Positions 1 to 64,000 of a stretch of 64,000 bases of DNA are shown in pieces. Under the pieces are notes generated by a model. The model was not told the origin of the DNA. It saw only the letters and a program-made list of their open reading frames with translations, and did not search any database. The position numbers and the translations under genes were made by a program. The stretch comes from Candidatus Paceibacter sp. Its GTDB lineage: Bacteria > Patescibacteriota > Minisyncoccia > UBA6257 > 02-FULL-45-10c. The stretch covers positions 35,961-99,960 of the forward strand of contig DYGE01000002.1 of the NCBI GenBank assembly GCA_020724845.1. The letters are read 5' to 3'. Position 1 is the stretch's first letter. Each line of letters starts with the position of its first letter.

Positions 1-838
1 AAAATATATTGTGAGGGTTACCGGCGACTATGCCTGGGAGCAGGGCGTTCAAAGGTTTGGGGTGAATGATCTACTCGATGACTTTCAAGATAAAAAATAC
101 GGCCTTTTTGTTGAGTTTTTGCGGAAGTGCCAAAGATTTTCAGTAAGTTCGGCAGATGTTGTTATTTCGCCGAGTAAATATCTAAAAAAAATAGCTTCCG
201 GATGGGGTATTGATGCGAATAAAATCCAAGTAATTTACAATTCCTCGGAATTGCCGGATGGCAAAATGACTAAACAGGAAGCTCGAGAGAGGCTGGGTCT
301 TGGCGGGAATATTTTATTATCGGCCGGCAGATTGGTCCCTTGGAAAGGTTTTGGCTTGTTGATTGAGATTCTGCCGAGGCTTTTGGGAGAATATCCGGAT
401 TTAAGGTTGGTAATTTTAGGCGACGGCCCTGAGCGCGCAGCGCTTGAGTTAAAAGCCAAAAACCTGAAGCTTGAAGCTAATGTATCATTTACCGGCAAGC
501 TGCCAAAGGCGGAGCTGCTGCAATATTTGGCTGCTGCTGATGTATTCGCCCTGAATACGGCTTATGAAGGATTTTCTCATCAGATCATTGAAGCAATGAG
601 TTTTGGCTTGCCTGTGATTACGACGAGAGTCGGCGGGAATCCGGAAATCGTCAGAGATGGTGAGAGCGGATTCTTAGGAAGTTATAATGACCCTGTTTTT
701 TTCAGAGATTCTATTAGGAAAATCTTGGCGGATGCCGGCTCTAGATCCAAGCTTGGAGAGGGCGCCAGAGCGGCCGCGGACAGGTTTTCAAAAGAAAGAA
801 TGCTCAAGGAATTAAGCGAACTACTGAACTCTTTATGA
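1..838 (+). CDS. Glycosyltransferase family 1 (GT4-like), C-terminal part; 5' end truncated by window edge
   Basis: ORF 11..838 is open to the window start. It carries the GT1 C-terminal signature (EAMSFGLPVITTRVGGNPEIVRDGESGFL). Confidence 0.75.
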   Translation, partial: KYIVRVTGDYAWEQGVQRFGVNDLLDDFQDKKYGLFVEFLRKCQRFSVSSADVVISPSKYLKKIASGWGIDANKIQVIYNSSELPDGKMTKQEARERLGLGGNILLSAGRLVPWKGFGLLIEILPRLLGEYPDLRLVILGDGPERAALELKAKNLKLEANVSFTGKLPKAELLQYLAAADVFALNTAYEGFSHQIIEAMSFGLPVITTRVGGNPEIVRDGESGFLGSYNDPVFFRDSIRKILADAGSRSKLGEGARAAADRFSKERMLKELSELLNSL

Positions 839-3084
839 TTAAGGTTTTAATGCTCTCTACTGACCAAAAGATTTTGGAGAAAGGGTCGGCGGCGCAAAAA
901 AGAATGTTGGAATATGGAGAGCTCTTTAAAGAGCTGCATATTGTTGTCTTTACGACGCAACCTACAACTGACAACCTACAACTAACAACTAATACCTGGG
1001 TTTACCCAACCAATACAAAATGGAAGCCGCTTTATTTTAGGGATGCCTATAAAATTGGAAAAGATATCTTGAGCGGTTCGCATGATTCGGATAAGAGTTC
1101 GGGTAATTCGGATTATGCAATTACTACGCAGGACCCATTTGAAACCGGCTTAATCGGCTGGCTGCTTAAAGCGAAATTTGGTCTTCCGTTGCAGCTGCAA
1201 ATTCATACTGATATCTTCAGCCCGTATTTTAGGCAGGAATCTTTGAAAAACAGGATTCGCGTACTACTGGCAAGGTTTTTGTTGCCTCGCGCAGATGGCA
1301 TCCGTGTTGTCTCTGAACGTATCAAACAATCTCTCATATCCCGTGTCTCATATCCCGCATCTCATATCTCTGTTTTGCCGATCTCTGTTGATGTCAAAAA
1401 AATCCGAAACAAAAAAGTTAAAACCGATTTGCGGCAAAAATATCCGGACCGTGATTTTATAATCCTGATGGCTTCCCGCCTGACTAAAGAAAAAAATATC
1501 GGTTTAGCAATTGACGCCATGAAGGAATTGCTAAGCGCTAAACGCTTAACGCTAACTCCTTTGCTCCTCATTGTTGGCGATGGCCCGGAGCGCAGTAATC
1601 TGGAGTCAAGAATTAAGAATTATGAATTATGGGACAGCGTAAAAATAGAGAATTGGACCGATGATCTTGCTTCATATTATAAAACTGCCGATATATTTTT
1701 GCTTACTTCTAATTATGAGGGATATGGCCGTACCGCGATTGAAGCGATGGCAGCTGGTTTGCCGGTAATAATGACGGACGTCGGCCTTGCCGGGGAGTTG
1801 CTGGTTGACGATTTGGATGGGGCGGTGGTTCCGGTGGGCGACAAAAAAGCGCTGGCGGAATCAATTTCAAGGCTGGCTAATAATAAAGAAGTTACAGAAG
1901 GCTTTATAAAGGAGTCGGAAAAGCTCATCAACTCTTTGCCGGAAAAAAGCGAATATCTTGCTTCATATAAGGAATCTTTAGAAATACTGGCTTCTTCGCA
2001 AAAAGCGAAATTATGTTATGTTTTGCCGAAATATGATCCTAATGACAGCACTCACTTTTCTTACTTGCGTGATTTTTTGAAGGAAATTTCCAAATCGTTT
2101 GATATATTTTTAGTTGTGGAAAAAGGAGAAATCCCTCCAGCCGACTTAGGTTACCGAAAAGCAAAAATCTCTCGAATCAGCCTTTGGCCGATTTTGCGGG
2201 CCAGGTTTTCCGGATACAGAGATTTCTATATCCATTATTCGTTTCGGGCAGCCTTTTGGGCTTCGTTGGTGGTGAGAATTTTTGGGGGCAGGGTATTTTA
2301 TTGGAATTGCGGAGAGCCTTGGAAATATCGCAGGAATTTTTTGCGGGAACTATTTGAGGACAGCGCGTACCATTTGATTACTTTTTTAGTGACTGGAACG
2401 GAATCATTGGCAAAACAATATGCCAATTATTATAAAATCCCGCTTGGGAAAATTAAGATTATGTCGAATTGGATCAACTTAGATCGAATTATGAATCAAG
2501 AATCAAGAATCAAGAAAGAGGAATTAGGGATTAAAGAGGGGACGAAAATTTTGCTTTTTGCGCACCGGCTATCAAAAAGAAAGGGGGCGCATTACTTGCC
2601 GGAAATCGCGAAAAATCTGAATCCCATTATTCATGATTCGTTATTCGTGATTCTTGTAGTCGGAGACGGCCCCGAGCGCGAGGAAATAGAATTAAGAATT
2701 AAGAATTATGAATTAGGGAATAAAGTTCGATTTTTGGGATCTATACCTAATCATCGGTTGCCCGGATATTATTCGCTTGCTGACGTATTTATAATGCCTT
2801 CCGACGAGGAGGGATTCCCGCACGTTTTATTGGAATCCATGGCTGCTGGCACGCCTTTCGTTGCCAGCGACGTCGGCAGCGTTAAAGAAATCATTCCTGA
2901 AGCGATGCAAAAATATGCGGTAAAAGCAGGAGATGTCCTTGGTTTTTCGGATAAAATAAATGAGTTGTTGTTGAAATCTCCGAAAGAGCTGGAGCATCTT
3001 GGCGAGTCATTAAAAGATTGGGTGAAACGTTATGATCTGCCGATTGTGGCTAGAAAATTCACAAATCTAATCAATAATGGCTAG
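835..3084 (+). CDS. Tandem (duplicated) glycosyltransferase family 1 protein, two GT-B modules in one 749-aa polypeptide
   Basis: Two separate GT1 C-terminal cores: ..IVGDGPERSNLESRIKNYELWDSV..EGYGRTAIEAMAAGLPVIMTD.. and ..VVGDGPEREEIELRIKNYELGNKV..EGFPHVLLESMAAGTPFVASD... Start overlaps the stop of the upstream GT. The gene also contains several short in-gene tandem repeats. Confidence 0.75.
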   Translation: MIKVLMLSTDQKILEKGSAAQKRMLEYGELFKELHIVVFTTQPTTDNLQLTTNTWVYPTNTKWKPLYFRDAYKIGKDILSGSHDSDKSSGNSDYAITTQDPFETGLIGWLLKAKFGLPLQLQIHTDIFSPYFRQESLKNRIRVLLARFLLPRADGIRVVSERIKQSLISRVSYPASHISVLPISVDVKKIRNKKVKTDLRQKYPDRDFIILMASRLTKEKNIGLAIDAMKELLSAKRLTLTPLLLIVGDGPERSNLESRIKNYELWDSVKIENWTDDLASYYKTADIFLLTSNYEGYGRTAIEAMAAGLPVIMTDVGLAGELLVDDLDGAVVPVGDKKALAESISRLANNKEVTEGFIKESEKLINSLPEKSEYLASYKESLEILASSQKAKLCYVLPKYDPNDSTHFSYLRDFLKEISKSFDIFLVVEKGEIPPADLGYRKAKISRISLWPILRARFSGYRDFYIHYSFRAAFWASLVVRIFGGRVFYWNCGEPWKYRRNFLRELFEDSAYHLITFLVTGTESLAKQYANYYKIPLGKIKIMSNWINLDRIMNQESRIKKEELGIKEGTKILLFAHRLSKRKGAHYLPEIAKNLNPIIHDSLFVILVVGDGPEREEIELRIKNYELGNKVRFLGSIPNHRLPGYYSLADVFIMPSDEEGFPHVLLESMAAGTPFVASDVGSVKEIIPEAMQKYAVKAGDVLGFSDKINELLLKSPKELEHLGESLKDWVKRYDLPIVARKFTNLINNG

Positions 3085-3820
3085 GATTATCGCCATCATT
3101 CCAACTTATAACGAAAATGATTCCATCGGACGCTTAATTGACGCGCTAGAGAGGGAGTTCGGAAAAATTCAAAATCACGATTTTGAGATTGTCGTGGTTG
3201 ATGCCAATTCTCCTGACGGGACGGCCGAGACTGTCAAGGAAAGAAAAAAGTTATATAAGAATATAGAGCTTATCGTTGAAAAGAAGAGGCGCGGATTGGG
3301 CTTGGCGTATATTGCCGGGATGCGGCGCGCGATTGGCCAGCTCGGAGCGGACGCTATTATTGAATTTGACGGCGATTGGCAGCATAACCCGGAAGATATC
3401 AAGCGATTAGTGGCAGAATTTGATAATGGTTACGATTACGTAATCGGATCGCGATACGTCTCCGGAGGAGGCGTGCCGGAGGAGTGGGGATGGCATAGGA
3501 AGTTATTAAGCAAATATGGCAGCCTGTTTATCCGCTGGGCGCTTCACCTCTCGGTTCATGACGCTACTTCCGGTTTCAAGCTCTCCAGGGTGGCTGGATT
3601 TGCTGAAAAAATGCCGTTAAGCGAAAAACAGATCTTGTCCAAGCGGCATGCCTATAAAATCCACCTGCTCTACGAAATGATAAAGCGGGGCGCTAAAGTT
3701 AAAGAGGTTCCTATTGTTTTTTCCGAGCGGCAAAGAGGCAGTTCCAAAAGTGCCGCGGAAGATATTTTTGAGTCACTGAAAGTAGTTTTTATCTTATGGA
3801 TAAGAAGCCTGAAAAATTAA
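3077..3820 (+). CDS. GT2 family glycosyltransferase, polyprenol-phosphate mannosyl/glucosyl-transferase (DPM1/GtrB-like)
   Basis: N-terminus IIPTYNENDSIGRLIDAL..VVVDANSPDGT is typical of dolichol-P/undecaprenol-P hexose synthases. Length 247 aa. Confidence 0.7.
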   Translation: MARIIAIIPTYNENDSIGRLIDALEREFGKIQNHDFEIVVVDANSPDGTAETVKERKKLYKNIELIVEKKRRGLGLAYIAGMRRAIGQLGADAIIEFDGDWQHNPEDIKRLVAEFDNGYDYVIGSRYVSGGGVPEEWGWHRKLLSKYGSLFIRWALHLSVHDATSGFKLSRVAGFAEKMPLSEKQILSKRHAYKIHLLYEMIKRGAKVKEVPIVFSERQRGSSKSAAEDIFESLKVVFILWIRSLKN

Positions 3821-4950
3821 AAATTTATTACATTGCTAATGCTAGAATGCCGACCGAAAAGGCCCACGGCATTCAGCTGGCAAAAATGTGCGAAGCTTTC
3901 GTGAAACAGGGTGTTGATTTGGAATTGATCCTGCCGCGAAAAATAAATCTGGAAAAAGACTCAATTGAAAGTTTCTACGAACTGCGATCGCCCTTAAAAG
4001 TGAAGAAGCTGCCGGTCCTGCATTTCGGAACTTCTTACTGGGCGGATTTTACCTTAAGCGCTTTAACTTTTTCGATTTCTTATTTTATCTATATGATTTT
4101 GGAGAAGCTAAAGGGGAGAAAGGGGGTTATCTATACGATAGATCTGGATTATTTTTCATTTTCTTTGATTCCACTGCTTGGTATGCCGTACTTTATGGAA
4201 ATTCACGGAGAGAAGAAAAATACTCTCGCTCATCGGCTGATGTTCCGTTCCGTTCGGGGCATTATTACCATCAACCGTTATATTAAGCGGCAGCTCATGG
4301 AAACATTTAGTATTCCTTCTGAAAAGATTATCGTTCACCCAAATGGGATTGACCTTGATTTGTTTTCCGGCGCTATTTCCCGCGATGAAGCCAGATTAAA
4401 ACTTGGCCTGAAAAAGGACGTTGCCATCGCGCTTTATACCGGCCAATTTTACGACTGGAAAGGGCTGGAAATCCTTGTTTCCCTTGCCAGCCGCCTTGAT
4501 GGCATTTATCTTTATGTGGTGGGAGGAACTCCGGAGGAATTCAAAAAGCTAACCGGCATCAACGAGATTCCTTCCAATATGGTTATAGCCGGCAGGGCGG
4601 AGTTTAAGGACATCCCCCTTTGGCTGGCCGCGAGCGATGTATTGGCGGTAATCGGAACCAAAAAAAACAACTATTCTTACCTGTATACCTCTCCAATGAA
4701 GCTTTTTGAGTATCTGGCGGCGAAGCGCCCGATTGTCGCCAGCGAAACCCCGTCTAATAAAGAGATTGTGTCCGAAAAGGAGGTATTATTTTATGAACCG
4801 GATAATGCCGATGATTTCGCGGAGAAGGTCCGGTTTGCGGCGAGGAATCGGGACGCAATGAGTTCCTATATAGATGCCGGCTTGCGAAAGGCCAAGGAAT
4901 TTTCATGGGAAAACAGGGCCAGGCGCATTATTGAATTTATCAATTTATGA
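3796..4950 (+). CDS. Glycosyltransferase family 1
   Basis: 384-aa GT-B-sized ORF; the C-terminal half has a GT1-like core (..LFEYLAAKRPIVASETPSNKEIV..). Confidence 0.6.
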   Translation: MDKKPEKLKIYYIANARMPTEKAHGIQLAKMCEAFVKQGVDLELILPRKINLEKDSIESFYELRSPLKVKKLPVLHFGTSYWADFTLSALTFSISYFIYMILEKLKGRKGVIYTIDLDYFSFSLIPLLGMPYFMEIHGEKKNTLAHRLMFRSVRGIITINRYIKRQLMETFSIPSEKIIVHPNGIDLDLFSGAISRDEARLKLGLKKDVAIALYTGQFYDWKGLEILVSLASRLDGIYLYVVGGTPEEFKKLTGINEIPSNMVIAGRAEFKDIPLWLAASDVLAVIGTKKNNYSYLYTSPMKLFEYLAAKRPIVASETPSNKEIVSEKEVLFYEPDNADDFAEKVRFAARNRDAMSSYIDAGLRKAKEFSWENRARRIIEFINL

Positions 4951-5555
4951 AAAATATGAATAAATTATTAACGCCGCGGATTTTTACCTTAAGCGGGCTG
5001 GTCCGCGAAGACATTTTTGAAGGAAGGCGGGTGCTTGACGTAGGATGCGGAAACCGGAAACTTCCCGGTTCTGTGGGAATGGATATAATTAAAAACTCCC
5101 AGGCGGATATAGTGCACGACCTTTCCTCTTTTCCATGGCCGGTAGGCTCTGATTCTTTCGATATCGTCTTTTTGAATAGCGTCTTGGAACACGTTCCGGA
5201 TGTTTTAAAAACGATGGGAGAGCTTCATAGGATCGCGAAAAATGGCGGGCGTATCGTCATTAAGGTTCCGTATTTTCGTTCAGTTGACGCGTTCGCCGAT
5301 CCGAGCCATTATCACTTTTTTGCCTCCAGCTCCATGGATTTTTTCATTGAGGGAACAGAGTTTCGGCACTATGGTTATGTTCCGTTTCATTTTAAAAAAT
5401 TGGGTTTTTGGTACGGGTGGCCGCATAGATCTCGAAATCCAATCAAGCAGATCATTAAACTATTTGTGCATCGATTCCCGAACTTTTATGACCAGTACCT
5501 ATCCCTGCTTCTTCCGGTAGAGTGCGTTTTCTGGGAATTAGAAGTCGTGAAATAA
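4947..5555 (+). CDS. Class I SAM-dependent methyltransferase
   Basis: Motif I VLDVGCGNRKL and the Methyltransf_11-like downstream segments NSVLEHVPD and GGRIVI. Confidence 0.7.
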   Translation: MKNMNKLLTPRIFTLSGLVREDIFEGRRVLDVGCGNRKLPGSVGMDIIKNSQADIVHDLSSFPWPVGSDSFDIVFLNSVLEHVPDVLKTMGELHRIAKNGGRIVIKVPYFRSVDAFADPSHYHFFASSSMDFFIEGTEFRHYGYVPFHFKKLGFWYGWPHRSRNPIKQIIKLFVHRFPNFYDQYLSLLLPVECVFWELEVVK

Positions 5556-5558
5556 GTT

Positions 5559-6647
5559 ATGAAAATTGGCATTATTCTTCATCCTTACGGCGAAACCATG
5601 CCCGGCGGCCTGCCGCGGGTGATTTTTGAGTGGACTAAGGCGCTGCTGGAGCGGGATCAAGAGAATGAATATATTATTTACGTAAAAAACCAGCCGAAAT
5701 CACCGCCTTCGCTTCCGGGGAAAAATTGGAAGCTGGAAGTTTTAGGATCTGGCCTTTTCTGGTTGAATCGCCTTAAGAAATCGTCCTCGGCTGATGTTTA
5801 TATCTTCAACACCCCGATTCTGCCGCTTTTCTTCAGGCCCAAGAAATCTGTATTGATAGTTTACGATTATCCGTACAAGCATCTTCCGCCGAAAGACATG
5901 AAAGACCGCTTTCGCCGAGTTATTATCGGCTGGTATCATAAATTTTCCCTTAAGCGCGCCGATGCGATAGTGTCCATATCCCAATCCACCAAAGACGAAA
6001 CGGTCAGGATTTTTGGAGTTCCGCCGGAGAAAATTTCCGTTATCTATCACGGCTTTAAGAGTATCTGCGATGTTCCGGAATCAAAAATCGATTTGCCGGA
6101 GAAGTTTTTCATTTTTGCCGGGACTATCAAGGAGCGCAAAAACGTTTTTAATATTGTGAAAGCGTATCGCGAGTTCAAAAAATCTTCTCCGGGAGCGAAA
6201 GAAAAGCTGGTTATCGGCGGGAAAAGCGAGGGAGCTTATTATGAATCCATTAAAAAGTATGTTCAGGAGGAGGGGTTGGAAAATGATGTTATTTTTGCCG
6301 GATACCTTAATGACGGGCAATTATCCTACGCTTATCGCCGGGCTTCCGCGCTGGTCTTTCCAAGCATCATTGAAGGTTCCGGGAACCCGATTCTGGAGGC
6401 GATGGACTGCGGAATTCCGGTGATAACTTCCAACATTTTTGGTCCGGCCGAGTTGGGCAGCGACGGATCGGCTCTTTTAGTTGATCCTTATAGCGTTCCG
6501 GAGCTGGCTAAGGCTATGGCAAGAATTTCTGGCGATGAGAGCCTAAGAGAACAGTTGGTTTCCAGGGGCCGCGATCAGATTAAAAAATTCTCCTGGGACA
6601 AGGCGGTAACGGAGCTTCTGAAGATTATAGATTCTCTATGCGGGTAG
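5559..6647 (+). CDS. Glycosyltransferase family 1
   Basis: GT1 C-terminal core (FPSIIEGSGNPILEAMDCGIPVITSNIFGPAE). Length 362 aa. Confidence 0.75.
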   Translation: MKIGIILHPYGETMPGGLPRVIFEWTKALLERDQENEYIIYVKNQPKSPPSLPGKNWKLEVLGSGLFWLNRLKKSSSADVYIFNTPILPLFFRPKKSVLIVYDYPYKHLPPKDMKDRFRRVIIGWYHKFSLKRADAIVSISQSTKDETVRIFGVPPEKISVIYHGFKSICDVPESKIDLPEKFFIFAGTIKERKNVFNIVKAYREFKKSSPGAKEKLVIGGKSEGAYYESIKKYVQEEGLENDVIFAGYLNDGQLSYAYRRASALVFPSIIEGSGNPILEAMDCGIPVITSNIFGPAELGSDGSALLVDPYSVPELAKAMARISGDESLREQLVSRGRDQIKKFSWDKAVTELLKIIDSLCG

Positions 6648-7726
6648 GTTTTCTAACTCACAATTTAAGACACGATAACGGAGCGGGAGTATTTTCCAGG
6701 CGCCTCATTGCCGGCGTAAAAAAAAGCCTTAATTGCGAAGTAGTGGCGCTGACCACTATCCCTTCCGGAGATGATTTTGAGAAACCGATTATTTATCCCG
6801 GCAAGCGGCGTCTTTTAATGTCGCTCTTTGCCATCAGGCGGGTGTTGAAGGATTGCGATGTTATCCATGCTTTAGACGGCTATCCCTATGGCGTAGTAGC
6901 GGTTCTGGCATCGCTCGGTCTCAAGAAAAAAATCATAATTACTGCTGTAGGAACCGGCTCAATCAACCCCTTATACCGACCCTTCTATTCCCGGCTTCTT
7001 AAATACAGTTATCGGAAGGCGAACAGGGTAACGGCAATCAGCCGGTTCACGAAAAATGAAATTTTAAAAAGAGTCCCGAATCTTGATATTGAAGTTATTA
7101 ATCACGGGGTAGATTTTAAGAAATACCAAGCTGTCTCCGGCTCTGAAAAATTTTCCAAATATCAGCCATACATTCTAAGCGTGGGCTCTTTGCGTTGGCG
7201 CAAGGGATACCATTTGAGCATCCCTGCTTTTGCCAAAGTAAGCGAGGCCTTTCCGGATTTGAAATATCTTATCGTCGGGAAAAGATATGCCAAAGATTAT
7301 TACGATCGGCTAAATGGTCTCATCGGGGAATATAACTTGAAAGACAAGGTGATACTACTTGATTCGGTTGATAAGTTTGAAGACTTAGTTGCGGCTTACA
7401 GGGGCGCGGAATTGTTCTGTTTGCTCTCCCAAAATATCCGGCACGACGTTGAGGGGTTTGGACTGGTCTTCTTAGAGGCGGCGGCGGCCGGCTTGCCGGT
7501 CGTAGGCAGCAAGGGCGGCGGCGTGGAAGACGCGGTTTTGGAAGGCGAGAACGGCCTTTTAGTCCCGGAAACCAGCCAGGAAGATTTCGCGGGCGCGATA
7601 ATCAAAATTTTAAGGGACAGGGCCATGATGGAGCGAATGTCAGCGGCGTCTCTGCGATTAGCCAATTCCTTTGATTGGAGCGGGCAGATATCCAAATATA
7701 TTGATTTATATCGTGAATTAAGTTAA
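6638..7726 (+). CDS. Glycosyltransferase family 1
   Basis: [38 protein letters not shown] is the classic GT4 E-x7-E region. Confidence 0.8.
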
Positions 7727-7769
7727 TAATGTTACCAGGCTTATAAGGGTTAAGTTATATCTATTACTT

Positions 7770-8783
7770 ATGGAACAACGGCCAAAAAAAGCGCTTATTA
7801 CCGGAGTTACTGGTCAGGACGGCTCTTACATGGCCGATCTTTTGTTATCTAAAGGATATGAAGTGCACGGTTTGGTAAGGCGATCCTCTACTTTCAATAC
7901 CGAGAGGATTGACCATCTTTATGGAGGAACGGTTCAGGAAGCAAAGGGCAGGTTTTTTATGCATTACGGCGACCTGACTGACACTAATTCTCTGATTCAG
8001 ATATTAAGCAAAGTTAATCCGGATGAAGTATATCATTTCGGGGCGCAGAGCCATGTCAGGATCAGCTTTGATATTCCGGAGTCAACAGCTCAAACCACCG
8101 GGATTTCAACTCTGAAAATTCTGGAGGCCTTGCGCATCGTTAACCCGAAAGCGAAATTCTATCAGGCGTCTTCCAGCGAGATGTTCGGAAAGATTCAAGA
8201 GAACCCGCAAACCGAGAAGACCCCCTTCTATCCGCGCAGCCCCTATGGGGTTTCTAAGGTGTTTGCTTATTGGATGGCGGTTAATTACCGCGAGGCTTAT
8301 GGCATGTTTGCCTGCAACGGCATTCTTTTCAATCATGAATCTCCGAGGCGCGGAGAGAATTTCGTCACCAGGAAAATAACTACCGGCTTAGCCAAGATTC
8401 TTGCCGGCAAGCAGAAAAAAATTTATTTGGGAAATCTTGACGCGAAAAGAGACTGGGGTTACGCGCCGGAGTATGTGGAGGCGGCTTGGCGCATGCTTCA
8501 GCAGGAGCGGCCGGATGATTACGTGGTTGCCACCGGCGAAACCCGCACGATTAAGGAGTTTGTCGAAGAGTCTTTCCGTTTCGCTGGAATTAATGACTGG
8601 GAAAATTATATTGAGATTGATCCTCGCTACTATCGGCCAACGGAGGTTGATGTGCTTATCGGCGATGCTTCCAAGGCCAAAGAAAAACTGGGCTGGGAGC
8701 CGAAGACTAAATTCAAAGATTTGGTGAAGATTATGGTCAAGGCGGATTGCGAAAAACACGGGGTTCAATTAAAAGAAGTATAA
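7770..8783 (+). CDS. gmd: GDP-mannose 4,6-dehydratase
   Basis: [45 protein letters not shown] is a near-canonical GMD N-terminus. Length 337 aa with a YxxxK SDR core. Confidence 0.92.
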
Positions 8784-8826
8784 AAATTTTTTGTAAACGA
8801 CGATAGGGTATATTTGTACTTAAGAG

Positions 8827-8966
8827 CGGGTAGATGTCCTCTGTGCGGCAACTACGGAGCGCCAGATTGCTTGGTTGTCCATCGGACAAATTTGGCGTGA
8901 GGCGTAGGCGGCGTCAATCGCAGGAATTGGCGAACGCCGGTGCCGGTAAGAGGATATCTGCCCGCT
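8827..8966 (+). repeat. Structured palindrome-bounded repeat, copy B (forward core)
   Basis: Outer arms gcgggtagatgtcctct / agaggatatctgcccgc pair with G-U wobbles. The core CTCTGTGCGGCAACT.ACGGA...GGTGCCGGTAAGAG is shared with the copies at 10201, 12697, 32378 and 59814. Confidence 0.85.
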
Positions 8967-8985
8967 TCTAACTTGGAGAAATACT

Positions 8986-10194
8986 ATGAAAAAAATTAAC
9001 TATCAGATTGGCGTCGGTTGCGCCGATATCACTCAAAAAGAAAAAAGCTATGTAATGGACGTTCTCAACAAAGAACGTCTTTCGCACGGCCCTTACAGCC
9101 AAAAATTTGAAAAATCCTTTGCCAAGGCCCACGGCTGCAAATACGGCCTTTTCGTAAATAGCGGAACCGGCGCGCTCCGTATTGCTGTTGCCGCCCTGAA
9201 AGAAGCGGAAGGATGGAAGGATGGCGACGAGGTGCTTTGCCCAGCGGTTACTTTTGTCGCCTCCTCCAATGTGATTATCATGAACGGCCTAAAGCCGGTT
9301 TTTGTGGATGTGGACAGCCGAACCTATAACATTGACCCGCGTGAGATAGAAAAGCATATTACTCCGAAAACTAAGGCAATAATGGTGGTTAATCTATTCG
9401 GCCAGCCGGCCGACATGGAGCCGATGTTGAAAATCGCCCGCAAGTATAAATTAAAAGTTATTGAAGATTCTTGCGAGACTATGTTCGTGAAATATAAGGG
9501 CAAGCCGGTCGGCTCATTCGGGGATATCAGCTGTTTTTCCACTTATGTCGCTCATCTTTTGGTTACTGGCGTTGGCGGTTTAGCGTGCACTAATAATCAA
9601 AAATATGCGGAAATTATGAAGAGCTTGGCTAATCATGGCCGGGATAACATTTATTTACATATTGATGATGATAAAAATCTAAGCCGGCGCCGGCTTGCTC
9701 AATTGGTGTCGCGAAGATTTAATTTTATCCGCCTTGGTTACAGCTTTAGGGCGACGGAAATGGAGGCAGCTCTCGGGTTGGCCCAGATGGAAAGGAAGGA
9801 TAAAATTTTAAAAGCTCGCAAGAAGAATGCCGGATATTTAATTAACAAACTGAAACCGCTTGAAAAATACCTTCAGCTGCCATGGCATCCTAAATACGCG
9901 GAACATTCTTTTATGATGTTCCCGATAGTGGTTAAGAAAGATTCAGGAATCCGTAAGGCCGATTTGGTAATGCATCTGGAAAACTATAACGTTGAAACCA
10001 GGGACATGCTTCCGCTTTTGAATCAGCCGATTTACAAAAAGCTCTTTGGAAATCTTGAGAACCGATATCCGGTTGCCAAATGGGTCAATGACAATGGCTT
10101 TTACATCGGCTGCCACCAAAAGCTTTCCAAGAAAGAACTGGATTATATCGTAGCGGTATTTAAAGACTTTTTTGATAGTAGAAAAATTATTTAG
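8986..10194 (+). CDS. DegT/DnrJ/EryC1 family PLP enzyme of the His-variant (ColD/E1-like) subgroup; likely NDP-4-keto-6-deoxyhexose 3-dehydratase
   Basis: Sugar-aminotransferase fold (..GLFVNSGTGALRIAVAAL..), but the Schiff-base lysine position reads FSTYVAHLLVTGVGG, i.e. His not Lys, as in ColD. It lies directly downstream of gmd. Confidence 0.6.
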   Translation: MKKINYQIGVGCADITQKEKSYVMDVLNKERLSHGPYSQKFEKSFAKAHGCKYGLFVNSGTGALRIAVAALKEAEGWKDGDEVLCPAVTFVASSNVIIMNGLKPVFVDVDSRTYNIDPREIEKHITPKTKAIMVVNLFGQPADMEPMLKIARKYKLKVIEDSCETMFVKYKGKPVGSFGDISCFSTYVAHLLVTGVGGLACTNNQKYAEIMKSLANHGRDNIYLHIDDDKNLSRRRLAQLVSRRFNFIRLGYSFRATEMEAALGLAQMERKDKILKARKKNAGYLINKLKPLEKYLQLPWHPKYAEHSFMMFPIVVKKDSGIRKADLVMHLENYNVETRDMLPLLNQPIYKKLFGNLENRYPVAKWVNDNGFYIGCHQKLSKKELDYIVAVFKDFFDSRKII

Positions 10195-10200
10195 ACACAG

Positions 10201-10446
10201 GAAATCAGAAAGAGTATTTTCTTTAGACTCGGGCTGCGCGGTGGGGACAAAGTGTCATAACCAGAAAGTATCCTCTTACCGGCACCAGCGTTCGCTGATT
10301 CCTGCGATCAGCGCCGCTTACGTCTCATCCTGATTTTCGCAAGCGAACCGAGCAAATCAGGATTCCGTCAGTTGCCGCACAGAGGATACTTTCTGGTTAT
10401 GTTTATCAGGTGGAGGCGGTCTAAAGAAAATACTCTTTCTGATTTC
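10201..10446. repeat. Composite repeat, copy A: perfect 28-bp outer TIR, perfect 18-bp inner IR, and the conserved core in reverse orientation
   Basis: 10201-10228 gaaatcagaaagagtattttctttagac is the exact reverse complement of 10419-10446. The inner IR is aaccagaaagtatcctct (10259-10276) versus agaggatactttctggtt (10381-10398). The core between them is the reverse complement of the copy D/E core. Confidence 0.9.
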
Positions 10447-10475
10447 TAAATTCGTTTATATAATAAAAAGTACTT

Positions 10476-11705
10476 ATGAAACCTCTCAAAATAGCTTTTA
10501 TTATTCGCAGGTTGAATGTTAAGGGGGGTACCCAGCGGCAGGCCCTTTCCTTAGTTAGGGAGCTAAGAAAACGCGGCCATATCGTTAAGGCCTACACCTT
10601 TTTGTATTCTCCGGAAAATTGCTATCCGGATTTGTTAGAGGGATTGGAGGTGGTTTCTCTGGAGCGCGGCACCAGCGCCAAGTTTTTCAAAGCCATTCCG
10701 TTAATTCGCCACTTAGAGCAGGTTTTTAATGAGAATCGGCTGGCTAAAAAATTGGCGCTTAAAATGGACAAAGATTTTGACGTTCTGAATCCGCACGACC
10801 AGGTCAGCTACAAAGTCGCTTACTACTATAAAAAGCGGGTTAAGAAAGCCCCTTCGGTTTGGCATATGAATGATTTGCCTCTGCTTCGCTGGGGGTACGA
10901 TAAAATGCGCGGCGTTGACGATGATTTTCAACAATCTGTCATAAAGCGGATTTTCTATTATCTTTTTGATCTTTATGAAATCAAAAAGTTTCTACGCCAT
11001 CAGGACAAAATCATAGTCGTGGATAATTTTAATGTCGGGTTGGTTAAAGATTATATGGGTCTTGAGGCGGAAACCGTCCGCAGCGGGCCGGACATAGAAC
11101 ATTTTACCTATACAGCCAGGAAGCACCCAGGCAAGGACATCAAAATTTTGACCAGCGGCATTTTGATGCCGCACAGGAGATATCAAGATACTATTTCAGC
11201 CGTGGGTATATTAGCCGGCTGGGGCTATAATCCGATGCTCACGATTTTGGGCGCTTACCAAGACAGTGATCCGTATTATAAAAAACTCACCCGCTTGGTG
11301 GGTGAGTTGGGTTTAGAAAATAGAGTGTCTTTCGTCGGCAGAGTAACGGAAAAGGAGCTGCTTCGGGTCTATGCCGAAAACGATGTTTACATTTTTCAGC
11401 ACCACCTCCAGTCCGATGGCCTGTCTCCATTCGAAGCGGCCGTCTCCGGCCTTCCGGTTGTAATCTCCAGAACTGCCGGGTCTCATGAAACCTTGACCGA
11501 TCACGAGAATGCTCTTTTGATTAATCCGAAAGATCCGGAAGATATCGCTGGGCGGATTAAGGAGTTGGCTGACAATCCGGAGTTGTATTTGAAGCTAAGT
11601 AAATCCGGGGCAGAGTTCGTGAAAAACAATTTTTCCTGGGAGAAGTATGCCGATGGCGTTCTGAAAGAATTTCAGTCCGCGCTTTCGGATTACAGTTCGG
11701 GATAA
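10476..11705 (+). CDS. Glycosyltransferase family 1
   Basis: GT1 C-terminal core SPFEAAVSGLPVVISRTAGSHETLTDHENALLINP. Length 409 aa. Confidence 0.75.
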   Translation: MKPLKIAFIIRRLNVKGGTQRQALSLVRELRKRGHIVKAYTFLYSPENCYPDLLEGLEVVSLERGTSAKFFKAIPLIRHLEQVFNENRLAKKLALKMDKDFDVLNPHDQVSYKVAYYYKKRVKKAPSVWHMNDLPLLRWGYDKMRGVDDDFQQSVIKRIFYYLFDLYEIKKFLRHQDKIIVVDNFNVGLVKDYMGLEAETVRSGPDIEHFTYTARKHPGKDIKILTSGILMPHRRYQDTISAVGILAGWGYNPMLTILGAYQDSDPYYKKLTRLVGELGLENRVSFVGRVTEKELLRVYAENDVYIFQHHLQSDGLSPFEAAVSGLPVVISRTAGSHETLTDHENALLINPKDPEDIAGRIKELADNPELYLKLSKSGAEFVKNNFSWEKYADGVLKEFQSALSDYSSG

Positions 11706-12589
11706 TAAGTCTCTAGGTATTCCCGCAGGGCGTATCGCCAATCGCGCAACGCCGGCAATTTGGCGCTTTTTAATACATTAGATGGCGCTCTTGGAACTTT
11801 AAAAAATTCGCCTTGAGAAACTAATCGGATTTTCAATTTTTCAGCCGGGCGGCCAAGATATTCCGAAACCGCTTTTATGACATCCAGGGTGGTAGCTTCG
11901 CCGGCGGACGTTTGGTTAACAATGTGATAGATTCCGCTTTCTGATTTTCCGAATATCAGCTTTGCTAGTTCATGGGCAAAGTCCTGGACATTAGTAGGCG
12001 ATCGCCACTGATCGCTTATCGCGACTATCTCATCCCCCTTTTGTATATCGGCAAGAAACTGTTCAACGAAGGTTTTTCTTCCCGGCCCATAAAGCCAGCC
12101 GGTGCGGGCAATGATCCATTTCGGAAATATTTCCGGGTATTTTTCGCCAAGTCCTTTTACGATATCCTCCGCCTCTTTCTTTGATTTTTGATAAACGGTT
12201 ATCGGGCGCGGCTGGTCATCTTCGGTGTAGCCCTCAATTTTGCAATTTTCCCGGGTTCTGCCGAAAACCTCCGAGGTGCTTATTTGTACGAAGGTGGCGG
12301 GTTTCCCGATCTGTGCCAGCGCTTCCATCAAGTTTTTGGCCCCGTCTCGGTTGACCGCGTAGCATTGCTCCGGGTTTTCTTCGCAAAAATCCACCTTCAG
12401 GATAGCGGCGCAGTTGATTACCGCATCAGGAAGGATTTCCCTGAATCGCCTCTCAATCTTCTCCTTGTCGGTAATTTCTAAATCCCGATGCATTAAAGCA
12501 TGGATTTCCAGCTTGGGATCTTGTCTGAAATATTCAGTTAATGCCTGGCCGACTAGTCCGCCGGCCCCAACAATTGCCACCTTTTTCAT
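11690..12589 (-). CDS. RmlD-like NAD(P)-dependent nucleotide-sugar 4-keto reductase (SDR)
   Basis: MKKVAIVGAGGLVGQAL Rossmann N-terminus. ..DAVINCAAILKVDFCEENPEQCYAVN.. and ..FVQISTSEVFG.. mirror the RmlD substrate-binding domain. It is the only minus-strand gene in this stretch and sits next to gmd and the ColD-like gene. Confidence 0.65.
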   Translation of the reverse strand: MKKVAIVGAGGLVGQALTEYFRQDPKLEIHALMHRDLEITDKEKIERRFREILPDAVINCAAILKVDFCEENPEQCYAVNRDGAKNLMEALAQIGKPATFVQISTSEVFGRTRENCKIEGYTEDDQPRPITVYQKSKKEAEDIVKGLGEKYPEIFPKWIIARTGWLYGPGRKTFVEQFLADIQKGDEIVAISDQWRSPTNVQDFAHELAKLIFGKSESGIYHIVNQTSAGEATTLDVIKAVSEYLGRPAEKLKIRLVSQGEFFKVPRAPSNVLKSAKLPALRDWRYALREYLETYYPEL

Positions 12590-12696
12590 ATTGTTTCCTT
12601 TTTGGCTGTTCTGAAGTTATACTATACGTCAATATAACAGCGATTTCAAGGACAAATTCAAAACTTCTCATCCTAAATATTTTTTGTAGCGCCTGA

Positions 12697-12906
12697 CACA
12701 GGAAAGCACCCTCTGTGCGGCAACTGACGGAATCCTGATTAGCTTGGATTCCGTAAGGAATAATCAGGATGAGTCGTAAGCGGAATTATCACCCCGTGTT
12801 GGAAGGTAGGCCGCTATGCTATAGCATAGCGGTCGTCGGAAACCTGAAGGTGTTCGAGATGGGGGTCGGGGTGAGAATCTGGGACGGTAAGAGGGTGCTT
12901 TCCTGT
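12697..12906 (+). repeat. Structured repeat, copy C: perfect 18-bp bounding IR, extra internal hairpin insertion
   Basis: cacaggaaagcaccctct (12697-12714) is the exact reverse complement of agagggtgctttcctgtg (12889-12906). The conserved 5' core is CTCTGTGCGGCAACTGACGGAATCCTGATT. The 3' part is replaced or expanded by a segment containing the perfect hairpin ccgctatgctatagcatagcgg. Confidence 0.85.
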
Positions 12907-12917
12907 GCAGCTAATAT

Positions 12918-14292
12918 GCCTAAAAAAATATTTCTAAACCTCTATTCAACCATGACCTTCCGAAACTTCGTCGTTTTTCCTGACGGCGTAGTTTCCAAAT
13001 TAGCCGACAATCCGGATATTAAACTGCATGTTTTGATACCTAAGGGCTCTAATTTCCGGGAGCTCTTGAGCCGTTATCCGTTTGGCAAAAAACTGGAAGT
13101 CATAGAAGTCAATACTAAAATGCCAAAGCTTAATCCGGCGCAAAAGCTTTTTTATTTTTTCTATTCCTACTTGATTTTTACCGGCACCACTCGTCTGCTT
13201 GCGACTTTCGGCGCTCGCGCTGACGCTCCTCCGGCCGGCGGCAACCGCTTTTTTGCCCCCCTTAAAAGCGCTATCGCCAATATTTTTGGCAGGTCTAAAT
13301 GGATTAAAACCTCATTCGTTCCTTGGGCGTACAAGAAGCTATTTTCCCGAAAAGAGCTGGCTGATATTTTTGACCGGTATCAGCCGGACTTTGTGTTCTT
13401 ATCCGGCATTGCCGCTTTTGAAGATGTTGAATTGCTTGCCGAGGCACAACGAAGGAAAATCAAGACTATGGGCATGCCAATGAATTGGGATCATTTAAAT
13501 AAATATTACATTCCGCTCCATCCGGACCGCCTATTGATCCAAAATCAGCCAATGAAAAAAGAAGCAGAGGAATACCATGCCTATAAGGAGAGCCAAATTC
13601 AAATGGTCGGCTTTCCCCAGTTTGATTTTTATATTACCGGAAAAGAACATCTTCGCCCGCGCGCTGAATTTATGAAAAAATACGGCTTATCGCCGAATTC
13701 CAAATTAATCCTTTTTATTTCCGGCAGCGTTTACGCTTCCGGCGAACAGGAAATTCTAAAGGAAATGCGCCAATGGGCCAAGGATGGTAAACTGGGGCAA
13801 GAAGTCGGTTTTATGGTTAGGCCCTATCCTAACAGAGCGGATATTGCCAAATACAAAGAATTGGAAAAGTTGCCGGAGATGAAATTTTTCTGGGAAGATA
13901 CCACGACTGATTTAGAGAATATTATAGAATTTATGAATATTCTTTATCATTCGGATATCGTTATATCAATATTTTCTACTACCGCGATTGAAGCGGCAAT
14001 TTTTGATAAGCCGACTATTACCCTTGGCTTTGACGGCCGGGAGAAAAAGCCGGAACACCAGTCGGTTGCCCGGTTGGAGAAGCTCTCCCACTTCAAGCAT
14101 GTTCTTGACACGGGCGGCGTCAGGGTAGCGCGCGGTTTTTCTGATTTATTGGAATTTATAGCAATGTACTTGGAATCTCCTGAAGAAGACAAAGAAAAGC
14201 GGGATTTTCTTTCCGAAAAGATGGCTTATAAAGTCGACGGCAAAGCGTCAGGGCGAGTGGCGGAGGCAATAGTTGCTTATCTTAATGAATAA
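12918..14292 (+). CDS. TagF-like (Glyphos_transf-like) GT-B transferase, paralog 1 of 4
   Basis: The C-terminus SDIVISIFSTTAIEAAIFDKPTITLGFDG is shared with the paralogs at 17665, 26290 and 30021. The ORF-track start at 12769 lies inside the repeat element, so the ATG at 12918 (MPKKIFLN) is preferred. Confidence 0.55.
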
Positions 14293-15658
14293 AAGTCTTT
14301 CTTTTACAGATAAGTTCATTACCGGCGAGGCCTATTTTTGGTTCTGGAATTTAGTTAGCAAGGGCATCGGCTTTGTAAATACTTTTTTTATAATTTCCTC
14401 CCTGAGCATTTACGAGTACGGAGTTTTTCAGCTCCTGCTTGCTACTTATAATATTCTCTCTGATGTCATTTCAACCGGCGGAGGCGCGGTGGGCAATGAT
14501 GTGCTCCGCCTGATAGGCGGGGGAAAGGAAGACAAAGCTAAGCGGCTTTTTTACGAGTATAACCGGTGGCGCGTCGGCCTAAGCATATTATTTTTTGCGG
14601 CTTTCTTTTTCGGCGCCCCGCTGCTGTCTTTTCGCTACGGCCCGGATTTTATCCGGCTGATTCAGATCCTGTCCGTCTTGTTTTTGGTGGAGATATTTCT
14701 GTTGATATCCAAGTCCATATTAAAAATGAGGCTGTATTTTAAGGAGGTGGCCAGTCGGTCGGCTATCGGCAAGCTGGTCCAGTTGGCTGTGCTCGCGTAT
14801 TTTTTCTTTTATGCCGCCTTGGGAACCAGGGAAGTTCTGATTTCCATGATCGCGGCTTCTTTCCTGTCCACCTTGTTTCAACTGCCTTCTCTGCTTCGCG
14901 CCTACCGGCCCTGGCGAGGGCTTGCCACGCCCAGGGAATCCCTGCTCTTTCCACTGCTTAAGTCCCACGGCAAATGGGCGATTTTGCGGCAATTCGCTTC
15001 TGATTTTTCCAACAAAATAAAGCCCTGGTTGATTAAGCTTTTCATTAGCACCGAGGCGGTCGGCGTTTTTAGCGTTGCCACGCAGATGGTGAATGTCTTT
15101 AAGACTTTCTTGCCGACTAATACTTTGGCCACCCTAGTCCCGAGGTCGCTGACCGAGCAGGCGAGAATGAAGAATATATTCGTCTTTGGCACCAAATACT
15201 TGGTTCTACTTGGCATAGTCTTTGTACTGGCCGGCTGGGTTGCCGGACCGGTAGCGGTAGGCCTATTTTTTGAGCAATATGTCGTTTCTTTGCCCTTCTT
15301 TTTTGTCTTAATGCTTTTACTCCCAATTCAGTCTTTCTGGAGGATAGTGGATATTTACCTGGTAGCTTTCCAGGCCCAAAAATTCTTCTTTTTCCGAACC
15401 GGACTTCGGGCCGGGCTCTCATTCTTGTCGCTTCTTATTTTTCTTCCCCTGTTTGGGTTGTGGGGCGTGGTTATTCACGACTTGATGATCCCGCTAGTTA
15501 TGTCGCTAGTGAGCTATTATTATCTCTTTAGGATTAGGCCGATATTTTGGTTCAGCTTCAAATCCATCTTCAGCTTCGGAACGGAGGATAAAATTATGCT
15601 GAAAAATTTGTATAATAACTTTATTCGCTTGTTAAAGATTAAATTGAAACTTGGATGA
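14273..15658 (+). CDS. Polysaccharide biosynthesis protein / oligosaccharide flippase (Wzx-like, MOP superfamily)
   Basis: 461 aa, about 12-14 predicted hydrophobic helices; its position inside a glycan locus supports the call. Confidence 0.55.
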   Translation: MLILMNKSLSFTDKFITGEAYFWFWNLVSKGIGFVNTFFIISSLSIYEYGVFQLLLATYNILSDVISTGGGAVGNDVLRLIGGGKEDKAKRLFYEYNRWRVGLSILFFAAFFFGAPLLSFRYGPDFIRLIQILSVLFLVEIFLLISKSILKMRLYFKEVASRSAIGKLVQLAVLAYFFFYAALGTREVLISMIAASFLSTLFQLPSLLRAYRPWRGLATPRESLLFPLLKSHGKWAILRQFASDFSNKIKPWLIKLFISTEAVGVFSVATQMVNVFKTFLPTNTLATLVPRSLTEQARMKNIFVFGTKYLVLLGIVFVLAGWVAGPVAVGLFFEQYVVSLPFFFVLMLLLPIQSFWRIVDIYLVAFQAQKFFFFRTGLRAGLSFLSLLIFLPLFGLWGVVIHDLMIPLVMSLVSYYYLFRIRPIFWFSFKSIFSFGTEDKIMLKNLYNNFIRLLKIKLKLG

Positions 15659-16692
15659 TTAGAAACATACCTTGCCGCATTTGCGGAGAAAGTAAGAATT
15701 TTTTTAACTTGATTGCTGCCACCGGGAATCGCGGAGTTCCGTTTATTAGCAAAGAGCATAAAGTGGCGCTTTGCCAGAATTGCGGGGTGTGTTTTTTAAA
15801 TCCCCAGCATGAGGATGGCGATTATAAAAAATACTATGAATGGCATGACCGGCCGGTGGACAGGAAAGTGAGTCCCAAGGGTTTTCGTCCGGGAACCAGG
15901 GGAGAGTACGATCGTTTGCGGCTGGATTTCTTTACTAAGATCTTAAAGGACAAGAATGCGAGAATTCTGGATATTGGCAGCGGTTACGGTAGATTCTTGA
16001 AATCTCTGGAGGAGAGGGGTTACCGGAATCTTCACGGCCTGGAGCCGAACCGGGAAGCGGTGAAAGTGGCGGAGGAAAACTACGGATATAAGTTTTACAA
16101 TGCCGGCTTAGGAGACGCTTCCTTGCCGGAGAAGGAATTTGATGCCGCCACTCTAATCGCGGTTATTGAGCATTTCACCGATCCGGTGAAGGCGCTAAGA
16201 GATATGTACAAATTATTGAGGCCGGGTGGCTATCTGTATGTGAATACTCCGAATTTGGAAGATGTGGTTTTGCGCCAGGGAATTAATAAATATTTCAAGT
16301 TCGTCCATACCTTCTACTTTACGGAAAAGAGCCTGAAGAACGCGCTTAAAAAAGCCGGTTTCGAAATAGCCGGAAGCTATACCTTGCCGGCTGACCGGAG
16401 ATTTTCCAACTTGCTCTGTCCGGAAAATTACTCCAATAGCGAGCTGAATATTATTGCTAAGCGCCCATTAAAAGATGGCGCGGCGTTGGAAATTGAAAAG
16501 GAGGATTGGAAGAAGATTCGTGACAAGGTTAGGAGCATTTGGAGAAAGGATAAATATTATGCTTTGACTGGGCGCCTGTTATCCATTTGGCGGCACAGAA
16601 AATTCATCGGTTATCCCGCGATTTTGCTTAAAAAGAAATTATGCTCTAAAAAGCCGCTGACAGATTTTGAAATACCGGAAACAACCGGATAA
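15655..16692 (+). CDS. SAM-dependent methyltransferase with N-terminal Cys4 zinc-ribbon (sugar C-/O-methyltransferase-like)
   Basis: CRICGES..(x)..CQNCGVCFLNP ribbon, then ILDIGSGYGRF motif I. It is paralogous to 31352..32347. Confidence 0.65.
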   Translation: MIRNIPCRICGESKNFFNLIAATGNRGVPFISKEHKVALCQNCGVCFLNPQHEDGDYKKYYEWHDRPVDRKVSPKGFRPGTRGEYDRLRLDFFTKILKDKNARILDIGSGYGRFLKSLEERGYRNLHGLEPNREAVKVAEENYGYKFYNAGLGDASLPEKEFDAATLIAVIEHFTDPVKALRDMYKLLRPGGYLYVNTPNLEDVVLRQGINKYFKFVHTFYFTEKSLKNALKKAGFEIAGSYTLPADRRFSNLLCPENYSNSELNIIAKRPLKDGAALEIEKEDWKKIRDKVRSIWRKDKYYALTGRLLSIWRHRKFIGYPAILLKKKLCSKKPLTDFEIPETTG

Positions 16693-17627
16693 CTATTTTC
16701 CAAGCTGTATTTTGAAATCGGCTCTAAATTTGCCAACCTTGCTTCAAAGTTATCCGGATAACTGAATTTCGCCTTGCCGATTGCTGATTTCGGTTCGTAA
16801 AGGGCGGTAAACATAACGCGCTCTTTAGAGGTGGCGTAACCCCCTTTGTGGATTCCGGTGGTGTCGCAGAAAATTATCGTTCCCGCCTTGCCGGTAGCCA
16901 GCTTTATCTCTTCGTTTGGTATTTTATTCTCTACCGCGCCTTCCGGTGGATAAACCCCGATTCGGCCGAAAGCTTTTTGAGGGAAAAGTTTTCCGTATTT
17001 TCCTTCTCGGTGAGATCCAAGGGCGTAAGTAAATGGGCCCGCTTCTTCGCCGACATCGTTGAGGTACAAAAACATTTTGCAGATTTTGGTGATTCCGGGG
17101 TCTCGGTGCCATCTCTGGGATCCGGCCGCCTCGGTTCCGGGCGGTACCGGTAAAGTAAGATTGGCAGAAAAGAATTTGAATTTTGGATAAGTTTCCAGGT
17201 AGGAAGCGGCAATAGCAAGCGCTTTCGGGTTGATTGCCAATAAAAAAAGAGGATTCCCAAAGTCTGCCGGCTGTTTGTCCTGATTCCAGGCGTATTTGAG
17301 GAACTTTTTCTTTCTACCGGTTTGGGCTGATTTGAGCTTGCTAGCCGTGTATTCTTGGAGCTTCGGCAGAAGATTTTCTTCCGGAAAGAGCTCGTCAATG
17401 TGCGTGAAAGCAACGCCATTCTTTTTGAGGTCATCTGCGATTCGCCGCTGGGCTTCATTTAACTTTGGTTGATTAGCCGTATAAAGCTTGATTCCCTTGC
17501 TATCAATCAGTCGCAGAACTGGCCGGGAAGCGCGGATTGAATAATATAGGTATAATATTACTAAACGCAGGTTTTCCCGAATCGGAAGAATTATGGTCCG
17601 GTATGCTGATTTCAGAATTGATTTCAT
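16611..17627 (-). CDS. Phytanoyl-CoA dioxygenase (PhyH)-like Fe(II)/2-oxoglutarate oxygenase
   Basis: QRWHRDPG (HxD) and ..ALGSHREG.. (second His), with a PhyH-like spacing; 338 aa. Its 3' end overlaps the convergent methyltransferase by 82 bp. Confidence 0.55.
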   Translation of the reverse strand: MKSILKSAYRTIILPIRENLRLVILYLYYSIRASRPVLRLIDSKGIKLYTANQPKLNEAQRRIADDLKKNGVAFTHIDELFPEENLLPKLQEYTASKLKSAQTGRKKKFLKYAWNQDKQPADFGNPLFLLAINPKALAIAASYLETYPKFKFFSANLTLPVPPGTEAAGSQRWHRDPGITKICKMFLYLNDVGEEAGPFTYALGSHREGKYGKLFPQKAFGRIGVYPPEGAVENKIPNEEIKLATGKAGTIIFCDTTGIHKGGYATSKERVMFTALYEPKSAIGKAKFSYPDNFEARLANLEPISKYSLENSYPVVSGISKSVSGFLEHNFFLSKIAG

Positions 17628-17664
17628 AAACGCAATAGTATTATATTACGATAATTAAAATTAT

Positions 17665-19029
17665 ATGCAATCAAAGCCAAAAACTATTTTTATTTCTAGC
17701 TTTCACCCAGCGATTTTTCGTAATATTCTAGCAACTGATGTATTAAAGGTTTTATTAAAAAGGAACGACATAAGAATCGTTATTTTTACTTTGAAACACA
17801 AAAAATCTTATTTCGAATCCCTACTCAATTCTCCTAATATATCTATTGAAGGCATCCCATTCGATCCGCCTTCAAAAAGGTTTTCAACGCTTGTGATGAA
17901 AAGGGTGGCCAGGCTAAGTCTCGATACCTTGACTGCTCGTGTCGAAAAACTTGCAAAGTGGAAAAAGGAAAAAAAATTCTTTTATTATTTTTTCGCATCT
18001 ATTTTAGGCAAAATCATGTCCCGCTCATCGGTGCTCAGAAAATTATTCAGATTTCTCGATTATCGCATTACCAAAACAGACCGTTATGGATTATTTTTTG
18101 AAAAATATAATCCAAGTTTAGTTCTTGTTACTGATATCCAGAATGAAAGAGATGTAGAGCTATTGCAGAGTGGCAAGGACAACAATGTTTCATCCTATGG
18201 AATGGTCCGTAATTGGGATAATCTTACTAGTCATGGAATCATTAGGTTGCTTCCGGATAAGCTGATTGTTCAAAGCGAGGAAGTGAAAAAACAAGCATTA
18301 AAATACAACGACTTACCAGAGAAGGATGTATTTGTAACGGGCATCCCTCATTATGATAAATATTTCCGAGGCCCCAAGATATCTAAGAAAGAATTTTTGA
18401 GAGTATCTAATTTGAATACTAGCAAGAAAACAATTTTTTATAGCGTGATTGGAGACGCCTACTTACCCAACAATAACTTAGATCCCTATATTCTGGATAT
18501 TCTTTCCGGGGTAGACGCTCAAGTATTTGTTCGTTTCTCTCCCACAGTTCCCGTGAAGCAATTAGAAAACATCGATTCATATACGAATATGTTTTTTGAT
18601 CGACCTGGGGTTAGTTTTAATCGAGACGGTTTTTTTATGGATCGAGAATTAAGCGAGGAGGATGACACTAATTTAATGACGGCGCTTTATTACAGCGATC
18701 TAATCGTCTCTGGGCCATCGACCATTTCTTTAGACGCGATTTTCTTTGATAAGCCGGTCATCTTGATAGATTTTTACAAGGAAAGTAGGGGTGAATGGGA
18801 AAAAATATTAAAATATAGGTGTGACCATTTAGATTTTATCATCAAAAATAGAGCCGTGAAGGTTGCAAAAAATGAGAAAGAGTTGATCGAATTTATAAAT
18901 TTATACCTTAATAATCCACAAGAAGATTCTATTGGCAGAATGACAGTTAGGGGTGCGTACTGCGGCCCCAGAGATGGTAAATCGGGTAATCGACTAGCGA
19001 ACCTTCTTTTAAAGGGGTTAGAAAGCTAA
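17665..19029 (+). CDS. TagF-like GT-B transferase, paralog 2 of 4
   Basis: SDLIVSGPSTISLDAIFFDKPVILIDF, and KTIFYSVIGDAY in the position of the TagF YAPT motif. Confidence 0.55.
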   Translation: MQSKPKTIFISSFHPAIFRNILATDVLKVLLKRNDIRIVIFTLKHKKSYFESLLNSPNISIEGIPFDPPSKRFSTLVMKRVARLSLDTLTARVEKLAKWKKEKKFFYYFFASILGKIMSRSSVLRKLFRFLDYRITKTDRYGLFFEKYNPSLVLVTDIQNERDVELLQSGKDNNVSSYGMVRNWDNLTSHGIIRLLPDKLIVQSEEVKKQALKYNDLPEKDVFVTGIPHYDKYFRGPKISKKEFLRVSNLNTSKKTIFYSVIGDAYLPNNNLDPYILDILSGVDAQVFVRFSPTVPVKQLENIDSYTNMFFDRPGVSFNRDGFFMDRELSEEDDTNLMTALYYSDLIVSGPSTISLDAIFFDKPVILIDFYKESRGEWEKILKYRCDHLDFIIKNRAVKVAKNEKELIEFINLYLNNPQEDSIGRMTVRGAYCGPRDGKSGNRLANLLLKGLES

Positions 19030-19739
19030 CTATACAATTTCTTCTTAAGAAGAAGCTCGGCCAATAGAAAGTCGTTTTCGTTGTCTATATCCACAGAGTC
19101 TAGTTTTTCAATTCTATGATACCGGATTCTGTTACCAGTTAATAATTGGTCTTTAATCAGGGTATTGTATTTTACAGCTATCACGTCTGTATGGCTATAG
19201 GCCTGGGGAAAAAGTTGCCGAGGCATATTTGACGGCTCTATAAATCCGGTAATCTCTTTTGGTACGAAGGGAATTAACACATCTTCATTAATCCTCCAAA
19301 GTTTGTAAGGATGTTTTGGCGCGATGGTTATTGTTCTTGCCGAAGTTGCGTCATTATCATTAATTAGCAAGTCTATGCAAGCATCAATTGACGAAGTTGC
19401 GCAAAGGGGAGATGTGGGTGGGAGTCTTAATATTATATCAGCCTTCCAGCCTTCATTTTCTTCTAACCAAATAGTAGCATGCGAAAGATAATCTATATCT
19501 GAGGATTTATCGTTCGCCAGCTCTTTTGGCCTCAAAAACGGGACTTCGATCCCTAGATCCTTACCGATTTCCGCGTATTTTGGGGAGTCTGTAGATAGGA
19601 TAAGTCGATTTATATATTTTGACTTTTTCGCCGCTTCTATTATCCATGCCATCAATGGCTTACCTAAAAGAGGGCGAATATTTTTATCAGGGACCGCCTT
19701 AGAGCCGGCTCTAGCCCCTACGACGCCAAGGATGTTCAT
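19026..19739 (-). CDS. Acylneuraminate cytidylyltransferase family (CMP-nonulosonate / CMP-sugar synthetase)
   Basis: ILGVVGARAGSKAVPDKNIRPLLGKPLMAWIIEAAKKSKYINRLILSTDSP is the CTP_transf_3 (NeuA/KdsB-like) N-terminus. Confidence 0.8.
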   Translation of the reverse strand: MNILGVVGARAGSKAVPDKNIRPLLGKPLMAWIIEAAKKSKYINRLILSTDSPKYAEIGKDLGIEVPFLRPKELANDKSSDIDYLSHATIWLEENEGWKADIILRLPPTSPLCATSSIDACIDLLINDNDATSARTITIAPKHPYKLWRINEDVLIPFVPKEITGFIEPSNMPRQLFPQAYSHTDVIAVKYNTLIKDQLLTGNRIRYHRIEKLDSVDIDNENDFLLAELLLKKKLYS

Positions 19740-19799
19740 ACGTTTTTATATTAAAGGTGTTGATCTGTATTATCAAGCTTGATTGATAGTTGATGAAAA

Positions 19800-20738
19800 T
19801 TGCATTATCATATTGTCAATAAGAGCAATAATCTACTTACTAATAAAAACATGACACACCTGACTAAAGCGCTAAGGAAGTTCTTAAGCACTCAATATTT
19901 GAGGGCTTTGAGTTTGGGCGCGGCGTTACTTGCATTTTGTACTAATCTTTTACCATCCTTCATGCGCGCGCGGATAAAAGAAAAATTAGAAATAATTGGA
20001 AAGTTGGATTACAAGCCTAAAAAGATTTACATGGCCATTGATAACCATTGGCAAATACAGCGACTATATGCTTGCTCAAAAGAACCGGAAACAGTTGCCT
20101 GGATAGAGAAATCTATTCAAGCAAATGACGTCTTTTATGACGTTGGCGCCAATGTCGGAGCTTATTCTTTTGTAGCTTGGGCAGCTGCTGCTGGAAAATT
20201 AAAAGTTTATGCTTTTGAGCCAAGTCCTAGCAGCTTCGCGGCTCTTAGTAAGAATATTGTGTTAAATAATTGTAGCGACGTAATCACGCCCTTTAATTTA
20301 GCGTTGGTTGACGAAACAAAATTACTACACTTAAATTATTCGAATATAGAAGCTGGTGCAGCTTCGCATAGCTTAGATAAGGGGATGGGCATGTCTAAGG
20401 GAGAGGCGCAAAGGCAGGTGATTTTGGGGTATGCATTAGATGATTTTGTGAGGAAATTCGATCTAGCGATGCCAAATTATATGAAAATAGATGTTGATGG
20501 GGCTGAGATGATGGTCTTGGGAGGGGCTCATTGCATATTGGCGCACAAGGGTTTAGAATCAATTCTTATTGAGGTAGATAACTTTGGTTCTAACTTTGAG
20601 AAAGTTGATGGATTTTTGATCGAGCACAATTTCAAAAGACTGTCTAAGTTTACAAGGGGGAGGCATGATGGATCTATATTTAATTGTATCTATCAGAGAG
20701 GGAGCGGAGAAATATCTTGCGCGGTATGTAACCAATAG
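19800..20738 (+). CDS. FkbM family methyltransferase
   Basis: YDVGANVGAYSF and ..MKIDVDGAEMMVLGG.. are Methyltransf_21/FkbM hallmarks. An alternative ATG start lies at 19851. Confidence 0.75.
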   Translation: MHYHIVNKSNNLLTNKNMTHLTKALRKFLSTQYLRALSLGAALLAFCTNLLPSFMRARIKEKLEIIGKLDYKPKKIYMAIDNHWQIQRLYACSKEPETVAWIEKSIQANDVFYDVGANVGAYSFVAWAAAAGKLKVYAFEPSPSSFAALSKNIVLNNCSDVITPFNLALVDETKLLHLNYSNIEAGAASHSLDKGMGMSKGEAQRQVILGYALDDFVRKFDLAMPNYMKIDVDGAEMMVLGGAHCILAHKGLESILIEVDNFGSNFEKVDGFLIEHNFKRLSKFTRGRHDGSIFNCIYQRGSGEISCAVCNQ

Positions 20739-20799
20739 TCGATTATAATAGTTTTATTAAGGCAAGAAGATAATATAAGTTGCCAAAAAATATTGATTT

Positions 20800-21867
20800 A
20801 TGGGAAATTTCAAAAATAAGGTCAAAATAGGCGATAGATATGTGGGCGAGGGTGAGCCGACCTATTTTATTGCAGAAATAGGGAATAATCATAATGGTGA
20901 TTACTATTTAGCGAAGAGAACTATTGAGGAGGCTGTTAAGGCTGGCGCGGACGCGGTGAAATTTCAGAAACGTTTTATTGACCAGACTTTTGCCAAGGAG
21001 TTGAGGGAGAAGCCTCAGACAAAGGACCAGGTTTTGGGGAAAACTTATGGAGAATACAGGCAGGCTCTGGAGTTGTCTCTAGATGAATTCAAAAAACTGA
21101 AAAAAGTTGCTCAAGATTTAGGTACTACTTTTTTTGCCACGCCTTTTGACAAAAAGAGCGTGGATTTCCTGGAAGAAGTAGGGGTGGACGTATACAAGAT
21201 TGCATCTTTTGACGCTACTAATCTTCCATTATTAGAATATGTCGCAAAGAAGGGGAAGCCCATGATTCTTTCAACTGGTATGACCTCTCTAGAGGAATTG
21301 GATGAGGCGGTTAAAACGATTGCGCCGCTAAACAACCAACTCGTCATCCTGCATTGCGTTTCTGTGTATCCTACTACAGACGAGAGATTAAATCTCGCAA
21401 CTATACCATTTTTAAGAGAAAGGTATAAACCGATTCCTATTGGGTATTCCGGACATGAAAGGGATTACGCGCCTACCCTTGCGGCTATAGCATTAGGCGC
21501 TAAGTGCGTTGAAAGGCATATCACTCTTGATAAATCTTTGCCTGGGCCGGATCATGCTACAGTCAGCATAGACCATTTAGAATTTAAGCAAATGGTAGAC
21601 GAGGCAAGGAGGATAGAGACTGCGCTTGGTAAGCCAGGAAAACATCTTTTTGAAGAAGAGATGAAGACTAGAGAGAAGCATAGCAAGAGCATAGTTTCCA
21701 AAGTTAAAATTTCTGCCGGTACGCCTATTACTGCCGATATGGTGATCTGCAAAAGCCCTGGTTATGGCCTTAAGCCAAGGAGGTTGCCGGAAGTTATCGG
21801 AAAAAAATTGAAGAAAGATGTTGAGGAGGATACTGTCTTGACGGAGGACCACATTTTATGGGCCTAA
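20800..21867 (+). CDS. neuB: N-acetylneuraminate (nonulosonate) synthase, NeuB family with C-terminal SAF domain
   Basis: YFIAEIGNNHNGDYYLAKRTIEEAVKAGADAVKFQ is the NeuB signature. ..ILHCVSVYPT.. and an antifreeze-like/SAF C-terminus are present. Confidence 0.9.
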   Translation: MGNFKNKVKIGDRYVGEGEPTYFIAEIGNNHNGDYYLAKRTIEEAVKAGADAVKFQKRFIDQTFAKELREKPQTKDQVLGKTYGEYRQALELSLDEFKKLKKVAQDLGTTFFATPFDKKSVDFLEEVGVDVYKIASFDATNLPLLEYVAKKGKPMILSTGMTSLEELDEAVKTIAPLNNQLVILHCVSVYPTTDERLNLATIPFLRERYKPIPIGYSGHERDYAPTLAAIALGAKCVERHITLDKSLPGPDHATVSIDHLEFKQMVDEARRIETALGKPGKHLFEEEMKTREKHSKSIVSKVKISAGTPITADMVICKSPGYGLKPRRLPEVIGKKLKKDVEEDTVLTEDHILWA

Positions 21868-22682
21868 AAAATGATTACTTAAACAACCTATTTAATCTTA
21901 GGGATAAGGTTGCTGTCATTACTGGCGGTAACGGTCAATTAGGCTCTGAGTATGCTAAGGCGTTACTGTCGGTAGGAGCAAGGGTAGTTGTTTTGGATAC
22001 GACTGATGGGATGGGCGAGAGATTGGCAGATGCCGGCGGTTCTTTAATGTATCTACAAACGGATATCACTGATAAGAAAAAAGTTGAAAGAGCTCTAGAG
22101 GCGATAGAAGAAAAGTGGGAAGCTCCGCATATCCTTATTAATAATGCTGCCTTGGATTCTCCGCCCGGAGCCAATCCGGAGGAAAATCGATCATTTGAAA
22201 AATATTCTCTTGAAAGCTGGCAATCTGTTCTGGGTGTGAATCTTACCGGTCCTTTTATCTGTTGCCAGGTGTTTGGTGGTAAGATGGCTGAGCTGGGCAG
22301 GGGGAGTATTATAAATATTTCCTCAACCTATGGGTTAGTTTCTCCTAATCAGGGCGTTTATAAATATCGTGAGGAAAAAGAAGGCGTGCCTTTCGTGAAG
22401 CCAATTTCTTATAGCGCGACTAAGTCGGCAGTCCTTAATTTTACGCGTTATCTGGCAACTTATTGGGCGAAGAAGGGTGTGCGAGTTAACACATTGATTC
22501 CTGGCGGGGTATTTAATGGTCAAGATCAAGAGTTTATAAACGAATACAAAAAACTGGTTCCAATGGGAAGAATGGCGAGGGGGGACGAGTATAATGCCGC
22601 CGTGCTTTTCTTATCCTCCGACGCCTCATCTTATATGACCGGGGCTAGCCTTGTAATTGATGGTGGTTGGACCGCTTGGTAA
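21858..22682 (+). CDS. Short-chain dehydrogenase/reductase (SDR)
   Basis: VAVITGGNGQLGSEYAKAL glycine motif and a YSATK (YxxxK) catalytic motif. Confidence 0.8.
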   Translation: MGLKNDYLNNLFNLRDKVAVITGGNGQLGSEYAKALLSVGARVVVLDTTDGMGERLADAGGSLMYLQTDITDKKKVERALEAIEEKWEAPHILINNAALDSPPGANPEENRSFEKYSLESWQSVLGVNLTGPFICCQVFGGKMAELGRGSIINISSTYGLVSPNQGVYKYREEKEGVPFVKPISYSATKSAVLNFTRYLATYWAKKGVRVNTLIPGGVFNGQDQEFINEYKKLVPMGRMARGDEYNAAVLFLSSDASSYMTGASLVIDGGWTAW

Positions 22683-22695
22683 TTTAATTTAAAAA

Positions 22696-24312
22696 ATGAT
22701 TAATAAGGCGCTTAAAAAAATTTTTTTTAAAGATAAAAAGGCAAATTTCATAAAAAGCTTTATTAATGGCGCGTGGGAAAATGGTGGCTCTGGGGTCGTT
22801 GTTGATGTAAAAGATCCTGCTACCGGAGAATTAGTCTATAAAGTCAAAGATGTTTCCGCGTTCCAAATTAAAAAAGCATTTAAGGCAGCGCATTCCGCTC
22901 AAGAAAAATGGCAATTTGAGGTCAGTATTCCTGAAAAGGAAGATATCTTTCGGCAAACTGCTAAATTTTTAGAAGATTCACGTGGAGATCTCGCTTGGGT
23001 GCAAATTAGAGAAGGGGGCAGGCTTTGGAAGTTTGCTGATGCCGAAGTGCAGGGGGCGCTTAATAGTATTTGGCATTATCATGGCGAGCTATCCAGGGCT
23101 CATGGGGATTTCTCTCGCACTCAGATGAAAGATAAGTTCGCCTTTGGAATCCGCGAACCTTACGGAGTTATTTTAGGGATAACTCCATGGAATTCCACTT
23201 TGGTTTTGCCGAGCAGAAAGGTTTTTGCGTCGCTTGCAGGGGGTAACGCGATCATTTTGAAGGATCCTACTGAAACCCCTTTAGCGGCTTCTTTGCTTTG
23301 CCTTGCCTTTCAAAAAGCCATGCTGCAGGTTCTGGGCAAGGACCGTTATAGAGAGGTTTCTGGTATTTTTCAGGTTCTTCACGGTAAAGGTTCCACGGTC
23401 GGAAAGGCCTTGGTAGAAAAGGGAGACTATGACAAGGTAACCTTTACTGGCTCGCGGAGCGTGGGAAGCTATATCGCGGAAGTTGCCGGGAAAAGAATAA
23501 AGCCAGTTAGCCTAGAGCTAGGTGGGCATGGCGCCATGATTGTTATGGATGATTTTGATATAGATAGAGCTGTTTCAGAGGCCATTGCTGCTAATTGTGG
23601 AGATGCCGGACAGCGATGCGTTGCTCTAAGGGCTGTTTTTGTGCATAAGAAAAAATACGATGAGTTTTTGAATAAATACATCAAGGCGATAAGCGCATTG
23701 AAGATCGGCGACCCTTCCTCTATCAAATCGGATATTCCGCCACTTATAAACAGAGCCGCCCTCGAAGCGGTTATGAAGGACTTAGAGATGGCCAAAAAAG
23801 ATGGCGCTAAGGTGGCATATGGCGGGAAATCACTGAATGAGAGTAGCTGCTTCTTCATGCCAACAGTTCTTACTAAAGTAGATTTGAAAAATTTGGCTAT
23901 GACAAAAGAGATTTTTGCCCCAATACTATCCGTAATTCCATTTGGCAGTGTCAACAGAGAAAAAGCTATTATGGCAGCTGTTAAAATGATGAATGCGTCA
24001 AATTATGGTCTAAGCAACGCGATTTTAACAAACGATATTTCTTTAGCGATGAAGGCTATGGCAAAGGTAAGAACAGGCGTTCTTTACATTGGTAGAGGGA
24101 CCACGGGCGCTGAGGAAGGAAAACTTTTCGGTGGCGTGAAAGATTCCGGCTTTGGTAAGGAAGCGGGCGGCTTGGAAGATTTTACCTATGTTAAACAGGT
24201 TTATATTGACTATCATGGTAAGGCAAGGCTGGCTAATGTTCATCAGGCTAAGATTGTGAGGAAAAGGCTAGCTAATGCTGATCGAAAAACTCGAAGAAGC
24301 AGGCGTAAATAG
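22696..24312 (+). CDS. Aldehyde dehydrogenase family protein
   Basis: ..VTFTGSRSVG.. and ..LELGGHGAMIV.. are ALDH motifs. The catalytic Cys context is ..QRCVALR... Length 538 aa. Confidence 0.75.
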   Translation: MINKALKKIFFKDKKANFIKSFINGAWENGGSGVVVDVKDPATGELVYKVKDVSAFQIKKAFKAAHSAQEKWQFEVSIPEKEDIFRQTAKFLEDSRGDLAWVQIREGGRLWKFADAEVQGALNSIWHYHGELSRAHGDFSRTQMKDKFAFGIREPYGVILGITPWNSTLVLPSRKVFASLAGGNAIILKDPTETPLAASLLCLAFQKAMLQVLGKDRYREVSGIFQVLHGKGSTVGKALVEKGDYDKVTFTGSRSVGSYIAEVAGKRIKPVSLELGGHGAMIVMDDFDIDRAVSEAIAANCGDAGQRCVALRAVFVHKKKYDEFLNKYIKAISALKIGDPSSIKSDIPPLINRAALEAVMKDLEMAKKDGAKVAYGGKSLNESSCFFMPTVLTKVDLKNLAMTKEIFAPILSVIPFGSVNREKAIMAAVKMMNASNYGLSNAILTNDISLAMKAMAKVRTGVLYIGRGTTGAEEGKLFGGVKDSGFGKEAGGLEDFTYVKQVYIDYHGKARLANVHQAKIVRKRLANADRKTRRSRRK

Positions 24313-24364
24313 AAATTTTCTACCTTTTTGAATTATTTCTCGATTATATTAACGAGTTAATATA

Positions 24365-26263
24365 TTGAATATGGAAAGGCTTAATTACGTACCAATATCG
24401 GAGATAAGAAGAGTCAAAGATGGCGTCAAAGATCCTATTTTTTTGAGTCGTATATTAGCGGACATCTTTCGAATTAATACCCTTTATATGATCACTTTTT
24501 CTGGATCAGGACATATCGGCTCTAGCTTTAGCGCGATGGATATTGTCACTCTGCTCTGGACAAAGATAATGAGAAATCCAAATGAGAATAAGGTTGACAG
24601 CGATACCTATTTTTCTTCAAAGGGTCACGATGTGCCGGGTCTTTATGCTTTATTGATGGGATTGGAGAAATTAGATTTTGAATACATTAATAAATTGCGT
24701 AGATTAGATGGTCTTCCTGGACATCCAGACGTTGAAACGCCTTATATTGTAGCTAATACCGGTTCGCTGGGCATGGGAATTTCTAAAGCGCGAGGAATGG
24801 CGATAGCTAATCGCCTGGATAAAAAGAGTGGTCGTTTTTATGTTTTGACTGGAGACGGGGAACTGCAGGAGGGACAAATCTGGGAATCTTTACAGCCTGC
24901 TGCTAATGGTAATTTTTCCGAAGTGACCGTGATCGTTGATCATAATAAAATACAATCGGACTTAGAGGTCAAGAATACCAGCGATTTAGGTGACCTAGAG
25001 GCTAAATTCAAATCATTTGGTTGGGAGGTAGCTCGCTGTGATGGGCATAATCTTGACGCATTAGTCAAAGTTTTCGATCGCTTTAATAAAATTAAAGATC
25101 GCCCGCAGGTTCTTATTGCTGATACCGTAAAAGGTAAAGGAGTGTCATTTATGGAAAAGATGGGCGGAGACGGGCTTTATAAATTCCATAGTGGCGCGCC
25201 GGATTTTGAAACTTACCAAAAGGCTCTAACAGAGATTCTGGCGAGAGTTAATAAGGGCTTAAATGACAGTAACCAACCGCCCATGACGTTGGTTGAAGTT
25301 GGCCTCCCCGAAAAACATTCATTTGTTAATCAGCAAAAACTTGTATCTGCATACAGCGATGAGTTGTTGAAGCTCTCCGAGGAGAACAAAGAATTGGTAG
25401 TCTTAGATGCGGATCTTATGCTAGATTGCGGGCTCATCCCCATGAAAGAAAAATTTCCTGATCGTTATATAGAATCAGGAATAGCCGAGCAGGATATGGT
25501 CTCTGTAGCGGGGGGGCTAGCCCTAAGAGGAAAGTTGCCAGTTGTTCATTCTTTTGCTTGTTTTCTATCTACTCGTCCGAATGAACAAATCTATAATAAT
25601 GCCACAGAAAAGAAAAAGATAATTTATACAGGGACACTGGCTGGGTTGCTCCCCGCTACTCCTGGCCACTCACATCAGTCAGTTAGGGATATTTCTTGTC
25701 TAGCATCGGTGCCTGGTTTGCATATGATACAGCCTAGCAATGAGGCGGAGACCAGAATGGCTATAAGGTGGGCAGTAAATGAAAATCAAGAGAGCACCTA
25801 CTTAAGGATTGTTTCAATAGCTTGCGATAAGTTGTTTGAATTACCTGAGGGATACGAACTTAGTCCTGGTAAGGGCGCGTTACTAAGAGGAGGGCGAGAT
25901 GCCGTGATTATAGGTTATGGGCCTTTAATGCTTGGTGAAGCTGTTAGGGCTAGCGATCTATTGGCAACTAAGGGAAGGTCTTTGGCGGTCATAAATTTGC
26001 CCTGGTTGAATAAAATAGATGAGGAGTGGTTGATGTCAGCAGTTAGAGAATTCAAAACCATATTCACTCTGGACGACCATTATATTGATTTTGGCCAGGG
26101 GATGTTCATAGGAAATGCTCTGTCTAAAATTAAGAGCGACAAGAAAGTTATTAACTTTGGCGTGAGAGAAATACCGAGATCCGGGCATAACGCGGAAGTT
26201 TTAAAATATCATGGGCTCGATTATGAGAGTCTAGCCGAGGAAATATCTAGTCATTTGGGGTAG
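24365..26263 (+). CDS. Transketolase-like TPP enzyme, N- and C-terminal halves fused (632 aa)
   Basis: TPP-binding SGSGHIGSSFSAMDIV ... SSKGHDVPGLYALLMGL...LPGHPD (transketolase-type, not DXS-type). The C-terminal half resembles the pyrimidine-binding domain. It is distinct from the split transketolase at 61589/62937. Confidence 0.7.
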   Translation: MNMERLNYVPISEIRRVKDGVKDPIFLSRILADIFRINTLYMITFSGSGHIGSSFSAMDIVTLLWTKIMRNPNENKVDSDTYFSSKGHDVPGLYALLMGLEKLDFEYINKLRRLDGLPGHPDVETPYIVANTGSLGMGISKARGMAIANRLDKKSGRFYVLTGDGELQEGQIWESLQPAANGNFSEVTVIVDHNKIQSDLEVKNTSDLGDLEAKFKSFGWEVARCDGHNLDALVKVFDRFNKIKDRPQVLIADTVKGKGVSFMEKMGGDGLYKFHSGAPDFETYQKALTEILARVNKGLNDSNQPPMTLVEVGLPEKHSFVNQQKLVSAYSDELLKLSEENKELVVLDADLMLDCGLIPMKEKFPDRYIESGIAEQDMVSVAGGLALRGKLPVVHSFACFLSTRPNEQIYNNATEKKKIIYTGTLAGLLPATPGHSHQSVRDISCLASVPGLHMIQPSNEAETRMAIRWAVNENQESTYLRIVSIACDKLFELPEGYELSPGKGALLRGGRDAVIIGYGPLMLGEAVRASDLLATKGRSLAVINLPWLNKIDEEWLMSAVREFKTIFTLDDHYIDFGQGMFIGNALSKIKSDKKVINFGVREIPRSGHNAEVLKYHGLDYESLAEEISSHLG

Positions 26264-26289
26264 GCATAAGAATGTCCTTATTTTAAAAA

Positions 26290-27612
26290 ATGAAAACGAT
26301 TTTTATAACCAGTTTTCACCCGATTATTTCCCGGAATATTCTTGCTACTTCTCTGATAGATCGCTTGCTAGAGAAGGGGGCTCGTGTTGTTATTCTGACT
26401 TTCAATAAGAAAAAGGAATTTTTTGAAGAAGAATTTTCGCGAGAGAGAGTAATCGTAGAAGGCGCGGAAAAAAAGCTTGCTTGGCGAGATGCTTTCCTGC
26501 GCTACCTTTCGCTGGCGGCGCTGAATACCAATTCACTTGCCATCAAAAGAAAAACAGAAATGCGTGGCAGCGGTTCGTGGCTGGCTTTACTTATCGGCAA
26601 TCAGAAATGGCCAAGAAAACTGGTAAGAAAATTAAATCTGCTCCTTACGCCGAAAAACGCCTTTGCCGATCTTTTTAATCGTTACCAGCCGGACTTGGTA
26701 TTTTCTACTGATGTTCAAAATGAATTTGATGCAAGAATCATTAGGGAATCTAAGTCCAGGAATGTTTTGGCGGTGGGGATGGTCCGCTCTTGGGATAATC
26801 TTGCCGCGAAGGGATTAATCAGAATTGTTCTGGATAAATTAATTGTCCAAAACGAATTTGCTAAAAAAAGCGCGGTTGACCTCCATGGCATACCGGAAGA
26901 AATTATAGAGATTGTCGGCATACCCCATTACGACTTATATTTGACCGGTCAGCGGATGGAAAGAAAAGAGTTTTTCGCTAAGATTGGGGCCGATCCGAAA
27001 AAGAAGTTGGTGATTTTCGCCCCGACCGGGGATCGGTACATAAAGAATAATTCTGTGGATCGGGATATTCTGGAAATTTTGGACAAAAACCTGCCGCCGG
27101 ATTGTCAGATTCTGGTTAGGTTTCCTCCCACCGATACGGTTAGCGGCCTGGATGTGCGTAAAAATGAAGGCCGTATTATTTTTGATCGCCCCAGTACCAG
27201 GTTTAAGACATTGAAAAACACCGAGCTTTCCAAGGTGGATGATGCGCATCTTGCTGATACGCTTTACTGGAGCGACCTGGTTGTTTCCGGCCCCTCTACA
27301 ATTTGCGTTGACGCCGCGTTTTTTGATAAGCCGGTGATCTTAGCCGGTTTTGACGGTTATGAAAGTCGTTCGTATTTACAAAGTGTTAGGCGATACTTTG
27401 ATTATGACCACTTTCAGCCGATACTAAAGAGTGGCGGAGTGAAATTCGCTGAAAACCCGGAAGAATTATTGAAATTCGCAAATGATTATCTTGATAATCC
27501 CGAACTTGATTCTGCCGGAAGATTGAGAATTGTAAATGAGCAATGCTGGAGGGGGGGCGGCCAAGCTACTGAACGTCTGGCAAATGTGCTATTATCCATT
27601 CTAAATGGATAA
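26290..27612 (+). CDS. TagF-like GT-B transferase, paralog 3 of 4
   Basis: KKLVIFAPTGDRY matches the TagF (I/L)YAPT(W)R motif; SDLVVSGPSTICVDAAFFDKPVILAGFDG. Confidence 0.6.
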   Translation: MKTIFITSFHPIISRNILATSLIDRLLEKGARVVILTFNKKKEFFEEEFSRERVIVEGAEKKLAWRDAFLRYLSLAALNTNSLAIKRKTEMRGSGSWLALLIGNQKWPRKLVRKLNLLLTPKNAFADLFNRYQPDLVFSTDVQNEFDARIIRESKSRNVLAVGMVRSWDNLAAKGLIRIVLDKLIVQNEFAKKSAVDLHGIPEEIIEIVGIPHYDLYLTGQRMERKEFFAKIGADPKKKLVIFAPTGDRYIKNNSVDRDILEILDKNLPPDCQILVRFPPTDTVSGLDVRKNEGRIIFDRPSTRFKTLKNTELSKVDDAHLADTLYWSDLVVSGPSTICVDAAFFDKPVILAGFDGYESRSYLQSVRRYFDYDHFQPILKSGGVKFAENPEELLKFANDYLDNPELDSAGRLRIVNEQCWRGGGQATERLANVLLSILNG

Positions 27613-28318
27613 AAAGCTTTCAGTTATCATTCCAGTTTATAACGAGAAAAACACAATACAGAAAGTCATAGAAGCCGTAAGGGGCAGTGGGGCCGGCGGG
27701 CTAGAAAAGGAGATAATAATTGTTGATGATTTCTCTAATGACGGAACGAGGGATCTTCTTAGGGAAATAGAAAATGAAAGCGATTGCAAGGTCTTTTTTC
27801 AGGATAGGAACCGAGGAAAGGGCGCGGCGGTTCGCCGCGGCTTTTCCGAAGTTTCCGGCGACTTTGTCGTGATTCAGGATGCTGATTTGGAATATGACCC
27901 CGCGGAATATGAAACGCTGTTAAAACCACTTTTGGAGGGGCGGGCGGATGTAGTTTACGGGTCCAGATTCATAGGCGGGAAGAATACTTCGCATCGGGCT
28001 TTATTTTTTTGGCATTATCTTGGCAATAGGTTCCTCACTATTTTATCCAATATTTTTACCAACCTTAATTTGACGGACATGGAAACGGGATATAAAGCGT
28101 TCACCAAAGAGGCGCTTTCTAAGATTACTCCAAAGCTTCAGTCGAACCGGTTCGGCATAGAACCGGAAATCACCGCGCAAGTGGCGAAAAATAATCTGCG
28201 CATTTATGAAGTCGGAATATCTTATTTCGGCAGAACCTATGACGAAGGTAAAAAGATAAACTGGAAAGACGGCCTGGCGGCTATTTGGTTTATTTTTAAA
28301 TATAATTTATTCGGATAA
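27605..28318 (+). CDS. GT2 family glycosyltransferase (polyprenol-phosphate hexosyltransferase-like)
   Basis: SVIIPVYNEKNTIQKVIEAV..IIVDDFSNDGT..VIQDADLEYDP is DPM1/ArnC-like. Length 237 aa. Confidence 0.75.
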   Translation: MDKKLSVIIPVYNEKNTIQKVIEAVRGSGAGGLEKEIIIVDDFSNDGTRDLLREIENESDCKVFFQDRNRGKGAAVRRGFSEVSGDFVVIQDADLEYDPAEYETLLKPLLEGRADVVYGSRFIGGKNTSHRALFFWHYLGNRFLTILSNIFTNLNLTDMETGYKAFTKEALSKITPKLQSNRFGIEPEITAQVAKNNLRIYEVGISYFGRTYDEGKKINWKDGLAAIWFIFKYNLFG

Positions 28319-28328
28319 TAAAGGGTTC

Positions 28329-30014
28329 ATGAGCGGAATTTTCACTAAGGCATCTTTATTGCCGGAGCTTCTCAAAAATATTTTTTTGCTGAATTTTGAG
28401 AATATCTACACTTTTCATAATTTGGAAATATTGCTGGAAGCGTCGTTATTTATTTATGTTTCGTTTCTAGCCGGCAATTTGGCATTGAAGGCAGCGGGGA
28501 TACAGTTTTCTTCTAGCGCTAAAAAAGTCGCCTATTCGGTTATGCTCGGTTATGGGATTTTCGGCACCGCGGGGCTTCTCCTGGCGGTGCTCGGCAAATT
28601 TACCGCGCTTAATATCAGACTGGTTTTTATCGCGGTTGCTATTCTTTCGCTCCGAGAAATTTTAACCCATCTGCGTTCTTTGGTTAATTCCAGCTTTTCA
28701 TTCGTAAAATTCAAGATTTATTTTAACCGCTTTTTTAGGGAAAACTTTTTTCTGAAACTTATTGTGGCGGTTTGGTTGATAATCAATTTTGCGGTAGTTT
28801 TCGTTCCAATTACCGGTCACGATACGTTGGATTATCACCTACCATTGATAAAAAGCATATTGGACAAGGGAAGGATTGATTTTTATTTAAGTTCGTCTGG
28901 CTATTTTCCTACAATTTTGAGTGGCACAGTGCCAAGTAAATTTTTACCGCTCCTCGGTGAAATTATTTACACTGCGCCGTTGCTCATTTTCAACAATTTC
29001 AACGAGCCGTTCATATTCCAGCTGCTCCAATACAGCATGCTGATTTTGCTGATTGCCTTACTATACGATTTCCTGCGGGAAAGATTGGAAAATAAATTTT
29101 TAGCCATCGTTGGGGTGTTGCTGACGTTGTCTATTATGGACCTTCAGAGGGAAATAATGCATGGCGGTTATATTGACGTTCTCGCCTTTTTATTCGGAAT
29201 AGCGAGCTCCTTGCTGGTAATTGATAATTGCTGCAGAGAAGAGATGAGTCAAAAAGAGCTTAGCCTATCCGCTTTGATGCTAGGGCTTGCTTTGGGGGTG
29301 AAATATTTAGCTTTGAATTTCGCGGCTATTAATGTTTTGTTCTTAGCGGGCGCGTTTTTATATAAAAGGATTCCTGCTAATGAGGCTATTGAGGGCCTTA
29401 TAAAATACTCATTCATTGCTTTTCTAGTATCCGGGTTTTGGTATCTTAAAAATCTTGTACTCTTCGGAAATCCGGTCCATCCGATGTTCTCTAGCTCTTT
29501 GTTTACGTCGCAGGTAAATATGTTTCTTATGGACAGGACTTCTTTAAATTTCTTCGCCTTTCCTTTTTACCGTTACGGCCAGTGGTTCGTACAGGAGGTG
29601 GAAACTTCCAGCCGGCTGATTATTTTGGGGTACTTTATATTGGCCTATCTGCTGATTTTGCTTTTTGCCGCCTTCCGCCGGAGATTTAATTGCTCGGAAA
29701 TACTCTTATTCGCCTTTGTCCAGCTCTATCTGTTATTTTTATTCGTTACTTCCCACCAGTACCGATTTCTTTTGCCGGCGGTGATTATGCTGGTGCCGCT
29801 TTTGGCATTACTGGCCGATCGCTTGTACAAATTTTTGCAGGAAAGGCTAAGCGAGCGGTTTTATAAAATTTTCTTGAAGTCATCTATCGCGGGACTGAAT
29901 TTGTTTTTTCTTTTTATGCTTCTGGCAAATATTCATTTTTTTCACGTGAAGTTTTTGTACGCGACCGGAATTTATGATCAGGAGGAATACATTTTGGAAA
30001 TTGGAGGGTTTTAA
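28329..30014 (+). CDS. Polytopic membrane protein, candidate GT-C-type glycosyltransferase using a polyprenol-P-sugar donor
   Basis: 561 aa and strongly hydrophobic throughout (12 or more predicted TM segments). It sits immediately downstream of a polyprenol-P-sugar synthase-like GT2, so the function is inferred from context only. Confidence 0.35.
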   Translation: MSGIFTKASLLPELLKNIFLLNFENIYTFHNLEILLEASLFIYVSFLAGNLALKAAGIQFSSSAKKVAYSVMLGYGIFGTAGLLLAVLGKFTALNIRLVFIAVAILSLREILTHLRSLVNSSFSFVKFKIYFNRFFRENFFLKLIVAVWLIINFAVVFVPITGHDTLDYHLPLIKSILDKGRIDFYLSSSGYFPTILSGTVPSKFLPLLGEIIYTAPLLIFNNFNEPFIFQLLQYSMLILLIALLYDFLRERLENKFLAIVGVLLTLSIMDLQREIMHGGYIDVLAFLFGIASSLLVIDNCCREEMSQKELSLSALMLGLALGVKYLALNFAAINVLFLAGAFLYKRIPANEAIEGLIKYSFIAFLVSGFWYLKNLVLFGNPVHPMFSSSLFTSQVNMFLMDRTSLNFFAFPFYRYGQWFVQEVETSSRLIILGYFILAYLLILLFAAFRRRFNCSEILLFAFVQLYLLFLFVTSHQYRFLLPAVIMLVPLLALLADRLYKFLQERLSERFYKIFLKSSIAGLNLFFLFMLLANIHFFHVKFLYATGIYDQEEYILEIGGF

Positions 30015-30020
30015 TGGTAT

Positions 30021-31349
30021 ATGACCAAAACGATATTTCTTACGATTTTTGAAGGAGCGGAGGCGCGAAATCTTTTGAGGACTTCGGTGGCGCCGACTTT
30101 GCTTGGCGATCCGGAAACGCGAATCGTGCTTTTTACAAAAAGCCCGGAGCGAGTTGAATATTATAAGAAGGAATTTAATGATCCGCGGCTGATTTACGAA
30201 GTGGTGACGCCGAAACCGGTGAGGGGGCTGGACAAAGTTTTTGCGTCTCTGAAGTTTTTTCTTCTAAAAACTGAAACAACAGACCTGCGACGTTCTTCCG
30301 GATTGAGCCGGTTTGCGAGCTGGCTTCTAGCGAGGCCTTGGGTAAGGAAAGCAGTTAGATTCCTGGATTACCATTTGGTCAGAAATAATGCCTATGCTGA
30401 ATATTTCGAAAAATACCAGCCCCAGGCCGTCTTATTGGCACATCTTTTTGATGAGCCGGAAATTCAGCTTCTGCGGGAAGCGAAGCGGCGCGGAGTGAAG
30501 ACGGTGGGATTCGTAAATTCCTGGGACAAAGTTACTGCTCGCTGTATCATGCGGCTTTTGCCGGATAAGGCGATTGTCTTCAACGATATAGTTAAGCGGG
30601 AAATGATGGATTATAACGACATGGATGAAAGAGATATCTTCGTGAGCGGGCTTCCGCAATATGATAGCTATTTTACGGATAACGATTATTCATCGCGCGA
30701 GGAATTTTTTAAAAAACCAGGCCTTGATCCCGCGAAAAAACTTATAGTATACGCCCCGCTGGGACGATCCTTCGGCGCTTCGGATTGGGATATTATTGAT
30801 TTGCTGTATCGCTTGAAGGACGAGAGGAAATTTAGCGCCGACGTTGAGATATTAGTTCGTTTTCAACCAAATGATTTTTTGGACGAATCAGAGCTGAAAA
30901 AGCGGCCGCATCTTGTTTATGATTATCCCGGCATTCGGTTTTCGGCTAAGCGCGGGGTAGATTGGGACATGAATGCCGATCATCTGAAGCATTTGCGCGA
31001 TACCCTTTATCATATGAATCTTTTAGTTTGCTACGCTTCCAGCATGAGTATTGATGCGTCAGTTTTTGACAAGCCGGTTATTAATATCAATTTTGAGCTC
31101 CGCAGGCCTAAATCTTTTGAAAAATCTTCCACTAAATATTATTCTTTCGCCCATTACAAGAAAGCGCTTCGAGCCGGCGGAATCCGGCTGGTGGGTAGCG
31201 AGGCGGAGCTGGTGGAGTGGGTGGGCAAGTATCTGCAGGATTCCTCCATTGACCGCGAAGGACGAAAAAAATTGGTAGCGGAACAGTGCCAGTTTACTGA
31301 CGGCAAATCAGGAGAGCGAATCGGAAAATTTATTCTTAGTTTGATGTAA
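30021..31349 (+). CDS. TagF-like GT-B transferase, paralog 4 of 4
   Basis: KKLIVYAPLGRSF (YAPT-type motif) and NLLVCYASSMSIDASVFDKPVININF. Confidence 0.6.
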   Translation: MTKTIFLTIFEGAEARNLLRTSVAPTLLGDPETRIVLFTKSPERVEYYKKEFNDPRLIYEVVTPKPVRGLDKVFASLKFFLLKTETTDLRRSSGLSRFASWLLARPWVRKAVRFLDYHLVRNNAYAEYFEKYQPQAVLLAHLFDEPEIQLLREAKRRGVKTVGFVNSWDKVTARCIMRLLPDKAIVFNDIVKREMMDYNDMDERDIFVSGLPQYDSYFTDNDYSSREEFFKKPGLDPAKKLIVYAPLGRSFGASDWDIIDLLYRLKDERKFSADVEILVRFQPNDFLDESELKKRPHLVYDYPGIRFSAKRGVDWDMNADHLKHLRDTLYHMNLLVCYASSMSIDASVFDKPVININFELRRPKSFEKSSTKYYSFAHYKKALRAGGIRLVGSEAELVEWVGKYLQDSSIDREGRKKLVAEQCQFTDGKSGERIGKFILSLM

Positions 31350-31351
31350 GT

Positions 31352-32347
31352 ATGAATAATCAAGAATTTAATTATAATGGGCAGAAACTGGAAAACATCC
31401 CTTGCAACCTGTGCGGGGAGGATAATTTTGCGATTATAGCCAGGCGTTCGGCTAACGGCCTGCCGGTAAATACTTGCCTCTGCAGAAACTGCGGCTTGAT
31501 TTATATAAATCCGCGAATGACCAAAGAAGGGTACGATGAATATTATAAATACCACTATCGCCATGATCGGGCGCTTGCCAAAGGAAAAGAAGATGCCGGA
31601 GGCGATCTGGAGAAAAATTTTTCGGCGGCCAGAAAATTCGGTTCGGCTTTAGCGGGTCGGTTAAGGGAATACCTTGGAAGCGGAATTACTCTGGATATTG
31701 GGTCCAGCACCGGAGGCGTTCTTCAAGGGCTGAAAGATGTTGTTCCGGATTTGGAAGTTGTCGGGGTTGAGCCGTCGGTCGCGGAGTCAGGATTTGCCAA
31801 CCAAAAAGGCATTAAAACCCATGTGTCTTTGTTTGAGAATCTCCCGCGAGAGACTATTGCTTCGGCTCAAAATATACTCTGCGTGCAAAGCTTGAATCAT
31901 TTGCTCGATCCAAGGAGTTTTTTCCAAAGGTGTTTTGACTATCTGGAGGAAGGCGGGCATTTAATCCTTTCGGTTAAGAATTTTCGCCATCAGGCAAGGC
32001 GGGCCGGATCTATTGAAGCCGGAGTTCAGATTGACCACCCCTACATGTTTACTCCGGAAACTTTGAAATTATTTGTAGAATCCATCGGATTCAGGGTCGT
32101 CTACTTGGATGTTGATGAAGGGAAGCCGCAGCGGGATCTGATACAGCAGAGAAAAGAGGGGCTAAGCCGCCACCATATTCGCTTGGTAGCGGAAAAGCCG
32201 AAAGGCAAAAAAATAGCGGTAGCCGAAGTTAGCCGTCCGGATATCTACAGGCAAATGCGCCGGCAATTCTCCAGGCCATATTTGAAGTTGTATTATTTGC
32301 TTTTTTATTCTCATCGGCTGGGGTTTTTGAGGAAGATTTTTCAATAA
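31352..32347 (+). CDS. SAM-dependent methyltransferase with N-terminal Cys4 zinc-ribbon (paralog of 15655..16692)
   Basis: CNLCGEDNF..(x)..CRNCGLIYINP ribbon, then LDIGSSTGG motif I. Confidence 0.65.
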   Translation: MNNQEFNYNGQKLENIPCNLCGEDNFAIIARRSANGLPVNTCLCRNCGLIYINPRMTKEGYDEYYKYHYRHDRALAKGKEDAGGDLEKNFSAARKFGSALAGRLREYLGSGITLDIGSSTGGVLQGLKDVVPDLEVVGVEPSVAESGFANQKGIKTHVSLFENLPRETIASAQNILCVQSLNHLLDPRSFFQRCFDYLEEGGHLILSVKNFRHQARRAGSIEAGVQIDHPYMFTPETLKLFVESIGFRVVYLDVDEGKPQRDLIQQRKEGLSRHHIRLVAEKPKGKKIAVAEVSRPDIYRQMRRQFSRPYLKLYYLLFYSHRLGFLRKIFQ

Positions 32348-32377
32348 CTTCCCATTCTCTTTATTTAGTATTCTTTT

Positions 32378-32523
32378 GAATACCAAAGCACCCTCTGTGC
32401 GGCAACTGACGGAATCCTGATTTGCTTGGTTCGCTTGCGAAAATCAGGATGAGACGTAAGCGGCGCTGATCGCAGGAATCAGCGAACGCTGGTGCCGGTA
32501 AGAGGGTGCTTTGGTGTTTATTC
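32378..32523 (+). repeat. Structured repeat, copy D (forward core)
   Basis: gaataccaaagcaccctct ... agagggtgctttggtgtttattc bounding IR. The core is identical to copy E and is the reverse complement of copy A's core. Confidence 0.9.
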
Positions 32524-32659
32524 TATAAATACACTTCCCGTGAAACTGAAATAGGGCGATTTTAGTTGTATATAAAGAGCGGCCTCGATAGCTTGCTCTA
32601 TTTATTAAAATACTGCAGAATAACAAGGCAATTTTATCCCGTTAGAGCTAACCACCATT

Positions 32660-33832
32660 ATGGCCATTAAAAAGAAAACTGAAAAGCGCAAAGTTTGTTT
32701 TCCGATAATGAACCGGGTTCATTATGCTCGCAATAAGAAGCTTCTAGGGATGCTTAATAAGCATCCGCAAGTGGAGCTTCAGCTGGTTGTCGGGGGATCG
32801 GTGCTTTTGGACAAATACGGGGAGCGTTTCCTGCCGGATATGCAAAAATCCGGGTTCACAGTCAATGAAGCGCTTTACAATGTGATTGACGGGGGAAGCC
32901 ATATTACTATGGCGAAGACTGCCGGCCTGACCGCTTTGGAATTCTCCAACTCTTTGCATAAATTAGATCCGGACATCGTGGTGATCCGCGGCGATCGTTT
33001 TGAGCAATTGGCGATTGCTATGGTGGCAGCTTATTTGAATAAAACCATCGCTCACATTGAAGGTGGCGATCTGACCGGCACCATTGACGAAAGCGTCCGG
33101 CACGCCATTACCAAACTTGCCCATATTCATTTTGTTACCAATGAGGATGCCAAAAAACGGGTCATTCAGATGGGAGAAGATCCGAAGCAAGTTTTCAATG
33201 TTGGGTCTCCGGATGTGGAATTCGCGGCTTCGGTAGATAAGAAATTAGATGGCAGCGTGGTTAACGAGGTTGGAGTCGGCGAAGAAATAAACTTAAATAA
33301 GCCATTTCTGATGGTAATGCAGCACCCGGTCACTACTGAAAAAAATAATAAGGAAAATATGGAATTGACCTTGAAATCAATTGATGAGCTTAATATGCCG
33401 ACTATTTGGTTTTGGCCGAACAGCGATGCCGGCACCAGCGAGATGTCAAAAGTAATCCGCTACTATCGGGAGTCCGGAAAGCTGAAGAATAATCAGATTA
33501 GGTTTGTAACCGATCTCCTTCCTGAAGATTTTATAGCTCTTCTGCGAAGAGCCAGGGTGCTGATAGGCAATTCGTCCGCCGGAATAAAAGAATGCTCTTA
33601 TCTTGGCGTTCCAGTGGTGAACATTGGCAGTAGGCAGAATAACCGTCTGCGCGGACCGAATGTGATGGATGTGAGCCATAATGCGGCGGCAATTAAGCGG
33701 GCGGTTCACGAACAGCTGGCTCGAGGGAAGTATCCGAGTTCGGACTTATATTACAAGCCAAACTGCAGCAAAGAAATGGTTAATATCTTAAATAGAGTTA
33801 CTCTTCATGCCCAAAAAAAGTTCCACTCCTAA
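32660..33832 (+). CDS. neuC: UDP-N-acetylglucosamine 2-epimerase (hydrolysing), NeuC-type
   Basis: VCFPIMNRVHYARNKKLLGML..LQLVVGGS.. and ..HIEGGDLTGTIDESVRHAITKLAHIHFV.. are NeuC/Epimerase_2 motifs. Length 390 aa. Confidence 0.85.
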   Translation: MAIKKKTEKRKVCFPIMNRVHYARNKKLLGMLNKHPQVELQLVVGGSVLLDKYGERFLPDMQKSGFTVNEALYNVIDGGSHITMAKTAGLTALEFSNSLHKLDPDIVVIRGDRFEQLAIAMVAAYLNKTIAHIEGGDLTGTIDESVRHAITKLAHIHFVTNEDAKKRVIQMGEDPKQVFNVGSPDVEFAASVDKKLDGSVVNEVGVGEEINLNKPFLMVMQHPVTTEKNNKENMELTLKSIDELNMPTIWFWPNSDAGTSEMSKVIRYYRESGKLKNNQIRFVTDLLPEDFIALLRRARVLIGNSSAGIKECSYLGVPVVNIGSRQNNRLRGPNVMDVSHNAAAIKRAVHEQLARGKYPSSDLYYKPNCSKEMVNILNRVTLHAQKKFHS

Positions 33833-34589
33833 GATACTTGGCATAGTTACCGCCCGCGGAGGTTCAAAAGGGATTCCCGGTAAAAATATTAAAATTTTAT
33901 CCGGAAAGCCGTTGATTGCTTATACTATTGAGGCGGCTAAAGAGTCCGGCGTTTTGGATCGCTTGATTTTATCCACCGATGATCAAAAAATTGCCGGCGT
34001 GGCCGAGGAATACGGATGCGAAGTTCCTTTTTTGCGGCCGGCGGAAATTGCCCAAGATACGACGGAGCACTTGCCGGTCGTTCGGCATGCTGTCCAATGG
34101 CTGAAAGACAAGGAGGGATATTATCCGGACTATGTGATGATTCTGCAGCCGACTTCGCCGCTTCGCCAGCCGTTTCACATAAAAGAATCGGTTGAGCTGA
34201 TTATTAAATCCGGCGCGGATTCGGTCTTAAGCGTTTCGGAAATTCCAGAAAATTTCAGCCCCTACAAGGCGATGGTGGTTGATAGAAATAACTTGCTTAA
34301 GCTCTTCAGCGGCGACCCGGTTAAAAACCGCACCGCCAGGCGGCAGGATCTCGGTACCGCTTACTGGAGCATCGGCTCAATTTACCTTTTTAAAACCGAC
34401 CTGCTTTTTAATTCCGAAGATCCTAACTTTTATGGCGAAAAAGTGGCGCCTTATATAGTTGATAAAAAATACGTAGTTGACATTAATGTTCCGGCGGACT
34501 GGGAAACGGCCGAAAGGGCCCTGAATGCCATGAATAAAGACAATCCGAGCGTTACGAACAGTTCGGAAAATTCGGATAAAATTTCGTAG
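33807..34589 (+). CDS. neuA: N-acylneuraminate cytidylyltransferase (CMP-nonulosonate synthetase)
   Basis: ILGIVTARGGSKGIPGKNIKILSGKPLIAYTIEAAKESGVLDRLILSTDD and ..ILQPTSPLR.. are CTP_transf_3 motifs. Confidence 0.85.
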   Translation: MPKKSSTPKILGIVTARGGSKGIPGKNIKILSGKPLIAYTIEAAKESGVLDRLILSTDDQKIAGVAEEYGCEVPFLRPAEIAQDTTEHLPVVRHAVQWLKDKEGYYPDYVMILQPTSPLRQPFHIKESVELIIKSGADSVLSVSEIPENFSPYKAMVVDRNNLLKLFSGDPVKNRTARRQDLGTAYWSIGSIYLFKTDLLFNSEDPNFYGEKVAPYIVDKKYVVDINVPADWETAERALNAMNKDNPSVTNSSENSDKIS

Positions 34590-34603
34590 TATTCGTATTA
34601 TCT

Positions 34604-35575
34604 ATGGTTATATTAATTACCGAATCAAAAGATTATTCCGAAAAAGCATTGGCGACCTATCGATCGCTGGGCGAGGTCATTTTTTTTGACGCCTTGCCAA
34701 GCGCGAAGAAAAGCAATGCCTTAGCTAAGGCGGACGTTTTGGTGGTCCGATTGAATCATAAAATTGCCGGCGATTGGATGGAAAAAATGCCGAATCTCAA
34801 GGCGATAGCTACGCCTACCACCGGCTTGAATCATATTGATCTTGAGGAAGCCAAAAGACGCGGGGTTAGGGTGGTATCTTTGCGGGGGCGAACCGGTTTC
34901 CTGAAATATATACCCTCTACCGCGGAGGAAACTTTGGCGCTAATGCTTTCTTTGGTTAGGAATATCCCCTGGGCTTTTGAGGATGTCAAAAAAGGCAATT
35001 GGAATCGGGATAGGTGGCGTGGCCGCCAGCTTGTCGGGAAGACTCTCGGGATTCTTGGTTGCGGAAGATTGGGCAAAATAGTAGCCAAATATGCCAAGGC
35101 GTTAGGTATGGAAGTTGTTGGGTCCGATCCGAATGTGGAAGCGAAAGTCATGAAACGCTACGGGATTCGAAAAGTAAGCGCAGAAAAGCTTTTTAAGGAA
35201 TCCGATATCGTTAGCTTACATGTATTATTGACTGACGATACTTATAATCTTATTAAAGAAAAGCATTTGCGATCTATGAAGCCGAGCAGTTTCTTGATAA
35301 ATACCGCTCGCGCCGAATTAATAGAAAAGGGCGCCCTTCTGAAAGCGCTTAAAAATAAGTGGCTGGCGGGCGCGGCGGTTGACGTCATGTGGGATGAAAC
35401 CGGAAAGTCCGCCAAGCATCTGCGCGACAATCCTCTGCTGGAATACGCGAAATCAAATCAGAACCTTCTTATCGTTCCCCATATCGGCGGAGCGACTCAT
35501 GAAGCCATGCAGGTTACCGAAAATTTCATTGCTGATTTAGTAAAAAATTATTTCAAGAAGCATGGCTCAAGATAA
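34604..35575 (+). CDS. D-isomer-specific 2-hydroxyacid dehydrogenase family protein (NAD-binding)
   Basis: GKTLGILGCGRLGKIVAKYAKALGMEVVGSDP Rossmann motif and a ..VPHIGGATHEA.. catalytic-region motif. Confidence 0.75.
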   Translation: MVILITESKDYSEKALATYRSLGEVIFFDALPSAKKSNALAKADVLVVRLNHKIAGDWMEKMPNLKAIATPTTGLNHIDLEEAKRRGVRVVSLRGRTGFLKYIPSTAEETLALMLSLVRNIPWAFEDVKKGNWNRDRWRGRQLVGKTLGILGCGRLGKIVAKYAKALGMEVVGSDPNVEAKVMKRYGIRKVSAEKLFKESDIVSLHVLLTDDTYNLIKEKHLRSMKPSSFLINTARAELIEKGALLKALKNKWLAGAAVDVMWDETGKSAKHLRDNPLLEYAKSNQNLLIVPHIGGATHEAMQVTENFIADLVKNYFKKHGSR

Positions 35576-36719
35576 TTCTCAAGAGATTTGGAAGAAAATC
35601 AGTTCGCCGGTCAGCGAAGGCGTTTTTATTATTGCCGAAATTGGAAAGAATTTTATCCAGACCCGGGATGAGCGGCCGGTTGAGGAATACTTGGAGAACG
35701 CCAAGAAATTGGTTGATGAGGCCGCGAAAGCGGGCGCGGACGCGGTTAAGTTTCAAACTCACAATGTTGAGGATGAACAGCTCAATATCAACGTCACCTC
35801 TCCGCACTTTAAGGGCAGCGACCGCTATAATTGGGTGGCTAGAAACACCGGGGCTACTCCAGTGGAAGGCTTCTGGAAGCCCCTGAAAGAGCATTGCGAA
35901 AAACGAGGGATTGTTTTCTTTTCCACGCCGATGAGCCGGGGATCGGCAAAAATTTTAAACGAACAAATTGGCGTTAGTCTTTGGAAAATCGGATCCGGAG
36001 ATATTTTAGATTTTGTGATGCTGGATTATCTTAGGAATACCGGCAAGCCGATTATTCTTTCTTCCGGCATGAGCACTCTGGAAGAGGTGGAGAAAACGGT
36101 AAAATTCCTGCGGGAGAAAAACAATCAGATTGTTCTTCTTCATTGTGTTTCAAAATATCCCTGCCCGCCTGAAGATTTGCATCTGCGCACCATTGATTTT
36201 TATAAAGAAAAATTTGACATGCCGATTGGTTTTTCAGACCATTCGATCGGCGTTGATTCGGCTTTGGTGGCGGTGGCAATGGGCGCCACGGTGATTGAAA
36301 AGCATTTCTCTCTTTCCCGTGACCTATGGGGTTCTGACCACAAAGTTTCGCTGACTCCCGAAGAGCTGGCCGATCTGGTGGCGGGCGTCCGGGAATTGGA
36401 AAATAATCCGCGAAAAAGGCAAGAATTGTTGAATAGCGATTTCGCGAAAAGAGGCATGGGCCAAAAAGAGAAGGTGCTTCAGGAGGGGGAGGCGGCTTTT
36501 CGTCCGCTGTTCAGGAAATCCCTGATGGCCGGCCAAGACATTTCTGCCGGGACGGTTCTTGCGGAGGAAATGATATATGCCATGCGTCCCCAGCAATACG
36601 CCGGCGGGTTGCCGTCGGAAAATTACGAATCCGTTCTTGGGAAAAAAACTAAGCAAGATTTAAAAAAATACGACCCGATTACTGAACTAACGCTTAGGAG
36701 AACAGAATACGAACTCTGA
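35562..36719 (+). CDS. neuB: Second NeuB-family nonulosonate synthase with SAF domain
   Basis: FIIAEIGKNFIQTRDERPVEEYLENAKKLVDEAAKAGADAVKFQTH, ..LLHCVSKYPCP.. and a SAF-like C-terminus; 385 aa. A paralog of 20800..21867. Confidence 0.85.
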   Translation: MAQDNSQEIWKKISSPVSEGVFIIAEIGKNFIQTRDERPVEEYLENAKKLVDEAAKAGADAVKFQTHNVEDEQLNINVTSPHFKGSDRYNWVARNTGATPVEGFWKPLKEHCEKRGIVFFSTPMSRGSAKILNEQIGVSLWKIGSGDILDFVMLDYLRNTGKPIILSSGMSTLEEVEKTVKFLREKNNQIVLLHCVSKYPCPPEDLHLRTIDFYKEKFDMPIGFSDHSIGVDSALVAVAMGATVIEKHFSLSRDLWGSDHKVSLTPEELADLVAGVRELENNPRKRQELLNSDFAKRGMGQKEKVLQEGEAAFRPLFRKSLMAGQDISAGTVLAEEMIYAMRPQQYAGGLPSENYESVLGKKTKQDLKKYDPITELTLRRTEYEL

Positions 36720-37025
36720 TTGAGTTTAGAAGCAAGAATTTGAGTTAAGTTTGCGAAGCGACGAGGAGATCGCGCCCATAGGCGCCTCTCCGAGAAGCGA
36801 CAAAGAAATTAACCAAATTCTTGCTTCCCTCCGGGTGAGTCAAAAAGACATCATTTTCTTCGTTAATCGTCGCTTATGTATCTAAAGATACACTACGCTC
36901 CTCTTGCCTTGAAACTGACATCTTTTTGACTCACTAAATCTAATCAAGGTTCGTATTCTGCTCTCCTAGTTACATTTGACCATTGGCGTAAGTTGTATAA
37001 AATGTAGTAATTACACACCATCATT

Positions 37026-37967
37026 ATGCAAAACGAATTAAAAATCGGAGTTGCCGGAGTCGGCTGGGTAGGAGGCCAGCTGGAAAGGTATTTTAGAGAA
37101 ATTAAAGGATATCAGACCGGCAAAAATCTTTTCCTTTACGATATTCTTCCGGAAAAATGCTCCGGCAGCATCGGAGAAGCTGATATTATTTTTGTTACCT
37201 TGCCAACTCCGCGCGATTCGCAGACCGGAGCTTGTGATACATCCATCATCGCTGATGCGATGAAAAAAATTGACCAATTATCTAATGGACAGGAGAAGGT
37301 CATCGTTATCAAGTCCACTGTCCCCCCGGGCACCACGGAAAGTTTTCAAAAGCAATATCCTCATCATAAATTTTTATTCAATCCTGAATTCTTGAGCGAA
37401 AAAACGGCCTGGCACGATATGATGAAGCCGGATCGCCAAATAGTCGGATTTACTGAAAATGGCTTTGAAGCCGCCCAACTAGTGCTTTCTTTACTGCCGA
37501 AAGCTCCGTTTATGTCTCCCTGGGGGATCGGTACTTATCAGCATACCAGGATTACCGCCACGGAAGCGGAATTCATCAAATATGCCGGCAATGTCTATTT
37601 TGTGAGAAAGGTAAATTGGGCGAATGCTCTGGCGAGAGCTGCCGAAAAACTTGGCGTAGACTATGAAAACATCCGCAAGGGAATGTCGGCGGATCATCGC
37701 ATTGGCGATTCCCATCTGGATGTCGCTCATGGGGGATATAAAGGCTGGGGCGGATATTGTTTCCCCAAAGACCTGGATGCTTTTATTCAGTTTGCAAAGA
37801 TTTCCGATTTGGAAGATATGGCGACCATGCTGACCGCGGACAGAAATTTTAATGAAGCGTTGTTGAATGAGCAGGGCCTGACTTTGGCGGATGTCAGTAT
37901 GCATATTGATAAACTTGCCGAGAAGCTGAAATTGCTGCAAGATAAGAAGAGTCAGAATACGAATTAG
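37026..37967 (+). CDS. Nucleotide-sugar dehydrogenase family protein (UDP-glucose/GDP-mannose dehydrogenase-like), short form
   Basis: IGVAGVGWVGGQ N-terminal Rossmann and GGYCFPKDL (UDPG_MGDP_dh GGxCFPKD motif). At 313 aa it is shorter than canonical Ugd and seems to lack the C-terminal UDP-binding domain. Confidence 0.5.
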   Translation: MQNELKIGVAGVGWVGGQLERYFREIKGYQTGKNLFLYDILPEKCSGSIGEADIIFVTLPTPRDSQTGACDTSIIADAMKKIDQLSNGQEKVIVIKSTVPPGTTESFQKQYPHHKFLFNPEFLSEKTAWHDMMKPDRQIVGFTENGFEAAQLVLSLLPKAPFMSPWGIGTYQHTRITATEAEFIKYAGNVYFVRKVNWANALARAAEKLGVDYENIRKGMSADHRIGDSHLDVAHGGYKGWGGYCFPKDLDAFIQFAKISDLEDMATMLTADRNFNEALLNEQGLTLADVSMHIDKLAEKLKLLQDKKSQNTN

Positions 37968-37975
37968 AAGACGAA

Positions 37976-40168
37976 ATGCATTCTACTTATAAAAAATTTG
38001 CCCTTGGCTTGGCAAAGGCCGGACTCTTTATAGTTCCATTTATACCCTTGTACGTATCAAGGTCTTTATTTTTTCCTTACATCACCGGCAAGGCTTTTAT
38101 TTTCAGGCTCGTCGTGGAGGCTGCCTTTGCGGCCTGGATATTTTTAGCGATTTTTTATAAGGAATATCGTCCGCGGAAATCATATCTTTTATTGGCAATC
38201 GGGATTTTTGTTTCAGTCGTAACTTTGGCAACCATTTTTGGGGTTAATCCTTGGCGTAGCTTTTGGTCAAACTTTGAGCGAATGGAGGGATTGCTGGCCC
38301 ACTTGCATCTTTTTGCCTACTTTTTAGTTCTGGGGCACGTTTTCAAAAGAAAAGATTGGCTGATTTTCCTTAACCTTTTTGTCATTGCCGGATTGGGCGA
38401 AAATATTTACGCGCTTATCCAGAAACTCGGATATCTACCTTCGCCGCAGGGCGGATTCCGGGTAGACGGCACGATTGGCAATCCGACTTATCTTTCCGCT
38501 TATTTAATTTTTGTCGCCGCTTTCTGTTTGTGGCTTTTTCTAGAGGCCAAGAATAAGTCTGCTAAGTATTTTTACGCTTTTGTCGGCCTATTTTCACTTC
38601 TTTCTATATACTTTACCGCCACCAGGGGAGCGGCTGTCGCTTTGGTTGCCGGCGGATTCTTGGCGGTATTGCTTTATCTGATTTTTATCAAGGCCGATAC
38701 GGAGCAGAAAAGGCTGCATAAAAAATTCGCCGTGGTTTTTTTGGCTCTTCTCATTTTGATCCCAGCCGCCATTAAGCTTTCCGCGGACACTTCTTTCGTC
38801 AAAAATAATGAGGTTCTTTCCCGATTCGCGTCTATTTCTTTTTCTGAAGCGAAAACCCGGTTCACTATTTGGGAAATGGGCTGGCAGGGGGTCAAAGAAA
38901 GGCCGGTTCTCGGTTGGGGGCCGGAGAATTATGCGGTAATTTTCGCCAAACATTATAACCCCTCGCTTTATTCTCAAGAGCCGTGGTTTGACCGTTCGCA
39001 CAACATAGTTTTTGACTGGCTCATTAATGCCGGCATTTTAGGACTCTTGTCTTATCTGGGAGTTCTATTGGCGGCTTTTTATATGATTTGGAAGAATTAT
39101 TTGAAAAATATATTTTCTGTTGAGCTTGCGATTTTATTCTCGGTTCTTCTATCGGTATATGTTTTGCAGAACATGTTTGTCTTTGATCAGTTGGCGACTT
39201 ATTTGAGCTATTTCGCGGTTTTGGCTTATATACACAACGCAGCCACGATGCAAAAGAGGGCGGAATTAGAAGGCGCGGCCGGGGCGGATGTTCAGAAGTT
39301 CGGGCCGTTAGTTGCGGCGGGCTTGCTGGCGCTTTTGGTATTGGTTGCCTATTTTGTTAATTTTCGGCCTTATGCCGCGAACAGGAATTTACTGGATGCA
39401 TTGAAGCTTCAGAACCAGGATTTGCCCGGAGCTTTTGAGAGTTATAAAAAAGCCATGTCTTACGATACCTTGGGCCGGCAAGAAGCCAGAGAACAGTTTG
39501 CCAGATTTGCCGTTGCTATCGGTTCCTTGCCGCAGGTAGGCGCCGAGTTAAAGGACGAGGCATTGAGAAGGGCGATTACGGAGGCCGAGAAAGGAGTGGC
39601 GGAAAACGAACTTGATCCGCGGCCTTACATATTTTTGGGAAGCGTTTATAGCCGGGTTGGCCTGCTGGATCCGGCGGCCCAGGTTCTGAATAAGGCTTTA
39701 GAACTTTCTCCCAAAAAGCAGCAGATCTATTTTGAACTGGCGGATGTTTATATCAAGAAAGAAGACTATGCGACGGCGGTCAGTATTTTGGAGCGGGCCT
39801 TTAATTTTGCCCCCCGATTTGATTTGGCAAGAATGAATTTGGCTGCCGCCTATATTCTCAACGGCCAGCAGGAAAAAGCGGATCAATTATTGATAGAAGC
39901 TTACGGCAGGACCGATGTTACGGAAAGCGTTTTAGTTCAGGTTTATTCCGCCAGGAAAGATTACCAGAGGTTGGCGGGCATCTGGGGGGCTTTCGTAGAG
40001 TCGGATCCAGCCAATACGCAATACATAAAGGGACTAACTGGCGCTTATCTTCTGCTTGGCGACGAGGCCAGCGCGATTAAGACTCTGGAAGAAGGCGCTT
40101 CTGCCAACCCTGCTTTTGCGCCGGAGGCAAGCGCTTTTATCAGGCAGATTAGGTCCGGCAATTATTAA
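37976..40168 (+). CDS. O-antigen ligase (Wzy_C)-like polytopic membrane domain fused to C-terminal TPR repeats
   Basis: The first ~430 aa are highly hydrophobic, with a large periplasmic-type loop. The last ~280 aa have TPR-like A/L/Y periodicity (..KALELSPKKQQIYFELADVYIKKEDYATAVSILERAFNF..). Confidence 0.55.
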   Translation: MHSTYKKFALGLAKAGLFIVPFIPLYVSRSLFFPYITGKAFIFRLVVEAAFAAWIFLAIFYKEYRPRKSYLLLAIGIFVSVVTLATIFGVNPWRSFWSNFERMEGLLAHLHLFAYFLVLGHVFKRKDWLIFLNLFVIAGLGENIYALIQKLGYLPSPQGGFRVDGTIGNPTYLSAYLIFVAAFCLWLFLEAKNKSAKYFYAFVGLFSLLSIYFTATRGAAVALVAGGFLAVLLYLIFIKADTEQKRLHKKFAVVFLALLILIPAAIKLSADTSFVKNNEVLSRFASISFSEAKTRFTIWEMGWQGVKERPVLGWGPENYAVIFAKHYNPSLYSQEPWFDRSHNIVFDWLINAGILGLLSYLGVLLAAFYMIWKNYLKNIFSVELAILFSVLLSVYVLQNMFVFDQLATYLSYFAVLAYIHNAATMQKRAELEGAAGADVQKFGPLVAAGLLALLVLVAYFVNFRPYAANRNLLDALKLQNQDLPGAFESYKKAMSYDTLGRQEAREQFARFAVAIGSLPQVGAELKDEALRRAITEAEKGVAENELDPRPYIFLGSVYSRVGLLDPAAQVLNKALELSPKKQQIYFELADVYIKKEDYATAVSILERAFNFAPRFDLARMNLAAAYILNGQQEKADQLLIEAYGRTDVTESVLVQVYSARKDYQRLAGIWGAFVESDPANTQYIKGLTGAYLLLGDEASAIKTLEEGASANPAFAPEASAFIRQIRSGNY

Positions 40169-41607
40169 TTCCGGAGAAAAGCCAATAGCTTTTCTTTTTG
40201 GATATTCAAAGCCAAAAAATAGACTAGCGCGGCCGAAGTGATGTTTAGAATAACGTTGGCACCGGCTTGTCTTAAAAGAAAAACCAGTATTGCGGCTGCT
40301 ATAGTCGCGATTATTATTTTTTTCATCTTATTGAAGATAGAAAACTGATTTATTTCTTTCATAGAATTCCAGATGAATGCGTTGGCTATTATTTGGGTAG
40401 CGATAGTTGATATGGCGCAGCCGACTATGCCGAACTGGGGGATCAATAGAAAGTTGAAAAGCAGATTTCCGGCCGCTCCCAGCGTTGAGAAAGTTACGAA
40501 TCTTTTTTGCTGATTGTAGGCGAAGATGGAATTGCTGATGATAACCGAAGGAAAGACGATGACTAGCGTCAGCAAAAGCACCTGAAATGCGGTGACGGCG
40601 GCTTGATAGGCGGGACCGAAAAGAAGATTAATTATTTGATCCCCTAGAATAATTCCTCCAGCGGCGATAGGCAAGGCGAAAAGAAGGGCTGTCGCCAAAG
40701 AAGTCTCCAGTATCTCCCTGAATTGATGATTGTCCTGATTGGCAAGCTTGGTCAGAGTTGGAAATAGGCTGGTGGCGAATAAAGACGGCAAAACGTAGAG
40801 AAGCTGTATTGGCCGCTGGGCGGCGGAATAGAAACCGACTTCTGCCGGAGAGCGCAGCCAGCCGATCATAATTACGTCAGTATTAATCATTATTGCCCCT
40901 AGAAAACTTGCCATGGCGAACGGCCAAGATGATTTGATGATTGTCCCCGCTAAAGAGAGATCAAAATTCTTGGCAAGGTAATAAAAATAGTTCTTAAGCT
41001 GCCAAGCGATAATTAAAAATCCCAGGCCGATTGCGATTACATAACCCATTACCAGGGCGCGGCTGGTGGGCGAGATGGCTAAAAATCCGATTCCTAAAAT
41101 AGCGATGACTAGATTGGTAACTATCTCGTTGATTCCTTCCAGTTGCATTTTTTCTTTGGCTCGGCTGACGGCAAATCCAAAATTACGCAGGCTATCAAAG
41201 ACGAGAACCAAGCTGATCAATGGCAATAAACTTTTTACTTCTTCTATATTAGTCACGTAAGGTGCGCCAAAGATTAAGATGGCGCTGCCGGCAGCGAGGA
41301 GCATTATCTTAATAAAGAAAGCTGTTGAAAAATATTTGTCGCCTATTCCCGGATCCCGTACCGATTCTCTGGTGACAATCGCCCCTACTCCCATATCGGA
41401 AAAAATTGTCATGAAGGCCACTAAGCTCATGGCGTAGGAGAAAGCCCCCCAGCTGGATGGCCCGAGGATTCTGGCCGCGTAGATTACCACCGCCACCCTG
41501 ATCAATCTTCCGAAAACTTGGCCGGAAAATAGCCAAAATGTATTTTTGGCTATTTTTTGTTTCAAGCCCTGATTTTCAAAGAGGAATTGTCTGATTTTCC
41601 TTAGCAT
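40165..41607 (-). CDS. Oligosaccharide flippase (Wzx/MOP superfamily)
   Basis: 480 aa, about 12-14 predicted TM segments, with a Polysacc_synt-like N-terminus (..TFWLFSGQVFGRLIRVAVVIYAARILGP..). Confidence 0.65.
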   Translation of the reverse strand: MLRKIRQFLFENQGLKQKIAKNTFWLFSGQVFGRLIRVAVVIYAARILGPSSWGAFSYAMSLVAFMTIFSDMGVGAIVTRESVRDPGIGDKYFSTAFFIKIMLLAAGSAILIFGAPYVTNIEEVKSLLPLISLVLVFDSLRNFGFAVSRAKEKMQLEGINEIVTNLVIAILGIGFLAISPTSRALVMGYVIAIGLGFLIIAWQLKNYFYYLAKNFDLSLAGTIIKSSWPFAMASFLGAIMINTDVIMIGWLRSPAEVGFYSAAQRPIQLLYVLPSLFATSLFPTLTKLANQDNHQFREILETSLATALLFALPIAAGGIILGDQIINLLFGPAYQAAVTAFQVLLLTLVIVFPSVIISNSIFAYNQQKRFVTFSTLGAAGNLLFNFLLIPQFGIVGCAISTIATQIIANAFIWNSMKEINQFSIFNKMKKIIIATIAAAILVFLLRQAGANVILNITSAALVYFLALNIQKEKLLAFLRN

Positions 41608-41614
41608 TGCCGGT

Positions 41615-42955
41615 TTAAGTATTATTGGTGATCAGGAATTTTATGGTTTTGATAATAATCAGAAAATCCAGGAGCGGAGAATTATTTTTGAGATAGTAAA
41701 TGTCATACTGCAGTTTTTGATAGGCGTCTTCGGCCGAGGCGGCGTATCGGTAGTTGATCTGGGCCCAGCCGCTGATGCCCGGCTTGGTCAAATGCCGTAG
41801 GTCATAATAAGGCAGCTCCTTTCTTAGTTTGACGACGAATTCCGGCCTTTCCGGTCGGGGGCCGACGAAAGAAAGCTCTCCTTTCAGAATATTCCAAAGC
41901 TGAGGGAGTTCGTCTAAATGAGAGCGGCGCAATATCTTCCCGATCCAAGTCGCCCGTTCGTCTTGCTGGTAATTGGCCCATTGCGGGCCGTCTTTTTCCG
42001 CATCAACGCTCATGGTCCGAAATTTGTAGATGGTAAACTCGCGCTCGTTCTTGCCTATTCTGGTTTGTTTAAAAATCACCGGGCCCGGCGAGGTTAGTTT
42101 TATCAATATGGCTATCAATATTCCCAGAGGAAATAACAATATTCCGAGAATTAGCGCCGCGATGATTTCCATTGGTCCGTTTACCAGTTCGTAAACCTTA
42201 TGTTTGTTGACTAGGTTTTCCAGGAACCAAACTTCCTCCAGTTCTGCCAGCGGTATTTTATGGAAAATTATTTCGTACAGTCTGGATAGTTCCGTGACTT
42301 CAATCCCTAAAACCAATATTTTATAAATAAGCTTGGCAGAACGGCTGTCTTTTTTAAGGTGGGCTGGTATGACGACTGTATTTATATTGTGGGATAGGAT
42401 GATCTGGGCCAGGTGATTGAATTCTTTGTCTTCCAGCCCTTCTTTCATCCAGTAACTGATTTGATAGCCGAGTTGGGGATTATTTTGGATATGCTCTACT
42501 GCTTCTTGGGCGGTTTTATTGGAGCCGACCATTAAGACTCGGTTGGCGGCTCCGGTCTTCAATAAGATGAAATTATAAATCTGTCTCCAGAAATAATTTA
42601 TTCCTCCGAAGATGAAGAAGAATATCAACAGGTTGGTTTTTGGAGTGATGCCGAAGTAGGGGATGAGGTAGAAGAACAGCGCGGCGGTGACGATGTTAGC
42701 GACCAAGGCATACCAGTAGGCCTTCTCAAATTCTAGGCCGTTTTTCAGGAATTTAAGATCGTAGAGTCCGGCAATGTAAAATACGACGATCCAGGCCATG
42801 AACAATATGGTGAATGGATCAATGTGGGTATTGATCAGGTTAGCATAAAAAAGATCGCCGTAGCGGAGCCAGAGCGTCAGGGTAAGGGCGATATATAAGG
42901 TAGCTATGTCGCCGACCATCAGCGACACTTGTTTTATTCTAGACAAATTGTTCAT
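41615..42955 (-). CDS. Polyprenyl-phosphate sugar phosphotransferase (WbaP/Bac_transf-type priming enzyme)
   Basis: The C-terminus PGISGWAQINYRYAASAEDAYQKLQYDIYYLKN..LSFVGPRPERPEFV is the bacterial sugar-transferase domain. It has N-terminal TM helices. Confidence 0.85.
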   Translation of the reverse strand: MNNLSRIKQVSLMVGDIATLYIALTLTLWLRYGDLFYANLINTHIDPFTILFMAWIVVFYIAGLYDLKFLKNGLEFEKAYWYALVANIVTAALFFYLIPYFGITPKTNLLIFFFIFGGINYFWRQIYNFILLKTGAANRVLMVGSNKTAQEAVEHIQNNPQLGYQISYWMKEGLEDKEFNHLAQIILSHNINTVVIPAHLKKDSRSAKLIYKILVLGIEVTELSRLYEIIFHKIPLAELEEVWFLENLVNKHKVYELVNGPMEIIAALILGILLFPLGILIAILIKLTSPGPVIFKQTRIGKNEREFTIYKFRTMSVDAEKDGPQWANYQQDERATWIGKILRRSHLDELPQLWNILKGELSFVGPRPERPEFVVKLRKELPYYDLRHLTKPGISGWAQINYRYAASAEDAYQKLQYDIYYLKNNSPLLDFLIIIKTIKFLITNNT

Positions 42956-43007
42956 TTAGGTTATCATTATATTACCTATATAAAATATAACATCAATTAA
43001 CACCTAT

Positions 43008-43724
43008 ATGGATACTTCATCACAAGACAAGAAAAATCAGAGCAATATTTTTTTACCCGCCAGTATTCTAATTGCCGGCGTGCTTATTTCCGGATCGGTC
43101 ATTTATAGCACCGGCCTGAAGCAGGGAGGAGCCGGCGCCGTCCAGGAACCTGACTCCGCTGCAGAGGTTGTAGATGAATCAAAGCTGGCGCTAAATGACG
43201 AGGACGTCATTTTGGGCGATCCGAACGCTCCGGTGACTATTATTGAATACAGCGATTTCCAGTGTCCTTTTTGCGGGAGATTTTATTCCCAGTCAGAAGG
43301 CCAGATTAAAGAGAATTACATTAAAAACGGCCAGGTTAAATTTATTTATCGGCATTTTGCCTTTTTGGGTCCCGAGTCCAGGGCTGCCGCCGAGGCCGTG
43401 GAGTGCGCCAAAGATCAGGGAAATTTTTGGCAGTACCATGACCAGCTGTTTGACGAGGAGATTGCCGATGGCGCAGAGCATAATGGAAATTTGAACAGGG
43501 AATTATTTATGGAGCTTGCTGAAGCTGCAGATTTAGATTCTGCGGAGTTTGCCAGCTGTCTGGATGCCGGAAAATACTCCGAAAAGGTGGAAAGCGATTA
43601 TGCCGGGGCTCAAGCGCTTGGCGTTCGCGCTACTCCCACCATCTTTGTAAATGGAACCAAGGTTGAAGGGGCTTTGCCATTTAGTTACTTCCAGGCGCTG
43701 ATTGATTCCGAGTTGGCTAAGTAG
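43008..43724 (+). CDS. DsbA-like thiol:disulfide oxidoreductase (thioredoxin fold), membrane-anchored
   Basis: N-terminal TM segment, CPFC active site (DFQCPFCGRF) and a DsbA-like ..GVRATPTIFVNG.. motif. Confidence 0.8.
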   Translation: MDTSSQDKKNQSNIFLPASILIAGVLISGSVIYSTGLKQGGAGAVQEPDSAAEVVDESKLALNDEDVILGDPNAPVTIIEYSDFQCPFCGRFYSQSEGQIKENYIKNGQVKFIYRHFAFLGPESRAAAEAVECAKDQGNFWQYHDQLFDEEIADGAEHNGNLNRELFMELAEAADLDSAEFASCLDAGKYSEKVESDYAGAQALGVRATPTIFVNGTKVEGALPFSYFQALIDSELAK

Positions 43725-43769
43725 CTTTGTCTTGATATAATTTAATTAAATAATTAATTTTGTAGAAAT

Positions 43770-44012
43770 ATGGCGAACAAAGTAACAATTTATTCCACCC
43801 CTACTTGCGTGTATTGCAAAATGGCGAAAGATTTTTTTAAAAATAACAATGTTGAATATACGGAGCACAATGTCGCGGAGGATGACTCGGCCCGCGAAGA
43901 AATGGTCCACAAATCCCATCAGCTCGGCGTTCCGGTAATTGATATCAACGGCGAGGTATTTGTCGGTTTTAACAAAAGAGAAATCGCGAAGGCGCTGGGA
44001 GTAAGCGAGTAG
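43770..44012 (+). CDS. Glutaredoxin-like protein (NrdH/Grx family)
   Basis: 80 aa with YSTPTCVYCKMAKDFF (CxxC) and ..GVPVIDINGEVFVGFN... Confidence 0.75.
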   Translation: MANKVTIYSTPTCVYCKMAKDFFKNNNVEYTEHNVAEDDSAREEMVHKSHQLGVPVIDINGEVFVGFNKREIAKALGVSE

Positions 44013-44015
44013 GAT

Positions 44016-44942
44016 ATGTACGATTTGATTATTATTGGAGGAGGTCCGGCTGGCGCTGCCGCTGGAGTCTACGCGGCCAGGAAGAAAATAAAAACTTTAT
44101 TGATTGCCAAAGAATTTGGCGGGCAATCTTTAGTTTCTCCGGATGTTCAAAACTGGATCGGCACTAAATCTATTTCTGGACTGGAGCTAGCTCAAAATCT
44201 GGAAGAGCATGTTAGGAGCCAGGAGGGCATTGAGATTGTAGACGGCGATCTAGTTGAGGGGGTAGTTAAGTCCGATAGCGTATTCTCCATCAAAACGAAA
44301 GAAGGCAAGAGTTTCGAATCTAAAACTGTCTTAGTGGTTTCCGGCAGCCGTCGGCGCCGCCTGGGCATTCCTGGCGAAGACAAATTGGATGGCAAAGGCG
44401 TGGCCTGGTGCGCTACCTGTGATGCGCCTCTTTTTGGCGGGAAAACTGTGGCAGTGATCGGCGCCGGCAATGCTGGCCTGGAAGCGGTGCGCGATCTTTT
44501 TCCTTACGCGAGCAAGGTATATCTGATAAACCGAAGCGACAAAATTAAGGGAGACGCGGTCACCTTTGAAGAGATAAAAAAGAATCCGAAGTTGGAGATA
44601 ATCATGATGGCGGAAACTAAAGAAATTTTGGGAGATAAGATGGTTACCGGACTTAAGTATCTGGACGCGGAGAGCGGGCAGGAGAAAGAGTTGAAGCTGG
44701 ACGGTGTTTTTATAGAAATCGGATCTATCCCCAATGTTGAGTTTTTGGGAGACTTGGTTGAAAAGAATCAGTACAACGAAATTAAAGTTGATCACAAAAC
44801 CCAGCAAACCTCCCAGCCCGGTGTTTGGGCTGCTGGCGACGTTTCCGACGTTCTCTATAAGCAAAACAACATCTCCGCCGGCGATGCTATCAAGGCAGTG
44901 CTGAATATCCACGACTACTTAAATGGCGTAGAAAGAAAATAG
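44016..44942 (+). CDS. trxB: Thioredoxin-disulfide reductase
   Basis: IIGGGPAGAAAGVYAAR FAD motif, redox-active CATCDAPLF and ..VIGAGNAGLEA.. NADPH motif; 308 aa. Confidence 0.9.
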   Translation: MYDLIIIGGGPAGAAAGVYAARKKIKTLLIAKEFGGQSLVSPDVQNWIGTKSISGLELAQNLEEHVRSQEGIEIVDGDLVEGVVKSDSVFSIKTKEGKSFESKTVLVVSGSRRRRLGIPGEDKLDGKGVAWCATCDAPLFGGKTVAVIGAGNAGLEAVRDLFPYASKVYLINRSDKIKGDAVTFEEIKKNPKLEIIMMAETKEILGDKMVTGLKYLDAESGQEKELKLDGVFIEIGSIPNVEFLGDLVEKNQYNEIKVDHKTQQTSQPGVWAAGDVSDVLYKQNNISAGDAIKAVLNIHDYLNGVERK

Positions 44943-44989
44943 GTCCGAAGATAGGACTTTCTTACAATCCTTAATTTTACTTAGCCTAA

Positions 44990-45035
44990 CCTATCCCCAC
45001 TTATTCCCGCGTACGCGGGAATAAGTGGGGATAGG
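44990..45035. repeat. 46-bp perfect palindrome (hairpin) downstream of trxB, member of a 2-copy palindrome family
   Basis: cctatccccacttattcccgcgtacgcgggaataagtggggatagg is exactly self-complementary. Its core is related to the palindrome at 45632. Confidence 0.85.
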
Positions 45036-45048
45036 AAAGGTCAATTAT

Positions 45049-45609
45049 ATGCGGCAAAAAATTGGAACAATTCAAAAGAAAATTTTACTGCTTTTACTTT
45101 TGATTCCGGCAACCGGCTTAGCTTATTCGCCTCGTCAGCGAGCAAAGATATTCCGAAAATTTGGAGAAGAATGGGATAAGATCAACGAGACCGCGCTTAG
45201 CCGAGCGATTAAAGGTTTATATGAAAACAGGATGATAGATTTTCAAGAACATAAAAGTGGAAAGATTAGGATTACTCTACTTAACGATGGGAAAAAGAAG
45301 GCGTTAGAATATGATTTGGAAAATTTAGCGTTGAAAAAACCTAAGCGCTGGGACGGAAAGTGGAGAATGATATTATTTGATATTCCTAATACCAAGAGTA
45401 AGGCGAGAGAAGCGATCCGCTATCATTTGAAGAGATTGGGTTTCTATCGATATCAGAAGAGCATATTCGTGCACCCTTACCCATGCAGGGACGAACTTGA
45501 TTTTGTGATTGAATTATACGGAATAAGGCTGCATGTGCGTTATATAGTCGCCGAGGAAATAGACAACGATATTCATCTTAGGAAAGTATTCAGAGCTTTA
45601 ATAGCTTAA
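45049..45609 (+). CDS. PaaX-family transcriptional regulator, short form
   Basis: N-terminal wHTH-like region and the PaaX-diagnostic ..RWDGKWRMILFDIP.. (compare E. coli PaaX AWDGKWLLLL). The ORF-track start at 45025 lies inside the palindrome, so the ATG at 45049 is preferred. Confidence 0.55.
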   Translation: MRQKIGTIQKKILLLLLLIPATGLAYSPRQRAKIFRKFGEEWDKINETALSRAIKGLYENRMIDFQEHKSGKIRITLLNDGKKKALEYDLENLALKKPKRWDGKWRMILFDIPNTKSKAREAIRYHLKRLGFYRYQKSIFVHPYPCRDELDFVIELYGIRLHVRYIVAEEIDNDIHLRKVFRALIA

Positions 45610-45631
45610 TTTAATGTTTATATCGAACAAA

Positions 45632-45681
45632 AAACATCCCTACCTATTCCTGCGTACGCAGGAATAGGTAGGGATGTTTTA
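45632..45681 (+). terminator. 50-bp perfect palindrome ending in a T-run; likely intrinsic terminator of the PaaX-like gene and second member of the palindrome family
   Basis: aaaacatccctacctattcctgcgtacgcaggaataggtagggatgtttt. It shares the core tattcc(c/t)gcgtacgc(g/a)ggaata with 44990..45035, with a compensatory c:g to t:a change. Confidence 0.6.
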
Positions 45682-45783
45682 AAGATGCGAGAAAAGATAT
45701 GAGATACGAGAGGGGCGACAAGGGAAGGGTTGACCTCGTTAGAGACCGCGAGGGCACACAGCGCGCCCTTGTCTCTAACGGGG

Positions 45784-45811
45784 TTGACTTTTTTGGGGGA
45801 TTGAATATAAT
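45784..45811 (+). promoter_or_regulatory. Sigma70-like promoter candidate (TTGACT-16-TATAAT)
   Basis: TTGACT at 45784-45789, a 16-nt spacer and TATAAT at 45806-45811, 27 bp upstream of the ORF at 45838. Confidence 0.5.
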
Positions 45812-45837
45812 AATAAGCGATTTATTTATCAGGGATT

Positions 45838-46365
45838 ATGGAAAGTAATTTCAACCAAAATAACGGAGAGGGCGTTGTCTCTAAGAAACGCTTTTTTATT
45901 TTTGCGGGAGTTTTGGTCAGCGCGGTCGTTTTGCTGGCCAGCAGTTTGTATTGGTATCAGTGGTATAGCGACCCGGACCGCTTGGAACTGAAAGCTTTCC
46001 AAGACTATCAAAAACAGGTTGAGGAAGCTTATAAAAACGATACTTATGGAGGAGCGACCCCGGAAGAAACTTTGCGTCTTTTTATAGAAGCACTGAAAGC
46101 AGAAGACATTGAGCTTGCGAGCAAATATTTTGCCTTGGATGACAATTTGAGTAGGTATAAGTGGGTGGAGTTTTTGGAGAATATTAAGCAGAGGGAGTTG
46201 TTGCAGGTTATGGCGAATGATATCGAATCCAAGGCTGTATCTGTCGGGGCCTCTTATGAAGGAAACTATGCTTTCGAAATCTATAATAATGACGGGACGG
46301 TCGCTGTTACGATTGAGTTAACTAAGAATCCTTATTCCAATATTTGGAAAGTAGAAAGTCTATAG
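45838..46365 (+). CDS. Hypothetical membrane-anchored protein
   Basis: 175 aa with an N-terminal TM helix (FIFAGVLVSAVVLLASSLYWY) and no recognisable catalytic motif. Confidence 0.5.
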   Translation: MESNFNQNNGEGVVSKKRFFIFAGVLVSAVVLLASSLYWYQWYSDPDRLELKAFQDYQKQVEEAYKNDTYGGATPEETLRLFIEALKAEDIELASKYFALDDNLSRYKWVEFLENIKQRELLQVMANDIESKAVSVGASYEGNYAFEIYNNDGTVAVTIELTKNPYSNIWKVESL

Positions 46366-46375
46366 ATTAGGAAAT

Positions 46376-49300
46376 ATGAGGAAAATAGTAATTCTATCCA
46401 TTTTAATATTTCCTCTGAATGTCTTTGCTTACAGCGTGGGGACTCACGCTTTTTTAACTCAAGAACTGGTTGAATTTTATAATCAGCAATTTCCAGAGCG
46501 GCAGATCCCGGAAGAATTTGAAGATGAAATCATTGAGGGCTCTAGAAGAGAAGACGACTTAGTCCGTTGGATGAATCATTTTTATGACCCGGTCAACAAC
46601 CGCGGGCTTACCGCCGTTCCAGGTAATTGGCTTAGTTCTAAAGAGTGGTCCAGGAGCGCGGATGAGCAGGTTTCCGCTTTGTATAACCCGATTGTCAACA
46701 CCACTATCGCGGATTTACTGGCGGTTACTAATCCGATGGCTTTGCGTGAGACGGATTTCACTTGGGAGCGGGCCATTCAGGATTACGTCAAAGGGGACAG
46801 GGAAAGGGCCTTTCGCGCCCTCGGCCAAGTGCTTCATTTGATTGAAGACGCTTCGGTGCCGGACCACACCCGCAATGATCCGCACCCGGCTTTTGACGAC
46901 CACGACGCCTTGGGCACGGGGAGTCCCTACGAAATTTGGACTAAGAATTTTAATTTGAGCAGTCCGGATAATAATTTGCCGAACCGGCTTTCCGGTAAAA
47001 AACCGGTAATGCTTGGAAATCTGGAAGAATACTTTGATGGCCTGGCGACTTATTCCAATAATAATTTCTACAGTAAAGACACTATTGGTATGGGTGAATA
47101 TTCCTCTCCAGAGCCAACGTATATTTGGAGAGAAGAAAAAATATTCTATGGTTTTAGGAAGGATGAAGATGGTAATTATTACCATTTAGTTAGTTATAAA
47201 AATGATCCCAAAGATGTTTTATGGGCACAAAAGGGAAACTTAGATTTAAGAGATAAGCAGGGCGATAGAGTGCTAAACGACTACTGGAACCGTCTTTCGG
47301 TGAAATCCATCCAATATGGAGCAGGAGTTGTCAATTTATTTTTTAAAGAGGTTGAAAAAGCCCAAAAAGATCCTAATTTTGTAATTGAGGAACCGAAATC
47401 TTTATTTGCTCAAGCGGTAGAGGTTGTGGGCGGGTTTTTCAAAAATTTATTTCAGAATAATCAGGAAGAAGATTCCGGACTCAATTTGGTCGCAGAGATT
47501 GATTTGAACGATCAGGAAAATTCAGCTTCGCCGGAGAGGAGCGATAACCTTGCGCGGCCAGATGATCTTGTTGAAGAGCTTGTATCAGAGGAAGCCCTCG
47601 CCGATGAGCCAGAGGCGCAAGAATCGGAAGAAGCGTTAGACGAGGAATTGGAAGAGGCGCCAGAAGATGTTAATCAAGAAACTTTGGAGTTGGAAGAAGG
47701 GGCAGAAGCTGAAGAGGTCTTAGATCCGCCAACTCAAGAAAATTCAGCTGATAATTTTCAGGTATGCACTTTCGCGACTAGTCAATCCGCCAGCAGAAAT
47801 AAATTACTCATAAATGAAGTTGCCTGGGCCGGCACCGCCGAAAGCTCTTCAAATGAATGGATTGAGTTAAAAAATATTTCCGGCGGCGAGCTGGACATTT
47901 CCAACTGGCAGCTGCTGGATGAGGCTGAACAGATTAAGGTGACTTTCCCGTCTGGCACGAAAGTGGCGAGCGGGGGTTTTGTTCTCCTTGAAAGGACGGA
48001 TGATAATTCAGTCCCAGGCGTGGCGGCGGATATTATTTATACCGGAGCGCTTTCCAATAGCAACGAAGGCCTGCGCCTTTTTGATCCTAGCTGTCAGCTT
48101 ATTGACGAAGTTTCGGCAGATTCATCCTGGCCGGCCGGAGATAGCAGTACCAGGAGGACGATGGAGCGCTCTGCTGATCTAACCTGGCACACTTATAATG
48201 GCAGCGGCGAGAGCGGAATTTTTGGGACCCCGAAGAAAGAAAACAGCCAGTTGCCGACTACCAGCGGAGGATCTCCGTCTCCGGCGGAGAACGCGCAAGC
48301 GAGCGCCAATTTGAATATTCTTATCTCGGAAGCGCAAATAACCGGATCCGGCGGATCAAAAGACGAGTTTGTGGAATTATACAATCCCAACTCGGCTTCG
48401 GTAGATTTGACCGGCTGGTACGTAAAAAGGAAAAGCTCCAGCGGCAACGAATACAGCTTGGTTTCCGCCGGCAATCTTTCCGGGAAAACTATCCCGGCCA
48501 AGGGTTATTTCTTGCTGGCCCATCCGGATTACAGCGGTTCTGTCGCCGCTGATGTTACCTGGCCGTCTTCCTACGCGGTCTCGGCGGACAACACGGTCAT
48601 TTTATATAAATCAGACGGTTCGGTGTCCGATAAATTAGGATTCGGTTCGGCCGCCGACTATGAAACCAGCCCGTATTCGGATAATCCCGCTTCCGGCCAA
48701 ACGCTTTCCAGGGAATCTGAAAACGACACCGATAATAACGCCGCTGATTTTGAGCTGACCACGCCTTCTCCGAAAAATTCCAGCACTTCTGGCGGATTTC
48801 TCGCCATTCAGGCGGAAGCTGATTCTTCCAATCCGGCCAATCACCCGGTTATCAGCGAATTGTTTATCAATATGGCCGGTTCGGACGACCAAGAATTTAT
48901 TGAGATTTATAATCCGACCAGCCAGCAGGTTAGTTTGTCCGGATGGTCCCTGCAATACTTGAGCGGGGGAGCCAGCACTATGGCGCAAATCGCCAAGAAA
49001 AATTTTACTGACGGCGCCAGCGTCCAGCCGTTAAGTTACTATCTGATTGGAGTCGGTGGTTACAGCAGCAGTACTGCGGCCGACATGACTTGGAGCCAAT
49101 CATTGAATAACACCGGCGCCACGGTGTTTTTGGTTGCCAGTTCCTCCGGGCTGGCGTCCTTTGATAGCGATGAGATTATAGATAAAGTCGCCTACGGTTC
49201 CGCTTCCGGCGGGGAATTGCGCTCGGAAGGCGCCGCGGCTCTATTGCCGCCGGAAGGGCAGAGTTTAGAGCGAAAAGCTAATACTGATAATTCTTGCTTA

Positions 49301-51088
49301 TCTATTTTAGATGAGGAGAATAAATTTTCCGGCAATGCTTGCGATCGGGATAATAATTCCAAAGATTGGGAAGCGCAAAGCTTGCCTAATCCGCAGAACA
49401 GCCAAAGCTTTCCGGAGCCCCGGACAGCTCCGACGGCGCCTGACGATTTCAGCGCGGCATACGACTCACCGAATATGATTGTGAATTTGAGCTGGTCCCC
49501 GTCTCAAGATTACGCCAGCAGCTCTTCCGCCGTAAATTATGTTTTGAGTTATGCGACTTCCACCAACTCTCTTATCCAACTGGCGGAGGTAACGGCCACG
49601 ACTACGTATAGCGCCAGCATTAAAGAGGTCGGCATCGGCCACGCCTTTTCCATTACTGCTAAAGACAGAGATGGCTTGCCTTCCGCTTCCAGCAGCTCCG
49701 TCAGCTTAAATGTTCCTAGTCTGTATTCCAATTTTTCCTTCTATAAGGACACCCGCGCCGCTTCCAGCACTAAGTATTTGTTAGATTTCTACTATAATAA
49801 CTATCCTTTTGCGCCGGATGTGTACGATAACGGCGATGCTTGGAAAATTTTGGTGTTTTATTTAAACAGCGACGCTCCGGACGAGGTGGAATTGAACGCC
49901 GCCGGCAATTGGAATTTGGAGAATCCAGGCGTTGCTCTAGGGGTTGCTTATGGAAATTGCGCCAGCGGAAATGAAAACCGCTACTCTTTGATTTTGCCGG
50001 ACACTTCCGCGCGCTGCAGCAATGGCGGAGGCGTGGAGAATGAGGCGATGCATTGGGATAACCTGGAAGACCTTCATTTATTAGTTGAGCTCTCAACGAC
50101 TACCGCGGACGCCACTTTCACGAATCAGGATTTTGTGACGGTCGGCGCTTACTCGCTGCAAAGTTCCGGCGGCGGAGATCAAAAATTCAAATTGGCGGCT
50201 TTGGATAGGACTAAGCGTTATTTCCAGAGCGATACTCCCGCGCATCAGTCTCCGGATATGCCGGATAATTTCGAATTAAGCTTCAATCAGAGCAGCTCTC
50301 TGCTTCGGATCATCTGGGACAGGTCTCGCGACGGAGATACTTTGGATTCGCTGATAGATTATGAAATTAAATACACAACCGGAGATCTTGATAGCGCCAG
50401 CTGGATTGACGCTCCGGAAGTCAGCCCCGACTCCGGTGAGAATTCGGAGATAGGCGGACGGCCGTTTACTAAAATTTCCGTTGAGTCCGATACGCTTTAT
50501 AACCTCGCTGTCAGGGCCAAAGATGATTTTGGAAATTACTCCGTGGCGACCACTACCTCTTACCAAGTTCCGGAAATAGCTCCGCCTTACGGAATTTCCA
50601 ATATTCAATGGGGGTATATAAATTCTTCTTCCACTATTGAAATATCTTTTAGCGCCAATGCCTATCCGTTTATGACCGCCGGCAATTCCAGCGCCATTCT
50701 CTTTTTCTTGAATCAGTCGCCGCCAAGCAGTTATTCTTTTTCAAATTCCAGCGACCGCTGGGCGATTGGCGGCTCAAATAAGGTATTGAAGCTCAAATAC
50801 AGCACTTGCCAATACGGAGTAGATGAATTGCTGGGCGGCTTACTGATGCACAACAGCGACCAATGCCCTAATGGCGGCAGCGGACTAAAGAAAAACGCGG
50901 TCAGAAATGATTTGGCCAGCGGCCAGACCAGCTTCGGAGTTGAGGTGATTGGCGTTTTGGAAAACGAAGGATCGGCTTCTCATACCTTTAGCGCCGATGA
51001 CTACCTGACCATGGGCTTTTACGAGCTCCAAGGGAATTCTTTCCAGGCGGTCTCAAGCCATAACGAGAAAATTTATTTTTCGGAATAG
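46376..51088 (+). CDS. Giant secreted protein: N-terminal zinc-dependent phospholipase C (Zn_dep_PLPC/P1-nuclease-fold) domain, three lamin-tail domains (LTD), FN3-like modules
   Basis: Signal peptide MRKIVILSILIFPLNVFAYSV. The PLC-like motifs are ..GTHAFLT.., HFYDPVNNRG (compare B. cereus PLC HFYDPDNGK) and LGQVLHLIEDASVPDHTRND (compare LGLSLHYLGDVNQPMHA). The three LTD repeats begin LLINEVAWAGT..EWIELKNISGGELDISNWQL, ILISEAQITGSGGSKDEFVELYNPNSASVDLTGWYV and VISELFINMAGSDDQEFIEIYNPTSQQVSLSGWSL. Ser/Thr-rich FN3-like regions follow. Confidence 0.7.
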   Translation: MRKIVILSILIFPLNVFAYSVGTHAFLTQELVEFYNQQFPERQIPEEFEDEIIEGSRREDDLVRWMNHFYDPVNNRGLTAVPGNWLSSKEWSRSADEQVSALYNPIVNTTIADLLAVTNPMALRETDFTWERAIQDYVKGDRERAFRALGQVLHLIEDASVPDHTRNDPHPAFDDHDALGTGSPYEIWTKNFNLSSPDNNLPNRLSGKKPVMLGNLEEYFDGLATYSNNNFYSKDTIGMGEYSSPEPTYIWREEKIFYGFRKDEDGNYYHLVSYKNDPKDVLWAQKGNLDLRDKQGDRVLNDYWNRLSVKSIQYGAGVVNLFFKEVEKAQKDPNFVIEEPKSLFAQAVEVVGGFFKNLFQNNQEEDSGLNLVAEIDLNDQENSASPERSDNLARPDDLVEELVSEEALADEPEAQESEEALDEELEEAPEDVNQETLELEEGAEAEEVLDPPTQENSADNFQVCTFATSQSASRNKLLINEVAWAGTAESSSNEWIELKNISGGELDISNWQLLDEAEQIKVTFPSGTKVASGGFVLLERTDDNSVPGVAADIIYTGALSNSNEGLRLFDPSCQLIDEVSADSSWPAGDSSTRRTMERSADLTWHTYNGSGESGIFGTPKKENSQLPTTSGGSPSPAENAQASANLNILISEAQITGSGGSKDEFVELYNPNSASVDLTGWYVKRKSSSGNEYSLVSAGNLSGKTIPAKGYFLLAHPDYSGSVAADVTWPSSYAVSADNTVILYKSDGSVSDKLGFGSAADYETSPYSDNPASGQTLSRESENDTDNNAADFELTTPSPKNSSTSGGFLAIQAEADSSNPANHPVISELFINMAGSDDQEFIEIYNPTSQQVSLSGWSLQYLSGGASTMAQIAKKNFTDGASVQPLSYYLIGVGGYSSSTAADMTWSQSLNNTGATVFLVASSSGLASFDSDEIIDKVAYGSASGGELRSEGAAALLPPEGQSLERKANTDNSCLSILDEENKFSGNACDRDNNSKDWEAQSLPNPQNSQSFPEPRTAPTAPDDFSAAYDSPNMIVNLSWSPSQDYASSSSAVNYVLSYATSTNSLIQLAEVTATTTYSASIKEVGIGHAFSITAKDRDGLPSASSSSVSLNVPSLYSNFSFYKDTRAASSTKYLLDFYYNNYPFAPDVYDNGDAWKILVFYLNSDAPDEVELNAAGNWNLENPGVALGVAYGNCASGNENRYSLILPDTSARCSNGGGVENEAMHWDNLEDLHLLVELSTTTADATFTNQDFVTVGAYSLQSSGGGDQKFKLAALDRTKRYFQSDTPAHQSPDMPDNFELSFNQSSSLLRIIWDRSRDGDTLDSLIDYEIKYTTGDLDSASWIDAPEVSPDSGENSEIGGRPFTKISVESDTLYNLAVRAKDDFGNYSVATTTSYQVPEIAPPYGISNIQWGYINSSSTIEISFSANAYPFMTAGNSSAILFFLNQSPPSSYSFSNSSDRWAIGGSNKVLKLKYSTCQYGVDELLGGLLMHNSDQCPNGGSGLKKNAVRNDLASGQTSFGVEVIGVLENEGSASHTFSADDYLTMGFYELQGNSFQAVSSHNEKIYFSE

Positions 51089-51102
51089 TTAGATAAGAAG
51101 GT

Positions 51103-51130
51103 TTGACTTTCCAAAAATTTCTGCTAGAAT
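51103..51130 (+). promoter_or_regulatory. Sigma70-like promoter candidate (TTGACT-16-TAGAAT)
   Basis: TTGACT at 51103-51108, a 16-nt spacer and TAGAAT at 51125-51130, ~40 bp upstream of the ORF at 51170. Confidence 0.45.
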
Positions 51131-51169
51131 AACCACATTCTGATCTTTGAACTGTAAATGGAGTTCTGA

Positions 51170-51652
51170 ATGAGCGGTTGGCTGATGGCGTTTCTGATCC
51201 TGGCAGGCCTTGCGCTGCTTACCGGGACACTCTGGTTTGTCGGAAGAGTCTATCATGATGTCACTGAAGTAACTTCAAGCGGCATTCATATAGTAAGATG
51301 GACCGGCGTCCTGACATTTATGGAATATGTCTCTAACAAAGAAAGGGGGTATGAGATTTTCCGAGAACAATCTCTTTTGGCCGCTTTGGTTCTGAAGCGT
51401 TCGGCGCCTCCTTCCAAAGACCCGCCTTGGCAGATCTCCGTCCAAGATTTTCAAGCCGGATCCCAATTGGAGATTGCTCCGTTCTCAAAGGGCAAGAATG
51501 ACCAGGTTTCAGTAGTGCGCAGAACTGAAGGCTTTCTTATGGCCACTGCAGAGCCGAGAAGCAAGTATAAAGATTTGATTACGGCAGCTAATCAGCTGGA
51601 TGTGGAAATTAAAAGGAGATTTAATCCCATCATCGAAGATGCCCTGAAGTAA
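51170..51652 (+). CDS. Hypothetical membrane-anchored protein
   Basis: 160 aa with an N-terminal TM (WLMAFLILAGLALLTGTLWFVG) and no motif recognised. Confidence 0.45.
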   Translation: MSGWLMAFLILAGLALLTGTLWFVGRVYHDVTEVTSSGIHIVRWTGVLTFMEYVSNKERGYEIFREQSLLAALVLKRSAPPSKDPPWQISVQDFQAGSQLEIAPFSKGKNDQVSVVRRTEGFLMATAEPRSKYKDLITAANQLDVEIKRRFNPIIEDALK

Positions 51653-51654
51653 AC

Positions 51655-51681
51655 AAAGCAGCGCTTTAGCGCTGCTTTTTT
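51655..51681. terminator. Bidirectional rho-independent terminator between convergent genes
   Basis: aagcagcgc-ttta-gcgctgctt hairpin flanked by an A-run (5') and a T-run (3'), between the + gene ending at 51652 and the - gene ending at 51680. Confidence 0.7.
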
Positions 51682-52546
51682 AATAGTTGAGAGGACAGTT
51701 TACAATCAAACTCTCCACCATTTTTGCCTGCTTGTCTTTCGCGGCTTCAGAGCCGCTCTCTCTATTTTGTATTCTCTTCTGAACCTCGTCTCCCTCAATG
51801 CCGTGTTTCAGCGATTTAATGCTTAGTTCCCGGTGGATGCCACCCTCCCGGATATCCAGCCGCTTGCTTATAAAATCTAAAATTTTAACAAATGATCCTG
51901 ACTCCAGCATTTGCTTGTGTTGATCGCTTGCTGGAACCCCAAGTTTGTTTAAGGCCAGATGCTCATCTTCATGGGCTATCACCCCATAGAAATAAGCTTC
52001 CTGTTCCAGGTAGCTGAAACTGATAAAGTTGCGCCGATAATATCTTTCATATGACGCAAGCCATTCGTAGATTTCTAGTGGATAGATTTCCGCTCGGTAA
52101 TGACCGAAGAAAGCGCGCCCGAAAACTTTTCCATCGTCATTCTCTATCCTCTTTTTGTCTTTTTTACACTGTTTGATTTTCTTTTTATCTTGATATTGGC
52201 TGCAATCCTCTCTTAGAAATCGCCATTCCGCCTCAACGTATTCCTTGTAAATTTCATCATAATCTCTCCCGAGCATTTCTTCCGCTTTTTCTTCAAGTTC
52301 TTTTCTGTCTTCCAGGCAGTCCTCTTTACGCGAGCCTTTATATCCGGAACAGTCTTTTCTGACTAATTTTCTGTAAATATCTTCTTCTAAGAAGGCAATT
52401 TCCGGCATTGGCGTTTTTGGGTCAAGCCTATGCACCCTGACCACTTCTTGCCAGATGTCCCTAATCAGCGGTTCGTCAATTTCCTTTTCCCAGCATCCTG
52501 CTAGCGGCAAAAGGAGTATCAGAAGTAATAGTTTTTTAAGGTTCAA
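51680..52546 (-). CDS. Putative lipoprotein with HExxH zinc-metallopeptidase-like motif
   Basis: Lipobox-like signal MNLKKLLLLILLLPLAGCW, an HEDEH (HExxH) motif at ..GVIAHEDEHLALN.., and Cys/Glu/Lys-rich repeats. Confidence 0.4.
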   Translation of the reverse strand: MNLKKLLLLILLLPLAGCWEKEIDEPLIRDIWQEVVRVHRLDPKTPMPEIAFLEEDIYRKLVRKDCSGYKGSRKEDCLEDRKELEEKAEEMLGRDYDEIYKEYVEAEWRFLREDCSQYQDKKKIKQCKKDKKRIENDDGKVFGRAFFGHYRAEIYPLEIYEWLASYERYYRRNFISFSYLEQEAYFYGVIAHEDEHLALNKLGVPASDQHKQMLESGSFVKILDFISKRLDIREGGIHRELSIKSLKHGIEGDEVQKRIQNRESGSEAAKDKQAKMVESLIVNCPLNY

Positions 52547-52633
52547 ACTAACCCCCTTGGAGAATTAGCTTACTTTCAATATACCACTATCGCGGTTTAT
52601 TTTTCCAACGGATTACTTTACATTAAAAGAATC

Positions 52634-53119
52634 ATGATCGTTATATTGGATAATATACGAAGCTTATATAATGTAGGTTCTATTTTCAGAACAGCGGACG
52701 CCGCCGGAGTTGAGAAAATCTACTTATGCGGCATCACGCCGGAGCCGATAGACCGATTCGGCAGAATCAGGCCGCAGCTCGCCAAGGTTTCTTTAGGCGC
52801 GGAGAAAACTGTTTCTTGGGAAAAATGTCCTTCCTCGGCTCGGCTGATAAGCAAGCTTAAAAAAGAAGGATACAAAATTTACGCCGTAGAGCAGTCAAAG
52901 AATTCCATCCCGTATTACACCCCGCGCCCTAAGCCCTCCGCCCTGGAGCGAAGCGTTTTTATTTTCGGCAACGAAGTCAAAGGAATCTCGGAATCAGTTT
53001 TAGCTAAAACGGACAAAATTTTAGAAATTCCTATGCATGGGAAGAAAGAATCGCTAAACGTGTCCGTTGCCGCTGGGATTATTCTATTTCATTTCAAGCA
53101 ATTCGCCGGCAAGCGGTAA
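52634..53119 (+). CDS. SpoU/TrmH-family RNA 2'-O-methyltransferase (TrmL-like)
   Basis: IVILDNIRSLYNVGSIFRTADAAGVEKIYLCG..IFGNEVKGIS..LNVSVAAGIIL are SPOUT motifs; 161 aa. Confidence 0.85.
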   Translation: MIVILDNIRSLYNVGSIFRTADAAGVEKIYLCGITPEPIDRFGRIRPQLAKVSLGAEKTVSWEKCPSSARLISKLKKEGYKIYAVEQSKNSIPYYTPRPKPSALERSVFIFGNEVKGISESVLAKTDKILEIPMHGKKESLNVSVAAGIILFHFKQFAGKR

Positions 53120-53147
53120 TTGCCTGAATTTGTTATAATTTAAGGTA

Positions 53148-54671
53148 ATGAGAATTTTTAGCGCAAAACCACAGATGAAGGTTCTTTTTGTCGCGTCTGA
53201 AGGCGCGCCCTTTATAAAGGCGGGCGGATTGGGAGAGGTTATGTTCTCTTTGCCGCGGGCTATGCGTGATTTGGGCCATGACGCCCGGGTAATGATTCCT
53301 CGCTACGCCGGTATTGATCAGGAAAAATTTGAGTTGAAGATGGAGCATGAGAATCTTATGGTTCCGACCGGGGCGGAAGATCCGCAGCAGCCGGAAAGCC
53401 TGGTTTGCAATGTTAAAAGGTTTGATGAGCGTTCGGACGATCGTTCTCCGGTAACTACCTATTTTCTGGAGAATCAGGAGTATTACGAGAATAGAGCTAA
53501 TGTTTACGGCTATGGAGACGACGCGGTTCGCTGGGCGCTGCTGGGGCGCGGAGTGATAGAGTTTTTGCGCTCGTCCAAGTGGGTTCCCGACGTATTGGTA
53601 GCCGCTGACTGGCAAGCGGCCTTTGCCATCAATTTTTTGAAAACCTCGTATAAAGATGACGATAAATTGAAAAAAATAGCCACTGTATTTTCCATTCATA
53701 ATATTTCCTATCAGGGAATGTTTGACTACCGGTTTGTTTCAGAGATGGATTACGATGACGGCCGTTCGGCTATTCCTTCTTTTTACGATCCGCGCCTTTT
53801 GAAATTGAATATGATGCGGCGAGGAATATTGTACGCGGACATTATTAATACCGTTTCGCCGACCTACGCCAAAGAAATTATGACCGAAGAGTACGGAGAG
53901 CTGTTGCAGGATCTTCTGAAAGAAAGGCGTTCGGTGGTTTATGGGATTCTCAATGGGATTGATTATGAAACTGTCAATCCGGAAACTGATCAGAACTTAG
54001 CGGCCGCTTACAGCGCTCGGGAACTTGAAAAGCGCAGGAAGAACAAAGCCCAACTGCAGGAACGATTCGGCCTTCCGGTTGATGAGGATAAATTCGTCAT
54101 TGGCATAGTATCTCGATTGGACAGCCAAAAGGGCTTTGATCTTTTATTCAAAACTTTGCGCCCTTTGGTAAAGCAGCTGGATTTTGACTTGGTGGTTGTC
54201 GGAGGGGGCGATGCCACCTACATGACTTTTTTTGACGAAGCAAGCAAAGAGTTCCCTCAAAACATTGCCGCGCACATCAGTTTTGACCTTATTTTGCCGC
54301 GCCTGATTTTCGGGGGCGCTGACGCGCTTCTGATTCCCTCCCGTTTTGAGCCGTCCGGATTAACGCAGATGGAAGCTATGCGTTATGGAGTGGTGCCGAT
54401 TGTCAGGAGAACCGGCGGGTTGGCGGATACGGTGGAGGATTACAATCCCGAGGAAAATACCGGCACCGGGTTTGTTTTTGACGAGTTTGACGAGACGGCG
54501 CTTACTATCGCTATTACCAGGGCTTACGTAAACTATCGGCACAAGAAGGTTTGGCGGGGGATCCAGGAGCGGGCAATGAGGAAAGACTTTTCCTGGAAAC
54601 ATTCCGCGAGCGAATATCTTAAGCTTTTTGAGAGGGCCCTGGCGATTAAGAAAGAAGAACAGGCGAATTAA
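53148..54671 (+). CDS. glgA: Glycogen (starch) synthase
   Basis: MKVLFVASEGAPFIKAGGLGEVMFSLPRAM (K-x-GGL motif) with a GT5-type layout; 507 aa. Confidence 0.88.
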   Translation: MRIFSAKPQMKVLFVASEGAPFIKAGGLGEVMFSLPRAMRDLGHDARVMIPRYAGIDQEKFELKMEHENLMVPTGAEDPQQPESLVCNVKRFDERSDDRSPVTTYFLENQEYYENRANVYGYGDDAVRWALLGRGVIEFLRSSKWVPDVLVAADWQAAFAINFLKTSYKDDDKLKKIATVFSIHNISYQGMFDYRFVSEMDYDDGRSAIPSFYDPRLLKLNMMRRGILYADIINTVSPTYAKEIMTEEYGELLQDLLKERRSVVYGILNGIDYETVNPETDQNLAAAYSARELEKRRKNKAQLQERFGLPVDEDKFVIGIVSRLDSQKGFDLLFKTLRPLVKQLDFDLVVVGGGDATYMTFFDEASKEFPQNIAAHISFDLILPRLIFGGADALLIPSRFEPSGLTQMEAMRYGVVPIVRRTGGLADTVEDYNPEENTGTGFVFDEFDETALTIAITRAYVNYRHKKVWRGIQERAMRKDFSWKHSASEYLKLFERALAIKKEEQAN

Positions 54672-54705
54672 ATTTCTGAATATAGAAATTTAATTTTTTA
54701 CAATT

Positions 54706-56058
54706 ATGCATTGGGCCAATTTTTTACATATTTACCAACCGCCGACCCAGAAGGAGGTGTGGGTGAGAAGGATAACTAAAGAATCATACAGGAAAATATT
54801 TTCGGGCTTATTGGACATTCCCCAGGCTCGTTTGACTATTAATATTAACGGCGTTCTTTGCGAATTGCTGGAGAAATACGGCGGCCAGGATGTTTTGGAT
54901 GACATAAATAGGCTTCTTAAAAGAGGAAGTATTGAAATTACCGGCAGCGCGAAATATCACGCTTTCCTGCCACTTTTGCCGGAAGAAGAAATTGAGCGGC
55001 AGATCAAGCTTAATGAGGAATCGCTCAATAAATATTTTGGCTCCAGTTGGAAAAAAGATGGATTTTTCAGCCCGGAGATGGCCTATTCTTACAAGGTTGC
55101 GAAAGCGGCTAAGAAATTGGGATACAAATGGATTGTTATGGATGAGTTAGGGTTTCCCGAAGCCAAGCCGTCTACAGATACCATTTACAAGATTCAGGGC
55201 TTGGACGATTTTTCAGTTTTCTTTCGAGAGAGGAATTTTTCTTTCATCATCTTATCCGCCCAGGCCGGTTCCGTGCCGACAATCTTGAGATATTTGGGAG
55301 ATAGGCTGGAAAAAGAAGAGTACATTGTTACGGCCATGGACGGAGAAACTTTCGGACACCACCGTCCCGGCCTGGAGATGCTCCTTTTTGACGTCTTGAA
55401 AGAGGGAAAATTGAACACGGTAATGATCAGCGATCTGCCGGGCAAATTTTCCAAAACAGAGGTTATTGAACCGAGAGAATCCACCTGGGCGGTGACCAAA
55501 AGAAACATGAAAGAAGGGCAGCCATTTGCGCGCTGGAAGAATAATGAAAATATAATTCAGCAAAAACAATGGGAGTTGACGGACCTGGCGATTGCGGTGG
55601 TTAATCGAGATAAAGGGGAAGAAACCAGGGAATTACTTGATCGGGCTTTGCACTCCGATCAGTATTGGTGGTCTTCAGCCAGGCCATGGTGGAGTTTGGA
55701 AATGATTGAGCGCGGCGCTTTTGAGTTGAAATCGCTGATTTTACTTTCTAAATCCGCGACTAAAGAGGAGCGCCAGCAAGCCGAATCTCTGTATAAGGAA
55801 ATAATCTATACCGGCTTTGATTGGCAGAGGACCGGAAAAGTTGATGAAATCACCCGGCAGGAGAATGAAGAGATCGCCGGCCGGCTGGATGAAAAAGAAA
55901 AATTGTTTGTTACCCAAGAAGAATACCGGCAGATGATTAAAACTTTGCGTGAGCAGATGGAACTTTCCGCGCAGACAAAAGAATATAGCCGAGCGGCTAT
56001 GATTCAGGATAGAATCAGAGAGCTGGAGGAAGAAATGAAAAAATCACCAAACCAATAA
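54706..56058 (+). CDS. Glycoside hydrolase family 57 protein (alpha-glucan branching/amylase type)
   Basis: ..HIYQPP.. N-terminal motif and ..AMDGETFGHH.. catalytic-region motif typical of GH57. It lies adjacent to glgA. Confidence 0.6.
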   Translation: MHWANFLHIYQPPTQKEVWVRRITKESYRKIFSGLLDIPQARLTININGVLCELLEKYGGQDVLDDINRLLKRGSIEITGSAKYHAFLPLLPEEEIERQIKLNEESLNKYFGSSWKKDGFFSPEMAYSYKVAKAAKKLGYKWIVMDELGFPEAKPSTDTIYKIQGLDDFSVFFRERNFSFIILSAQAGSVPTILRYLGDRLEKEEYIVTAMDGETFGHHRPGLEMLLFDVLKEGKLNTVMISDLPGKFSKTEVIEPRESTWAVTKRNMKEGQPFARWKNNENIIQQKQWELTDLAIAVVNRDKGEETRELLDRALHSDQYWWSSARPWWSLEMIERGAFELKSLILLSKSATKEERQQAESLYKEIIYTGFDWQRTGKVDEITRQENEEIAGRLDEKEKLFVTQEEYRQMIKTLREQMELSAQTKEYSRAAMIQDRIRELEEEMKKSPNQ

Positions 56059-56067
56059 TTCAATTCT

Positions 56068-56517
56068 ATGAAGAATATCTTAGTTGCTTCTTCGCTCTTT
56101 GTGATTTTGGTGACGGCTGGGCTCGTTTATAATCTCTTAACTCGGAAAGAGCCGGCGCTTAAAGAATTAAGAATTGGCGAGCATCTTTTTAAAGTTGAGA
56201 TAGCTGATACTCCGGCCGCCCAGGCTAGGGGGCTTTCCGGCCGGCTGCGCCTGCCGGAGGATCGGGGCATGCTTTTTATTTTTAATAATCTTTCCATGCA
56301 GAGCTTCTGGATGGTGGGGATGCGCTTTCCTTTAGATATCATTTGGATTAGCGGCGATCGTATTGTTGGCATTTCGGACAATTTATTGCCGGCGGCGGTG
56401 ACCGGAACCAGGACTTACGCCCCGCCGGAACCGATTGATAAAGTTTTGGAAATTAACGCCGGCTTAGCCGAAAAATTAGGCATCAGGATAGGCGATTTAG
56501 TGGAAATCCCAAGATAA
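56068..56517 (+). CDS. DUF192-family protein (COG1430-like), secreted or membrane-anchored
   Basis: N-terminal TM plus ..MRFPLDIIWISGDRIVGI.., resembling the conserved DUF192 core. Confidence 0.45.
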   Translation: MKNILVASSLFVILVTAGLVYNLLTRKEPALKELRIGEHLFKVEIADTPAAQARGLSGRLRLPEDRGMLFIFNNLSMQSFWMVGMRFPLDIIWISGDRIVGISDNLLPAAVTGTRTYAPPEPIDKVLEINAGLAEKLGIRIGDLVEIPR

Positions 56518-56519
56518 AA

Positions 56520-56936
56520 ATGAAAATTCTTTCCAAGAAGAACAATAAATATATATTACGTTTCAGTTACCAGGAAGATTTTCAAAAAGAGCTGGGCGAG
56601 TTTTTTAAGAAAGAAAAGATTAAGGGCGGCTGGATATCCGGACTGGGCGCGCTGATTGACCCGGTGATTGCCTATTACGACCTCAAAAAGAAAAAATACC
56701 TGAAGAAAAAATTAAAAGGGTTTTTTGAAGTTTTGAATCTGGCCGGCAATATCGCCCAACTGGAAGGAGAAACAGTTACCCACATTCACATAACTCTAGG
56801 AGATAAAAATTATAAAGCTCTCGGCGGGCATTTTGTCTCCGGGAAAGTAGGCGGGACGATAGAGCTCTTGGTAGAGTCCGGCCATCTTCTGAAAAGAAAG
56901 AAAGACAAGTCAACCAGGCTCAACTTATTAAGCTAG
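56520..56936 (+). CDS. PPC-domain (DUF296) protein
   Basis: ..GGWISGLGALIDPVIAYYD..VTHIHITLG.. matches the PPC/DUF296 pattern; 138 aa. Confidence 0.45.
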   Translation: MKILSKKNNKYILRFSYQEDFQKELGEFFKKEKIKGGWISGLGALIDPVIAYYDLKKKKYLKKKLKGFFEVLNLAGNIAQLEGETVTHIHITLGDKNYKALGGHFVSGKVGGTIELLVESGHLLKRKKDKSTRLNLLS

Positions 56937-56947
56937 GACTGAAGAAT

Positions 56948-56997
56948 AAACGGCTCACTCCGCCAGCCGGCGGATGAGCCGTTTATTTTTTGATTTT
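56948..56997 (+). terminator. Rho-independent terminator
   Basis: aaacggctcactccgcc-agcc-ggcggatgagccgttt imperfect GC-rich hairpin followed by tattttttgattttt. Confidence 0.7.
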
Positions 56998-57031
56998 TAG
57001 CTGGATTAACGGTAAAATTATCATCATAGTC

Positions 57032-58222
57032 ATGAACAAAGATAGCTCTAAGCGGATATTCGGCTTGCGGCCCAACGTTTTCTGGTTGGGCCTTGTCAGT
57101 TTATTGAACGACTTTTCTTCGGAAATGATTTATTCGGTGATGCCGGCGTTTTTAACCGTGGTCCTGGGCGCGCCGCCGGTGATTGTCGGATTTATTGAGG
57201 GGTTTGCCGACGCCTTGGCCAGTGTTTTGAAAATTTATTTCGGCTGGTTTTCCGACAAAATCAAGAAGCGAAAAATTCTCGCGGTGTCCGGCTACACGCT
57301 TTCCGTTTCCACGAGGTGGTTTTTGGCGTTGGTGGGAAATTTCTGGCAGGTGTTTATTTTGCGGTCTATTGACCGCATCGGTAAAGGACTCCGTGATTCT
57401 CCGCGTGATGCCCTCCTTTCCGAATCAGTAGAGCAAAAAGAGCTTGGAAAATCTTTCGGCTATCATCGGGCGATGGATAACATCGGCGCCACTCTCGGCC
57501 CGCTTGCGGCGGTGCTAATTTTGCCGCTGATTATGAATGATTATCGGCTGCTTTTCCAGATCGGTTTTGTGATCGGCATTTTAGCAATCTTCGCTTTTGT
57601 CTTTGTGAAAGATGTAAAGAAAGAAAAGCCAACCGAACCGCATCCGCCTTTCACTTTTTCTTTGCGGGGCTATAGCCATTCTTTTCGAGTGTATCTGGCG
57701 GCGGTATTTATGTTTGGGCTTGGGTTTATGCCGATCGCGCTGATGCTTTTGAAATCGCAGGAAGTCGGTTTAAACGGTTACGCGGTGCCGCTGATGTATT
57801 TTGTCTATAATTTGTCCTTTGTTTTATTCGCTATTCCGGCTGGGAAATTGGCGGATAAAATAGGAGAAAAGAAAGTGCTGGCTTTCGGATTTCTAGCGGC
57901 TATCTTGGGTTATCTGGAACTAATACTTTTTTCCAATGTAGCCGGCGTAATTATCGGATTCATTATTCTGGGAATCTATTCAGCTTTGACCGACGGGGTT
58001 GAGCGGGCGTTTGCCGCCAAGCTGGTGCCGCAGAATAAATTGGCCACCGGGCAAGGATTTTTAAACGCCGCTGTCGGCATATCCTCGCTTTTGGCCGGAT
58101 TGATCGGCGGCATAATCTGGACGCAGTTCGGTTCGGCTCCGGCCTTGGGCTATGGCGCCGTAATGATGGTTATCGGTTTATTAACTTTCATCCATTTGAA
58201 CGGCCACAAGAAAGATTTATAA
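57032..58222 (+). CDS. MFS transporter
   Basis: About 12 hydrophobic helices with ..DRIGKGLRDSPRDALLS.. (MFS loop 2-3 motif-like). The ORF-track TTG start at 56990 lies inside the terminator, so the ATG at 57032 is preferred. Confidence 0.75.
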   Translation: MNKDSSKRIFGLRPNVFWLGLVSLLNDFSSEMIYSVMPAFLTVVLGAPPVIVGFIEGFADALASVLKIYFGWFSDKIKKRKILAVSGYTLSVSTRWFLALVGNFWQVFILRSIDRIGKGLRDSPRDALLSESVEQKELGKSFGYHRAMDNIGATLGPLAAVLILPLIMNDYRLLFQIGFVIGILAIFAFVFVKDVKKEKPTEPHPPFTFSLRGYSHSFRVYLAAVFMFGLGFMPIALMLLKSQEVGLNGYAVPLMYFVYNLSFVLFAIPAGKLADKIGEKKVLAFGFLAAILGYLELILFSNVAGVIIGFIILGIYSALTDGVERAFAAKLVPQNKLATGQGFLNAAVGISSLLAGLIGGIIWTQFGSAPALGYGAVMMVIGLLTFIHLNGHKKDL

Positions 58223-58227
58223 TAAAG

Positions 58228-59253
58228 GTGATGTCTAAAACAAAAATATCAATTAACGGATTTGGCAGGATCGGCCGGCTTTTCTTCCGCCAGGTCTGGA
58301 ATAAAAAAGATTTGGAGGTGGTGGCGATCAATGATCTGGGAGATATAGAAAATCTTGCTTACTTGTTAAAGTACGACACTGTCTACGGGCGATTCGGTTT
58401 TGATGTCAAAGTTGAAGATGGAGAACTGGTAGTTGACGGGGCTCGGGTAAAAGTTCTGCAGGAAAAAGATCCGACCAAGCTTCCCTGGGGAGAGCTGGGG
58501 GTTGATGTCGCGGTTGAGGCGACCGGAGTTTTTGAAACTTTTGAAAAAGCCAAGATGCACCTTACGGCGGGAGCGAAAAAGGTAGTGCTGACCGCGCCGG
58601 CGAAAGATGAAGATACTGAAGACGCTAAAACCATTTTGCTTGGCGTTAATGAGGAGCTTTTTAAAACCTGCAAAATTTCCTCTAACGGCTCTTGCACTAC
58701 TAACGCGACTTCTCCGGTAACGACCATCATGTCGGAAACTCTGGGGATTGAGAAAGCGTTTTTGAATACCGTACACGGCTACACCGCTACCCAAAATTTG
58801 GTTGACGGTCCTACTAGAGGGAAGGATTTTCGACGCGGCCGCGCTGCCGCTCAAAATATCGTGCCTTCAACGACCGGGGCGGCAATTTCGGTGACTAGAG
58901 GCCTGCCGGAGTTAAAAGGAAGGTTTGACGGTGTCGCTATGAGAGTCCCTACGATAACCGGCTCTTTAGCAGTTATTTCCTTTTTATCAAAGAAAGAAAC
59001 ATCAGTAGAGGAAATTAAGAGCATTTTTCGGGAGGCGGCTGAATCGCCTCGCTGGAGGGGTATTCTGGCAGTTAGCGAAGATCCGCTAGTTTCATCCGAT
59101 ATCATCGGCCAGCCATTTGGGGCTATCGTTGACTTGCAATTCACGAAAGTAATTGATAAAAATTTCGTCTCGGTTTTTTCTTGGTACGACAACGAGGCGG
59201 GATATGTTGCTACTTTAGTAGGGCATGTTCAAAAGGCTGCTGAATCGCTTTAG
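58228..59253 (+). CDS. gap: Glyceraldehyde-3-phosphate dehydrogenase
   Basis: ISINGFGRIGRLFFRQV NAD-binding N-terminus, with the active-site Cys in SNGSCTTNATSP (SNASCTTN-like). Confidence 0.9.
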   Translation: MMSKTKISINGFGRIGRLFFRQVWNKKDLEVVAINDLGDIENLAYLLKYDTVYGRFGFDVKVEDGELVVDGARVKVLQEKDPTKLPWGELGVDVAVEATGVFETFEKAKMHLTAGAKKVVLTAPAKDEDTEDAKTILLGVNEELFKTCKISSNGSCTTNATSPVTTIMSETLGIEKAFLNTVHGYTATQNLVDGPTRGKDFRRGRAAAQNIVPSTTGAAISVTRGLPELKGRFDGVAMRVPTITGSLAVISFLSKKETSVEEIKSIFREAAESPRWRGILAVSEDPLVSSDIIGQPFGAIVDLQFTKVIDKNFVSVFSWYDNEAGYVATLVGHVQKAAESL

Positions 59254-59343
59254 TTGAACCAAGAATCATGAATAATGAATCAAGGAAAATGAAAAGTATG
59301 ACAAAATTCATAATTCTTAATTCGTTATTCTTTATTCAATAGC

Positions 59344-59799
59344 ATGCTAATCTACATCGGCGCCGACCACAGGGGATTTGAACTTAAAAACGCGCTTGAG
59401 CGATATCTTAAAGACGAGGCCGGTTACGAGGTGGAGGATTGCGGCAATACGAATTATGACCCGGCTGATGATTATCCGGATTTCGCGGCCAGAGTTGCTT
59501 CCAAGGTCAGTCTGGACCCAAAAAACTCCAGGGGGATAGTTATTTGCGGATCTGGGGTGGGAATGGATGTTGTGGCGAATAAGTTTAAAAATATCCGTTC
59601 TGCTTTAGCTGCCACGCCGGACCAGGCCATGTCTTCCAGGAGGGATGATGATACTAATGTTCTTGCTTTGGCATCGGACTTTCTAACCGAGAGAGAAGCC
59701 AAGAAAATTTTAAGCGTATGGCTGCAGACGGACTTTTGCGGGGAAGAAAAATACAGGCGAAGAATTGAGAAGATAGAAAAAATAGAGGAAGAGAGATAA
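59344..59799 (+). CDS. rpiB: Ribose-5-phosphate isomerase B (RpiB/LacAB family)
   Basis: MLIYIGADHRGFELKNAL..ICGSGVGMDVVANKF are LacAB_rpiB motifs. Confidence 0.85.
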   Translation: MLIYIGADHRGFELKNALERYLKDEAGYEVEDCGNTNYDPADDYPDFAARVASKVSLDPKNSRGIVICGSGVGMDVVANKFKNIRSALAATPDQAMSSRRDDDTNVLALASDFLTEREAKKILSVWLQTDFCGEEKYRRRIEKIEKIEEER

Positions 59800-59813
59800 G
59801 ATTTTGGCGTTAT

Positions 59814-60003
59814 AACCAGAAAGTATCCTCTGTGCGGCAACTGACGGAATCCTGATTTGCTTGGTTCGCTTGCGAAAATCAGGATGAGACGTAAGCGGCG
59901 CTGATCGCAGGAATCAGCGAACGCTGGTGCCGGTAAGAGGATACTTTCTGGTTATGTTTATCAGGTGGAGGCGGTCTGAAGAGATAGTATTCAGGGTATT
60001 TCT
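59814..60003 (+). repeat. Structured repeat, copy E (forward core, left outer arm missing)
   Basis: The inner IR aaccagaaagtatcctct / agaggatactttctggtt is the same as in copy A, but the core is in the opposite orientation. The right flank atgtttatcaggtggaggcggtct(g/a)aag is shared with copy A. Confidence 0.9.
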
Positions 60004-60093
60004 TAAATAGAAGCGAAAATCTTAACATCATTTGCTTTTTTCTTTTGAAAATGTTATTTTATTAACGAGACTGGACATTGAAAAGGAGGCAGG

Positions 60094-60852
60094 ATGAGGC
60101 TATTCAAGTTCCATCCGTTCGTAAGGCTGGTGCTGGTTCGGCACGGTCAGTCAAGGAAGAACCAAGCCAAAGGGCCTTTTTATAAAGACGAACAGGAAAG
60201 AACCAAGCTGCACGTAACTAAAGATCGCTTGACTCCCTTGACGAAGGAAGGGAGGCTGCAGGCGAGGAAGGCGGGGCGCGGATTGAAGAAGTTGTTCGGC
60301 AGATTTGACCGAATTTACCACTCCGGGTTCGTTCGAGCCAAAGATACGGCGGCGGAAATCCAAAGCGTTTTTAAACCGTCGCAGAGGGTAACTCCGGAAT
60401 CGGTAATAGTTAGGCATTCCATTCGAGAGCGGAATCCCGGCTATCTGTCTGACTTTACAAATGACGAAGTCGGAGACAGATTCTCCTGGTGGGACAACTA
60501 CTATTACTACAGCGACAAGTTTCTTTTGACTCCGATCGGCGGAGAGAGCTTGATTTGTATGGCCGAAGGCCGGATACAGACTTTTCTGCGGGATTTGTCG
60601 CAGGAATTGGACAGCGTGCTAGCTAGCTGCAGTCATTCGGAGTATCACGACGGCGAGAAAGAGTTCAGAGTTCTAATCGTCTCACATGGCAGGGCTATCC
60701 AATGCATGCGTTATATCCTGGAAGAATTGAGCTACGAGGCGGCGGAAGAAATGATAGAAGGAAAAAACCCTCCGAATTGCTCCGCTACTTCTTACATCTT
60801 TGACTATTCGGGCAAGGCAGTGCTGGATTTTGAGAATAAGGTGTTCAAATAG
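60094..60852 (+). CDS. Histidine phosphatase family protein (phosphoglycerate-mutase-like)
   Basis: RLVLVRHGQS (RHG catalytic motif) and ..SHGRAIQ.. (second His). Confidence 0.7.
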   Translation: MRLFKFHPFVRLVLVRHGQSRKNQAKGPFYKDEQERTKLHVTKDRLTPLTKEGRLQARKAGRGLKKLFGRFDRIYHSGFVRAKDTAAEIQSVFKPSQRVTPESVIVRHSIRERNPGYLSDFTNDEVGDRFSWWDNYYYYSDKFLLTPIGGESLICMAEGRIQTFLRDLSQELDSVLASCSHSEYHDGEKEFRVLIVSHGRAIQCMRYILEELSYEAAEEMIEGKNPPNCSATSYIFDYSGKAVLDFENKVFK

Positions 60853-60898
60853 TTTTAGACACGCAGCCGCAAGGCTGCTTTTTTGTTATCATTATAAG

Positions 60899-61552
60899 AT
60901 GGAAGTTATACCAGCGATAAACGAAATAGAGTTTGGCGAAATAAAAAAGAAAATGGAAACAGCTCATAGATTTGGAGCCGCTTGGGTCCATTTGGATGTG
61001 GCTGACGGCAAATTTACCGCCAATCAATTATGGAATAACCATAAAGACTTAGCGGAAGTTCGCGCTTCCCGGATGCAGCATCCGCACGTGGAAATGCATC
61101 TGATGGTGGAAAATCCGGACGAAGCGCTTGACGATTGGCTGGATGCTAACGTTAATCGAATTATTGTCCATGTGGAAGCGGCAAGAGACGTGGCCGCGAT
61201 GAAAGCAAAGTGCGAAATGTTCGGCGCTGATTTAGTGCTGGCAAGCAACCCTGATACGCCGGCAGAAAAACTTCTGGCGCACAAAGAAAGCGTTGATAAC
61301 TTTTTAGTTTTAGCAGTCAATCCGGGCGTAGCGGGGCAGAAGTTTCAGGAAAGCCAATTGCAAAAAATAAAGGCCTTAAGGGAAAGCGCGCCCGGCGCCA
61401 AAATAGAAGTAGACGGCGGAGTGGATGCCGAAGTCGCCTTAAAAGTAAAGGCGGCCGGCGCCGATATCTTGGCATCGGCTTCTTATATTTGGAACAGCGA
61501 TAATCCTAAAGACGCGTACGAGGCTTTGGGCAAACTGTCTGAAGGTGCGTAA
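60899..61552 (+). CDS. rpe: Ribulose-phosphate 3-epimerase
   Basis: ..AWVHLDVADGKF..MHLMVENP..IIVHVEA..VDGGV.. are Rpe motifs. The ORF-track start at 60800 overlaps the upstream gene, so the ATG at 60899 (MEVIPAINE) is preferred. Confidence 0.85.
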   Translation: MEVIPAINEIEFGEIKKKMETAHRFGAAWVHLDVADGKFTANQLWNNHKDLAEVRASRMQHPHVEMHLMVENPDEALDDWLDANVNRIIVHVEAARDVAAMKAKCEMFGADLVLASNPDTPAEKLLAHKESVDNFLVLAVNPGVAGQKFQESQLQKIKALRESAPGAKIEVDGGVDAEVALKVKAAGADILASASYIWNSDNPKDAYEALGKLSEGA

Positions 61553-61588
61553 ATTTTTATAAAGTTTATATTCGGTTATAATAATAGT

Positions 61589-62455
61589 ATGTCGGCACTG
61601 CACGAAAAAAAGCTTAAATCTCTTGAAGAGATGGCGAATAAGATCCGCCAGGACATCATCTCTTCTTTGGTGGAAGCCAAGTCCGGCCATTCGGCTGGTC
61701 CGCTTGGGATGGCGGATATTTTCACCGCTTTTTATTTTCATATTTTAAATCACGATCCCAAGAAGCCGGACTGGCCAGAGCGGGACCGATTAGTTCTTTC
61801 TAATGGCCATATTTGCCCAGTACTTTACGCGACTTTGGCCAACGCCGGATATTTCCCGATGGAAGAATTGATGACTTTGCGTAAATTGGACAGTCGATTA
61901 CAGGGACATCCGCATCGCGGCAGCTTGCCGGGACTGGAAACGACTTCCGGTCCGCTCGGTTCCGGCATCTCCCAAGCGATTGGGATGGCGCTGGCTGCCC
62001 GCCTTGATAAAAAAAAGCAGCGAATTTATTGCCTGACATCCGACGGAGAGCATCAGGAGGGAAATACTTGGGAAGCTATTATGTTTGCCGGCAAGCAAAA
62101 ATCCAAACTGAATAATTTGACTGTGGTAATGGACAGGAACAATATCCAGATTGACGGTTTCACGGAGGAGGTAATGCCCCTGGAGCCGCTTAGGGATAAA
62201 TACGAGTCATTTGGCTGGCACGTGATTGAAGTTAGTGGTCATGATATTGAGGAATTCGTGGCAGCGGTTAATGAGGCGAAGGCAATCTATGAAAAGCCGA
62301 CGGTAATAATCGCTCACACTATTCCTGGCAAAGGAGTGAGTTTCATGGAGAACGATTATACCTGGCACGGCAAGCCGCCGAAGCCGGAAGAGGCGGAGAT
62401 TGCCCTGAAAGAGTTGCGGACGCTGGAAGGCAGGATTAAATCAGAGCATGAGTAG
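61589..62455 (+). CDS. Transketolase, N-terminal (TPP-binding) subunit
   Basis: ..KSGHSAGPLGMADIFTAFYF..LVLSNGHICPVLYATLANAGY..QGHPH.. and ..LTSDGEHQEGNTWEA.. are transketolase N-terminal motifs; 288 aa. Confidence 0.88.
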   Translation: MSALHEKKLKSLEEMANKIRQDIISSLVEAKSGHSAGPLGMADIFTAFYFHILNHDPKKPDWPERDRLVLSNGHICPVLYATLANAGYFPMEELMTLRKLDSRLQGHPHRGSLPGLETTSGPLGSGISQAIGMALAARLDKKKQRIYCLTSDGEHQEGNTWEAIMFAGKQKSKLNNLTVVMDRNNIQIDGFTEEVMPLEPLRDKYESFGWHVIEVSGHDIEEFVAAVNEAKAIYEKPTVIIAHTIPGKGVSFMENDYTWHGKPPKPEEAEIALKELRTLEGRIKSEHE

Positions 62456-62531
62456 CGTCCGCTGATTGTCGGTTTGTTATAATTATAAAGACACAGAAAG
62501 GTCGTAAAAGTAATCTATCAATCTTAAAAAT

Positions 62532-62795
62532 ATGCATATGATGAAAGGAAAATGGCATAAGTATTGCTGGTGGTTCGGGGGCCTTCTCTGGACTTTGGCA
62601 GCTTTGTCAGTTCTTCTTGCTTGGTGGGCAGTTTATCGCCGAGGGCTAGTTCTCGGTCTTGAGCCGCTCGCTTGGTATTGGAACGCTTTAGTTCTTGGCG
62701 TACTTGCTTTGGGCTGCAAGAGCGATTGCGGATCCTGCGGATCTTGCGGCGCTTGCGGAACCTGTATGCCGGAGGAAAAAGGAGGAGAAATGTAG
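62532..62795 (+). CDS. Small hydrophobic protein with C-terminal Cys-rich tail (CxxCGSCGSCGACGTC)
   Basis: 87 aa with two predicted TM segments, then CKSDCGSCGSCGACGTCMPEEKGG. Coding status is uncertain: there are overlapping ORFs on both strands and the DNA here is a simple repeat. Confidence 0.3.
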   Translation: MHMMKGKWHKYCWWFGGLLWTLAALSVLLAWWAVYRRGLVLGLEPLAWYWNALVLGVLALGCKSDCGSCGSCGACGTCMPEEKGGEM

Positions 62796-62936
62796 TTTTT
62801 ATTGAGCTCAATAAAAATACGCAAGGAGAGTTCCTTGTCTCGCCGGATCCGCCAGTTGGCGGAGTAGGCGGATCGAGAATTTTCATGCCCCGCATGATAG
62901 TGCGGGGAAGAAAGCTCTTGAATTCAATTACGCATA

Positions 62937-63950
62937 ATGCTTAACAAATCAGCAAAACTTAGCCCAAAAATTTTTGATAAGGACATAGATCAGAAGCCGA
63001 CCCGTGATGGTTATGGGCAGGGTTTGGTAGTGGCGGGCGAAAAAAATCCCAATGTCGTGGTTCTTTGCGCCGATCTTACCGAATCAACCCGCTCCCATCT
63101 TTTCGCTGAAAAATTCCCGGAAAGATTTTTTGAAGTTGGCGTGGCGGAACAGAATCTGGCGACTATTGCTTCCGGTCTGGGCGTTAGCGGCAAAATTCCA
63201 TTCGTGTCTTCCTATGCCACTTTTTCGCCTGGCAGGAACTGGGAGCAAATCCGCACTACTATTTCTTACAATGATTCAAATGTGAAAATAGCCGGAGCGC
63301 ATGCGGGCATTTCGGTTGGCCCCGATGGAGCGACTCACCAGGCGATTGAAGATATAGCGACTATGCGGGTCATGGCCAATATGAAAGTCTTTGTGCCTTG
63401 CGACGCGGTTGAGGCCGAAAAAGCTACGGTAGCCGCGGCGAAAATTTGGGGCCCGGTTTATCTCCGTTTCGGCAGAGAGAAGATGCCGGTCTTCACTACT
63501 GAAGAAACCCCTTTTACTCCGGGTAAGGCTGAAATCTTCTGGGAATCCTCCGGGAAGGGTTCCAGGGCAAAAAAGCCGCAAGTCGCGATTATCGGCTGCG
63601 GTTCTTTGGTGCATAACGCGTTATTAGCCGCTAAAGATTTGGAAGAGGAGGGGATCGGCACGATGGTCATCAATAATCACACTATCAAGCCATTAGACGA
63701 GAAGACGATTTTGGAAGCGGCAGAACGGTGCGGCGCCGTGGTAACTGTTGAGGAGCATCAGGTTCTCGGCGGATTAGGCGGAGCGATATCCGAACTACTG
63801 GCGAGGAAGCTGCCAATGCCGATGGAGTTCGTCGGGATGCAGAACACTTTTGGCGAATCCGGTGAGCCGAAAGAGTTGATAGAAAAGTACGGGATGGGCG
63901 CAAAAGACATAAAAGCGGCAGTCAAGAAAGTACTAAAAAGGAAAAGATAA
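62937..63950 (+). CDS. Transketolase, C-terminal (pyrimidine-binding) subunit
   Basis: ..FEVGVAEQNLATIASGL..YATFSPGRNWEQIR..GPDGATHQAIEDIATMRVMANM.. are transketolase Pyr/C-terminal motifs; 337 aa. Confidence 0.88.
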   Translation: MLNKSAKLSPKIFDKDIDQKPTRDGYGQGLVVAGEKNPNVVVLCADLTESTRSHLFAEKFPERFFEVGVAEQNLATIASGLGVSGKIPFVSSYATFSPGRNWEQIRTTISYNDSNVKIAGAHAGISVGPDGATHQAIEDIATMRVMANMKVFVPCDAVEAEKATVAAAKIWGPVYLRFGREKMPVFTTEETPFTPGKAEIFWESSGKGSRAKKPQVAIIGCGSLVHNALLAAKDLEEEGIGTMVINNHTIKPLDEKTILEAAERCGAVVTVEEHQVLGGLGGAISELLARKLPMPMEFVGMQNTFGESGEPKELIEKYGMGAKDIKAAVKKVLKRKR

Positions 63951-63964
63951 GAATTTAGCAGTAA

Positions 63965-64000
63965 AACAGCTCTATACTATTTTTGATACTCGGGCTGCGC
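63965..64000 (+). repeat. Start of a further repeat copy (left outer arm), truncated by the window end
   Basis: cagctctatactatttttgatactcgggctgcgc aligns with copy A's left arm cagaaagagtattttctttagactcgggctgcgc. Confidence 0.6.

Follow-up and report, generated by a model that had tools for sequence, protein, structure and literature searches.

The window, a 64,000-nucleotide stretch of Candidatus Paceibacter sp. DNA, encodes a 1570-residue protein that we read as an extracellular phosphodiesterase with two or three metal ions, on the phospholipase C (PLC) branch, acting most likely on foreign phospholipids; we put the probability of this reading at about one half. It builds on the fold of the N-terminal catalytic head, the conservation of its ligand positions, the domain architecture of the protein, the distribution of the family and the coupling to an upstream partner gene, all of which the analysis brought out. 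According to profile and model comparisons, the head is a divergent member of the Zn-dependent PLC/P1-nuclease superfamily, on the PLC branch, and the locus is a predicted two-gene operon conserved across Parcubacteria-type Patescibacteria. The organism itself is a tiny, probably symbiotic bacterium of the groundwater type.

Locus and transcription signals

The open reading frame listing contains a single frame with an ATG start for the PLC-like protein, in exact agreement with the position and length given by the first-pass annotation, and the features of the locus are collected in Table 1. That annotation placed the gene right after a PaaX-like regulator and a strong promoter. Our analysis did not bear this out: a 175-aa gene intervenes, and the promoter-like site lies 27 nt 5' of this partner gene instead, where it is likely to be the promoter of the two-gene operon. 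The conserved partner gene was absent from the first-pass annotation. The PaaX link proved wrong because PaaX-like genes adjoin only 12 of the 80 relatives' loci, sometimes on the opposite strand. We therefore rejected the PaaX-like regulator as a functional partner; in the window, a strong hairpin also stands between the two, which probably insulates the cassette from transcription of the PaaX-like gene. No lipid-uptake or diacylglycerol-kinase gene was seen beside the cassette.

Table 1. Features of the PLC-like locus (positions in the window)
Feature	Position	Strand	Description and basis
Boundary hairpin	45634..45677	.	perfect 20-bp stem, directly 3' of PaaX-like gene
Sigma-70-like promoter (putative)	45784..45811	+	TTGACT-16-TATAAT, 11/12; consensus scan and sequence only
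Partner gene, 175 aa	45838..46365	+	ORF directly upstream of PLC-like gene
Ribosome-binding site (putative)	46369..46372	+	AGGA within the 10-nt gap from partner stop to ATG 46376; sequence
PLC-like gene, whole ORF	46376..51088	+	signal peptide, PLC-like head, acidic linker, 3 LTDs, then 2x(FN3-like + X module)
Signal peptide, aa 1-18	46376..46429	+	cut predicted between VFA and Y, from sequence
Catalytic head, aa 19-335	46430..47380	+	Zn-PLC/P1 superfamily fold; profile, AF2 model, Foldseek
Acidic low-complexity linker, aa 346-470	47411..47785	+	composition
Three lamin-tail domains (LTDs), aa ~471-622, 640-800, 824-1005	47786..49390	+	PF00932; boundaries by self-comparison
FN3-like module a, aa 1016-1115, and X module 1, aa 1116-1290	49421..50245	+	self-comparison
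FN3-like module b, aa 1291-1400, and X module 2, aa 1401-1570	50246..51085	+	self-comparison

Fold of the catalytic head

The first-pass annotation assigned the N-terminal region to a Zn-dependent PLC/P1-nuclease fold. The PLC side of this assignment stood, with an hhalign probability of 93.7% (E 2e-7) for the head family against Bacillus cereus PC-PLC, while the P1-nuclease side, at 2.8%, did not. At the level of Pfam the likeness is faint: the head, which comprises about 320 residues and no cysteines, does match PF00882, but with 15.1 bits in the full protein and 18.3 bits alone against a gathering threshold of 26.8. The six full-length relatives that were scanned all stayed under this cut-off, and among 49 relatives PF00882 matched at E<0.1 in 27 (best 2.5e-4), with no competing family. 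The lone head sequence retrieved only noise from the PDB sequences. The 49-sequence family profile reached PC-PLC in the same sequence set (hmmsearch, E 5.9e-5), in an alignment that places HFYDP onto PC-PLC His69 and LHLIEDASVPDH onto H118/D122/H128.

Structure prediction pointed in the same direction. The AF2 model of the head (pLDDT 87.3, pTM 0.88) displays the helical catalytic fold of the PLCs, and a Foldseek search of the PDB matched it to 16 Zn-PLC chains, including alpha-toxin, PC-PLC and Listeria PlcB (E 1.8e-4 to 1.2e-2, probability 1.00), the best match outside the Zn-PLCs having an E of 1.5. Below that value only bacterial Zn-PLCs were recovered, so the PLC claim withstood the refuting condition of a non-catalytic fold that the first-pass annotation had set. 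The TM-scores against the PLCs are modest, at 0.40-0.47 on the query and 0.57-0.65 on the target. Compared with the Zn-PLCs, the modeled head adds a three-stranded beta insertion (aa 249-274) and a long C-terminal helix (aa 298-331).

Candidate metal-ligand residues

The three motifs quoted in the first-pass annotation are all present in the translation, GTHAFLT at aa 22-28, HFYDPVNNRG at aa 68-77 and LHLIEDASVPDHTRND at aa 153-168. Eight residues are candidates for binding the metal: Y19, which is predicted to start the mature protein, H24, D60, H68, H154, D158, H164 and E186. We assessed their conservation in 49 relatives at 27-53% identity. G55, E59, D60, H68, H154, D158, P162, H164, R166, D168, H170 and E186 are invariant in all 49, and Y19 (47/49), H24 (48/49) and Asn167 (45/49) nearly so; E59, R166, D168 and H170 are specific to the family. 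In the HMM alignments, H68, H154, D158, H164 and E186 fall on PC-PLC His69, His118, Asp122, His128 and Glu146. Tyr19, H24 and D60 would be the counterparts of PC-PLC Trp1, His14 and Asp55, in a region outside the HMMER and hhalign alignments, and the G55-x4-D60 spacing mirrors the G50-x4-D55 of the PLCs. The loop between D60 and H68 is shorter than in the Zn-PLCs. With respect to the W1/H/D/H ligand set named by the first-pass annotation, the H and D positions hold as invariant among the 49 relatives (H24 in 48), whereas Trp1 is replaced by Tyr and the position of the third-site His142 is variable.

The head can be compared with the known Zn-PLCs of PF00882, B. cereus PC-PLC (1ah7), Clostridium perfringens alpha-toxin (2wxu/1ca1) and Listeria PlcB (8cqm), which likewise have a signal peptide for secretion and a catalytic fold made of helices. 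Both share HFYDP, H-x3-D-x3-P-x-H-x2-N, S-x-Y-E with the Glu ligand, the G-x4-D spacing and an aromatic residue at the mature N-terminus, which for the head is predicted; Asn167 matches PLC Asn134, and not P1 nuclease. Unlike the Zn-PLCs, the head has Tyr rather than Trp at +1, a His five rather than thirteen residues further on, and W91 as an extra invariant residue besides the four family-specific ones.

Another difference concerns the third metal site. The position of PC-PLC His142 aligns to Gly182, and is G, D, A or K among the relatives; the site may therefore be rebuilt or lost. The distant member P0080 retains the canonical third-site His ('HSWYE'), four residues before the Glu ligand. 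The invariant His170 is a possible stand-in ligand, but it is also invariant in distant members with the canonical His, such as P0080, and so need not be a replacement. Relative to the known PLC/P1 superfamily, the Tyr-1 variant and the apparent rearrangement of the third metal site would be new.

Signal peptide and stalk modules

The signal peptide claimed by the first-pass annotation is well formed. The N-terminus, MRKIVILSILIFPLNVFA followed by YS, has the basic n-region and hydrophobic core of a signal peptide together with a V-x-A cleavage motif, and the core is the sole TM-like window in the whole protein. Cleavage after VFA is predicted, and therefore Tyr19 would head the mature protein. 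The junction, [V/A/T]-x-[A/G/S] followed by Tyr, is kept across the head family. Export of the PLC-like protein is supported by this small-x-small/Tyr junction and by the paired cysteines of its putatively extracellular modules.

Behind the head, the linker contains 39 D+E and 3 K+R in 125 residues and is probably a disordered spacer. The three LTD repeats reported earlier were confirmed, both by the Pfam scan (PF00932 in three stretches, E 2.3e-44, 150.7 bits against a cut-off of 34.3) and by self-comparison. An NCBIfam ExeM match of the full protein covers the LTD region only, so it gives no evidence for a nuclease.

The remaining repeats had been described as Ser/Thr-rich and FN3-like. They are real, but more structured than this description implies: aa 1016-1570 form a tandem duplication of an FN3-like module and a ~170-aa X module (self BLASTP, E 2e-10), with cysteine pairs at C1195/C1214 in X module 1, where they are conserved, and at C1478/C1497 in X module 2. 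The FN3 label comes from homologous segments in the relatives. In the window protein itself, Pfam fn3 (PF00041) gave no match and only Ig_RIMBP2 appeared (E 0.035-0.16); equivalently placed segments of P0109 (26.5 bits against 25) and P0083 match fn3, and that of P0083 was matched directly to FN3-like module a. A 24-sequence profile of the X module found no PDB match at E<=10 and no meaningful Pfam match. The first-pass annotation also called the enzyme tethered, which is unsupported, the 1570-aa protein having no C-terminal anchor and no sortase or sorting motif that we could find. Nor did we find a membrane-insertion domain like the C-terminal domain of alpha-toxin.

Such an arrangement differs from that of the Zn-PLCs, which are standalone or carry a PLAT-like domain, as the head is fused to the acidic linker, LTDs, FN3-like and X modules. 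Shewanella ExeM is similar in joining a signal peptide and LTD to a metal-dependent phosphoesterase (the latter predicted here). However, ExeM has an EEP-type catalytic domain, OB folds, a C-terminal anchor and one LTD (PMC6085458), while the PLC-like protein has a PLC-type head, three LTDs and no anchor.

Partner protein and distribution of the gene pair

In 79 of 80 relatives the PLC-like gene is immediately preceded by a homolog of the partner gene, with a median gap of -1 nt and, at 39 of the 80 loci, an overlap of precisely 22 nt. The flanks are partly conserved, with Grx/TrxR in 18-19 and SpoU in 25 of the 80. The PLC-like family itself is Parcubacteria-wide: the motif P[DQ]HTRND[PAG]H occurs in at least 469 species genomes, and 1,879 cluster representatives were found at E<=1e-30, mostly of 1,200-1,700 aa. 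The same domain architecture was present in all six full-length members scanned. We found no name for the family in the sources checked and no published description in the literature searched. An exact look-up gave no record of the 1570-aa protein itself, and one of the partner protein (P0215, on a 103.9-kb contig). Both the NTF2-like partner gene and the occurrence in Patescibacteria rather than Firmicutes set the head gene apart from the Zn-PLCs.

In the predicted partner, a TM helix near the N-terminus (aa ~16-44) leads into a long helix and then, outside the cytoplasm, into an alpha+beta cone of the NTF2/SnoaL-like type; the signature motif of the protein is NDTYGGATPEETLxLFIEALKxxDIELASKYF. 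Its AF2 model (pLDDT 92.7) has three helices and a four-stranded sheet beyond the TM helix, the soluble domain amounting to 130 residues. The best Foldseek matches, KSI/SnoaL-fold proteins (E 0.011, probability 0.96), and the profile match to designed NTF2 proteins (E 9e-4) are modest in score, and that to the phospholipid binder 2qgu is weak (E 0.29). No Pfam domain was detected among 68 homologs. The modeled partner would thus have the alpha+beta cone in common with the SnoaL/ketosteroid-isomerase fold, the PBP2a N-terminal domain, MlaC-type phospholipid binders and Imm-NTF2 immunity proteins, and would resemble the PBP2a N-domain in being membrane-anchored and outward-facing; unlike NTF2-like modules, it has no sequence-level Pfam family membership.

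Proposed function and alternatives

We propose that the large product is exported and that removal of the signal peptide before Tyr19 would free the catalytic head. If PC-PLC and alpha-toxin are a guide, the free N-terminal residue would bind two or three metal ions together with H24, D60, H68, H154, D158, H164 and E186, and H170 or D168 may be additional ligands. The presumed metal cluster would activate a water molecule to cut a phosphodiester, the likeliest substrate being the glycerol-phosphate bond of phospholipids, either in the membrane of another cell or in debris of membranes, and the products would be diacylglycerol and a phospho-head-group. The linker of ~125 residues, the three LTDs, the two FN3-like modules and the two X modules, with their putative disulfides, may together make up a long stalk or an arm for adhesion. 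The partner, made in step with the enzyme, would sit in the producer's own membrane with its NTF2-like cone outward, where it may dock the enzyme, restrain it for self-protection or take up the hydrophobic product.

The fold does not fix the substrate, since the PLC/P1 superfamily handles lipids as well as nucleic acids with a single active site. The same chemistry could serve an extracellular nuclease, or a phosphodiesterase of nucleotides or of teichoic acid, for the scavenging of nucleotides or phosphate, with LTDs that bind DNA or cell-wall polymers. CPR bacteria generally also lack nucleotide synthesis, and a polyanionic substrate would be in keeping with the invariant Arg166 next to the site. 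S1/P1 nucleases (1ak0, 5fb9) belong to the same superfamily and share its trinuclear site logic, and the spacing Tyr19-x4-His24 corresponds to Trp1-x4-His6 of P1 and not to Trp1-x12-His14 of PC-PLC. The metal site and the stretch H-x3-D-x3-P-x-H are common to PLC and S1/P1, and hhalign aligns exactly that stretch. The LTDs are found with nucleases such as ExeM; bacterial LTDs occur alongside nucleases and other phosphoesterases, and what they do there has yet to be settled (PMC6085458). However, the hhalign match to P1 nuclease spans only 19 columns, no S1/P1 nuclease appeared among 77 Foldseek matches or in the profile search of the PDB (E<=10), and FYDP and Asn167 are PLC-type features. We consider a non-lipid substrate rather unlikely on this balance. 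Membership in the P1-nuclease family (PF02265) as such was rejected, as the profile and fold searches detected no likeness beyond H-x3-D-x3-P-x-H.

The strict gene coupling with translational overlap would also suit a toxin-immunity pair, in which the PLC-like protein is a membrane-destroying weapon against host or competitors and the NTF2-like partner the cognate inhibitor that shields the producer. In the model the partner is turned toward the compartment of the enzyme, phospholipase effectors with periplasmic or lipoprotein immunity partners are known, and Zhang et al. reportedly described NTF2-fold immunity proteins as a class in polymorphic toxin systems in 2012. Yet the cassette behaves like a conserved core pair, forming one orthologous family with partly conserved flanks, and shows neither the variable toxin domain nor the sporadic distribution of polymorphic toxins. 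The catalytic domain, at the N-terminus, shows no polymorphism, the neighbourhood contains no secretion-system genes, and the fold match of the partner is generic. A weapon with its antidote is accordingly an improbable explanation. That the head is a non-catalytic relic on a pure surface adhesin or fibre is hardly credible: it scores under the Pfam threshold, it lacks the canonical His142, Ig-like modules make up most of the protein mass and CPR bacteria commonly have giant surface proteins (PMC8080830), but the invariance of the other metal-ligand positions and nearby polar residues amid such low identity, and of the motif P[DQ]HTRND[PAG]H in the 469 genomes, is expected of an active site.

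Returning to the phospholipid-directed PLC, we infer its effector or lipid-scavenging role, as suggested in the first-pass annotation, from the biology of the CPR bacteria. Most of them are unable to make membrane lipids and presumably obtain these from neighbours (PMC7242380), a secreted phospholipase has been proposed for lipid uptake in Vampirococcus (PMC8080830), and the origin of CPR/Patescibacteria lipids is an open question in the field (PMC7242380; PMC8080830). One might go further and regard the gene pair as a lipid-acquisition device of the Parcubacteria, in which the head on its stalk would extend to the host envelope and strip head-groups from host phospholipids, and the partner cone would capture diacylglycerol or the intact lipid to feed the symbiont membrane. 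This extension is speculative and we consider it improbable; if true, the two proteins would be an enzyme-acceptor pair of a new kind and not a toxin-immunity pair.

To conclude, the candidate is concrete and clonable, with a head and a soluble partner domain of small size. If the head is a PLC, our work would link a widespread gene pair to the harvesting of host lipids, and if it is a nuclease or a teichoicase, it would still be a main extracellular scavenging enzyme of the group.

Results

Architecture of the large protein

The large gene encodes a 1570-aa protein in one ORF, which contains the three motifs quoted in the first-pass annotation (aa 22-28, 68-77 and 153-168). Its first 18 residues, MRKIVILSILIFPLNVFA, constitute the sole hydrophobic segment of the protein and end in a V-x-A motif. 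A 125-residue acidic linker (D+E 39, K+R 3) connects the head (aa 19-335) to three lamin-tail domains (LTDs); these, also claimed previously, were confirmed by Pfam (E 2.3e-44, 150.7 bits against a cut-off of 34.3), and self-comparison placed their borders at approximately aa 471-622, 640-800 and 824-1005. Over the C-terminal 555 residues, a unit made up of an FN3-like module and a module of ~170 aa occurs twice in tandem (BLASTP E 2e-10, 23% identity). This latter X module is present in 66 fetched family members with a nearly invariant Cys pair, and has no relative among PDB sequences or in Pfam. Four Cys pairs lie in the extracellular modules, and the head has none.

The head adopts a predicted phospholipase C fold

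With the PF00882 cut-off at 26.8 bits, the whole protein scored 15.1 and the head by itself 18.3, and phmmer of the head against PDB sequences returned noise only. As the single sequence failed in both searches, we gathered its relatives. The 81 proteins retrieved come without exception from Patescibacteria MAGs, carry the annotation "hypothetical" and lack any precomputed Pfam domain at the head. The alignment of 49 of them (27-53% identity to the query) revealed that G55, E59, D60, H68, W91, G150, H154, D158, P162, H164, R166, D168, H170 and E186 are invariant, and Y19, T23, H24 and D71 nearly so.

The family profile matches Bacillus cereus PC-PLC (1ah7; E 5.9e-5) and Listeria PlcB (E 1.5e-3), aligning HFYDP on His69, LHLIEDASVPDH on His118/Asp122/His128 and SPYE on Glu146 of PC-PLC. 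By hhalign against sequences that were checked (that of 1ah7 was identical), the family reached 93.7% probability (E 2e-7) with PC-PLC and 2.8%, over 19 columns, with P1 nuclease. The AlphaFold2 model of the head, built from the alignment, is confident (pLDDT 87.3, pTM 0.88), and its Foldseek search against the PDB retrieved 16 chains (E 1.8e-4 to 1.2e-2, probability 1.00), every one from a Zn-dependent PLC (PC-PLC, PlcB or alpha-toxin). The match that came after these had E 1.5, and no S1/P1 nuclease was in the list. From the profile, hhalign and modelling results, together with the invariance in the alignment, we conclude that the catalytic fold of the head is that of the PLC branch and that its predicted metal-holding residues are under strict selection. 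The PLC-like call of the first-pass annotation was thus right, and it passes the ligand-conservation and fold checks proposed there.

Departures from the canonical enzymes

In PLC and P1 nuclease, Trp1, the first mature residue, binds metal via its free amino group. The signal peptides of the family end in [V/A/T]-x-[A/G/S]; immediately behind this motif, 47 of the 49 aligned sequences have Tyr and one has Phe. Thr-His follows 4 to 6 residues after this Tyr, a P1-like spacing to the His. The arrangement is consistent with a Trp1-type ligand role for the Tyr at the predicted mature N-terminus. If so, the signal peptide must be cut off, and any cell-surface retention would therefore be non-covalent, possibly through the partner protein. 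The earlier description of the protein as "tethered" is unsupported, since its C-terminus revealed no hydrophobic segment or sorting motif.

The third-site His142 of PC-PLC is not kept: it aligns with Gly182, where the family shows G/D/A/K. The invariant His170, located between H164 and E186 within the family hallmark P-D-H-T-R-N-D-P-H, could complete the third metal site, but need not be a replacement, because in the distant member P0080 it occurs alongside the canonical His ("HSWYE"). A long insertion separates the D60 equivalent from that of H68 in P0078-P0081, the head's most distant relatives, which may bridge the CPR family to the classical PLCs. The modelled head also has two elements without counterpart in the 245-residue PC-PLC: an insertion of three strands at aa 249-274 and, at aa 298-331, a long helix.

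A conserved partner gene and its overlap

The first-pass annotation placed the large gene right after a PaaX-like regulator and a strong promoter. This context was wrong: a partner gene lying between the PaaX-like gene and the large one was overlooked, and the promoter-like site precedes the partner. At 78 of 80 related loci, the gene immediately upstream of the PLC-like one is a partner homolog at E<=1e-5; at E<=1e-3 the count is 79. Measured from the partner stop to where the large gene has its first in-frame ATG, the distance has a median of -1 nt, and the overlap is exactly 22 nt in 39 of 79 loci (e.g. L001 5965-5990, L003, L006, L008, L009 and L013). From the junction sequence GT-ATG-GAA-AAT-AGA-AAG, one frame gives V-W-K-I-E-S-L-stop and the second M-E-N-R-K, the shared nucleotides coding for both the conserved partner C-terminus, (V)WKIESL*, and the conserved enzyme N-terminus, which is why many family members start with MENRK. 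In the window (46340-46378), the overlap has decayed: the ATG is now TTG, the overlapping frame is closed, and the large gene starts 10 nt past the partner stop with its own AGGA ahead.

Neither the partner nor its homologs belong to a Pfam family. In the partner model (pLDDT 92.7), a TM helix and a long helix precede a cone built of three helices and four strands. Foldseek found ketosteroid-isomerase/SnoaL-like proteins (E 0.011, probability 0.96) and the PBP2a N-terminal domain nearest, and an MlaC-type phospholipid binder as a weak match. The partner family profile matches designed NTF2 proteins (E ~1e-3).

The hairpin separates the gene pair from the PaaX_M-domain gene, 25 nt past the latter; it has T-runs on both flanks and is unusually long for an intrinsic terminator. 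PaaX-like homologs adjoin only 12 of 80 related cassettes, at times on the opposite strand. The redox genes occur upstream of the cassette in 9-19 of 80 relatives (L001, L013, L015, L021 and others). Among the 80 loci, the lipoprotein-like gene is kept in the two closest genomes only (L001 and L021), and the 160-aa membrane protein has no homolog in any. A large surface-glycan cluster occupies approximately positions 1-43000.

Features of the window around the cassette
Feature	Position	Strand	Remarks
Wzx/MurJ-like flippase and Bac_transf initiating transferase	within ~1-43000		glycan cluster
TagF-like glycerophosphotransferase	12769-14292		glycan cluster
Three ORFs of ~440-450 aa	17665-19029, 26290-27612, 30021-31349		glycan cluster; similar N-termini (…FI(S/T)SFHP.I.RNILAT…); apparent paralogs
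Two NeuB + CMP-sugar cytidylyltransferase pairs	19029-21867, 33807-36719		glycan cluster
Transketolase-like gene	24365-26263		within glycan cluster
Wzy_C-TPR fusion	37976-40168		glycan cluster
DsbA-like thioredoxin, glutaredoxin-like protein, thioredoxin reductase	43008-44942		upstream of cassette
PaaX-like protein, 194 aa	45025-45609		matches central Cas2-like PaaX_M domain only (E 7e-21), CRISPR_Cas2 weakly; leucine-rich hydrophobic stretch close to N-terminus
Hairpin	45634-45677		perfect 20-bp stem, 4-nt loop; ACATCCCTACCTATTCCTGC/GCAGGAATAGGTAGGGATGT
Promoter-like site	45784-45811		11/12 in consensus scan; ahead of partner gene
Partner ORF, 175 aa	45838-46365	+	between PaaX-like gene and large gene
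Large gene, 1570 aa	46376-51088	+	ATG start
Membrane protein, 160 aa	51170-51652	+	just downstream of cassette
Lipoprotein-like protein, 288 aa	51680-52546	-	just downstream of cassette; LLLPLAGC lipobox-like; no Pfam hit

Family size and spread

A full run of HMMER over 1.84 billion representatives found 5,772 proteins at E<=1e-10, of which 1,879 passed E<=1e-30; the top 150 are mostly 1,200-1,700 aa long. All six full-length members that were scanned share a common plan of head, 2-4 LTDs, PKD or FN3, and C-terminal region. In a pattern scan with each GTDB species represented by a single genome, at least 469 genomes encode a relative. Record titles among the matches listed include Harrison-, Wolfe-, Jorgensen-, Colwell-, Brenner-, Yanofsky- and Sungii-bacteria, Paceibacterota and "Parcubacteria group"; with 60% identity, the closest of those listed belongs to a Candidatus Harrisonbacteria MAG in which the entire neighbourhood is syntenic with the window. 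No source checked has a name for these proteins. Most database relatives of the head are annotated "partial" and stop where the contig does, including when it is 30-70 kb long. The repetitive LTD/FN3 region seems often to break metagenome assemblies, leaving the family under-represented among full-length sequences.

Discussion

On the best-supported reading, the large protein is exported and acts as a metal-dependent phosphodiesterase belonging to the PLC branch; we put the probability that its head is catalytically competent at roughly 0.85. A non-catalytic adhesin is disfavoured, given that the active-site residues are invariant. The head is not formally a PF00882 member, because it scores below the threshold and one defining ligand position (His142) is not matched; the description that suits it best is that of a new variant of the Zn-PLC/P1 superfamily, spread throughout Patescibacteria, to which LTD, FN3 and unknown modules are fused and an NTF2-like membrane protein is coupled.

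As for the substrate, we give a phospholipid an even chance. This reading draws on the greater proximity of the head to PLCs than to nucleases in the profile, Foldseek and hhalign comparisons, on its PLC-type features FYDP and Asn167, and on CPR biology, as CPR bacteria are mostly unable to make lipids and are thought to get them from neighbours (PMC7242380, PMC8080830). Its main rival is a substrate other than lipid, for instance nucleic acid or teichoic acid. In favour of this speak the invariant Arg166, the P1-like spacing of Tyr-x4-His, and the company that LTDs, modules whose own role is unsettled (PMC6085458), habitually keep with nucleases. Another possibility would be that the cassette is a toxin-immunity pair, as the tight coupling to an outward-facing partner suggests; its conservation, which resembles that of a core gene, speaks against this.

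The physiological role of this candidate phosphodiesterase is one that we infer. The family is large, unnamed and directly testable, and it bears on how CPR bacteria get their membrane lipids.
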